Source: Candidatus Saccharimonadota bacterium | Lineage (GTDB): Bacteria > Patescibacteriota > Gracilibacteria > UBA4473 | Direction of reading: 5' to 3' | NCBI GenBank assembly: GCA_020632335.1 | Contig: JACKFV010000001.1 | Span: forward strand, 300,001 to 332,000 | DNA length: 32,000 nt | Part shown: positions 1 to 32,000 of the stretch, in pieces | How the letters are laid out: every line of letters begins with the position of its first letter | How positions within the stretch are numbered: position 1 is the first letter of the stretch | Program-made: the position numbers and the translations under genes | The notes under the pieces: model-generated | Told to the model about the DNA's origin: nothing | Seen by the model: the letters and a program-made list of their open reading frames with translations, nothing else | Databases searched by the model: none

Positions 1-83
1 TCAGGAAAAACGCCCCCCAGGCCTGCCAGCGCCACATGGGTCAGGCTGAGTTCGCCCGCCAGTGGAGCCACCAAAAGGCTCAT
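1..83 (-). CDS. possible 5' end of a membrane-protein gene that runs off the left edge (partial)
   Basis: ATG at 83-81 on the minus strand, 33 nt downstream of the stop of the 116-994 gene, and open to position 1. Hand translation MSLLVAPLAGELSLTHVALAGLGGVFP is hydrophobic. Only 27 codons are visible and the ORF is not in the supplied track. Confidence 0.2.
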   Translation of the reverse strand, partial: MSLLVAPLAGELSLTHVALAGLGGVFP

Positions 84-115
84 ACACAGGCCGGCGGCCA
101 GGTGCGTACGGCCTA

Positions 116-994
116 TCATGCCCCCGTGCGGAAGTGGTAGATCTCCTGCGCTACGGACTCCGCGTGCGGAATAACCCTCAGTCGCGTGACGCCCTGGGTA
201 GCGGAGTTGATCTTGAGCGTGCCATAGCCGAATACCCAGCCCCAGAAGCCGGCTTTTTCTGCTGTTACCTTCCCGAGGGTAGCCCAGAGCTCGGACTGCC
301 GCCAGGTGCCAAAGAGCTCTCTATTCTGTACAATCAGTCGCTCAGACGTGAGAAAAAGCAGGTCGTGGTTATAGTCCAGCCAGTGCCCCCAGAAGAAGAT
401 CAGCGCCGACACCCCAAAGCACGCCGCAAATATATGCCCCCAGAGGCTGCCCGGTAGTGCCCACCACATATAGATGGCCGCCATCATACAGAGGAGCACC
501 ACGCCCATACCCCGGTAGAACACCACCGGGTGGTGCTGCACCACCGCCAGCAGGCGCTCACCAGGGAGCGGCGCATACACATGCCCCTCCACCGCAGCGG
601 CGCGGTCAGCACTGGTGACCTCACTCCCTCCGTAGAGGCGGGCAAACTTGGCTATCCGTAAGATACGCAGTGGCGCAAACACCGGCGGGATGAGGTCTAC
701 CCCCACCAGCGGCAGGTAGAACGGCACCACCGCGAGGAAGTCGATCAGCCCCCACCAGCTGAAGATATACCGCAGGCGGTCCCTCGCCGAGAGGATACGC
801 AGAACGTACTCCACGGTGAAGAGCCCCAGCGCCAGGCGTTCGAAGGTCTGTACCAGCGGCCACTGCTGCGCGCTCCCCCAGATCTCAAAGGGCAGCAGCG
901 CCACCGAGAGCAAGATCACCAGCACCAGCAGCCCGTGGAAGAGGCGACTCAGCGGCCGGAAGGGTTGGAAGAGGAGACGGTGCAGCCATGCCAT
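116..994 (-). CDS. voltage-sensor-like S1-S4 domain fused to a membrane-flanked bacterial PH module (bPH_2/DUF304, YdbS/YdbT-like); no pore domain
   Basis: The N-terminal half has four TM helices in the Ion_trans pattern. S2 reads FTVEYVLRILSA, S3 reads WWGLIDFLAVVPFYLPL, and S4 reads PLRILRIAKFARLY with R/R/K/R at every third position. No S5-P-loop-S6 and no GYG-type filter follow. Instead there is a tight TM hairpin (GMGVVLLCMMAAIYMWWAL-PGSLWG-HIFAACFGVSALIFFWGHWL). After it comes LDYNHDLLFLTSERLIVQNRELFG...GYGTLKINSATQG..LRVIPHAESVAQEI, which is typical of DUF304/bPH_2. Confidence 0.6.
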   Translation of the reverse strand: MAWLHRLLFQPFRPLSRLFHGLLVLVILLSVALLPFEIWGSAQQWPLVQTFERLALGLFTVEYVLRILSARDRLRYIFSWWGLIDFLAVVPFYLPLVGVDLIPPVFAPLRILRIAKFARLYGGSEVTSADRAAAVEGHVYAPLPGERLLAVVQHHPVVFYRGMGVVLLCMMAAIYMWWALPGSLWGHIFAACFGVSALIFFWGHWLDYNHDLLFLTSERLIVQNRELFGTWRQSELWATLGKVTAEKAGFWGWVFGYGTLKINSATQGVTRLRVIPHAESVAQEIYHFRTGA

Positions 995-1055
995 ATGCTA
1001 ATTATGCAGCTTATGAGAAATACCGCAAGGCAAAACGCAGCGCTGGCATTGCTCA

Positions 1056-2315
1056 GTGGTCATGGTTTTTTATCATACGGGTATGGTGTGTCCTCGCATT
1101 CTTCGCCTTCGGAGTGGGTATCTGGCGTGGGGTATCTCTCTCGGGATCCTCAGTATATTGCTGCCACTGCAGAGCCTAGCAATAGGATTTAGTGATAATA
1201 GCGCTATTCCCTCCTGGGCGGGGCCGGCCATCTATTCGCTGGGGGAGCGGGGTATCATCACCGGGAATGGCGATGGGAGCTTTGCCCCTGACCGGCCGGT
1301 GAACCGCGCGGAGTTCGCGAAGCTCTTTGTCGGTCTGCACAATCTGCCGGGAGCGGCACTGGCCGCGGGGCAGTTTACTGACGTCAGCGGTGACGAGTGG
1401 TATGCCCCTTACGTGGGGGCCGCGGTGGCCAAGGGCTGGCTGAATGGCTATAGCGACAAGACCTTTCGCCCGGGGGACCCCATCAACCGTGCCGAGGTAG
1501 CGAAAATCATCGGGGAGGCGCTGGACGAGCCCTTTAAAAGTGATATCCCTGCCGGAGCGCCGTGGTATGATAAGTACTTCTATAAGCTGAATGATACCGG
1601 GCTGATGGCGCACGGAACGGATTTCTCCAACGCCGAGCCGGCCGTATACCCCACCCGCGCCGAGGTGAGCGAGCAGCTCTTCCGGTATATGATCTACCGG
1701 CAGTTCCTCACCACAGAGGATCTGCAGCCCTTTGACGGCTTTGACCCGTATACCGCTACGGGGGGCGTGATGGTGGTGAGTGACAGCCTCAGCAGCACAG
1801 ACCCCCTAGCAGATGCGAGCATGTACGAGTATATTGAGCCCTTCCCGCTGCGCTACCCCATCAGCCCCAATGCCGGCACGATGCATATACAAGACACCGG
1901 GCAGCTGGAGGCGGGCTATTATCTAGAGCCAGACGAGCGGAATATCGCGCTGCACTCGCTGCAGTTTACGTGTGAGAAGACGGCCGAGTGCAAGCTCTAC
2001 GAGCTGCGGTACCGGCTGGTGGGTATCGGGCATCTGAGTGATTTTTCTTCGCTCTGGCTGGAGGTAGACGGCCGCGTGGCCAGTAAGGAAATCATGCCGA
2101 TCAGCGACACCAACACCATTGATATCCAGCTCAGCGCGCCGATAGTGGTCTCGCACGTGCCGCGCAAGGTGGAGCTGCGGGGCTCGCTCATCCCCACCGC
2201 GAGGAAGATAGACGGGCGGTTTGCGGTCTTCATCACCGAGTGGGTAGGCGCTAATACGCGGTCTATGCTGGGGCTTTTCCCGCTCGCCGGGCCGGACCTG
2301 AAGCTGCTACGGTAG
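1056..2315 (+). CDS. secreted protein with three N-terminal S-layer-homology (SLH) domains and an uncharacterised C-terminal region
   Basis: Signal-peptide-like LAWGISLGILSILLPLQSLA. SLH repeats read FSDNSAIPSWAGPAIYSLGERGIITGNGDGSFAPDRPVNRAEFAKL, FTDVSGDEWYAPYVGAAVAKGWLNGYSDKTFRPGDPINRAEVAKI, and a third ending YPTRAEVSEQLFRY. The true start may be the Met at 1083. Confidence 0.75.
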   Translation: MVMVFYHTGMVCPRILRLRSGYLAWGISLGILSILLPLQSLAIGFSDNSAIPSWAGPAIYSLGERGIITGNGDGSFAPDRPVNRAEFAKLFVGLHNLPGAALAAGQFTDVSGDEWYAPYVGAAVAKGWLNGYSDKTFRPGDPINRAEVAKIIGEALDEPFKSDIPAGAPWYDKYFYKLNDTGLMAHGTDFSNAEPAVYPTRAEVSEQLFRYMIYRQFLTTEDLQPFDGFDPYTATGGVMVVSDSLSSTDPLADASMYEYIEPFPLRYPISPNAGTMHIQDTGQLEAGYYLEPDERNIALHSLQFTCEKTAECKLYELRYRLVGIGHLSDFSSLWLEVDGRVASKEIMPISDTNTIDIQLSAPIVVSHVPRKVELRGSLIPTARKIDGRFAVFITEWVGANTRSMLGLFPLAGPDLKLLR

Positions 2316-2329
2316 CGGTATCCTCAGTG

Positions 2330-2985
2330 CTGACTTTTAAACTTTTTTGAACTCTGATTTACTTATACGGTAATTACTTCAGCAATATGTATAATATCAA
2401 ATTAGCCAATTTCCCTATGGGGTTTGTAGGCAAGAGAATACTATTTCTTTGAATAATTTTGGCACTTCTAAGTGACCTATTGTGATTTTATAATCACTAT
2501 CTTTGCAACCTGATTCACTTTGTCCCCACATTTCTATATCAAAATTTTCAGCAATTATAAAAGTTCCATGAGCAAGTGCATTTCTTATTTTCCGAACCAA
2601 ATCAGCTAAATCCTTTGGGGAGTCTTTGCCTTGCATAGAAATTTTTATTGTTATAGGTTTCTTGGGTATTTCTTCATTTCTTAAAATAATTATAATTGCC
2701 ATAAAAGTGGCTAAATGTGATCCAGGTGTATAAATAATGTTTTTTCCTTTAATATTACTATCAACAGGACAATATATGCTACAAAATGTATTGTAAAAAT
2801 CTTGAAGCTCTACAGAGTTCTTACTTTCTGAAATAAAATATGCTAAAAAATCAGTGGAGATCATCATTTGAGCCAAGCAATCCATAGTAGTTTTTTTCAT
2901 ATGACATAGAGTAAAGAAATAAGAATCCGTTTTCCACTTCGTGTTACAGAAGGATGCCCTCTAGATTCTAAGTATCCACCTCGCT
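2330..2985. other. low-GC islet, probably horizontally acquired DNA
   Basis: My hand count of 2601-2700 gives 32% GC, against about 64% for 16601-16700. The composition switches sharply near 2330 and near 2985. The islet contains one ORF with AT-rich codon usage (AAA/AAT/ATA/TTT). Confidence 0.7.
2415..2900 (-). CDS. HEPN-superfamily-like protein (Rx4H motif), a putative RNase toxin or abortive-infection-type effector
   Basis: 161-aa ORF. The motif VRKIRNALAHG is encoded at 2568-2585 (AGA AAT GCA CTT GCT CAT = R-N-A-L-A-H). This is the canonical R[NHD]xxxH HEPN signature. No partner gene lies inside the islet. The alternative start Met6 is at 2885. Confidence 0.5.
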   Translation of the reverse strand: MKKTTMDCLAQMMISTDFLAYFISESKNSVELQDFYNTFCSIYCPVDSNIKGKNIIYTPGSHLATFMAIIIILRNEEIPKKPITIKISMQGKDSPKDLADLVRKIRNALAHGTFIIAENFDIEMWGQSESGCKDSDYKITIGHLEVPKLFKEIVFSCLQTP

Positions 2986-3019
2986 GTGGCAAATCACCCC
3001 CCCATCTGCTTGTCATGGA

Positions 3020-4462
3020 GTGATGATTCTGCATACTTCTCGCATGAAGCACGCCTGGCAGTGGATCGTTCTCGTGGTGGGGCTCCTCGGTATAGCCGGG
3101 GGCATCTGGTGGCAGAGAAGCCCCGCGCCGCTGCCGTATGTATCCCAGTACCCGGAGGACGTGACGCTCTACCGGGCTACGCTGAGCGACACGCCCCACC
3201 CGCTTATAGACTCCCTGATGGCACTGTGGCAGAAGGGGGCAGAGCCAGGGCCCGTCACCGCTAGCCGTGGGGGGACGCTCCTCCCGCCTGCCAGTGCTCC
3301 GCTGGAGTCCTCCCTGGCGGATAACCTCGATTTTGCCGCGCTCCGTCCGAGGAGAGGGCACCTCCCCGATGCGCTGCTGTATCTGATGGGAGGAGAATTC
3401 TCCCGCGCTCTGCAGGTGAGTGATAGCTTTCTCAGCGCCTTTGTGCCGGCAATAGCGCCGTATTCTCCGCAGATGCTGCAGCTGTGGGAGGATGAGGCGC
3501 AGCTCACGGTGCGGTATGAGGGGCTGGACGAGCGAGAGAAACCCACCCCACGGGGGACAACGCTGGGGCAGTACATACCCGCAGACGCGGTGTATGCCTT
3601 CCTGGGGGAGGACCTGCAGGGCAGCTATGACCGGACGTTACAGCAGCTCCAGGCCACCGACCCCGCTCTGGCAGAGACGCTTACGGGCGTGATCCGGGCG
3701 GTGACGGCGCAGTACTTTGGTGAGGATTTCTCGCTCAAGCGGGACTTTCTCAGCGCTACCACCGGCCCATATGCGGTCATGCTCACACTGGATCCCGTTA
3801 GCCGTAGCCCCATCTGGACCCTCCTCACCGGCTACACCGGCACCACGGAGAGCCTCACTGCCCCCCTGGAGCAGCTGCAAGCGGTACTCTACCCCGCGGT
3901 GCGCACGGTGGAACTGCCCGACGGTGACACACGGCAAGAGCTCTACGCTGAGCCCGTGGAACGCCTCACGCAGGCGATGTATGCGGACGTGCCCTATACC
4001 ATCGTGCAGGGTAGCGAGGCTCGGGTCTCCTTGGCGTTTAGCCTCCAGGACAACCTCCTCATCCTCAGCAGCCGCACTGAGGGCCTGCACCGGGTGCTAG
4101 ACGCTGCAGCTGAAGAGGCTTCTCGGCTCACCAGCGTAGCGCTAGAGCGTACCCAGCAGGGCTACCTCCAGCTAGATGGCGCTGCGGAGCTCTCCCACCA
4201 TCTCTTTGGGCAGGAATCGCTCCCCCTGGCGCTCCAGTGGCTGCTCACGCATGGTGAGTCGCTCCAGTGGACGACTGATGGCTCCGTGACGACTCTCACC
4301 ATGCCGCGGCGCACAGCCCCCTTGCCAGAGATAGCAGAGGCTACAGACACTACAAAAGCCGCGCCAAACACCCCCCCGGTTGCGCCTACGGAGGAAAATA
4401 CTCCTGAAAATATGCTGGGAGAGGACACAAGCCCTGCGCCCACTACAGCAGCGGGAAAATAG
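3020..4462 (+). CDS. hypothetical N-terminally membrane-anchored protein with a Pro/Thr-rich C-terminal tail
   Basis: 480-aa ORF with backbone-like GC. It has one N-terminal TM (WQWIVLVVGLLGIAGGIWW) and a low-complexity tail (TDTTKAAPNTPPVAPTEENTPENMLGEDTSPAPTTAAGK). I recognised no family motif. Alternative starts are ATG 3023 and ATG 3044. Confidence 0.55.
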   Translation: MMILHTSRMKHAWQWIVLVVGLLGIAGGIWWQRSPAPLPYVSQYPEDVTLYRATLSDTPHPLIDSLMALWQKGAEPGPVTASRGGTLLPPASAPLESSLADNLDFAALRPRRGHLPDALLYLMGGEFSRALQVSDSFLSAFVPAIAPYSPQMLQLWEDEAQLTVRYEGLDEREKPTPRGTTLGQYIPADAVYAFLGEDLQGSYDRTLQQLQATDPALAETLTGVIRAVTAQYFGEDFSLKRDFLSATTGPYAVMLTLDPVSRSPIWTLLTGYTGTTESLTAPLEQLQAVLYPAVRTVELPDGDTRQELYAEPVERLTQAMYADVPYTIVQGSEARVSLAFSLQDNLLILSSRTEGLHRVLDAAAEEASRLTSVALERTQQGYLQLDGAAELSHHLFGQESLPLALQWLLTHGESLQWTTDGSVTTLTMPRRTAPLPEIAEATDTTKAAPNTPPVAPTEENTPENMLGEDTSPAPTTAAGK

Positions 4463-4498
4463 CCTTGCCCCTTGCCCGGGGTGCCCTATACTCGCCTC

Positions 4499-5101
4499 AT
4501 GATGGTAGAAGTAGAACGCCAATTCCGGTACCCGGATGCCGAGACGCTAGAGAAGCTCCGGCAGGCCTGTACTTTCATTACCCAGAAGCAAAACCACGAT
4601 GGGTACTACCAGCACCCTGAGGGAGACAATGCCCAGAAGGACTGGTGGCTGCGGCAGAGGAACGGCTCATGGCAGCTCAAGTACATGACCCCTTATGGCC
4701 AGTACACCGAATTCCATGGCCCCAAAGCCATAGCCGAGAAGCTCGCCCTCACAGGTGCACCAGAAGAAGACGCGGCCTTTGAGGCCTTCCTGCTCTCCCA
4801 GGGCTACTGGAAGCTAGTAGAGTACACCGTAGAGCGAGAAACGTTGCGGCAAGGCCCCCTCACCATAGAGCTCGAGCGCATTCTCTACGCAGACCCGCAG
4901 TACAACCTAGCGATGATGGAAGTGGAAATGGAGGTCCCCGAGGCGGAGGTCGCCCTAGCCGAGCAGACGATAGAGGACGCGGCTACCCAGTTTGGCCTGA
5001 TACGATTAGAATCCTTTGGCAAAGCAACTCACTATATCAAAGCCGTCCACCCAGAGGTCTATGCCATCATGCTCGCCCATGGGGTTATCCGCGCTGCCTA
5101 G
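4499..5101 (+). CDS. CYTH-domain protein (triphosphate tunnel metalloenzyme, thiamine-triphosphatase-like)
   Basis: The N-terminus MMVEVERQF matches the CYTH ExExK signature region, although here it reads E-V-E-R-Q. WWLRQRNGSWQLKY and MMEVEMEVPEAEVALAEQTIE resemble the ThTPase/CYTH pattern. The track ORF starts at a TTG (4472); the first ATG is at 4499. Confidence 0.65.
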   Translation: MMVEVERQFRYPDAETLEKLRQACTFITQKQNHDGYYQHPEGDNAQKDWWLRQRNGSWQLKYMTPYGQYTEFHGPKAIAEKLALTGAPEEDAAFEAFLLSQGYWKLVEYTVERETLRQGPLTIELERILYADPQYNLAMMEVEMEVPEAEVALAEQTIEDAATQFGLIRLESFGKATHYIKAVHPEVYAIMLAHGVIRAA

Positions 5102-5155
5102 AGGTTCTTCCTCACAGCGAGAGTAGACGAACGCCCGGGCATCACTACACTCAGG

Positions 5156-6229
5156 GTGATGGTTATCCATACCCAGCACCAGCCCGAGAAACCAACAGAA
5201 GTGCTCAATAGCAGCACCAGCGCAGAGGGCGAGAAGCTCGATAGCCTGCTGCGCCCGCAGGAGTTTAGAGACTTTGTGGGGCAGAAGGCCGTGGTAGAGA
5301 ACCTGCTGGTCTTCTGCCAGGCGGCAGTGGAGCGGGGTGATCCTCTGGACCACACGCTGCTCTATGGCCCGCCAGGACTGGGCAAAACCACCCTCGCGAT
5401 GATCCTCTCGGCGCAGATGAAGACCGCGCTGCGACAGACTTCTGGCCCTGCGCTGGAGAAACCGGGTGACATCGCGAGTATCCTCACCAACCTGCAGGAG
5501 GGAGATATTCTCTTCATTGATGAGATCCACCGCCTGCGCCGCCCCGTGGAGGAAATCCTCTACACCGCTATGGAGGACTGGGCCATTGACCTCATCGTCG
5601 GGAAGGGCCCCAGTGCCCGTACCATGCGCCTCTCGGTGCCGCGGTTTACGCTCATCGGCGCTACTACCAAGGCCAGTATGCTCGCCAGCCCCCTCCGGGA
5701 TCGCTTCGGGCATATCGAGAAACTGCGCTACTACGACGCTGAGGAGATACAGCAAATCCTCACCCGTAGCGCTGGCATACTTGAGGTCCCCCTCACGCAA
5801 AGTGGCGCGGAGCTGCTGGCCGCCTCTAGCCGTCGTACGCCGCGCATCGCCAACCGTCTACTGCGCCGTATGCGGGATTTTGCCACCGTGTTGCACTCGG
5901 GAGAAATCACCAGGAGCGTGGTGGAGGACAGCCTCCAGAAGCTGCATATAGACACCCTGGGCCTGGACTACGCTGACCAGCAGTACCTGCGCGCGCTCTG
6001 TGAGCAGTTTGCCGGCGGGCCGGTGGGGCTGAGCACTCTGGCGGCGGCCATCGGTGAAGACGAGAGCACCGTGGAGGATATGATAGAGCCCTACCTCATC
6101 CGCGAGGGACTGCTGCAGAAGACCGCCCGCGGCCGCATGGCTACCCCCAGTGCCTTCACGCACCTGGGGCTCCCACCGCTACACACTGCGGGCACGCCGC
6201 AGGCCGACCAGCCCAGCCTGCTGGACTAG
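5156..6229 (+). CDS. ruvB: Holliday junction branch-migration helicase RuvB
   Basis: LRPQEFRDFVGQ at the N-terminus. Walker A is YGPPGLGKTTLA and Walker B is ILFIDEIHRL. RTPRIANRLLRRMRDFA is also present. The 357-aa length is typical. GTG at 5156 is immediately followed by ATG at 5159. Confidence 0.92.
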   Translation: MMVIHTQHQPEKPTEVLNSSTSAEGEKLDSLLRPQEFRDFVGQKAVVENLLVFCQAAVERGDPLDHTLLYGPPGLGKTTLAMILSAQMKTALRQTSGPALEKPGDIASILTNLQEGDILFIDEIHRLRRPVEEILYTAMEDWAIDLIVGKGPSARTMRLSVPRFTLIGATTKASMLASPLRDRFGHIEKLRYYDAEEIQQILTRSAGILEVPLTQSGAELLAASSRRTPRIANRLLRRMRDFATVLHSGEITRSVVEDSLQKLHIDTLGLDYADQQYLRALCEQFAGGPVGLSTLAAAIGEDESTVEDMIEPYLIREGLLQKTARGRMATPSAFTHLGLPPLHTAGTPQADQPSLLD

Positions 6230-7539
6230 CACGCCTCCTCACAGAAGAGCGCAGCGATCTCCTCTAGCGGGAGCGTGAGCTGCGTGCCGGTGCGCAGGTC
6301 CTTCAGCGTATAGAGCCCTGCCGCCAGTTCGTCCTCCCCCAGCACGATGGCATGGCTATAGCCCTGCGCGTTAGCGTAGTCCAGCGCCTTGGGGAGTTTG
6401 GCGTTCTTCAGCCACGGGGTCACGGTGATGCCCGCACGGGTGAGGGGCCCTATAGCCTCCAGCATCTTGGCTGTTTCAGCCTCTCCCAGAGGGATGAGCA
6501 GCACTCGCACCGGCCCCAGCAGCCGCTCGGGGATGATAACCCCCTCCTCCAAGCACTGCAGCAGCAACCGCGTCACGCCTATGCTCCCCCCCACGCCCGG
6601 CAGGTGCTTGCCACTGAAGGTCTCTCCCAGGTCATCATAGCGCCCTCCACCGCCGATGCTGCCCTTTATCTGCGGGTGCAGCGCCTCGGCCTCCCATACC
6701 GTACCGGTGTAGTAGTCCAACCCGCGCGCAATGCCCAGGTGCACCTGCACGTCTGTGCCCATCTCCAGCCCCAGCTGCTCCAGCGCTGCGCACACCGCCC
6801 GGAACTCCGGATGGGTGATAGTGCTTCTCTCCTCCAGCGGCTGCGACGCCAGCATGAGGATCTCCTCCGCCGCCGCAGCAGTGCAACCGCACTCCTGCAG
6901 CTGGGTGAGAGAGACCGTGCGGGGCACTTTCTCTAGGGTATCTACCACGCTCCTCGCACGGAGCAGCGCTGCCTCAGCCACCCCATGCGCACGCAGCACG
7001 TCGCTCAGCACTCGCCGGTCGTTGATGAGAATACGAAACCCCCCAAAGTCCGTCACCTCCTGCAGTGCCCGCAACGCCTCATACATAGTGAAGATGCAGT
7101 AGGCGTCCCACAGCGGACTCAGCGACCCACTGCCGATGACGTCTATATCCGCCTGGGTGAACTGCCGGTAACGCCCCTTCTGTGCCCGTTCGCCCCGGAA
7201 TACCGGCCCGATGGCGGCTCGGAGGAAGGGGAATTTCATATGCTGTTGCTGCCGCGCAATATACAGCGCCAGCGGCACGGTGTGGTCAAACCGCAGCGCC
7301 ATGCCGTTGTGGGTCTCGTCATCGTCCTCGGCTAGTACCCGCCGCAGCCCATAGATCTCCTTATCATCACCGCCCTTGGCCCGCAGGTTCTCCTCTCGCT
7401 CTACCACCGGGGTAGAGAGCGACGCAAAGCCATACTGGGCATAAACTCGCTCTAGCGTCCGCAGCCAGAGCTGGTGCACACGCTCCTCAGCCGGGGTAAA
7501 CTCGGGGAAGCCGCTGGGGGGGAGTATATTGGGTTTCAT
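6226..7539 (-). CDS. hisS: histidyl-tRNA synthetase
   Basis: Class II HisRS motifs are present: RYRQFTQADIDVIG, GLDYYTGTVWEA and GGGRYDDL. A C-terminal anticodon-binding-like region follows (VLLIPLGE...). The ATG overlaps the stop of the upstream gene (ATGA at 7536-7539). Confidence 0.88.
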   Translation of the reverse strand: MKPNILPPSGFPEFTPAEERVHQLWLRTLERVYAQYGFASLSTPVVEREENLRAKGGDDKEIYGLRRVLAEDDDETHNGMALRFDHTVPLALYIARQQQHMKFPFLRAAIGPVFRGERAQKGRYRQFTQADIDVIGSGSLSPLWDAYCIFTMYEALRALQEVTDFGGFRILINDRRVLSDVLRAHGVAEAALLRARSVVDTLEKVPRTVSLTQLQECGCTAAAAEEILMLASQPLEERSTITHPEFRAVCAALEQLGLEMGTDVQVHLGIARGLDYYTGTVWEAEALHPQIKGSIGGGGRYDDLGETFSGKHLPGVGGSIGVTRLLLQCLEEGVIIPERLLGPVRVLLIPLGEAETAKMLEAIGPLTRAGITVTPWLKNAKLPKALDYANAQGYSHAIVLGEDELAAGLYTLKDLRTGTQLTLPLEEIAALFCEEAC

Positions 7540-8273
7540 GCTGTAGGAGGTTGGAGGCGATATTCTACCCGGGTCACGGCCTGCTGGAATGCCTGGCGCA
7601 TCTCCACCGCGTAGGGGTTATAGGTCATCATATCGTGGAAGAGTTGCCAGCTGTCGTTCTGCACATGAGCAAAGGTCTCACAGAGTTTGCGGAATCCTGG
7701 GGTGTCTACGCGCGTCAGGTGCACCTGCAGCTCCTCCGCCAGGCGCCCCACGTAGTGTGTCAGCCCCAGGCTCCATGCAATGGCGCGGTCGTGCTCCTCG
7801 CAGGTCATGGGTTCTACCACCACCTGCATGCGCTGCCAGAACTGCTCATAGGCTGTGGCTACCACGGCTGGCGCGCTGATATTCTCTATCATGATCCGCT
7901 GGCCAAACATCTGTGTGCCGCCCACCGTCCCATCAGGACCAAAGAGCGGGTGGCTCATGAGCAGGGGTTGCCCAGCCGGTAGCGCCTGCTGTGCCCACTG
8001 CAGTGGGAGCATCTTCACACTGGCGATGTCGATGAGGGTCGTCTCGGGGCTGAGCACTGGCGCCAAAGCCTCATAGAGCGGTAGCAGCTGCGATATCGGC
8101 ACGCAGGGCAGGCAGATATCTGCGCCGTCTAGCACCGCAGCGTAGCTCTGGTGGGTGCTGACTGCCGGTAACTGCGAGTCATACACCCTCACCGTAGCCG
8201 CCGGCCAGTAGCGCTGCAGTAGCTGGTACAGCAGCCCCCCCATTCTTCCATGGCCGAGGAGCGCTATTTGCAT
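7536..8273 (-). CDS. prephenate/arogenate dehydrogenase family protein (TyrA-like)
   Basis: N-terminal Rossmann motif IALLGHGRMGG. The segment EEHDRAIAWSLGLTHYVGR resembles the PDH active-site region (HD...SH.PH). The 245-aa ORF overlaps ileS by 10 nt and hisS by 4 nt. Confidence 0.5.
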   Translation of the reverse strand: MQIALLGHGRMGGLLYQLLQRYWPAATVRVYDSQLPAVSTHQSYAAVLDGADICLPCVPISQLLPLYEALAPVLSPETTLIDIASVKMLPLQWAQQALPAGQPLLMSHPLFGPDGTVGGTQMFGQRIMIENISAPAVVATAYEQFWQRMQVVVEPMTCEEHDRAIAWSLGLTHYVGRLAEELQVHLTRVDTPGFRKLCETFAHVQNDSWQLFHDMMTYNPYAVEMRQAFQQAVTRVEYRLQPPTA

Positions 8274-11200
8274 ACTTTTGTCAGGCTAATGCTGAGGCTA
8301 TTGCCGTCTATCTCTAGCAGGTGTTGGCCCGTGCCGGTTGTCCAGCTGCTGGCCAGCACCTCGCTCATAATGCGCTCCTGGTGCTCGCTCAGTACCTCTT
8401 CGAGCACAGGGCTCTCTGTAGCTATGGTGACGTGCACGTGGTCTTCTACGGCAAATCCCTCGCTCTTGCGCAGCTCCTGCACGGCACGAGTGATCTCCCT
8501 GGCCAGCCCCGCACGGTGCAATGCCGGGGTTATCTGGGTATCCAGCACCACCACTATCCCCCTGGAGGAGTCGGCGTCGTAGCCCTCGTTGCACACATAT
8601 TGCACGAGGAACTCCTCTGGCGCCAGTGTGTGCCCCCCCACTACCGCCGTGCCATCTGGCTGCAGCGTATACTGCCCTGCCTTCCCCTGCTGGATCACCT
8701 CCTGCACTGCCCGGCCGAGCCGAGGGCCCACTTTCTTCGCGTCCACAGCGATGATCTGCCGGGCCTTCCCCGCAATATCTCGCACCAGTACTACCTCTTC
8801 TACATTGCATTCGTCGGCCAGTATGGCGGTATCGACCGTCATCCCTTCGGGCAATAGCACCTCCATACGGGCAATCGGCTGCCGCAGTCGTACCCCCGCG
8901 CGTGACCGCACCGCCCCCGCCAGACGCACGATTTCTCGCATTGTGGCCGTGGTAGCCGAGAGCTCCGGCGCGTCATACTGCGGCTGGGGGAGCGGCCAGT
9001 ACTGCCAGTGCACTGACCCCTCCCCCCCCAGGCGCTGCCAGAGGTCCTCGGCGAGGAAGGGCATCACCGGAGCGATCAGCTTGCTCACCGTACGCAGTAC
9101 ATGGTCCAGCGTCTGGTAGCCACTGCGCTTGGCGTCCGTCATGCCACTGGCCCAGAACCGCCGCCGGCTGCGGCGTATGTACCAGTTATTCAGCTGATCG
9201 ATGAAGCCCGAGAGGGCGTTGTAGGCGTGGTCGATCTCATAGCGGTCCAGCCGAGTGGTGAGGTGCCGCGTGAGCTGCTGCAGCTCGCTGAGAATCCAGC
9301 GGTCTAGGTCTGTGGCTGGCTCTGGGAGGAGATACCTCTCCTGGACTTCCGCATTGTGCAGGTGTGGGTAGCGCTGCCGCAGGCCATCCTCCTGCCACTC
9401 CCAGCGCTCTTGTATCCCCCCTATCACCGCATGGCAGGCCACCACCACCCGCTGCCCGGGGTGCTTGGCGGCCGTCTGCACCATCCACTGCTGCACTCGC
9501 TCCCGTACGTCTTCATAGGGTTCTAAGCTCTCGCGTACTCCTGGGGCATGCCGCGGCTGCCGGTTGCCCGTGGGGGTGTAGCGCTCCCGTAGTCGTAGGT
9601 CCGTCTGTATCTCCCCCGTGTAGCCCGTGCCGGATTGCAGTATCTCTGCGGTCTGCACCGTGCGCAGCAGTGGCGAGGCATAGAGCGCGTCTATAGGCCC
9701 CAGTTTGGCAGCCGTAGCAGCTACTTGTTCCCGTCCCTTAGGGGTCAGCGGGTCGTCATTCTCCACCTCTACACTCCAGTAGTCGCGTACATTGCTGTCA
9801 GCCTCCCCGTGCCGCACAAAGAGAAACTGCGTCGGTGCCCAGCCGTCTATGCTGGCGTAGGTCTGGAGGAAACTATACGCCGAGCGCAGCGGCAGCACGA
9901 TGCTCTTCAGCACCTCCTCACAGCCCCTATCGGTAAACGCCGCGTCCTCCCCCCGCACCACCGGCTTGGTCATCATGCTGAAGCGTACCGCGTCTGCTCC
10001 GTACTGCGCAAAGGCCGTCATGGGGTCTTTGTAGTTCTTCTTGCGCTTACTGAGTTTCTTGCCGCCCTCCGCCAGCAGCAGCCCGCTGCACACCGCGTGG
10101 GAGAAAATACTCTCCCCCCACAGCGCCACGCCCAGCACGTGCAGGCTGTAGAACCACGTCCGGGTCTGCTCTATGGCCTCCGCAATGAAGTCTGCCTTGC
10201 GGTAGGTGTCGGTCTCATAGGGGTAGCCCAGGCTGGCATAGGGCATAGACCCGCTCTCAAACCAGCAGTCCAGTACCTCGGGTATGCGCCGCATGGTGCC
10301 GCCCTGCTCGCCCGTCCAGGTCAGGGAGTCGATGGATTCTCGGTGGAGGTCATCTACCGTCTGCCCACTCTTTGCCTCCAGCTCTGCTATCGAGCCGATG
10401 ATCTGCGTTTCGCCCGTTTCCTCACACCGCCACACCGGCATGGGCGTCCCCCAGTAGCGGTTGCGGCTGATGGCCCAGTCTGGCGCGCTGGCAAGGCCAT
10501 TGCCGAATCGCCCGTGCTTCACATGCTCGGGTACCCAGGTGATGGACTCGGCCGCGCGGATCATGGCGGGCTTCAGCTGCTGGACGTCCACAAACCAGGT
10601 CTTGATGGCCCGGTACATGAGCGCGCAGTCAGTGCGGTAGCAGTGCGGGTAGCTGTGGCGTATCTGCTCTCGCCGGTAGAGCTGCCCCCCCGCTTGCAGC
10701 GTAGCCATTACCCAGCGGTTGGCGTTGGCCTCTTTGCTGCCCTCCACCACGGGGTCATCGCGGAAGTATATCCCCTCCAGCGCGGGTATCTCGGCCGTAA
10801 AGTAGCCACTCATGTCTATAGGGTCCACGCCATACACCCCCTGCTCGCGGCAGAGCTCGGCGTCCTCCGCCCCATACGCCGGCGCAAAGTGAACAATCCC
10901 CGTGCCCTGACTGGTCGTTACATAGTCTCCGGCATCATGCAGACATACAAAGGCACGACCATCACTTTTGCTACCAGGCAGCAACTGCAATCCGCTGGCA
11001 AAGTCAAAGAGCGGCGTGTACCCCATACCAGAGAAGTCCCGCCCCAGCTGGGTGCGTTCCACGCGGTAGTCACCCTCAGTGAAGTAGCGAGCTACAGCGT
11101 CTGTTGCCAGCCAGTAGCTCTTGCCATGGTAGTGCACCAGGCTGTACTCCGTATCTCGTCCAAAGCCAAGCGCTCGGTTAGCCGGGAGCGTCCAGGGGGT

Positions 11201-11872
11201 GGTCGTCCAGGCCAGGGCGATGGTGCCATCCTCTAGCAAAAACTCTACTGTGACCGCAGGGTCGTCTATGTCGGCATAGCCTTCATTGGCCTCAAAGTTA
11301 CTCAGCGGACTGCCCAGCTTGGGACTATAGGGGATCACCTTCGTCCCCTCATAGATGTGGCCGCGCTCATAGAGGGTCTGGAACACCCACCATACGCTCT
11401 GCATGTAGCTGGGGTACAGGGTTTTGTAGTCGTTCTGGAAGTCAATCCAGCGGCCCATGCGCTCCACCACGGGCTCCCACGCGGCCTCGCAGCCGTCTAT
11501 TTTAGCCCGGCACAGGCGGTTAAATGCCGGGATGCCAATGCGCTCGATGTCTGGTTTACCAGCCAAACCATGGTCTTTTTGTACCTCAAACTCCACTGGG
11601 ACACCGTGGCAGTCCCACCCGAATCGTCGCTCCACCCGGTAGCCCTGCATAGTCTTGTACCGCGGGATGAGGTCTTTCGTCGTCCCCTGCAGGAGGTGCC
11701 CGTAGTGAGGCGTCCCCGTGGCGAATGGTGGCCCGTCGAGGAAGACAAAAGGGTGACGCGCAGAGCGACTCTCTACGCTGTGGTGGAAGGCATTGAGCCG
11801 CTCCCAGAGCTGCAAGATGCGCTCCTCCTCTGCAGCGATGGAGACCGAGTTGTCATAGGGCCTGAGGCGCAT
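8264..11872 (-). CDS. ileS: isoleucyl-tRNA synthetase (type 2-like) with an inserted histidine-phosphatase domain
   Basis: HIGH motif is PHYGH (residues 55-59). The CP1 editing block is WTTTPWTLPAN. The KMSKS equivalent is KLSKRKKNY (residues 606-614). The anticodon-domain start is DLDRWILSELQQL, followed by NWYIRRSRRRFW. At 1202 aa it is about 150-170 aa longer than the type-2 IleRS I recall. Confidence 0.92.
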   Translation of the reverse strand: MRLRPYDNSVSIAAEEERILQLWERLNAFHHSVESRSARHPFVFLDGPPFATGTPHYGHLLQGTTKDLIPRYKTMQGYRVERRFGWDCHGVPVEFEVQKDHGLAGKPDIERIGIPAFNRLCRAKIDGCEAAWEPVVERMGRWIDFQNDYKTLYPSYMQSVWWVFQTLYERGHIYEGTKVIPYSPKLGSPLSNFEANEGYADIDDPAVTVEFLLEDGTIALAWTTTPWTLPANRALGFGRDTEYSLVHYHGKSYWLATDAVARYFTEGDYRVERTQLGRDFSGMGYTPLFDFASGLQLLPGSKSDGRAFVCLHDAGDYVTTSQGTGIVHFAPAYGAEDAELCREQGVYGVDPIDMSGYFTAEIPALEGIYFRDDPVVEGSKEANANRWVMATLQAGGQLYRREQIRHSYPHCYRTDCALMYRAIKTWFVDVQQLKPAMIRAAESITWVPEHVKHGRFGNGLASAPDWAISRNRYWGTPMPVWRCEETGETQIIGSIAELEAKSGQTVDDLHRESIDSLTWTGEQGGTMRRIPEVLDCWFESGSMPYASLGYPYETDTYRKADFIAEAIEQTRTWFYSLHVLGVALWGESIFSHAVCSGLLLAEGGKKLSKRKKNYKDPMTAFAQYGADAVRFSMMTKPVVRGEDAAFTDRGCEEVLKSIVLPLRSAYSFLQTYASIDGWAPTQFLFVRHGEADSNVRDYWSVEVENDDPLTPKGREQVAATAAKLGPIDALYASPLLRTVQTAEILQSGTGYTGEIQTDLRLRERYTPTGNRQPRHAPGVRESLEPYEDVRERVQQWMVQTAAKHPGQRVVVACHAVIGGIQERWEWQEDGLRQRYPHLHNAEVQERYLLPEPATDLDRWILSELQQLTRHLTTRLDRYEIDHAYNALSGFIDQLNNWYIRRSRRRFWASGMTDAKRSGYQTLDHVLRTVSKLIAPVMPFLAEDLWQRLGGEGSVHWQYWPLPQPQYDAPELSATTATMREIVRLAGAVRSRAGVRLRQPIARMEVLLPEGMTVDTAILADECNVEEVVLVRDIAGKARQIIAVDAKKVGPRLGRAVQEVIQQGKAGQYTLQPDGTAVVGGHTLAPEEFLVQYVCNEGYDADSSRGIVVVLDTQITPALHRAGLAREITRAVQELRKSEGFAVEDHVHVTIATESPVLEEVLSEHQERIMSEVLASSWTTGTGQHLLEIDGNSLSISLTKVCK
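9311..9838 (-). other. histidine-phosphatase (PGAM/His_Phos_1-like) domain inserted in ileS (residues about 679-854)
   Basis: FLFVRHGEADSN, with RHGE encoded at 9803-9814 as CGG CAC GGG GAG. Also LTPKGREQVAA, ASPLLRTVQTAEIL and RVVVACHAVIGG. These are the four conserved blocks of the RHG phosphatase fold in the right order. The segment is in-frame with no stops. Confidence 0.7.
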
Positions 11873-11976
11873 TAGAATGCTATTACCCCGCTACTGTAAA
11901 GACCCATGCAAAAGACGCAAGCCTACGACTCTCTCCAGAACGCTGGTGGCATCACTTCTCCTCTCCTCCGTCTCTG

Positions 11977-12687
11977 ATGCCCCTCTCCCTCCCCCCCTCG
12001 TGGGCAGTGGCGCTGCAGCCCTATGATCTCCCCCAGCTGCTCGCTCCCATAGAACACTTCCTCATCGCAGAGAAAGCCGCCGGGCGCGCCTACCAGCCCG
12101 AGGGTGAAACCATCTTCCGCGCGCTACATATGACTCCCTTCAGCGCCGTGAAGGTCGTCCTCCTCGGCCAAGACCCCTACCCTACCCCCGGCAAGGCCAC
12201 GGGGTTGTGCTTCAGTATGCCACGCAGCTACCCGCTCATTACCTCGCTGAAGAACATCTATACCGAGATAGCGCGCGACACTGGGGCTGCGCTCCCCCCG
12301 CACGGAGACCTCACCTCCTGGGCCGAGCAGGGCGTACTACTGCTAAACACCGCACTGACGGTGCAGCTGCAGCAGCCCCTCAGTCATAGCGTTATCTGGC
12401 AGCCCTTTACCGATGCCTGCATCCGGGCGCTCAGTACCCAGCGCGAGCACCTGGTATTCCTCCTCTGGGGCTCCTCCGCGCAGCGTAAAGCCTCGCTGAT
12501 AGACCCCGAGCAACACCTCATTCTCCGGGCGGTGCACCCGTCGCCCCTCTCGGCACACCGCGGATTTTTCGGCTGTGGGCACTTTTCGGCGTGTAACCGC
12601 TACCTCTTGCGCTGTGGCCAAGACCCCATACACTGGGGCTATGCACCCTCCTCGCCAGACCTCCAGCAACCGGCGCTGCCTCTCTAG
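11977..12687 (+). CDS. ung: uracil-DNA glycosylase, family 1
   Basis: VVLLGQDPYPTPGKATGLCFS (water-activating loop), LLWGSSAQRK, and VHPSPLSAHRGFFGCGHFS (His-containing loop). Confidence 0.9.
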   Translation: MPLSLPPSWAVALQPYDLPQLLAPIEHFLIAEKAAGRAYQPEGETIFRALHMTPFSAVKVVLLGQDPYPTPGKATGLCFSMPRSYPLITSLKNIYTEIARDTGAALPPHGDLTSWAEQGVLLLNTALTVQLQQPLSHSVIWQPFTDACIRALSTQREHLVFLLWGSSAQRKASLIDPEQHLILRAVHPSPLSAHRGFFGCGHFSACNRYLLRCGQDPIHWGYAPSSPDLQQPALPL

Positions 12688-13171
12688 CCTGCTGAGTCTG
12701 CTGAGCCTGACCAGCTGTACCTTCCCTGTCTCTTCTCCGCCTATGAACACCCCACACACCCGCTCCATAGAGACCACCACCGGGCAACGTATACCCCTCA
12801 CCCACCGCATTACCGTGGAGGAGAAAACCTTTGACGTAGCGCTGGCCACCACTGATGCCGAACGCTCCCAGGGCCTCATGCACGTGCCCACACTGCCCGA
12901 GGACACCGGGATGCTCTTTGTCTTTGCGGAGCCAGACATCTACGGCTTCTGGATGAAAAATACGCTCGTGCCGCTCACCGGGGTGTGGATAGACCACGAG
13001 TATGCGGTGGTGGATGTCCTCGACATGCAGCCCTGCACCGCTGACCCCTGCCCCAGCTACGCCCCTGCGCTACCCGCCACACTGGTGCTGGAGCTACCCC
13101 TGGGCGCCATAACCCGCGCTGCCATCGGGCAGAAAATCACGTTGTCAGCTCTCGCTCCGCTGCTAGAGTAG
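12641..13171 (+). CDS. DUF192 (COG1430) family protein, probable lipoprotein
   Basis: GLMHVPTLPEDTGMLFVFAEPDIYGFWMKNTLVPLTGVWID matches the DUF192 core. From ATG 12641 the N-terminus MHPPRQTSSNRRCLSSLLSLLSLTSC looks like a lipoprotein signal with lipobox LTSC. That start overlaps ung by 47 nt. The track ORF begins at 12575. Confidence 0.7.
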   Translation: MHPPRQTSSNRRCLSSLLSLLSLTSCTFPVSSPPMNTPHTRSIETTTGQRIPLTHRITVEEKTFDVALATTDAERSQGLMHVPTLPEDTGMLFVFAEPDIYGFWMKNTLVPLTGVWIDHEYAVVDVLDMQPCTADPCPSYAPALPATLVLELPLGAITRAAIGQKITLSALAPLLE

Positions 13172-13184
13172 CGTTGGCTCTTTT

Positions 13185-13270
13185 GCTCGGGTGGTGGAAC
13201 CGGTAGACACGAGAGACTTAAAATCTCTTGGCCTAGCGCCGTGCGGGTTCGAGTCCCGCCCCGAGCACCA
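13185..13270 (+). tRNA. tRNA-Leu (anticodon UAA), class II long variable arm, CCA encoded
   Basis: Hand-folded. Acceptor GCTCGGG/CCCGAGC. D stem GTG/CAC. Anticodon stem AGAGA/TCTCT with loop CTTAAAA. Variable arm is 14 nt. T arm GCGGG-TTCGAGT-CCCGC. Discriminator A plus CCA. Total 86 nt. Confidence 0.9.
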
Positions 13271-13387
13271 CGCCTAACAGCGGGTAATTGCTGTGCGTGT
13301 GTTGTTCTGGAGTGGTGTATGTACGCAAGAGTGCCAGACCCACCTGCTGCACCACAAAACACATACTCTCCCTCTCAAGTCGCTCCG

Positions 13388-15148
13388 CTAGACGGTTACA
13401 GATTTGGCCAGATTCCGAGGACGATCAGGATTATTCCCTCGCAATGTAGATAAATGATACGCCAGCAACTGCACCGTTATCAAGACCAAAAATGGCTGTA
13501 CCATAGCATTTGCTGAAGGAATGCGAAGCCAGTGCTTTGCGTACTGATGACGGGTATGGGTAATCCCCACGATAACACCACCGCGTGCAGCAGCAATGGT
13601 AGTGTTGTCTCCTGTAGTGACATCATCCCCCAAACTCAACACCGTAAAGCCCTCCTGAAGCAGTGCGAGGGGACCGTGCTTTAGTTCACAGGCGTGCAAA
13701 CCCGATGGATGGATATACGCTACCTCTGCTATCTTGAGTGCTGCTTCCTCCGCAAGTGCTCTGTATACTCCACTGCCAATGATATACAGGTGCTCCGCAG
13801 GTGCTATTTCTCTGGCCACATCAGCTACATACTGGCTAAACTGAGGATTCAGCAGGGCATCGATCTCTCCACTGATAGTTGTCAACTGCTGTAAATATTC
13901 CGGGGTGCCAGCAAGCACATATGCCAGAGCAACCAGGAGTACTAATTGGGCAGTAGCCGCCTTAGTAGAAGCAACGGCAATCTCCTTCTGCATCTGCAGG
14001 TCTACTACCAGATGGCTCATCCGCGCAATACGAGAACGTGGGGTATTGGTAATACAGGCAATACGCGCGCCTTGTGCTGCGGCGTGGAGGAGCGGCTGCA
14101 TCACATCTGCGGTTTCCCCAGACTGGCTGAGCGCGATAACAAGCGTACGATCATCAATACTGTCTCGATACAGATCTGTCTCATAAGCGGGGAAGACCTG
14201 TATTTTCTTCTGGGCTATCTCTGGAGCCAGCTGTGCCATGTACCAGTACCCCGCCTTTGCCATATAGTAGGAGGTCCCACAACCGATAAAAAGCACACGA
14301 TCCGATTCCTGTATCTCCTCCACCAGCAATTGCAATACCGACAGATTCTCCTGTAATACCTTCGGGACAACCCGTTTGGTGTCTTCTAGGATTTCCTTCA
14401 GCATGTGGTAGGAATACCCCTGGAGAGTTGTGGGGGACTCTATAGCGCTCAAAAGAACATCTCTCCGAGGGTTGTCCTCCAAGGTATCTATGCGCTTTAC
14501 CACAATGCGTTGCCCATCTGTAGCTCCCATATCACCATCGTCCAGATAATTAACGGTAGTAGTATAGGACTGAAATGCGAAAGTATCCGATGCGACAAAC
14601 ACCCCCTCAGGCCCCTTCCCCAAGCACAGTGGCGACCGACAAGAAAGAAAATAGAGCTGGTCATCTCCCTCCACCAGTAACACCACCGCATAGCTGCCCT
14701 CCGCCACACTATGAAAGGCCTGTAATGCCCGAAAGGGATCCTCCCCTTGCTGCAGCCGAGCATCTATATACGCCGCCATTACTTCTGTATCCGTCTGGCT
14801 CTGTGGGCAGAATTCTGGTACTTCACCGGCCAGATACTGGTAGTTCTCGAGAATCCCATTATGTACTATGGTTACCCGTCCATAGCGGTGCGGATGGGCA
14901 TTGACGGTACGCACTCCTCCATGTGTTGCCCATCGAGTATGCGCCATTCCGGCTATCCCGGGTAGCGGTGGCAGCTGATGACTGCTCGGCGCTCCGATAT
15001 ATTTCTGTATTGCTACTGTGTCCCCCTGCTGAACCGCTACCCCAAAAGAATCATAGCCCCGATATTCCAGTGCTATCAGCCCCTTATGGAGCTTCTCCAT
15101 CATATGAGGGTCCACAGACCGGGCACGATAAGCCACGATGCCACACAT
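13388..15148 (-). CDS. glmS: glutamine--fructose-6-phosphate aminotransferase (isomerising)
   Basis: True start is MCGIVAY (Ntn catalytic Cys2) at 15148. The track ORF carries a 17-codon upstream extension. SIS-domain block is VIALSQSGETADV. The C-terminus RPRNLAKSVTV is typical of GlmS. GGAG lies 5 nt upstream of the ATG. Confidence 0.92.
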   Translation of the reverse strand: MCGIVAYRARSVDPHMMEKLHKGLIALEYRGYDSFGVAVQQGDTVAIQKYIGAPSSHQLPPLPGIAGMAHTRWATHGGVRTVNAHPHRYGRVTIVHNGILENYQYLAGEVPEFCPQSQTDTEVMAAYIDARLQQGEDPFRALQAFHSVAEGSYAVVLLVEGDDQLYFLSCRSPLCLGKGPEGVFVASDTFAFQSYTTTVNYLDDGDMGATDGQRIVVKRIDTLEDNPRRDVLLSAIESPTTLQGYSYHMLKEILEDTKRVVPKVLQENLSVLQLLVEEIQESDRVLFIGCGTSYYMAKAGYWYMAQLAPEIAQKKIQVFPAYETDLYRDSIDDRTLVIALSQSGETADVMQPLLHAAAQGARIACITNTPRSRIARMSHLVVDLQMQKEIAVASTKAATAQLVLLVALAYVLAGTPEYLQQLTTISGEIDALLNPQFSQYVADVAREIAPAEHLYIIGSGVYRALAEEAALKIAEVAYIHPSGLHACELKHGPLALLQEGFTVLSLGDDVTTGDNTTIAAARGGVIVGITHTRHQYAKHWLRIPSANAMVQPFLVLITVQLLAYHLSTLRGNNPDRPRNLAKSVTV

Positions 15149-15158
15149 AGTGCTCCAT

Positions 15159-15182
15159 AAAAAACAGCGCCAGTGTAGCGCT
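15159..15182 (-). terminator. candidate rho-independent terminator after rpsC, immediately upstream of glmS
   Basis: The minus strand reads AGCGC-tacactg-GCGCT followed by GTTTTTTAT. That is a 5-bp GC stem, a 7-nt loop and a T6 run. It ends about 10 nt before the glmS SD and start. Confidence 0.4.
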
Positions 15183-15234
15183 TTCACAGCAGCACGCAAA
15201 TCCTCTCCAATACAGAGAAAATCGCTTGTGTCTG

Positions 15235-15879
15235 CTACTGGGGGCTTGCGTCGTTCTTAAACACCAGACCGTTGTAGATCCACACCTTCACCCCAATGCT
15301 CCCATAGGTGGTCTCTGCCCGCGCCGTAGCGTAGTCTATATCCGCGCGGAAGGTATGCAGCGGCACCGTCCCAAAGTGCATTTTCTCCTGCCGTGCGATG
15401 TCCGCGCCGTTCAGCCGCCCAGAGATGAGGATCTTCATCCCCTTAGCGCCATTCTCCTGCGCTCGCTGCAGGGCCATCTTCCCTACCCGACGGAAGGGCA
15501 AGCGCCGCTCAATCTGCGACGCGATAGACGCGGCCACCAGCTGCGCATCAGCGTCTGGCTTGCGCACCTCCTTCACCTGGATATCAAAGTGATTTCCGTA
15601 CTCTGCCCGGAGTTTTTGCGTCGTTTCTTTGATCTGCTCACCACTCCGGCCAATCACCATACCCGGCTTCGCGCAGTGCACGATGAGTTTTACGGCGTCT
15701 CCCTGGCGTTCTATCCCTACAGACGACACCTCCGCCTCCGCAAAGGACTTCTCGATAAAGCGTCGCAGCCGCACATCTTGCAGCATTTTGGCCTTGTAGT
15801 CACGGCCAGCAAACCATTTGCTGTCCCACGTACGGGTGATACCAAGGCGAAGGGCGATAGGAGATACTTTTTTTCCCAT
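15235..15879 (-). CDS. rpsC: 30S ribosomal protein S3
   Basis: MGKKVSPIALRLGITRTWDSKWFA..., KH-domain region, and GRLNGADIARQE. 214 aa. Confidence 0.95.
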   Translation of the reverse strand: MGKKVSPIALRLGITRTWDSKWFAGRDYKAKMLQDVRLRRFIEKSFAEAEVSSVGIERQGDAVKLIVHCAKPGMVIGRSGEQIKETTQKLRAEYGNHFDIQVKEVRKPDADAQLVAASIASQIERRLPFRRVGKMALQRAQENGAKGMKILISGRLNGADIARQEKMHFGTVPLHTFRADIDYATARAETTYGSIGVKVWIYNGLVFKNDASPQ

Positions 15880-15893
15880 AGGGTCGTGAGGGT

Positions 15894-16223
15894 TTAAGAG
15901 ACAGGTTTGAGGTAAATGTTCAGGTGTGCGGTGGGTTTTTGCAGCGGCAGTGCCCGGCCACGAGGCGAGGGCAAGTAGCGCCGCAAGTAGGTACCGCGAG
16001 TAGCCTCCGCGCGGTCTACCAGCAGGGACTCTGCGGTAAAGCCATCATTATGCTCCGCGTTGGCAATGGCGCTCTCCAGCACCTGCAGCCAGAGCCGAGC
16101 TGCCTTCTGCGGACTGTGCCGCAGCAGATCTCGTGCCTCCACCGCGTTATGCTGACGGATCATACCGGCTACCACATTGGCCTTCTTCTGAGAAATACGT
16201 TGCTGACGAAGATGTGCGTGCAT
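15894..16223 (-). CDS. rplV: 50S ribosomal protein L22
   Basis: RISQKKANVVAGMIR...AIANAEHN... 109 aa. Sits in the canonical S19-L22-S3 order. Confidence 0.9.
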   Translation of the reverse strand: MHAHLRQQRISQKKANVVAGMIRQHNAVEARDLLRHSPQKAARLWLQVLESAIANAEHNDGFTAESLLVDRAEATRGTYLRRYLPSPRGRALPLQKPTAHLNIYLKPVS

Positions 16224-16234
16224 AGTAATAACGA

Positions 16235-16513
16235 TTATTTCTTCCCTTTAGCCAGCTTCCCTCCGTGTCCACGCCAGGTGCGCGTGGGAGAGAACTCACC
16301 GAGTTTATGCCCCACCATACGCTCCTCGATGTATACCGGGATGTGCTTCTGCCCATTGTGCACCCCAAAGGTATGGCCGATCATATCCGGAGCAATCGTA
16401 CAGCTACGGCTCCAGGTCTTGATGACTTTTTTCTCCCCAGAGGCATTGAGCGCCTCTACCTTTTTCAGGACTCGGGGGTCGATGTAAGGGCCTTTTTTTG
16501 CAGAGCGGGTCAT
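16235..16513 (-). CDS. rpsS: 30S ribosomal protein S19
   Basis: [20 protein letters not shown]...[32 protein letters not shown]. 92 aa. Confidence 0.95.
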
Positions 16514-16524
16514 AGGAACAGGAG

Positions 16525-17376
16525 TTAGTTTTTACGAGCTTTGGCGCGATGACGCGTCCGCACAATGAGCTTATCAGACGCTTTCTTCACTTTACGAGTC
16601 TTGACCCCTAGGGCGTGCGCGCCCCATGGTGTTTTGGGGTACTTCAGCCCGATAGAATTGGACGCCTCCCCCCCACCATGCGGGTGGTCCAGCGGGTTCA
16701 TCACCTTCCCACGCACCTGTGGCCGTCGCCCCATATGCCGCACGCGTCCGGCCTTCCCCACACGCACCTGGTTGTATTCCTCATTACTCACCGTACCGAT
16801 GGTGGCGTAATTCGTCTTCTCCACCAGGCGTATCTCTCCACTGCGCAGCTCTACCTGTGCTTTGTCTCCCTCCAGGCTTACCAGCTTCGCGCTGGCCCCC
16901 GCGCTCCGTGCTATCTGGCCGCCCTTGTTCGGCGTCATCTCTACGTTATAGATGGTGAAGCCCACCGGAACATGCTGCAGCTGCATGCGGTTGCCTTCTA
17001 CAGGCTTAGCACTCACATCACACACCACGGTGTCGTTCTGCTGCATGGTCTTATGCGCCAGGCTATAGCGCTTCTCGCCATCTGCATACACCAGCAGCGC
17101 GATGAACGCTGACCGATTCGGGTCATATTCTATTTCCGCCACACGTGCAGGGATGCCCAGTTTGTCCGCTCGAGAGAAGTCTATCTGCCGGATAAACCGC
17201 TTCGCCCCGCCCCCACGGTGCCGCACGCTGATGCTCCCCTGGTTCCGCCCGCTGATCCGCTTCTTGCTCTTGAGGAGCCGCTTCTCACTCGGCGTACCGG
17301 TGGTCAGCTGCGCGTAGTCCAGCTTGGACATATTCCGTCGACCATTCGACGTGGGCTTGATCTTAATAATGGCCAT
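16525..17376 (-). CDS. rplB: 50S ribosomal protein L2
   Basis: [14 protein letters not shown]...[18 protein letters not shown]...[12 protein letters not shown]. The start overlaps the rplW stop (TAATG). Confidence 0.95.
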
Positions 17377-17666
17377 TATGCAGGGGTACTAAAAGAGTTA
17401 ATGTCTAGTGGCTCTGCCGTCACAAAGGTAATAATTGCCTTCTTCACGGTCTTGCGTCGCGGCGCCTTGCCATAGCGCGTCATGCGGTACTTCTCGGCAT
17501 TACGCAGCGTACGCACGGCCTTCACCTCCCGCTTGTAGTAGGTCTCTACCGCCGCAGTGATGTCTTGCTTGGTGGCCTTCTCCGCTACTACAAAGGTCGC
17601 GGTGCCCTTGTCTGCCAGGGTTTTTTCGGTTTCTACGGGACGGATGAGAACGTGAGAAAGGTGCAT
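17376..17666 (-). CDS. rplW: 50S ribosomal protein L23
   Basis: Taken from the internal Met: MHLSHVLIRPVETEKTLAD...ATFVVAEKATKQDI. ATG 17666 lies 4 nt after the rplD stop (17671-17673). The track ORF's 15-codon extension overlaps rplD. Confidence 0.88.
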   Translation of the reverse strand: MHLSHVLIRPVETEKTLADKGTATFVVAEKATKQDITAAVETYYKREVKAVRTLRNAEKYRMTRYGKAPRRKTVKKAIITFVTAEPLDINSFSTPA

Positions 17667-17670
17667 GGTA

Positions 17671-18300
17671 TTACGACAAGAAAGTAGTGGTAACGGTGTC
17701 CAGTGCGTCATTCACAAAGCATACCTGATCACACAGCAGTACATCCGTTGGGTTGAGGTAGCTGGCGAGAATTGTCTGTACATTGGGCAGATTCGCCACG
17801 GACTTCTGCACCGTATAACTCCCCCGTGGCAGCACAAAGAGATAGCGTTTCGCCGTTGGTAGCACCGCCAGCGCCGTCACAAATGGCTTGGTTTTAGGGG
17901 TGTCTATATCCCCCGTCTGGAGGCCAAATACCGCCCCATCTGCCGCCCGCAGTCGTAATGCGCTCATTAGCGCCGCCCGACGCTCCTTCTTATTCATCTG
18001 CTTCACCCAGTTTTGCTGCTCCGCTCGGGGGCCAAAGGCTGCGCCCCCCCCACGCACCAGATGCGTGGTCATACTCCCACGGCGGGCATTCCCTGTTCCC
18101 TTCTGGCGGAAGGCCTTCTTCTTACTCCGGTCTACCTCCCCACGGGTGATCACATGCGCGATCGGCTGCCGGCCATTCGCATGACGCAGCACCACCGCGC
18201 GATGCAGGAGGTCTTGGTTCACTCCCCCCACAAACAGTGGCGAGTCCAGAGACTGCGTCCCCGTGACCGCGCCGTGCATATCATAGATATTCATATTCAT
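17671..18300 (-). CDS. rplD: 50S ribosomal protein L4
   Basis: Taken from Met63 of the track ORF: MNMNIYDMHG...FRQKGTGNARRGS...GGGAAFGPR. ATG 18300 lies 11 nt after the rplC stop (18312-18314). The upstream extension overlaps rplC and is Arg/Gly-rich junk. Confidence 0.88.
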   Translation of the reverse strand: MNMNIYDMHGAVTGTQSLDSPLFVGGVNQDLLHRAVVLRHANGRQPIAHVITRGEVDRSKKKAFRQKGTGNARRGSMTTHLVRGGGAAFGPRAEQQNWVKQMNKKERRAALMSALRLRAADGAVFGLQTGDIDTPKTKPFVTALAVLPTAKRYLFVLPRGSYTVQKSVANLPNVQTILASYLNPTDVLLCDQVCFVNDALDTVTTTFLS

Positions 18301-18311
18301 GAGAAGAGAAA

Positions 18312-18899
18312 TTAGCCACGAAGAAATACAAGTGATTTGTTCGCCCCGGGCACACTTCCCTCCACAATAATGAGGTCCTGCGCGGTGTCGATCGCAAAGA
18401 TTTTCACGTCCCGCAGGGTCATCTGCCCCGCCCCCATCTGCCCAGGGAGTTTCTTTCCTCGCATGATCCGCCCGGGCTTCGCGCACATCCCCACGCTCCC
18501 CGGTTGGCGGAAGTGCCCTGACCCATGCGTCTCACGCCCGGTAGCAAAGTTATGCCGTCGCACCACCCCCTGGAATCCCCGGCCCTTAGTAACGCCACTG
18601 AGTTTCACCGTCTCTCGCCCTTCCAGCGTCTCTACTCCAAACTGCGCCCCCACAACGGTATCGGTGGGTTGCTGCAGCGCCACTTCACGGATCATCTGGT
18701 AGCGCTTGCCAATATTCTTCCACTGCCCTCCACGCTCAAAGGCTCCCAGCACCACGGCCTCGTAACCATCGCGTTCGGTGGTACGTAGCCCTACCACGGT
18801 GTTCCTTGGTGCATGGAGCACCGTCACCACCGTCATCTTCCCGGTCTCCGGATTGGGGACGCGCGTCATGCCGAGTTTCTGAGCAATAAGGCCTCTCAT
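18312..18899 (-). CDS. rplC: 50S ribosomal protein L3
   Basis: MRGLIAQKLGMTRV...VTKGRGFQGVVRRHNF...PGSVG. 195 aa. Confidence 0.95.
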   Translation of the reverse strand: MRGLIAQKLGMTRVPNPETGKMTVVTVLHAPRNTVVGLRTTERDGYEAVVLGAFERGGQWKNIGKRYQMIREVALQQPTDTVVGAQFGVETLEGRETVKLSGVTKGRGFQGVVRRHNFATGRETHGSGHFRQPGSVGMCAKPGRIMRGKKLPGQMGAGQMTLRDVKIFAIDTAQDLIIVEGSVPGANKSLVFLRG

Positions 18900-18909
18900 G
18901 AGAAAGTAA

Positions 18910-19254
18910 TTAGGCGTCTATCATCTTAATCTCTACATCTACCCCCGCCGGCAACGACAACGTCTGCAGCGACTCGATAGTGGTAGCGTTCGGCTCCCGG
19001 ATGTCGATCAGCCGCTTGTGCGTGCGCATCTCGTACTGGTCTCGCGCGTCTTTATTCACAAAGGGAGAGCGATTCACGGTATAGCGCTTGATCTTGGTTG
19101 GCATGGGTACCGGCCCGCTCACCATCGCGCCATTGCGCTCGGCCGTCTCTACAATGCTCCGCGCTGCCTCGTCGATGATGGTATAGTCATACGACCGCAC
19201 CACAATGCGCAGTTGCTGGGCTTTGACTTCCTGTTTTTTCTTGGCGGCCACCAT
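18910..19254 (-). CDS. rpsJ: 30S ribosomal protein S10
   Basis: LRIVVRSYDYTIIDEAARSIVETAERNGAMVSGPVPMPTK...YEMRTHKRLIDI. 114 aa. Confidence 0.95.
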   Translation of the reverse strand: MVAAKKKQEVKAQQLRIVVRSYDYTIIDEAARSIVETAERNGAMVSGPVPMPTKIKRYTVNRSPFVNKDARDQYEMRTHKRLIDIREPNATTIESLQTLSLPAGVDVEIKMIDA

Positions 19255-19279
19255 GAGTTTCGGGCATTAAAGCGTGGGG

Positions 19280-19307
19280 AATATAATAGAGGGACCACTA
19301 CTGTCAA
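19280..19307 (-). promoter_or_regulatory. candidate sigma70-type promoter for the rpsJ operon
   Basis: Minus strand: TTGACA (19307-19302), a 16-nt spacer, then TATATT (19285-19280). The -10 lies about 25 nt upstream of the rpsJ ATG. Confidence 0.45.
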
Positions 19308-19355
19308 GACAGAAACGAAGCAAAATGCGTCCCAGCTTCTCGTGCATTAGGGGCA

Positions 19356-20027
19356 CTACAGCCCCATAGACGGGGTACTAAAGCCACGCAGGCGCCCCAG
19401 CGGCCACATCACCGCCTCCGCACGGCCCTGTATCCGCTCCTCGGGGACAAAGGCTTCACTGCCCTCAGTACACCGGCTGGAGAAGCACATACGGCTGTCT
19501 TGGCTCTTGGCACGGTTGTCGCCCATCACCATATAGTGTCCCTCCGGCACCACAAAGGTGTCTTTGCCATAGGCCTGCGTATGCCCAGCGTTGCGCTCAC
19601 TGAGGTAGGACTCTGTCAGCTGGACGTCTTGGTAGACACTATTGGTGAGGTAAACCTGCCCATTCCGCAGGGTGATAGTGTCTCCCGGCAGGCCAATAAC
19701 CCGCTTGATGTAGTACTTCTTCACCCTTAGTGGCATACCGAGGATCCTCCGCTGCATATAGGCGTCCTCCCCTGGCGGCTGAAATACCACAATATCCCCC
19801 CGCTCTGGCGTGTGTAAGAAGGTATACACAAAGGCATTGAGGAACACGGTCTCTCCTTTACTCATGCGGCATTCCTCACCATACTGGTTCAGCGTTGGGC
19901 ACATCGACCCCCCATTCACCACAAAGGGCTGAAACACATAGAAGCGAATCACCAGCCCCAGCGCAATAAAGAAGAGAATTTCTCCCAGATTCCGCAACCA
20001 CCGACGCCACCAAGAAGCAGATCCCAT
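19356..20027 (-). CDS. lepB: signal peptidase I
   Basis: N-terminal TM. Catalytic Ser box is NGGSMCPTL. Also present are KRVIGLPGD and GDNRAKSQDSR. Confidence 0.9.
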   Translation of the reverse strand: MGSASWWRRWLRNLGEILFFIALGLVIRFYVFQPFVVNGGSMCPTLNQYGEECRMSKGETVFLNAFVYTFLHTPERGDIVVFQPPGEDAYMQRRILGMPLRVKKYYIKRVIGLPGDTITLRNGQVYLTNSVYQDVQLTESYLSERNAGHTQAYGKDTFVVPEGHYMVMGDNRAKSQDSRMCFSSRCTEGSEAFVPEERIQGRAEAVMWPLGRLRGFSTPSMGL

Positions 20028-20033
20028 GCAGTA

Positions 20034-21074
20034 TTAAGATGACTGGAGAAGGGTCAGTGCGTCTTGCACCTCGGCAAAGCTCGCGCCCGTCAGCACCTGC
20101 TGCGCTACCCCCCCAGCCCGAAAGAACACGAGTGTATCCTGCACCTTCACGTCATACTCGGCCCGCAGGTTAACGTCGGTGTCATAATTCGCCCGCAGCA
20201 GCGTCACCCCACGGGGAAGCTCACTCAGGCGGTCAGTGAAGGTCTGGTCATGCTGGATGCAACTCGGGCACCACGCCGCGTAGAAGAAGATTGCAAAAGG
20301 CTCATTACTCGCTACCGCGGTGTCAAAGGCCTGCTCGGTATAGGGGAGATACAGCGCCTCTGGCTTCTCCTCAGCGGTGACTTTTTTCGTTATTTCTCCC
20401 CCGGCTATGCTCTCATAGGTCTTGCTCGGCAGTGCCTCTGCGCCCGTAGCGTGCCGGTGCTGACGGTAGAGCAGCTCAGCCAAGAGCCCCCGCGTCACCG
20501 GCTGGTCAAAGGTCATGATGTCCTCTGGCAGCGCATGTTGCACCGCCAGCTCGTCTATGTATACCCGGTACCACGGCGTCGAGGCAGCAAAGGACGGCAG
20601 CGTTCCCTTCGTGATGATTTTCGCTACCTCCGCCACGTTAATCGTCCGCTCGGGGTAGAAATTCCCGTCATCATAGCCCCGGGCCAGCCCCTCACGCATC
20701 AGCACGCAAATATACGGGGCAAACCACATCTCGCTCGGCACGTCATGCAGGGTATAGACATCCGTCGCGCAGGTCATTATTTTCTCCTCCGGGTAGGTGG
20801 CTGCAACGTACATCTTGGCAAATTCCGCGCGGTTCACGGTGCGCTCGGGCTGGTATGTCCCATCACCATAGCCCTGCACAATGCCCGCCTGACGCACATA
20901 GTCTACCGCCGCCGCGTGGGGGTGGCTCTCTGGTACGTCCGGGAAGGGATCTGCGGGGGGAGTGGGAACCGAGACAGTGCTCGCCGCGGTGCTGAAGTCC
21001 AGAGTAAAGACCGCCCCGAATGCGCCTGCAAGCACCACAGCGGGGAGGAGAAATCGTCGGAGAAGAGAAGACAT
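20034..21074 (-). CDS. secreted SLH-domain protein with a C-terminal thioredoxin-fold domain (WCPSC)
   Basis: Signal peptide is LLRRFLLPAVVLAGAFGAVF. SLH repeats include FPDVPESHPHAAAVDYVRQAGIVQGYGDGTYQPERTVNRAEFAKM and LHDVPSEMWFAPYICVLMREGLARGYDDGNFYPERTINVAEVAKI. The C-terminus FAIFFYAAWCPSCIQHDQTF carries the thioredoxin CxxC active site. Confidence 0.75.
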   Translation of the reverse strand: MSSLLRRFLLPAVVLAGAFGAVFTLDFSTAASTVSVPTPPADPFPDVPESHPHAAAVDYVRQAGIVQGYGDGTYQPERTVNRAEFAKMYVAATYPEEKIMTCATDVYTLHDVPSEMWFAPYICVLMREGLARGYDDGNFYPERTINVAEVAKIITKGTLPSFAASTPWYRVYIDELAVQHALPEDIMTFDQPVTRGLLAELLYRQHRHATGAEALPSKTYESIAGGEITKKVTAEEKPEALYLPYTEQAFDTAVASNEPFAIFFYAAWCPSCIQHDQTFTDRLSELPRGVTLLRANYDTDVNLRAEYDVKVQDTLVFFRAGGVAQQVLTGASFAEVQDALTLLQSS

Positions 21075-21226
21075 AGTGTATCGTCAACGGGCAGAGTCTA
21101 CCCCATAATCTGCATCTGTAAAGGGGGAGTTTGTTCGTCCTCAACGTCCATACGTTTGTAACCACCACAGAAAAATCCCCACCATCTGGCAGGGATTTCT
21201 CGAGGGAGGATACCAGTCCCGATTAC

Positions 21227-21619
21227 CTAGGCGTTTGGTTCGATACCAGAGCCCACCGTAAGGACAGTATTCACGATGGCGTAGCTGAGCAGGATGATGA
21301 TAATCCCGACAATAGCGTAGATGATCGCGTTGATCCCCGCAGACTTCTTGTCAGAGTTGTCCGCCCCACCCACGATGGTCATGTACCCTCCATAGATGAT
21401 GACTGCCACTGCCACCAGGCCGAGGAAGAAGAGGAACCAGTTGATCACCCGACGGATGAGGGCCCGGATCGATTGCTCTCCAGAGGTAGCCATAGAAACA
21501 GACTCTGGGCTGTCGAGCGGATTAATGAGTTGTGCATGGGCCACGAGACCTGGGTCTATTACCAGAGCCAGAGCACATGCCGACAGCACACCGAGTGCAG
21601 GAGCAATATAGGATTTCAT
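21227..21619 (-). CDS. small secreted two-TM protein, TrbC/VirB2-like 'T4SS pilin' type common in CPR genomes
   Basis: Signal peptide ends ...VAHAQ. The segment LINPL...IRALIRRVINWFLFFLGLVAVAVIIYGGYMTIVGGADNSDKKSAGINAIIYAIVGIIIILLSYAIVNTVL gives the TM-GG-x-polar loop-K-TM layout of that family. The family assignment is from memory of its pattern. Confidence 0.55.
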   Translation of the reverse strand: MKSYIAPALGVLSACALALVIDPGLVAHAQLINPLDSPESVSMATSGEQSIRALIRRVINWFLFFLGLVAVAVIIYGGYMTIVGGADNSDKKSAGINAIIYAIVGIIIILLSYAIVNTVLTVGSGIEPNA

Positions 21620-21741
21620 GAGGAGAATGGGTTAGGTATCCTGTAGAAACATTAGTAGCTTAGCATAGCTCCGGAGAGCGTGGCAAGCATTTTCTCCAGA
21701 AAATACTATGATTCTCCCCCCTGAAAGCAAGCAAATCCACA

Positions 21742-21769
21742 TTGACAAGCCAGTGCGGTAGGGTAGATT
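21742..21769 (+). promoter_or_regulatory. candidate promoter for tRNA-Leu(CAG)
   Basis: TTGACA (21742-21747), a 16-nt spacer, then TAGATT (21764-21769). The mature tRNA 5' end lies 22 nt downstream of the -10. The region also contains the hairpin GTGCGG/CCGCAC, which makes the call ambiguous. Confidence 0.35.
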
Positions 21770-21790
21770 CCGCACGGATTTATAGATCGT

Positions 21791-21876
21791 GCTACGGTGG
21801 CGGAATTGGTAGACGCGCACGTTTCAGGGACGTGTATCCCCCGGATGTGAGAGTTCGAGTCTCTCCCGTAGCACCA
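21791..21876 (+). tRNA. tRNA-Leu (anticodon CAG), class II, CCA encoded
   Basis: Acceptor GCTACGG/CCGTAGC. D arm GCG-GAATTGGTAGA-CGC. Anticodon stem CACGT/ACGTG with loop TTCAGGG. Variable arm is 14 nt. T arm GAGAG-TTCGAGT-CTCTC. Ends in ACCA. Total 86 nt. Confidence 0.92.
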
Positions 21877-21910
21877 CAACTCCAAGAATAAAGTCATATA
21901 TCGTCATACG

Positions 21911-21934
21911 AAAAAACCCGCATGGCGGGATTTT
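21911..21934. terminator. bidirectional rho-independent terminator shared by tRNA-Leu (+) and rpmG (-)
   Basis: AAAAAA-CCCGC-atg-GCGGG-ATTTT. The GC stem is flanked by an A-run on one side and a T-run on the other. It sits between two convergent genes. Confidence 0.6.
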
Positions 21935-21962
21935 CTACAGGTCTAGAGTGAGCAAAGCGGCG

Positions 21963-22172
21963 CTACTTATTCTGCGTACGGCTGATACGCTGCGCTTTAT
22001 GAATGGTGTGCTTGCGCAGTGCTGGGCAGTACTTCTTCTGCTCAAAGCTCTTCACGTCAATATTCTGCGTATTCAGCAGCACGGTGTAGTTCCCCACTTT
22101 TTTGCCGGTCTCCTGCTGTAATTCGGTACAGTAGAGGGAGAAGAAGGCTCGTTTTTTGGTCGCTCGTGGCAT
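21963..22172 (-). CDS. rpmG: 50S ribosomal protein L33
   Basis: 69-aa basic protein. KKYCPALRKHTIHKA matches the conserved L33 C-terminal block (KKFCP.CRKHT.HKE). Each of the two CxxC pairs retains only one Cys (C-T-E-L and C-P-A-L). Confidence 0.7.
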   Translation of the reverse strand: MPRATKKRAFFSLYCTELQQETGKKVGNYTVLLNTQNIDVKSFEQKKYCPALRKHTIHKAQRISRTQNK

Positions 22173-22219
22173 GGCAGTACATCAATACGACGCCTACAGT
22201 AAATAAAGAAGCGGCCCTG

Positions 22220-22561
22220 TCAACCAGATCTCATCGCTTCTGTGAGGGGCGCTAAGAGCAGGCGCAGCTCCTCTCGGAGGAGGGTAGGCTCCGGCGCCGC
22301 GGTCCCCCGCCAGGTGATGACCCCGCTCACCGGTGGCAGCGTCGCCATCAGCGCAGGGGTCAGCGCTCCATAGAGCTGCCGTCGCACCGCGTTGCGCTCG
22401 TGTGCTTTGCGAAAGTGCTTCTTCCCCACCGTACAGCTGAGGCGGGTGCCATACTTGCTGGGGGCATACTTCAAGAAAAGATGCGGCGTCGAGAGACTCT
22501 CTCCACGACGAAACACCCACGCAAACTGCCGGGATTTCAGCCGCTGCGCCTTCGGGAGCAT
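22220..22561 (-). CDS. rnpA: ribonuclease P protein component
   Basis: 113-aa basic protein. LKSRQFAWVFRRGES is followed by the RNR-type motif KAHERNAVRRQLY. The ATG lies 1 nt after the rpsQ stop. Confidence 0.75.
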   Translation of the reverse strand: MLPKAQRLKSRQFAWVFRRGESLSTPHLFLKYAPSKYGTRLSCTVGKKHFRKAHERNAVRRQLYGALTPALMATLPPVSGVITWRGTAAPEPTLLREELRLLLAPLTEAMRSG

Positions 22562-22562
22562 G

Positions 22563-22808
22563 CTACTCCGTCACGATAGCCGGGGTGCGGTCTACCACTT
22601 TCCAGCTCTTTTGCTTGCTTATCGGCCGGCATGACTGGATGGTCACCGCGTCGTTCACACCGCATTCGTTGGCCTCATCATGCGCCACGAAGTGCTTCAC
22701 CACGGTGTAGATCTTCTTGTATTTGGGGTGCGCCTGGCGCTCGGTCACCCGCACGCGCACAGACTTATCACCTGATTTCTTCACGATAACGCCTTGTTTC
22801 ACTTGCAT
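22563..22808 (-). CDS. rpsQ: 30S ribosomal protein S17
   Basis: GVIVKKSGDKSVRVRVTERQAHPKYKKIY...HDEANECGVNDAVTIQSCRPISKQKSWKV. Confidence 0.92.
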   Translation of the reverse strand: MQVKQGVIVKKSGDKSVRVRVTERQAHPKYKKIYTVVKHFVAHDEANECGVNDAVTIQSCRPISKQKSWKVVDRTPAIVTE

Positions 22809-22820
22809 GAGGAGGAGAGA

Positions 22821-23027
22821 TTACGCAGCCGTGCGCTGCTTTTGGGTCAAGAGAGTATGGATCTGCGCGATGTTTTTCTTCAGCGCGGGGATCTTCGACG
22901 TGTTTTGTTCGCGCCCGGTTTTGACAAAAAGACGCGCCTGCGCCAGCTCATGACGCTTAGCGTGCAGCTCCTTCCAGAGCTTGCTCTCGGGCATTTGTCG
23001 GAGTTCTGGCAGGGTAATAACAGCCAT
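22821..23027 (-). CDS. rpmC: 50S ribosomal protein L29
   Basis: 68 aa. LRQMPESKLWKELHAKRHELAQARL... It sits between L16 and S17. Confidence 0.88.
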   Translation of the reverse strand: MAVITLPELRQMPESKLWKELHAKRHELAQARLFVKTGREQNTSKIPALKKNIAQIHTLLTQKQRTAA

Positions 23028-23038
23028 CAGAAAGAGGA

Positions 23039-23461
23039 TTAAACAACCATATTTTTCTCAATAATTTTGCACTGGCAAGGCATTTTGTATTTGGCCTTGC
23101 GCAGGGCCTCCCGCATGATTTCCTCGCTCACACCCCCCATCTCAAAGAGTACCGTACCTGGTCGCACCTGGCACACCCATTTATCCGGCGCACCCTTCCC
23201 CTTCCCCATCGGCATTTCCCCAGATTTACCCGTCAGCACTTTATCCGGGAAGATACGAATCCAGATCTTCCCTCCTCGCTTGGCCGTACGCACCATGGCA
23301 ATCCGCGCGCTCTCTATCTGCCGGCTGGTGATCTCTCCTGCGGTCATAGCCTTCAGCGCCATATCACCATAGGCCATGCTGTTCCCTTTGTAGGCAATTC
23401 CCTTGGCCTGCCCACGGAGGCGGAATTGTTTGCGGTGCTTGACTCGTTTGGGTTGGAGCAT
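23039..23461 (-). CDS. rplP: 50S ribosomal protein L16
   Basis: Taken from the internal Met30 of the track ORF: [38 protein letters not shown]...[17 protein letters not shown]. Confidence 0.92.
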
Positions 23462-23510
23462 CGTGCAGAGAGGTCTTATGTACCGGGAGTATCTCCCATA
23501 AACACGGCCA

Positions 23511-23538
23511 AATGTACACACGCCCTCATGACTGTCAA
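23511..23538 (-). promoter_or_regulatory. candidate internal promoter upstream of rplP
   Basis: Minus strand: TTGACA (23538-23533), a 16-nt spacer, then TACATT (23516-23511). A small hairpin GGGAG-ata-CTCCC follows, ahead of the rplP ATG. Confidence 0.3.
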
Positions 23539-23667
23539 GCGGAATCACTCGGAAGCAAGATCAGCACCCCCGCCTCCCACACACAGCACCCTCAGACACT
23601 CCAGAGGAGAGAGCCATTCACGGCGTCTCCCCTCCTATAAGTAGTGTCTCCCATAGGAGCACCTGGG

Positions 23668-24813
23668 TTACTTTTTCGCTCCCTCCAGCACGGCATTGGC
23701 CGCGGCCAGGGCAGCCTGCAGTGTGGCGTCTTCGGCACTTTTCTCGCTGGCGGCAGCGGCCTCATCGGCACTCACGCGTTCCAGCTCCAGCCGGCGGCTC
23801 TCGGTATTGATGGCCAGCACCTTAGCAAAGACCTCCTGGCCCTCTCGTAGACGCAGGTCCTGGTGGTCCTCTACCCCAAAGTCACTGAGTGGAATCAGCC
23901 CCTGGACGTTCTCGTCTACCTGGACGAAGACGCCGTTTTCATTCCAACGGGTGATCTCCGCCGTTACGATCTGCCCCACGTTATACGGCTCGATGTGCTG
24001 CAGCCACGGGTCGTGCTGCGTGCGCTTCATCGAGAAACTCAGCTTATCTCCGTCCATACCGATCACCTGCACCTCTACGCTATCACCCATATGGAAGAGT
24101 TTTTGTGGGTCACCCACATGGTCCCAGCTGATCTCGCTCAGGTGCACCAGCCCCTCCACGCCCTCATGCTCCACAAAGACCCCGTACTTCACAATGCCGC
24201 TGATCTCTCCGCGCACTACGTCTCCCACGCTCAGGCGCTCGAGGGTTTTCTTGGCGCGGTCAGCGTAGGCGGCCTTCTCAGAGATGATGATCTTGTCCCG
24301 CTCGCGGTCGACGTTAATCACTCGTACGGCGAATTCTTGGCCCATGAATTCCTCCAGCTTGGACTGGATCGCCGCCCCATTAGCAGAGCCCAGGCGCGGG
24401 TAATGCGCGGGCGTCAGCTGGCTCACGGGCAGGAACATCCTCAGGCCCTTGTACTTGGCCATGAGACCGCCCTTATTCGCCTCGTAAAACTTGGCCTTGA
24501 AGATGACCTCGTCCTCCATCATGCGGTGGAGTTCAGACCAGGCCTTGTCTTGGCTTGCACGGCGCAGGCTCAGCACCACTAGGCCGTTCTCGTCCTCCTC
24601 ATTAATGATGGCCGCCTCTACCTCTTGCCCGGGCTCAAAGCTCTCGCCATCGTCGTAGGCTGAGCGTTCTTTCTTGGTAATAATGCCCGTGACCCCACCA
24701 GGGAGGCTGAGAAGAATACGCGAGGAGGTAGCGTCGATCACCGTACCGGTGACGTTGGTACCGGGTTTATAGAGGACCACGCCCGTAGCGTAGGAAGGAA
24801 GCGAAGACGACAT
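23668..24813 (-). CDS. rpsA: 30S ribosomal protein S1 (four S1/OB repeats)
   Basis: Repeated S1-domain pattern: GTVIDATSSRILLSLPGGVTGII, FAVRVINVDRERDKIIIS, GEISGIVKYGVFVEHEGVEGLVHLSEISW and VTAEITRWNENGVFVQVDENVQGLIPLSD. Confidence 0.88.
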   Translation of the reverse strand: MSSSLPSYATGVVLYKPGTNVTGTVIDATSSRILLSLPGGVTGIITKKERSAYDDGESFEPGQEVEAAIINEEDENGLVVLSLRRASQDKAWSELHRMMEDEVIFKAKFYEANKGGLMAKYKGLRMFLPVSQLTPAHYPRLGSANGAAIQSKLEEFMGQEFAVRVINVDRERDKIIISEKAAYADRAKKTLERLSVGDVVRGEISGIVKYGVFVEHEGVEGLVHLSEISWDHVGDPQKLFHMGDSVEVQVIGMDGDKLSFSMKRTQHDPWLQHIEPYNVGQIVTAEITRWNENGVFVQVDENVQGLIPLSDFGVEDHQDLRLREGQEVFAKVLAINTESRRLELERVSADEAAAASEKSAEDATLQAALAAANAVLEGAKK

Positions 24814-24914
24814 GTGCAGGGGGGTTAAGAAGTAAATGCAGAGGCCTCATCAGCGGAGCTGCACTGCCCGCGGTAGCCGCGAAGCACTCCAGCGCGAGAC
24901 GCTCAACGTGCCAG

Positions 24915-24942
24915 ATTCTAGAATATTTCTCCCTTTTGTAAA
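24915..24942 (-). promoter_or_regulatory. candidate promoter for rpsA (and the downstream rplP-rpmC-rpsQ-rnpA-rpmG genes)
   Basis: Minus strand: TTTACA (24942-24937), a 16-nt spacer, then TAGAAT (24920-24915). This would leave a leader of about 95 nt before the rpsA ATG. Confidence 0.4.
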
Positions 24943-24956
24943 GCGAAAAGGAGTCA

Positions 24957-25640
24957 TTAGACCGGATGCCAGCCCGGTGGAGCTACCAGCACCACAAACT
25001 CTCCGCGGGTATTCTCGGCCGTGAAGTGCTCTATAGCTGCCGCCACACTGCCACGGAAGACCTCCTCATGGAGCTTGGTCAGCTCTCGCCCTACTACCAG
25101 GTAGCGCTGGGGGCCCAGGTGCTGCTGGAGCTCGGTCAGCAAGCGCGGGAAGCGATGCACCGACTCGTAGAATACCTGGCTATGGGGCGCCGTTACCAGC
25201 CCCTGCAGGAGCGTCTGGCGGCCCTTCTTATGCGGGAGGAAGCCGTGGAAGGTCACGGTATTCACCGGCACCCCGGCGGTACTCAGCAGCGCCGTGAGGG
25301 CACTGGGGCCCGGTAGAGGCAGCACGGTATAGCCGCGGTCCAGTGCCGCGCGCACCAGGCGGTAGCCCGGGTCACTCACACCGGGGGTGCCACTGTCGCT
25401 CACATAGCAGACCGTCTCGCAGTCGTCCATAGCGTCCAGCAGGCGGCTGAGCTCCGCGGGGCTGCTCTGCGCGTGGAAGCTCCGCCGGAGGGTGGAGATC
25501 GCATACAGCTCGCAGAGGCGCGCCGTATGGCGGGTATCCTCACACACCAGCAGGTCACAGCGTTGGAGCGTCTCTACCGCGCGGTAGGTGATGTCTCCGC
25601 GGTTACCGATGGGGGTCGCGACCATATACAGCACGGGCAT
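24957..25640 (-). CDS. rsmI: 16S rRNA (cytidine1402-2'-O)-methyltransferase
   Basis: LYMVATPIGNRGDITYRAVETLQRCDLLVCEDTRHTARLCELY (tetrapyrrole-methylase fold, RsmI signature), then VSDSGTPGVSDPG and ELTKLHEE. Confidence 0.88.
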   Translation of the reverse strand: MPVLYMVATPIGNRGDITYRAVETLQRCDLLVCEDTRHTARLCELYAISTLRRSFHAQSSPAELSRLLDAMDDCETVCYVSDSGTPGVSDPGYRLVRAALDRGYTVLPLPGPSALTALLSTAGVPVNTVTFHGFLPHKKGRQTLLQGLVTAPHSQVFYESVHRFPRLLTELQQHLGPQRYLVVGRELTKLHEEVFRGSVAAAIEHFTAENTRGEFVVLVAPPGWHPV

Positions 25641-25721
25641 GGGGCTACTCTACACGGTATTTCGCGGTTGTGAAGGGGGCAGCAGTTGTGCTATAGTGGA
25701 GAGATTGCTATCGTTCTCTCC

Positions 25722-27515
25722 ATGCCCCTTACCCCTGAGCCGCGTACGTGGGAGGAGAGATTCAACGATTTTTTCTCGTGGATAGCGGTGATGCCCCTCA
25801 GTAGTGATGAGAAAGAGGCTACCAGTAAGAAGATCATTGCAGACGTACAGACGGGCACCCTGTACTGGAGTGAGCTGAGCCTGAGCGTGCTCATCGCTAC
25901 CTTTGGGCTGCTGCAAAACAGCGTAGCGGTCATCATCGGGGCTATGCTCATCGCGCCCCTGCTGCGGCCGATCTATGCGGTGGCCTTCAGCATGAGTACG
26001 GGCCACATGCGTTTCTTTCGCGAGGCGTTCTTGCTGCTCTTTAACAGCATGGTACTGGCGATTTTCCTCAGTGCGGTGGCGGCCTATATCATCCCGCTGA
26101 AGGTAGAAACCAGCGAGATTCTCAGCCGCACTACCCCGAATCTGCTGGATTTCTTTGTGGCGATTACCTCGGCTGTCATTGCGTTTATGTCGCTCAAGTT
26201 CCGCCACCTGGCTGATAGCGTCGCGGGGGTGGCCATTGCGGCCGCGCTGGTGCCGCCGCTGGGAGTGGTAGGGATAGAGCTCTCGCTGGGCGATTACACC
26301 GCGGCATGGGGGGCGCTGCTGCTCTTTCTTACCAACATTGTGAGTATCGTCATCGTGGGGGTGGTGCTCTTCTATATGTTCGGGTTTTCTCCTCACCAGG
26401 GCAAACAACAGCGCAGTGCCGTGCGCAGCGTGGTGGTGCTCTGCACGGTGGTGGGGATGCTCTGTGTGCCCCTGGCCACCAGCCTGATGCAGATATCCCA
26501 TAAGGTACGTTTGCAGGCCGAGGCCAAGCAATTGCTGAGCCAAACACTCTTCCAGTACGCGCCGGAGGCGTCGCTCTCTAGCCTGCAGGTCAGCGGTCTG
26601 ACGGCCCACAGCGCGGTGCTCACGGGTACGGTGAAACTGCCCGAATCTACCCAGCTCTACCGCGAGACGCAGGAACAGATCACCAAGACCATGGCGTCGC
26701 TGCTGGAGCGGGATATAGACCTCCAGCTGGAGGTGCTGCGTACCGCGAGTATTGTCTCGGCGGAGCAGCAGCCCACTACCGAAGACCGCCTCCATAGCCT
26801 CACGCACGCGCAGCTCCGGGAGCAGATGCCGGGCGCAACCATCTTCACCATAGAGCCCGAGCAGCTCTCAGCGGGGTCCTATGGCGTCAAGGTGGCCTTT
26901 ACTCCGGCGCTGGGGGAGCCCTTCACGGGGCAGCTCCAGCAGCAGATAGAGCAGGCTATAGACCAGCAATTCCCCGAGCAAGAGGTGATCTTCTTCTGGG
27001 TGGAACTCCCGCAGCAGCAGCCCCAGACCCTCCCTAATGAGGAAGAACGGCTGCGACGGTCGCTCCTGCTGGGGTGGGAGATCTTCCTCAAGGACACCCT
27101 GCCCGAGGGCGCCAGCGTGCAGCAGACCGCTCTGCAGTGGACCGCCACCACCGAGATGGCCCTGCCGGTGGAGTATGTGCTGTGTGAGCCCTACCCCGAG
27201 TACCGGCTCTGTACACCGGGGATGCCGGACCCCGAGCATGCCTATGACCCCCAGTACACCGTGGTAAAGCCCATCACCCTAAAGGAGCGCCTCATGAGCC
27301 GCCACTACACCGCCGAGGTCTGGCTGCCCAGCGGAAGCAGTACGGAGGGGATCCGCCAGGCGCTGCGAGACTTTGAGGCTCAGCAGGGCCACAATACTAC
27401 CGCAACACTGCAGCTCTTCTCCTACCAGACGGTGTCTAGCCCCACAGATGCACCGCTCCCAGCGTCACCCCAGCCACCAGCAGCGCCGCCCCTGCCAGCC
27501 CCGCCGCAAGGATGA
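25722..27515 (+). CDS. DUF389-family integral membrane protein with a long soluble C-terminal extension
   Basis: The N-terminal ~270 aa are multi-TM, with IIGAMLIAPLLRPIYAVAF and AAALVPPLGVVGIEL, which is the DUF389 pattern. About 330 further residues have no motif I recognise and end in the Pro-rich PLPASPQPPAAPPLPAPPQG. The first ATG is at 25722; the track ORF starts at TTG 25686. Confidence 0.65.
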   Translation: MPLTPEPRTWEERFNDFFSWIAVMPLSSDEKEATSKKIIADVQTGTLYWSELSLSVLIATFGLLQNSVAVIIGAMLIAPLLRPIYAVAFSMSTGHMRFFREAFLLLFNSMVLAIFLSAVAAYIIPLKVETSEILSRTTPNLLDFFVAITSAVIAFMSLKFRHLADSVAGVAIAAALVPPLGVVGIELSLGDYTAAWGALLLFLTNIVSIVIVGVVLFYMFGFSPHQGKQQRSAVRSVVVLCTVVGMLCVPLATSLMQISHKVRLQAEAKQLLSQTLFQYAPEASLSSLQVSGLTAHSAVLTGTVKLPESTQLYRETQEQITKTMASLLERDIDLQLEVLRTASIVSAEQQPTTEDRLHSLTHAQLREQMPGATIFTIEPEQLSAGSYGVKVAFTPALGEPFTGQLQQQIEQAIDQQFPEQEVIFFWVELPQQQPQTLPNEEERLRRSLLLGWEIFLKDTLPEGASVQQTALQWTATTEMALPVEYVLCEPYPEYRLCTPGMPDPEHAYDPQYTVVKPITLKERLMSRHYTAEVWLPSGSSTEGIRQALRDFEAQQGHNTTATLQLFSYQTVSSPTDAPLPASPQPPAAPPLPAPPQG

Positions 27516-27939
27516 ATACCGTGTCCCGCAGCGGTACGCCGAAGAGATAGGCAATGAGCGCACCCGTCCAGCCACCACTACCCGGGAGCGGCACCACGAT
27601 GAAGAGGAAGAGCCCCAGGTACCCCAGGCGTTTCATCCGGCGGGAACTCTGCTGTCGCGTACGGGTAAATACCCGCTCGCAGAGCCGGTCAAACCACCCC
27701 CAATGCCGGCGCACCCGTGGCACCCCATAGCGGAGCAAAAGCCACACCAGCGTGCAGGAGAGGAGATTCCCGGCCCACGCCGTGAGGATAATCTCCCACG
27801 CGGGCAGATCAAAGCGAAGCAGCCCATACGGCAACGCGAGCCGGAGCTCCACCAGCGGTAGGCACGAGAGTAGCCCCACCTGCACCAGCGGTGGCCAGAC
27901 CGTGAACCATCCCGTAAGCGTGGCCAAGAGGGATCCCAT
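27436..27939 (-). CDS. small multidrug-export-like membrane protein (COG2426 / Sm_multidrug_ex family)
   Basis: LPLVELRLALPYGL and FIVVPLPGSGGWTGALIAYLFGVP match the family's two conserved blocks. 167 aa with 4-5 TM segments. Confidence 0.7.
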   Translation of the reverse strand: MGSLLATLTGWFTVWPPLVQVGLLSCLPLVELRLALPYGLLRFDLPAWEIILTAWAGNLLSCTLVWLLLRYGVPRVRRHWGWFDRLCERVFTRTRQQSSRRMKRLGYLGLFLFIVVPLPGSGGWTGALIAYLFGVPLRDTVFILAAGLAGAALLVAGVTLGAVHLWG

Positions 27940-28057
27940 CAGCGCAGTGTACCGCGTTAGGGTAGTGCGGAGAGAGCGGCTGTCTAGTGGTATACCGGAG
28001 AGTTGAGAGGCCTCCTCACCGCTGAGCAGACCTCCTTATCTTCATTACCAGTACCCC

Positions 28058-31000
28058 CTAGCGGCTACAACTGGCCACCGGCAGTCCCGCCTCACGGAGG
28101 ATCCAGCCCTCTGACGTCGGCTCATACTGCACCCCAGGCGCTTGCCATACGGGGGTAGGGCGAGCGTCCAGCACTGCCAGTGGTGTCTCCTCCCGCAGCA
28201 ATGCGCTGTAGTCTGTGCTGTCTTGCGTGAAGGGAGAGAGAGTCAGCGCGTCCTCTGTGAGGGTGAGCGTGCAGGCGTCTGCGGCCGTCATGGCAGCCAT
28301 AGGGGCCTCTGTGGTGGGGGTATTCCCGCTATCTCCGGCACACTCGGGGGCATCATCTGCGCAGCCACGGAGCGTCCAGAAGCCGTCCTGGTCTGTCGGT
28401 ATCGCCGCGATGATCTCTCGCACACCGTCACGATCGCGCTCTATATAGACGGTTTTGCCGGCTACCTGGGGGTCGATCTTCCCGCGTAGGCGCCGCTCCC
28501 GCACTGAGGCGTCCAGCAGCTGCACCACGGGGGGCTTCACGCTGAACTCCAGCAGCAGGCTGCTGCGCATACCATCGTCGTCTTCTACCGTCACTCGCAC
28601 CACAAAGTTACTCGTAAACTGCTCCTCCAGGGTGTAGCTCAGCAGCTGCTTGACCTCGGTTATCTCGGCCATATCAGCCTCAAGGGGGTAGTCGATGATG
28701 CCATCGTCAAAGATGTCATACCACACGCCGGTTATCTGCCCGTCGTCACTGGAGGCCTGGAGGTCTATGGTAATGGGTCGTGTGGGGTCCACCAGGCGCT
28801 GCTGCCCCCCAGCCACCAGGAGCTCTGGCGGGGTGTGCTGGCGCACGGGCGTCTGCAGCATGACCGGGCTGAGGGCACTGGGGGTGAAGTCCCGACCCCG
28901 CTGGTAGAGCGCATAGACCGTGCCCCAGAGGTCTTTCCGCACCATTTCTCGGCGGAAGTCCAGCACGTGGTCCTCTAGCTGGAAGCGACTGAGCGAGTAC
29001 TGCGTATGCGGGTAGAGCATGATGGGCAGCCCGCGGAGGGTCTGGGAGAGCAGCAGTGTGGGGCCATCAGCGTCGATCTCTATCCAGCTGCCGGAGGCAA
29101 AGTAGAGCGTCTCCTTTAGCGGTGCGGCCACAATGGGCGCGTTGGGGCGGTAGTGGCTGAGCAGCCCGTCCTCCACGCAGAGCTTGCCGTGGGGTATCTG
29201 CATTTCCTCCCCCCGGTGGAGCGTGAAGGACCGTATCTCTATACGCTCGGTGGGGGTGACGGCCTCACGGGGCAGGGGGTTGCGTACGGTGAAGCGGGTG
29301 GTGTCCGCCTCGCCCACCAGCACGGCGTCCGTCGCGGCCAGGTAGAGCGCATTGTCGGCGTCGGCCGCGTTGCAGTCCTCGTAGAGTGCGTGATCATAAG
29401 GCGGCACGGCGGTATGCTCGGGCGCGAAGATCCGCACGCTGCTGAGTGAAGCCGTGTCTTCTGGGAGGCCATCCAGCTGCAGTGCCAGTGGCCTCGGGGT
29501 GTAGTAGTCCATCGGCAGTACCTCGATGAAGCCATGGCGGTACCAGTCGGTGAAGGAGCGTCCGCTGTAGGGGGCTTCCAGCTGCGCGCGGGTGTCGATG
29601 CGGTCGCTCACGTTCCACTCGTAGTAAGGGATAGCCGTGCGAAGTGTGTCGTAACGGGTGATCTGCACGCCGGCGGTACTGCCGTCCTCTATTGGCTCGA
29701 TACGCTCGGCGATGGGCCCAAGGCTATGGAAGTCCTCCCACGAGAGGGGCACCACCGGCCCCGAGGCTCCTGGAATACTACGCGGTTTGCGGTACTCCAG
29801 GTACACACGGTTGCCCTGGCTATAGAGGATTTCCTTGGTGCCGTCGCCATCTATATCCGCAAACTGGTAGCGGTAGCGGCCGGTGGGGGTTTGCTCGCTC
29901 AGGCGCTGCACGGCGTTCTCCGTCCAGTAGATACCGGTAGGAATGGGCACGGTGGACTCGCTGCCCACGGCCTCCGTATAGATGGCGGTGCTGGCCGTCC
30001 AGGTCTCGGGGGCGTAGCGGGTATTCTCGGTGACGTAGTTGGCGTCTGGGTCACCCTCCAGCACGAGGTCTTGCAGTGTCTGCCGCACCAAAGCCGTCAC
30101 CACGGTGGGGTCCAGGGGGGGCTCGGGAGCGTCGTGCAGTGGGAGGCGCGGCGTGTAGGGGTCGCCATTCAGGCCCGCTATACCAGTAGTCCGGAAGGTA
30201 AGACGGTATCCCGGCACGGCCGTAGCGGTAGGCACGGTGAAGTCTGGGAGCTCATTCTCACAGGCATCGGTGAGGGGGTCACCGTTCTCCGCCGCGTGGA
30301 TCTCAGCCATGTTACAGCGCATGTCGGTCTGCAGCTGGCGGGTCTGCTCGGTCAGGCCTTCCAGCCCCTGCAAGCTCTGCCCGTCCACCTCTATGACCTC
30401 GGTATCGTGGGGTTTCTCCACCACCGGCGCTGAGGACTGGTCACGCGGCAGGCGCTGGGTGCGGTTGAACCGCAGCTGGTTGGCCCCCGTCAGCGCGGCC
30501 TCTTGCGGGGGCAGCACGTTCTTCTTGAGGAGATTGATAACCTTCAGCAGTACCTTCACGGTACTCAGCACAGTGCGCAGTTGCTGCTTAACCTGCGGGA
30601 TGTCCGGCGCAACGCCTATTTCTGGCAAGGACGCGATGGGGAAGGAGAAGGTCTCGGGCACGGTGATGGCCAGATACTTTGGCTCTGGGAGGAGCGTCAT
30701 GGGCTGGAAGGGCGGTACGGGTGCGGTAGCTGGCAGCTGCGCGGGGGTATAGGGCTGCTGCAACTCCTCGGGGGTATCCAGCGTGGACTCGTAGGCGCTC
30801 ATGCCGAGGGACGCATCGGGGAGGGTAAAGTCGCTCAGCTGGGGGATAACCGGGATAGAACTCTGCTGCGGCAGCAGCTGCATCTGCGGCAGGGGGAGGT
30901 TCTGCGAAGCGCTGACGCCGCTAAACGACACCGAGAGGTCGGTGAAGTCCGGGAGGCTGATGTCGGGGAACTGGACGTTCTTCAACACCATTTTGGTCAG

Positions 31001-31975
31001 CAGCTGGATGATCTGCCCGCGCTCCATATTCCCGGTATGGAACTGCTCGCTCATACCGTCGAACATGCTGAAGATATCGGCGTACTGGCTCACCACCTGC
31101 TGGAAGGCCCCGGTGGCCTCCTCGTGCTCGGTCAGGCGCTGGCGCTGCGCGTTGCCCCAGTCGTTCAGCGTGCCCTGCAGCGCCTCCAGGCCCTCGGTGA
31201 TCTTCTCGGGCACGGTGGAGAGCTGCTGCTGCACGGTGAGCAGCTGCTGCTTCTGCGCGTCATAGCCCTGCAGGCGGCTGTCTTGCTGGCTCAGCTCATC
31301 GCGGCGCTCGGCGGTCTTCTCGAGGAAGTCCTGGGTCTGGTTCTCTATGGTGGTGGCGCGCGTCTCATACTCGGCCGCAAAGGCAGGGTCAGCGTAGGGT
31401 TTTTGCTTATAAATGGCAATTTCGTCCCGCCACTGGCGCTTGAACCGCTCTAGCTCTTGCCGGTGCTGCGGCTCCCAGCTATCCAGCGCCTGCAGGTAGT
31501 CCTCGCGCTGGTGGTCCCATTCCTCCAGCGTGGCGGGGCTGAAGACGGGATAGGGCACCTGCACGGGCTCCTCGGCGGTATTGGCCAGGGGGTGGTCATT
31601 CAGGTTGCTCAGCTCGTCCTGGCTCTCTTGCCGACTACTGCTGGGGCTAAGGCCCTCTACCACCGGCAGCGTAGCCTTGACATCTGGCACGTTGACCGCG
31701 CTGAGGTCCCGCCCAGACTCGCCCATGAAGTCGGTCAGCGGGTCGCTCTGCTTCTGCCGCGCGCCCAGGTGTACGTCTCCCGCGCCGCTCTTGCTGAGGA
31801 AATCATTACTGCTGAGCGCGTCGGCCAGTGGGATGTCGACGCTCGGGGGGCAGAGCCCTGGCAGCTGCACCTGCAGCCCCATATACAGGCACTGGGGCTT
31901 GATCATCAGCGGCTCTAGCGCTCCATAGTTCATCAGGCAGGCGGCCATACCTACATTCCCCGAGCTAGTAGGCAT
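28058..31975 (-). CDS. giant (at least 1305 aa) probable extracellular or surface protein; the 5' end may lie outside the window
   Basis: Single uninterrupted ORF. It contains a Q/E/R-rich coiled-coil-like stretch (about 31075-31525), the FG-GAP/VCBS-like motif FADIDGDGTKEILY (29822-29863), and a PKD-like segment (about 28530-28760). That segment reads GVWYDIFDDGIIDY...VVRVTVEDDDGMRS. There is no signal peptide at the first Met. The frame stays open for the 8 codons upstream to position 31999. Confidence 0.6.
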   Translation of the reverse strand: MPTSSGNVGMAACLMNYGALEPLMIKPQCLYMGLQVQLPGLCPPSVDIPLADALSSNDFLSKSGAGDVHLGARQKQSDPLTDFMGESGRDLSAVNVPDVKATLPVVEGLSPSSSRQESQDELSNLNDHPLANTAEEPVQVPYPVFSPATLEEWDHQREDYLQALDSWEPQHRQELERFKRQWRDEIAIYKQKPYADPAFAAEYETRATTIENQTQDFLEKTAERRDELSQQDSRLQGYDAQKQQLLTVQQQLSTVPEKITEGLEALQGTLNDWGNAQRQRLTEHEEATGAFQQVVSQYADIFSMFDGMSEQFHTGNMERGQIIQLLTKMVLKNVQFPDISLPDFTDLSVSFSGVSASQNLPLPQMQLLPQQSSIPVIPQLSDFTLPDASLGMSAYESTLDTPEELQQPYTPAQLPATAPVPPFQPMTLLPEPKYLAITVPETFSFPIASLPEIGVAPDIPQVKQQLRTVLSTVKVLLKVINLLKKNVLPPQEAALTGANQLRFNRTQRLPRDQSSAPVVEKPHDTEVIEVDGQSLQGLEGLTEQTRQLQTDMRCNMAEIHAAENGDPLTDACENELPDFTVPTATAVPGYRLTFRTTGIAGLNGDPYTPRLPLHDAPEPPLDPTVVTALVRQTLQDLVLEGDPDANYVTENTRYAPETWTASTAIYTEAVGSESTVPIPTGIYWTENAVQRLSEQTPTGRYRYQFADIDGDGTKEILYSQGNRVYLEYRKPRSIPGASGPVVPLSWEDFHSLGPIAERIEPIEDGSTAGVQITRYDTLRTAIPYYEWNVSDRIDTRAQLEAPYSGRSFTDWYRHGFIEVLPMDYYTPRPLALQLDGLPEDTASLSSVRIFAPEHTAVPPYDHALYEDCNAADADNALYLAATDAVLVGEADTTRFTVRNPLPREAVTPTERIEIRSFTLHRGEEMQIPHGKLCVEDGLLSHYRPNAPIVAAPLKETLYFASGSWIEIDADGPTLLLSQTLRGLPIMLYPHTQYSLSRFQLEDHVLDFRREMVRKDLWGTVYALYQRGRDFTPSALSPVMLQTPVRQHTPPELLVAGGQQRLVDPTRPITIDLQASSDDGQITGVWYDIFDDGIIDYPLEADMAEITEVKQLLSYTLEEQFTSNFVVRVTVEDDDGMRSSLLLEFSVKPPVVQLLDASVRERRLRGKIDPQVAGKTVYIERDRDGVREIIAAIPTDQDGFWTLRGCADDAPECAGDSGNTPTTEAPMAAMTAADACTLTLTEDALTLSPFTQDSTDYSALLREETPLAVLDARPTPVWQAPGVQYEPTSEGWILREAGLPVASCSR

Positions 31976-32000
31976 GACGTAGGCACGGAAGGTGGAGGTC

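Follow-up and report, generated by a model that had tools for sequence, protein, structure and literature searches.

The AT-rich islet described here carries a single intact foreign gene in the genome of a Candidatus Peribacteria bacterium. The reading that we favour, with a confidence somewhat above even, is that this gene would have entered the genome recently, by illegitimate insertion, and that it encodes a putative HEPN RNase working on its own, as a toxin or as an effector of the abortive-infection type, a function that we infer. The composition of the islet, the profile-based family membership of the encoded protein, the conservation of its motif and the absence of any partner or mobility signature are presented below.

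A foreign islet in a GC-rich backbone

The window, that is the whole 32-kb stretch of DNA analysed, comes from a GC-rich Candidatus Peribacteria MAG (CPR) and its backbone agrees with the published Peribacteria GC of 58.5% (PMC4736985). The initial annotation had described a low-GC islet in a high-GC backbone, and a two-changepoint maximum-likelihood fit places this islet at 2335-2975 (641 bp) with a GC of 0.304 within vs 0.621 outside. On a 200-bp profile, GC goes from 0.62-0.64 to 0.275-0.33 over ~ 2300-2900 and then back up to 0.63-0.69. It is the sole dip of this kind in 32 kb, the minimum 600-bp GC elsewhere being 0.485 (mean 0.599, sd 0.039), and the remainder of the window otherwise consists of core housekeeping genes.

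As had been noted, the islet sits between two plus-strand backbone genes (Table 1). The stop codon of the left SLH gene lies 19 bp ahead of the islet, while on the right the ORF of H6771_01495 is open from 3020 and has its own promoter-like site at 3010-3037. The insertion falls exactly in the intergenic spacer, and both flanking ORFs as well as the promoter-like site of the downstream gene are intact. Furthermore, the Logan contig L001 (995 bp, run SRR12358675) is 100% identical to positions 2025-3019 of the window and crosses both junctions; it was assembled independently, from a run that may or may not be the MAG's own source sample. The islet is not an assembly artefact and its junctions are real. 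Concerning the host itself, searches of the GTDB species genomes and of the JGI metagenomes with the adjacent 480-aa gene product retrieved no relative, and 5.8 billion proteins gave a self-match only; RuvB reached at best about 56-60% identity in both of the former collections.

Table 1. Features of the islet and of its two flanking genes (positions in the window).
Feature	Position	Strand	Basis or remark
Left flank: SLH-domain (S-layer homology) protein	1056..2315	+	Pfam SLH 99 bits; GC 0.598, GC3 0.74
AT-rich foreign islet	2335..2975	.	two-changepoint segmentation, composition profiles, L001 junctions
3' non-coding arm, past the stop of the gene	2335..2414	-	no terminator, attC or repeats; RNA fold z +1.39 (minus), +0.51 (plus)
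PF18736-like (HEPN pEK499_p136 family) protein, 161 aa	2415..2900	-	ORF; NCBI MCB9809634.1 'hypothetical protein H6771_01490'
R106-N107-A-L-A-H111, Rx4H putative catalytic motif	2568..2585	-	invariant R/N/H; model helix end
5' non-coding arm, upstream of the gene	2901..2975	-	no Shine-Dalgarno; RNA fold z = +0.11
Promoter-like TTGCCA-16 nt-TAGAAT, 10/12 matches	2965..2992	-	consensus scan, pattern match only
Right flank: hypothetical protein H6771_01495, 472 aa	3044..4462	+	100% identity to MCB9809635.1, Candidatus Peribacteria bacterium

The islet gene

The minus-strand gene with AT-biased codons reported initially is indeed present as one intact ORF, and the encoded peptide includes KDLADLVRKIRNALAHG. 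A chance frame is excluded, the probability of 161 sense codons being about 5e-6 at the composition of the islet, and the longest open frame counts 181 codons vs a maximum of 139 in 2000 shuffles. GC at the three codon positions is 0.36/0.33/0.22, compared to 0.61-0.69/0.37-0.49/0.70-0.80 in seven host genes, and FYMINK residues represent 0.40 of the islet protein vs 0.12-0.20 of host proteins. Composition at all three codon positions together with amino-acid usage thus marks the gene as foreign, barely ameliorated and derived from a donor of roughly 30% GC, in agreement with the low-GC donor suggested earlier. The acquisition is probably recent, as judged from composition alone. Homology searches, which had been proposed as a way to the donor lineage, did not point to one: the relatives are 24-28% identical to the islet protein with no clear closest one, and their contigs range from 35 to 64% GC. 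In the databases searched, the islet gene was found in one genome only.

Regarding expression, the promoter-like site upstream of the gene spans the right boundary of the islet; three such sites were counted in the region, which is not above shuffles (2.2 +/- 1.5). A Shine-Dalgarno sequence is absent in 13 of 14 host genes, the host itself not being an SD user. With an intact ORF, a predicted promoter-like site and an SD-less host, the islet gene would be expressible.

Assignment to the PF18736 family

The islet protein matches Pfam PF18736 at 20.8 bits (E 3.4e-4), which is below the 26.6-bit gathering cutoff, and only residues 78-123, covering the motif region, are aligned. An exhaustive search of 1.84 billion representatives returned eight matches, seven of them small relatives, all above the PF18736 cutoff (34-47 bits), and each of the 10 members of the alignment matches PF18736 and no other family. 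Furthermore, hhalign of the family profile (A2) against WP_000528932.1, the namesake from E. coli plasmid pEK499 that itself scores 168 bits to PF18736, gave 95% probability and an E-value of 3.8e-8, in an alignment of 129 columns that brings the two motifs into register. Given the scores of the relatives and this profile-profile comparison, the islet protein is, as far as profiles can place it, a distant and divergent member of a rare PF18736 (HEPN pEK499_p136) sub-branch.

Among the PADLOC v2 defence models, which are expected to cover ApeA and the Abi HEPN families, the islet protein showed only a 12-bit motif-level match to Cas13b, and the nine relatives plus the namesake gave 0 matches. 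No membership was found in PHROGs and NCBIfam, phmmer and profile searches of PDB sequences retrieved no related chain, and the plasmid, phage and viral-contig collections queried with the islet protein and two relatives gave no matches. A literature search found nothing published on the function of the PF18736 family and no experimentally characterised member, and no paper came up for the sample accession.

Motif and predicted structure

HEPN proteins are defined by an Rx4-6H motif with a polar residue (N/D/H) right after the arginine, located at the end of a helix that is preceded by an insert (PMC3710099). The islet protein has this arrangement, with N107 after R106 and H111 closing the motif, at the location given in the initial annotation. 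R106, N107 and H111 are invariant in 10 aligned sequences, and the motif aligns with MRNSVAH of the pEK499 namesake; the conservation check on R and H that had been proposed hence turned out in favour of the motif. In the AlphaFold models the motif closes helix 98-111 of the islet protein at its C-terminus and ends helix 114-126 in the relative P0003, so that its position at a helix end is seen in both models, which are of moderate confidence (pLDDT 73 and 77). In both, the motif helix is preceded by a poorly structured insert and followed by a C-terminal helix.

The HEPN fold is a four-helix up-down bundle acting as a metal-independent RNase dependent on the R and H residues, and many but not all HEPN families carry an acidic residue upstream (Ex3[KR], helix 2) (PMC3710099). 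Our models place three or four beta-strands after the motif helix and ahead of the last one, an arrangement unusual for HEPN, and the 10 sequences show no invariant acidic column, the D34 position being mostly acidic and unconserved. When the two models were searched against the PDB with Foldseek, no HEPN structure was among the matches (best E 0.07 and 0.9, TM <= 0.24), and nothing significant was found in BFVD. The islet protein keeps all invariant family residues, and in the insert preceding the motif helix it is shorter than its relatives by about 9-12 residues, a semi-conserved W-G among them. The placement in a HEPN-clan family, as initially advanced, is supported through the relatives and the namesake profile, the protein's own Pfam score being sub-threshold; a HEPN fold is putative, Foldseek having recovered none.

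Partners, RNA and mobility signatures

The islet gene is stand-alone in the window. Indeed, and as had been stated for its surroundings, the 32-kb window, of which only 2.3 kb lies left of the islet, holds no MNT, antitoxin, integrase or transposase gene. There is no second ORF >35 aa in the islet, and the small ORFs of 20-35 aa are antisense within the gene and without support. The contexts of nine relatives were compared as a check for conserved neighbours, and nothing recurrent appeared: every cross-locus BLASTP E-value was >0.03, and no MNT or other antitoxin gene was found beside any of the nine. A conserved partner protein was rejected accordingly, for lack of a shared neighbour in the nine contexts, and the description of the gene as solo stands. 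The neighbours comprise a Phd/PIN toxin-antitoxin pair, a BrnA-like gene with a DDE transposase, a methylase fragment and a phage terminase, which are typical of variable or conflict regions. Some relatives have a small ORF upstream, of 79 aa (BrnA-like) or 91 aa.

The possibility of a non-protein partner, also raised at first, was not borne out. Tandem-repeat searching (TRF) gave only a 1.9-copy, 10-nt low-score match in the islet, the islet arms fold no better than shuffles (z -0.05 to +1.39) and Rfam yielded no match in the islet; a tandem-repeat or structured RNA antitoxin (type III ToxIN-like) was rejected on these grounds. Likewise, the suggestion of a very small mobile cassette found no signature: attC core sites (GTTRRRY / RYYYAAC) number zero on either strand of 2300-3050, the islet has no terminal inverted repeats and no target-site duplication, and no portion of it is repeated elsewhere in the 32-kb window. 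An integron attC cassette was rejected, as 2300-3050 contains no core site and the window encodes no integrase. As for the imperfect direct repeat described at the edges, only a 6-bp exact GTATCC match remains (2318-2323 and 2972-2977); a match at least as good is obtained in 38-78% of shuffles and for 55% of control pairs of windows spaced by 640 bp, and this trace of insertion was rejected as chance.

Proposed mechanism and comparison with known systems

Under the favoured reading of a stand-alone effector, DNA of a donor rich in AT (about 30% GC) would have entered the roughly 100-bp spacer between two core Peribacteria genes, bringing one intact gene together with some 75-80 bp of the sequence that bordered it on each side. 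Since no recombinase or recombination site is present, entry most likely would have occurred by illegitimate or microhomology-mediated recombination of taken-up DNA. The protein would act as a metal-independent RNase via R106, N107 and H111, a mechanism modelled on HEPN proteins elsewhere whose R-[N/D/H]-x3-H motif is intact, with an active site probably built across a homodimer. It may then be a toxic effector kept inactive until a trigger such as phage infection, like single-gene HEPN abortive-infection proteins.

The closest comparison is with the PF18736 family and its pEK499 namesake, which share the small size (about 160-180 aa), a single domain, the invariant R-N-x3-H in the same position and, for the family, an occurrence in variable or mobile contexts. 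However, identity to the namesake is only about 19% for an islet protein that is itself sub-cutoff, and the namesake is tightly linked to a 257-aa downstream gene whereas the islet has none. Moreover, the islet sub-branch is very rare, with seven small relatives in 1.84 billion representatives, and gave no match in the collections of plasmids, phages and viral contigs that were searched. For PF18736, which Anantharaman et al. 2013 describe as the pEK499_p136-like family, the published contexts are R-M, ART/Macro, NamA-like and Pgl operons (PMC3710099), and none of these is present at the islet.

ApeA, an abortive-infection system made of one HEPN protein, stays inactive until a small infection-derived ligand switches it on, and then cleaves tRNA (bioRxiv 10.64898/2026.01.26.701840). 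As a stand-alone HEPN-motif protein without antitoxin, it may serve as a working model for the islet protein. The resemblance would be one of functional analogy only, given that ApeA assembles into large, doughnut-shaped oligomers and has a separate pocket for its ligand, whereas the islet protein counts 161 residues without any recognisable sensor domain. Between the two, no relationship in sequence was found, and none of the PADLOC models, which would include ApeA, matched at the thresholds used. HEPN-MNT type II/VII modules also contain a small Rx4H HEPN toxin and are often horizontally mobile, but they belong to a different HEPN family and no adjacent MNT/antitoxin exists here or at the nine relatives. 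Integron-cassette HEPN proteins (PDB 3jrt family) are similarly encoded by a one-gene unit of cassette size; in contrast, the islet is without attC core sites or integrase, and this family was not retrieved by the PDB-sequence profile search or by Foldseek.

Alternative explanations

Unlikely, but to be taken seriously, is that the islet represents an inert passenger, a recent foreign scrap whose gene is unexpressed, non-functional or non-toxic, and which would be neutral and eventually lost, with no defence or toxin role. The gene may indeed be inactive, silent or non-toxic, because an unregulated toxin without antitoxin is hard to maintain. Its occurrence in a single genome fits, as do a codon usage extremely mismatched to the host, promoter-like matches that are not enriched over shuffles, the lack of any partner, regulator or mobility function, and a sub-threshold Pfam score combined with an internal deletion relative to all relatives. 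However, the ORF is intact with all invariant residues kept, R106, N107 and H111 included, the insertion spared the neighbouring genes and the promoter-like site of the downstream gene, and reduced CPR genomes, of about 1.25 Mb (PMC4736985), would be expected to purge useless DNA fast. A more far-reaching reading, which we regard as doubtful, takes the PF18736 sub-branch as a self-sufficient single-gene HEPN immunity or toxin module with no antitoxin and its own N-terminal sensing, spread by uptake. The trigger would be sensed by N-terminal helices with conserved Q11, F18, F35-Y36, F39 and T58-P59, and a minimal promoter-plus-gene unit could move by DNA uptake and illegitimate recombination, even into reduced, CRISPR-less CPR genomes. 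In its radical variant the protein would not be a four-helix HEPN bundle but would adopt a distinct alpha/beta fold with a convergent or much-remodelled RNxxxH site, a variant raised because two concordant models retrieve no HEPN structure.

That the gene is instead an orphan toxin, whose antitoxin would be encoded at another locus of the genome or else be an RNA or a very small peptide made within the islet, appears improbable. Among small HEPN proteins, many serve as the toxin of a two-gene module (PMC3710099), an uncharacterised 257-aa protein gene lies 12 bp downstream of the pEK499 namesake, and the 79-aa BrnA-like and 91-aa genes upstream of some relatives would suit such a pairing. Against it, no MNT or antitoxin-like gene is found in 32 kb, no neighbour is conserved over the nine contexts, the sole small ORFs are antisense and unsupported, and the islet contains no tandem repeats, structured RNA or Rfam match. 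A small site-specific mobile cassette, integron-like or transposon-derived and moved by a recombinase in trans, is disfavoured as very improbable even though its size fits (641 bp, one gene), GTATCC is present at both edges and a separate 'integron cassette HEPN' family exists (PMC3710099); indeed, core sites, terminal inverted repeats and an integrase or transposase are all missing from the regions searched, the edge repeat is at chance level and islet parts are unrepeated elsewhere in the window. Least credible of all, and likewise disfavoured, is an assembly or binning artefact in which a low-GC fragment of another organism was spliced into the Peribacteria contig. A 30-point GC jump, and a host with no relative for comparison in the collections searched, would be consistent with such an event, but L001 runs at 100% identity over its 995 bp through both junctions into host genes, and the insertion is precisely intergenic with intact flanking ORFs.

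Significance

The islet gene is genuine, yet fairly ordinary for a conflict gene acquired horizontally, and is a new, rare and divergent member of a known family; AT-rich islets with a putative toxin or defence gene are common and current understanding is not overturned. With a 32-point GC contrast and a clean intergenic placement, it represents an unusually clear single-gene horizontal transfer into Peribacteria. If active, the protein would be among the smallest stand-alone HEPN effectors, and a genome-reduced symbiotic CPR bacterium, of a lineage reported to be CRISPR-Cas-less, would have gained, from a donor very distant in composition, a conflict gene ready for use. The islet gene is also a tractable candidate for probing the uncharacterised PF18736 family.

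Composition and genomic setting of the islet

In 200-bp windows the GC content of the AT-rich islet is 0.275-0.33, compared with 0.62-0.64 before and 0.63-0.69 after it, and a two-changepoint likelihood fit delimits 641 bp (GC 0.304 inside vs 0.621 outside), which confirms the drop and recovery described in the initial annotation. Outside the islet, 600-bp GC over the 32 kb has a mean of 0.599 (sd 0.039) and a minimum of 0.485, with no second comparable dip in the window. The sole substantial ORF is the minus-strand one described initially, with its peptide and R106..H111 codons where they had been placed (NCBI entry MCB9809634.1, 'hypothetical protein H6771_01490'). At such AT content an open frame of this length would arise by chance with P ~5e-6; the observed frame has 181 codons, and none of 2000 shuffles gave one longer than 139. 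Its GC1/2/3 values are 0.36/0.33/0.22 vs about 0.65/0.45/0.75 in seven host genes, and F/Y/M/I/N/K make up 40% of its protein vs 12-20% of host proteins. The islet is a foreign, barely ameliorated one-gene fragment; its composition indicates a donor of ~30% GC, as the proposal of a low-GC donor had it. Composition suggests that the event was recent and took place at this site; no host relatives for an empty-site comparison were found in any collection searched.

The right neighbour is 100% identical to MCB9809635.1 (H6771_01495) of a Candidatus Peribacteria bacterium MAG, on the same 630,865-bp contig as the islet gene. Peribacteria genomes in the literature are ~1.25 Mb, lack CRISPR-Cas and average 58.5% GC (PMC4736985); given this average, the GC-rich backbone represents native composition. 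The islet occupies the spacer between two intact genes, flanked by roughly 19 bp (left) and 70 bp (right) of GC-normal spacer; a promoter-like site for H6771_01495 is retained beside it.

Coordinates of features in the window
Feature	Position	Strand	Remark
Left-flank SLH gene	1056-2315	+	stop codon 2313-2315
Islet	2335-2975
Islet gene	2415-2900	-	161 aa
R106..H111 codons	2568-2585	-	within islet gene
Sigma-70-like site	2992-2965	-	TTGCCA-16-TAGAAT, 10/12 matches; upstream of islet gene
Promoter-like site	3010-3037		for H6771_01495
Right-flank H6771_01495	ATG at 3044	+
IleRS	8264-11872	-	1202 aa
tRNA-Leu(taa)	13185-13270
GlmS gene	13388-15199	-
Second SLH-domain protein	20034-21074	-
tRNA-Leu(cag)	21791-21876	+

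Family placement and predicted structure

The islet protein scores 20.8 bits (E 3.4e-4) against Pfam PF18736 (HEPN pEK499_p136), over residues 78-123 only and below the cutoff of 26.6 bits. PADLOC and NCBIfam gave only motif-level ~12-bit matches, to Cas13b and Cas13e, and PDB sequences gave none. A word-indexed search of 5.8 billion proteins returned the protein itself alone, while exhaustive phmmer against 1.84 billion cluster representatives returned eight further matches (E 1e-8 to 7e-4), one of which, an RCC1-repeat protein, was rejected as spurious. The other seven, genuine relatives of 173-270 aa, score 34-47 bits against PF18736 and so all exceed its cutoff. A profile search added two more relatives, and all ten members of the resulting alignment match PF18736, with no other family matched consistently. 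Besides the initiator Met, F39, R106, N107 and H111 are invariant, so that the R and H of the motif are conserved among homologues as the HEPN reading supposed; Q11, F18, F35, Y36, T58, P59, L63, L66, R103 and A110 are near-invariant.

The family's namesake, a 166-aa protein of E. coli plasmid pEK499 annotated 'HEPN family nuclease', scores 168 bits to PF18736. Aligned to it by hhalign, the profile of the islet protein and its relatives gave 95% probability (E 3.8e-8, 129 columns), and the two R-N-x3-H motifs fell in register. Judged from sequence, the relatives above cutoff, the invariant motif and this alignment mark the islet protein as a genuine but distant member of PF18736's orbit. Its low Pfam score is probably due to a deletion of ~9-12 residues before the motif helix, a semi-conserved W-G included.

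HEPN proteins are described as having a four-helix up-down core, in which helices 2 and 3 are separated by a variable insert and helix 3 ends with the Rx4-6H motif (PMC3710099). AlphaFold models of the islet protein (pLDDT 73, pTM 0.66) and of one relative, P0003 (pLDDT 77, pTM 0.66), agree with each other: both begin with three helices and a loose insert, continue with a helix whose final residue is the motif histidine, and close with three or four short beta-strands before a C-terminal helix. In these models the predicted motif position fits HEPN.

The islet protein fits best as a new, divergent addition to a family that is known but experimentally uncharacterised; our literature search found no papers mentioning PF18736. 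As described, the family lies in operons with R-M, ART/Macro, NamA-like and Pgl genes (PMC3710099), whereas the islet gene is stand-alone, a configuration unstressed in that description. The gene lacks the defining feature of the HEPN-MNT module, the islet that of integron-cassette HEPN genes, and the protein belongs to none of the PADLOC defence families.

Gene neighbourhoods of the relatives

Contexts were recovered for nine relatives, most from short contigs. The gene variously is flanked by the 3' end of gyrB and a Phd/PIN toxin-antitoxin pair, follows an ORF carrying a PD-(D/E)xK-like motif, adjoins a phage small terminase, has a BrnA-like gene on one side and a DDE transposase on the other, neighbours a DUF6887 gene or polysaccharide-synthesis genes, lies near a methylase fragment or, on pEK499, lies upstream of a 257-aa uncharacterised protein. 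No neighbour recurs across the nine contexts (cross-locus BLASTP E-values all >0.03). In 9/9 the GC of the gene is below that of its flanks, by 0.01 to 0.08; this slight deficit suits an accessory, mobile gene, and the islet difference of -0.32 is of another order.

On pEK499 (111726-113012; 41727-43013 of our record L167) the 257-aa hypothetical protein, without Pfam match, lies 12 bp downstream of the namesake, and the two are flanked by VapBC modules and IS66. They may form a two-gene system, for which the literature gave no characterisation. On the contig of P0003 (L083, 1-570), the upstream ORF contains, judged by eye, a D...EFK pattern (DDDTGEYLVAEFK) resembling that of PD-(D/E)xK nucleases, a hint that a nuclease is paired with the HEPN gene there.

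Proposed function and alternative explanations

The Peribacteria intergenic spacer holds a foreign fragment with an intact, divergent PF18736-type gene, without partner and without mobility signature. The core of the initial annotation, a foreign, solo HEPN-family gene, is borne out by composition, by the missing partner and by the relatives and namesake alignment. HEPN proteins use the R and H for catalysis and are usually active as dimers or oligomers (PMC3710099). By extension, the islet protein would be a metal-independent RNase, and it may act as a stand-alone toxic effector, latent until triggered. Its best functional analogue, with no homology detected, is ApeA, a single-gene HEPN system activated by deoxydinucleotides that cleaves tRNA (bioRxiv 10.64898/2026.01.26.701840). 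The fragment probably entered by illegitimate recombination of taken-up DNA. We hold acquisition and family placement with high confidence and as far more secure than function; the RNase and effector role, drawn by analogy, is tentative, its chances a little short of even, and the composite with its entry route is somewhat favoured.

The main rival reading, in which the fragment is a passenger that is not expressed or not active, is unlikely but deserves weight. One good sigma-70-like match lies upstream of the islet gene, though such matches in the region are not above chance in number; the islet has no intrinsic terminator. The gene lacks a Shine-Dalgarno sequence, which is no barrier to translation since 13/14 host genes examined lack one too (-22 to -4 of 14 gene starts, e.g. 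3044, 5156, 7539, 11872). Several of the long ORFs listed begin with GTG or TTG, and translation initiation in this genome appears SD-independent. An orphan toxin whose antitoxin is remote or cryptic is improbable. The islet has no second ORF >35 aa, its small ORFs all being antisense inside the gene, and the window holds no MNT, antitoxin, integrase, transposase, phage or recognised defence gene (2.3 kb of it left of the islet), in line with the lone gene first reported. The suggested RNA partner found no backing: neither non-coding arm folds better than its dinucleotide shuffles (z -0.05 to +1.39), meaningful tandem repeats are absent from the islet, and Rfam gave no match even at E <= 1.

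A site-specific cassette, the small mobile element once envisaged, is very improbable, given zero attC core sites, no terminal inverted repeats and no recombinase gene in the window; the rest of the window contains no second copy of any islet segment. The 'direct repeat' noted at the edges reduces to a 6-bp exact match, equalled or beaten in 38-78% of shuffles and in 55% of control pairs set 640 bp apart in the rest of the window. An assembly artefact is the least probable reading. A 995-bp Logan contig from run SRR12358675, possibly of the MAG's own sample, is 100% identical to window 2025-3019 and spans both junctions into host genes on either side, which disfavours a chimeric join.

Other features of the window

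By annotation the 32 kb are core housekeeping DNA, encoding an ion-channel protein, two SLH-domain proteins, a CYTH protein, RuvB, HisRS, prephenate dehydrogenase, IleRS, UDG, GlmS, ribosomal proteins L2 and L4, signal peptidase, S1 and two tRNA-Leu genes. The two SLH proteins, one fused to a thioredoxin domain, are in keeping with the published report of S-layer genes in Peribacteria (PMC4736985). IleRS has an unusual architecture: residues 684-817, inserted between catalytic core and anticodon-binding domain, match the histidine-phosphatase domain His_Phos_1 (75.8 bits, E 4.6e-21). The GlmS gene and its surroundings (13185-15200), adjoining tRNA-Leu(taa), have a GC of about 0.51-0.53, 8-10 points under the backbone, which may reflect an older acquisition or gene-specific composition. 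The tRNA-Leu(cag), called by ARAGORN and absent from the whole-window Rfam scan, was confirmed by a local scan (50.6 bits) and lies in the window's second-lowest GC stretch (0.48, 21601-22000).

Follow-up and report, generated by a model that had tools for sequence, protein, structure and literature searches.

Few enzymes are as conserved or as well studied as the aminoacyl-tRNA synthetases (aaRSs). Over evolution they gain extra domains with functions beyond charging (PMC9643514). The accessories of eukaryotic aaRSs (GST-like, WHEP, EMAPII and the UNE-I domain of IARS1) serve mostly in interactions, lie at the termini and have no catalytic role. An isoleucyl-tRNA synthetase (IleRS) in which a catalytic accessory is nested has a curated precedent in the NCBIfam model NF040702 (ileS_w_GNAT), and there is no curated model for an IleRS architecture that contains a histidine phosphatase (HP). 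HP enzymes such as PhoE/YhfR of Geobacillus (Bacillus) stearothermophilus (1h2e, 1ebb), the alpha-ribazole phosphatase CobC and Mycobacterium tuberculosis GpgP (Rv2419c) are free-standing proteins of ~200 aa. A CobC/PhoE-like HP is joined to a nucleic-acid enzyme in the bifunctional RNase H/acid phosphatase of the M. tuberculosis Rv2228c type (NF005567), but there the fusion is terminal and the partner is a different one. Here we describe an HP domain that, unlike the eukaryotic accessories, is internal and apparently catalytic, and that is nested in an aaRS of a reduced-genome bacterium.

The window analysed, a stretch of DNA of 32,000 nucleotides, contains an ileS gene (8264..11872; this and all features given below lie on the minus strand) from an uncultivated Candidatus Peribacteria bacterium of the candidate phylum Peregrinibacteriota. 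Its product of 1202 aa is identical to GenBank MCB9809640.1, whose label says no more than "isoleucine--tRNA ligase [Candidatus Peribacteria bacterium]". The 32-kb window contains no other ileS, and in an Rfam scan of the window the sole match was a tRNA, with no leader or riboswitch near ileS. The ORF scores 797 bits on the NCBIfam model TIGR00392 (ileS; cut-off 621.4), in a match that the insert breaks in two. The N-terminal part of the protein (aa 1-678; 9839..11872) comprises the Rossmann catalytic domain, the CP1 editing domain, the KMSKS loop and a long helix, with a Pfam tRNA-synt_1 match at aa 19-640 (E 5.9e-123). Its HIGH-type motif is PHYGH (aa 55-59; 11696..11710), in which H56 and H59 are invariant in alignment A1 of IleRS homologs (H54 and H57 there, since the numbering of that alignment starts at protein residue 3). 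In the same alignment the W/T/T/P/W/T/L columns of the CP1 editing-domain motif WTTTPWTLPAN (aa 222-232; 11177..11209) are invariant. The KMSKS-type loop reads KLSKR (aa 606-610; 10043..10057; family consensus KMSKS), within KLSKRKKNY at aa 606-614. The long helix, modelled at ~aa 648-676, closes with ...TYASIDGW, the last residue of SIDGW being aa 678. The IleRS sequence picks up again after the insert with DLDRWILSEL, which begins at aa 855 and leads into the anticodon-binding helical domain (aa 857-1000; 8873..9304; Pfam Anticodon_1, E 1.1e-31), with NWYIRRSRRRFW at aa 896-907. At the C terminus, the tRNA-binding domain that characterises type-2 IleRSs (DUF5915, PF19302; aa 1016-1199; 8276..8827; E 9.3e-26) completes the scaffold. 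The hallmark motifs listed in the original prediction thus all lie where they had been placed.

In the full-length structure model (pLDDT 88, pTM 0.85) the closest PDB fold is that of the Priestia megaterium IleRS2 8c8v (E 2.3e-93), and the scaffold is that of the type-2 (eukaryote-like, mupirocin-resistant) IleRSs, represented by 8c8v and the yeast enzyme 8wnd (target-normalised TM 0.85). The TIGR00392 score, the HIGH, KMSKS and CP1 motifs, DUF5915 and the 8c8v fold match together place the protein in the type-2 IleRSs. It is not a MupA or MupB protein (595 and 575 bits against a cut-off of 1900), nor does it belong with the GNAT-bearing IleRSs of NF040702 (281.6 bits against 1999, with no GNAT Pfam match). 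Its intact motifs indicate a functional type-2 IleRS that is predicted to carry out aminoacylation.

Where canonical type-2 IleRSs have a linker of 7-49 aa, the window protein has an enzyme domain of 176 aa (aa 679-854; 9311..9838), with boundaries that had been predicted exactly to the base. Pfam identifies His_Phos_1 (PF00300) at aa 684-817 (E 4.6e-21; 75.8 bits against a cut-off of 21.7), covering profile positions 2-151 of 194, and the order along the protein is tRNA-synt_1, His_Phos_1, Anticodon_1, the nesting that had been anticipated. An AF2 domain model, a fold match to PhoE and the homologs described below also support the assignment. The catalytic residues can be followed along the domain. 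The stretch FLFVRHGEADSN (aa 683-694) contains RHGE at 9803-9814 and with it the RHG motif R687-H688-G689 (9806..9814); among 78 copies at the same insertion site, here called site C, R and H are each found in 76 and G in 72, and at two other sites, A1 and B, the R and H are 100% conserved. It ends in N694 (9791..9793; 76/78 copies), the phosphate-pocket Asn of RHGxxxxN. LTPKGREQVAA follows at aa 709-719, and ASPLLRTVQTAEIL (aa 732-745) holds the motif SPLLRTVQTA with the second catalytic Arg, R737 (9662..9664; 76/78 copies). The expected general acid, E763 (9584..9586), is present in 76 or 77 of the 78 site-C copies and in 169 of 171 free-standing HPs. Within RVVVACHAVIGG (aa 808-819) lies the distal catalytic His, H814 (9431..9433; H in 77/78 copies), followed by Ala and not by the usual Gly. 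The predicted order of Arg-His, second Arg and distal His is therefore intact, and the Glu is present as well. Across the 78 nested and 171 free-standing HPs the columns of R737, E763 and H814 are at least 95% conserved. The profile match, the RHG motif, the ordered R737, E763 and H814 and an alpha/beta/alpha fold place the domain in the branch-1 histidine phosphatases. The protein thus has a real and complete histidine-phosphatase domain of branch 1, in-frame within a genuine IleRS. The surface loop that holds it separates the last catalytic/stem-contact helix from the first anticodon-binding helix, in agreement with the hinge position proposed for the insert.

A contig chimera, fusing ileS to a phosphatase gene by an error of assembly or annotation, had been raised as a concern for the junctions at 9311 and 9838. 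This is excluded by an independent Logan contig that bridges both of them (99.9% identity over 5065 bp) and by 78 homologs that come from many different samples and sources and carry the insert at the same site with the same architecture and junction residues. The five differences between the Logan contig and the window are four intergenic and one synonymous. The reading frame runs through without a break, each half of the IleRS is intact, and we found no evidence in support of an artefact, which is an exceedingly improbable explanation of the architecture.

Modelled in isolation (AF2, pLDDT 89.7), the insert is predicted to adopt a PhoE/CobC-like fold. The closest PDB structure in a Foldseek search is PhoE 1h2e (TM 0.73, E 9.7e-12), which is also a best PDB sequence match of the domain; GpgP, TIGAR and CobC are other top matches. 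There were 300 PDB matches at E<=0.001 and, among the matches listed, all belong to the histidine-phosphatase superfamily. The fold and catalytic set are common to the window domain and PhoE, CobC and GpgP, and like PhoE the domain is small and phosphatase-type, not mutase-type. It differs from this group in being nested in an aaRS, with 23-24% identity in the structural alignment, and in having neither the E-x-x-(F/L)-G-x-W-E-G loop nor a C-terminal tail. It falls far below the cut-offs of the equivalog models dPGM_arch (53.1 vs 225), CobC (40 vs 162.9), GpmB (25.4 vs 261), PspA (30.9 vs 350) and SixA (17.9 vs 74.5), and it gives only a weak match to the RNase H/acid phosphatase model NF005567 (E 1.7e-11; 44 bits against a 326-bit cut-off).

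The original prediction called the domain catalytically competent. The core residues are intact, but the FG.LEG loop and other family-conserved residues are missing. At E-x-x-(F/L)-G-x-(W/L)-E-G the window reads E-R-Y-T-P-T-G-N-R, in a loop that is common but not defining in these enzymes and in a region of uncertain alignment. In the divergent segment RYTPTGNRQPRHAPGVRES (aa 764-783; 9524..9583) the family motif x-x-F-G-x-L-E-G...R is unrecognisable; elsewhere the E-x-x-F-G-x-L-E-G loop is 85-96% conserved, and its Gly column (G767) is kept in 75/78 site-C copies and 163/171 free-standing HPs (~95%). The window copy deviates at positions that are 74-96% conserved at site C (H693S, Y699W, G701V, H707D, F766T, G767P, L769G, E770N, G771R and R777P), and it scores 175 bits on the site-C family HMM, compared with ~210-280 for most other copies. 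The HP core has a pLDDT of 88-96 in the full-length model, in which ~aa 763-782 and ~813-832 are weakly modelled; the region after H814 (~aa 816-835) is of low confidence in the domain-only model too. These features, together with the loss of several His, Tyr and Gly residues conserved in the family, could suggest that the Peribacteria HP has lost its substrate pocket and is now a pseudo-enzyme, serving as a spacer, as a surface that binds tRNA or protein, or in allostery. We regard this as quite unlikely. R687, H688, N694, S733, R737, T741, E763, E784, R792 and H814 are at least 95% conserved at site C, where mean domain identity is ~44%; they are near-invariant at sites A1 and B and slightly more variable at site A2, and all ten are retained in the window copy at only ~32% identity to other copies. 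The six catalytic and phosphate-binding residues among them (R687, H688, N694, R737, E763 and H814) are at least 95% conserved at every HP site. The domain has also diverged in step with the IleRS core, with an HP-to-core identity ratio of 0.63 (family median 0.66). It is therefore decaying no faster than the rest of the protein, and disproportionate degeneracy of the window copy was considered and rejected. The loop after E763, with a pLDDT of ~54 in the full-length model, reaches 88-92 in the domain-only model. The residue after the distal His is G in ~86% of HPs and A in 5-12%, and so the H-A of the window copy is also seen in ordinary HPs. An apparent 3-aa insertion after H814 was rejected, as the HMM alignment gives H-A and a one-residue gap. 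The conservation of these residues suggests that the HP has probably been kept by selection as an active phosphomonoesterase.

The distribution of the insert in relatives indicates that it is not specific to this genome. The segment between the two conserved IleRS blocks is 7-49 aa in 73 of the mapped homologs, as expected from the short linker ascribed to canonical type-2 IleRSs, and 147-259 aa in 78, where the insert is mostly ~181 aa and in nearly all copies carries the RHG residues. The junctions follow a motif, (I/V)D(G/N)W-x-P-T ... P-x-x-x-x-LD-x-W, that the window protein fits with IDGW-A-P-T and P-E-P-A-T-D-LD-R-W. In a simple neighbour-joining tree of IleRS cores, without support values, the window protein groups with P0069 and P0073, and the site-C clade includes the insert-free P0079, with a linker of 12 aa, as well as P0127 and P0124, neither of which has an HP here. 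A few nested lineages have thus lost the HP cleanly, which suggests that it plays no part in aminoacylation chemistry itself. A scan of genome contigs gave a single match, an IleRS from a metagenome-assembled genome that is 46% identical to the window protein and has ~20 aa at the insert site. The lone match of the insert in a metagenome-contig scan was a distant free-standing HP of 30% identity. A unique fusion was considered and rejected. It came from a word-index search with the insert and short flanks, which gave only free-standing phosphatases of ~200 aa and did not recover the window protein. Low sensitivity explains that outcome, because full-length and exhaustive HMMER searches recovered HP-bearing IleRSs, widely within the lineage. 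Of the best 120 IleRS homologs, 88 have at least one HP domain. The HP insertion in IleRS is old and vertically inherited across the Gracilibacteria, Peregrinibacteria and Peribacteria. A phosphatase-bearing aaRS had been thought undescribed, and we found no paper on one in the open-access literature, including a 2026 preprint on IleRS evolution; but the architecture is lineage-wide, with dozens of database entries, some of them already labelled as fusions by JGI automatic annotation.

HP domains occur in IleRS at four surface-loop sites, with up to three copies per protein. Related valyl-tRNA synthetases (ValRSs) carry them too, in one case with four copies. The window HP is thus one instance of a lineage-wide nesting of HP domains in IleRS and ValRS. 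The loops that host HP also hold GNAT, P-loop kinase (AAA_33/zeta-like), serine-hydrolase (Ser_hydrolase) and HAD domains, and many relatives of the window protein have both GNAT and HP. In the CP1 region of relatives there are nested DUF559 endonuclease-like and IS200-type Y1 transposase domains. The variety of domains in these loops, and the transposase and endonuclease-like domains in CP1, could suggest that the IleRS and ValRS loops merely tolerate or attract in-frame insertions, perhaps by way of mobile elements, and that the HP is a neutral relic with no selected function. This is very improbable given that the catalytic residues are 95-100% conserved across deep divergence at every site and that insert length at site C is tight. 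The copies are also old and site-specific, clustering by insertion site with ~30% identity between sites. No direct or inverted repeats flank the insert junctions, which therefore show no footprint of recent mobile insertion, and the base composition of the insert (GC 0.634, GC3 0.71) matches that of the remaining gene (GC 0.618, GC3 0.774), with no stop codons or frame changes, as first noted.

A broader speculation is that the IleRSs and ValRSs of Gracilibacteria, Peregrinibacteria and Peribacteria may be modular platforms bearing their own modifying enzymes in loops around the KMSKS region. These enzymes would act in cis on the synthetase, the tRNA end or bound inhibitors, as a self-contained switch or immunity device on charging. 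We consider this rather unlikely. The enzymes in question would be phosphatases of the HP or HAD type, P-loop kinases, GNAT acetyltransferases and a serine hydrolase, and an example of a target is a phosphorylated serine in the KMSKS loop, of the sort produced in other class I aaRSs by kinase toxins of the HipA type. If the platform reading were true, the window HP would be its phosphate-removing arm.

The explanation that we favour, with moderate confidence, is that of a functional IleRS with an old nested HP that has been selected as a probably active phosphomonoesterase. H688 is expected to be the phospho-accepting nucleophile. Its attack on the substrate phosphate would yield a phospho-histidine, with the phosphate held by R687, N694, R737 and H814 and the leaving group protonated by E763. 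We speculate that the HP, tethered to the synthetase, most likely removes a phosphate that otherwise blocks or mis-regulates charging. Candidate targets would be the KMSKS-loop serine of the IleRS itself, a tRNA end that bears a phosphate, or a small-molecule ligand or inhibitor in phosphorylated form. The substrates first proposed for the domain (Ap4A, alarmones and a tRNA terminal phosphate) are guesses, of which our results favour none. The occurrence of HP in four different loops leaves no single geometry to the active site or tRNA, which weakens a strictly cis-acting model, and the mixed set of nested domains also fits a scaffold that is merely tolerant of insertion. A role in an unrelated metabolic pathway is less likely. 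In such a scenario the HP would be a passenger, a broad-specificity PhoE-like phosphatase that is co-translated with IleRS in a small CPR genome, fused to it only for co-expression and mechanistically unconnected with charging. The closest non-fused relatives are indeed free-standing proteins of ~200 aa, annotated as PhoE- or phosphoglycerate-mutase-like and 30-42% identical, the top fold matches are small-molecule phosphatases, and the HP has been lost in some lineages that kept the IleRS. Yet a terminal fusion would be simpler, and the HP is instead nested within loops inside the protein, which in IleRS lie at four sites, with as many as three copies per IleRS and four in ValRS; moreover, P0127, an IleRS without HP, bears an unrelated, non-homologous HAD phosphatase nested in the same scaffold. 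We therefore consider the passenger scenario unlikely.

A phosphatase with an intact active site, inserted repeatedly and carried in an aaRS across a class-level lineage, implies an unrecognised function linked to tRNA charging, which may be one of repair or unblocking, of regulation or of inhibitor detoxification. The feature is hidden by public annotation, in which the protein appears as a plain "isoleucine--tRNA ligase" in GenBank. For protein engineering, the family is also useful as a source of naturally permissive insertion sites in synthetases of class Ia. Its hosts are host-dependent CPR bacteria with reduced genomes, in which each domain that has been kept is likely to matter.

The ileS gene is a single ORF of 1202 aa (8264-11872, minus strand), deposited in GenBank as MCB9809640.1 and titled only 'isoleucine--tRNA ligase [Candidatus Peribacteria bacterium]', the Peribacteria being a class within the candidate phylum Peregrinibacteriota. 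Our analysis confirms that a histidine-phosphatase (HP) domain is nested in this IleRS, at aa 679-854 (9311-9838, minus strand). All motifs named in the original prediction are in place, namely PHYGH (aa 55-59), WTTTPWTLPAN (aa 222-232), KLSKRKKNY (aa 606-614), SIDGW (ending at aa 678, on the N-side of the insert), DLDRWILSEL (starting at aa 855, on its C-side) and NWYIRRSRRRFW (aa 896-907) for the IleRS, and FLFVRHGEADSN (aa 683-694, including RHGE at 9803-9814), LTPKGREQVAA, ASPLLRTVQTAEIL and RVVVACHAVIGG for the insert. Pfam returned exactly the nested order that had been predicted for a profile search, with His_Phos_1 (aa 684-817, E 4.6e-21; 75.8 bits, with the gathering score at 21.7) between tRNA-synt_1 (aa 19-640, E 5.9e-123) and Anticodon_1 (aa 857-1000), and with DUF5915 at aa 1016-1199. 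With 797 bits the protein clears the 621-bit cut-off of the NCBIfam ileS equivalog, in a match that the insert divides into two stretches; no NCBIfam equivalog cut-off for specific HP enzymes was reached by the insert. The GC content of the insert is, as claimed, like that of the remaining gene (0.634 versus 0.618). The full-length AlphaFold model (pLDDT 88.2, pTM 0.85) has as its top fold match the Priestia megaterium IleRS2 (8c8v, E 2.3e-93), with yeast IleRS next, so that, judged by its predicted fold, the protein is confirmed as a type-2 synthetase.

The gene is apparently the first of an operon with overlapping genes (6226-8273, minus strand), in which a prephenate-dehydrogenase-like gene (7536-8273, minus) overlaps by 10 nt with the ileS stop and by 4 nt with the HisRS gene (6226-7539, minus); this HisRS, at 437 aa, is of ordinary length and has no additional domain. 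Elsewhere in the window, a 346-aa protein (20034-21074, minus) has both S-layer homology (SLH) repeats and a thioredoxin domain, which suggests a thioredoxin anchored at the cell surface. Three large ORFs, at 28058-31975 (minus, 1305 aa), 25650-26807 (minus, 385 aa) and 3020-4462 (plus, 480 aa), have no Pfam match at E<=0.001. ARAGORN identified two tRNA-Leu genes, at 13185-13270 and 21791-21876 (plus), with the anticodons UAA and CAG; Rfam at the gathering threshold reported only the one at 13185-13270.

The possibility that the fusion is an assembly artefact, for which a chimera check had been proposed, is excluded by a Logan contig from an independent assembly (SRR12358675, 5065 bp), which spans both junctions at 99.9% identity and encodes the identical IleRS protein. 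The contig has five differences from the window, one synonymous at ileS codon 25 and four intergenic substitutions at 11924-11952, these four being bunched in 29 bp of the 104-bp divergent intergenic region between ileS and UDG. It had also been stated that only a short linker is normal at this position. Among the locally mapped homologs the stretch that joins the two conserved blocks does fall into two distinct length groups: 73 proteins have 7-49 aa there and 78 have 147-259 aa, in most cases about 181 aa. In L002, an IleRS from a MAG with 46% identity, FFTTYAEADAI and EIDRWILS are about 20 residues apart. The long segment of these 78 proteins is HP-sized, with the catalytic set at least 95% conserved.

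That the fusion is unique is refuted by the presence of at least one complete HP domain in 88 of the 120 best IleRS homologs (local mapping; PF00300 in most). The named HP-bearing homologs in the full-length search are all Candidatus Gracilibacteria, Peregrinibacteria or Peribacteria, and HP within IleRS is a feature of the whole lineage rather than a single case. A word-index search with the insert only matched just free-standing phosphatases, a result that the full-length search showed to be misleading. When each homolog (P0066-P0329) was mapped onto the N part, HP and C part of the window protein, four distinct surface loops were found to host HP domains, with up to three copies per IleRS. 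In the numbering of the window protein these are site A1 (about aa 499-508), site A2 (about aa 519-526), site B (about aa 552-559) and site C (between aa 678 and 855), the site of the window copy. Among the 120 best homologs, 49 have HP at C only, 12 at A1 only, 11 at B and C, six at A2 only, three at A2 and C, three at A1 and C, two at A2, B and C, and two at B only. Nested HP domains also occur in ValRS, one each in P0241, P0243 and P0211 and four in a row in P0197. The IleRS of this lineage is a striking scaffold for insertions. The loops used by HP also hold GNAT acetyltransferases in some members, an AAA_33/zeta-like P-loop kinase replaces HP at site C in P0149 and P0162, a Ser_hydrolase is nested in a loop of P0073, P0127 has a nested HAD phosphatase and no HP, and the CP1 region of some members contains DUF559 and IS200-type Y1 transposase domains (other nested domains were recorded in P0075, P0149, P0162, P0073, P0130 and P0127). 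Synthetases with an accessory domain and HP domains fused to another enzyme are known kinds of protein. The claim that no aminoacyl-tRNA synthetase (aaRS) with an RHG phosphatase has been described appears to hold for the literature, since full-text searches and a 2026 preprint about the evolution of IleRS domains yielded nothing on a phosphatase-bearing aaRS, but not for the databases, where automatic pipelines partly recognise the architecture. One homolog was auto-annotated by JGI as 'isoleucyl-tRNA synthetase/phosphohistidine phosphatase SixA/...GNAT', and a sibling architecture is already curated by NCBIfam as NF040702 'ileS_w_GNAT'. The HP-IleRS architecture thus appears to be undescribed and unstudied in the literature.

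The HP copies group by insertion site, their nearest neighbours being overwhelmingly same-site copies from other proteins, and copies at different sites are 27-39% identical even inside one protein, about as distant as they are from free-standing HPs. They are thus old, vertically inherited insertions and not the product of recent duplication. The window copy has the junction residues common to site C, W-x-P-T preceding strand 1 and P...LD-x-W following the domain, so that it and the other site-C copies trace to one insertion event. A neighbour-joining tree built on the IleRS core (no support values) places the window protein on a long branch with P0069 (B and C) and P0073 (C); the adjoining branch holds P0127 and P0079 (1035 aa, no insert), and P0124, also in the site-C clade, is without HP at site C. 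By this tree HP was cleanly lost a few times, and the IleRS can therefore work without it. Two HP domains in tandem make up many free-standing proteins of 400-460 aa, such as P0193, P0195, P0199, P0200 and P0325, and these rank with the nearer relatives of the nested domains.

Over the 78 site-C copies R687, H688, N694, S733, R737, T741, E763, E784, R792 and H814 are at least 95% conserved, and G689 is conserved in 92%; the catalytic and phosphate-binding set is nearly invariant at A1 and B and a little more variable at A2. Its retention despite a mean identity of only about 44% among site-C copies has the signature of selection on catalysis, and the reading of HP as a neutral relic of a scaffold that tolerates insertions is weakened. 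The window copy keeps the whole set at about 32% identity to the other copies. It has ERYTPTGNRQPRHAP in place of the loop motif E-x-x-F-G-x-L-E-G...R, changes at family-conserved positions (H693S, Y699W, G701V, H707D), Ala instead of Gly as the residue that follows the distal His, and a site-C HMM score of 175 bits against about 210-280 for most other copies. These oddities are tempered by the long branch of the whole protein, by its HP-to-core identity ratio (0.63 versus a family median of 0.66) and by the finding that 5-12% of ordinary HPs also have H-A. For this lineage, the alternative of a pseudo-enzyme or a structural module is weakened. Model confidence is 88-96 in the HP core and low at aa 763-782 and 813-832 of the full-length model; the domain-only model (pLDDT 89.7) is weak only at about aa 816-835. 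The top match for the domain model is PhoE (1h2e, TM 0.73), ahead of GpgP, TIGAR and CobC, and the domain is thus more like the small phosphatase-type members than like mutases.

The chemistry of the histidine-phosphatase superfamily is established, and by analogy H688 would attack a phosphomonoester to form phospho-His, the phosphate being held by R687, N694, R737 and H814, with E763 as the general acid. What the HP domain is, where it is nested, how old it is and how well it is conserved are shown. From its occurrence at four loops, in several copies per protein and also in ValRS, and from the non-homologous HAD phosphatase nested in an HP-less IleRS, we infer that the predicted activity has a functional link with the synthetase; a passenger metabolic phosphatase is weakened as an explanation. 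One fixed cis geometry is unlikely because HP occupies four different loops. In other class I aaRSs the KMSKS-loop serine is phosphorylated, and the enzyme thereby inactivated, by HipA-type kinase toxins; the corresponding loop of the window protein is KLSKR. We speculate that the target may be a KMSKS-loop phospho-serine, a tRNA end that carries a phosphate, AMP, or a ligand or inhibitor in phosphorylated form. Part of the original interpretation holds: the domain is real and its catalytic core intact, its activity and substrates being predicted ones. Within what is a sizeable family, the window protein is a divergent member, and the chief interest of the finding is the family-wide pattern that it has brought to light.
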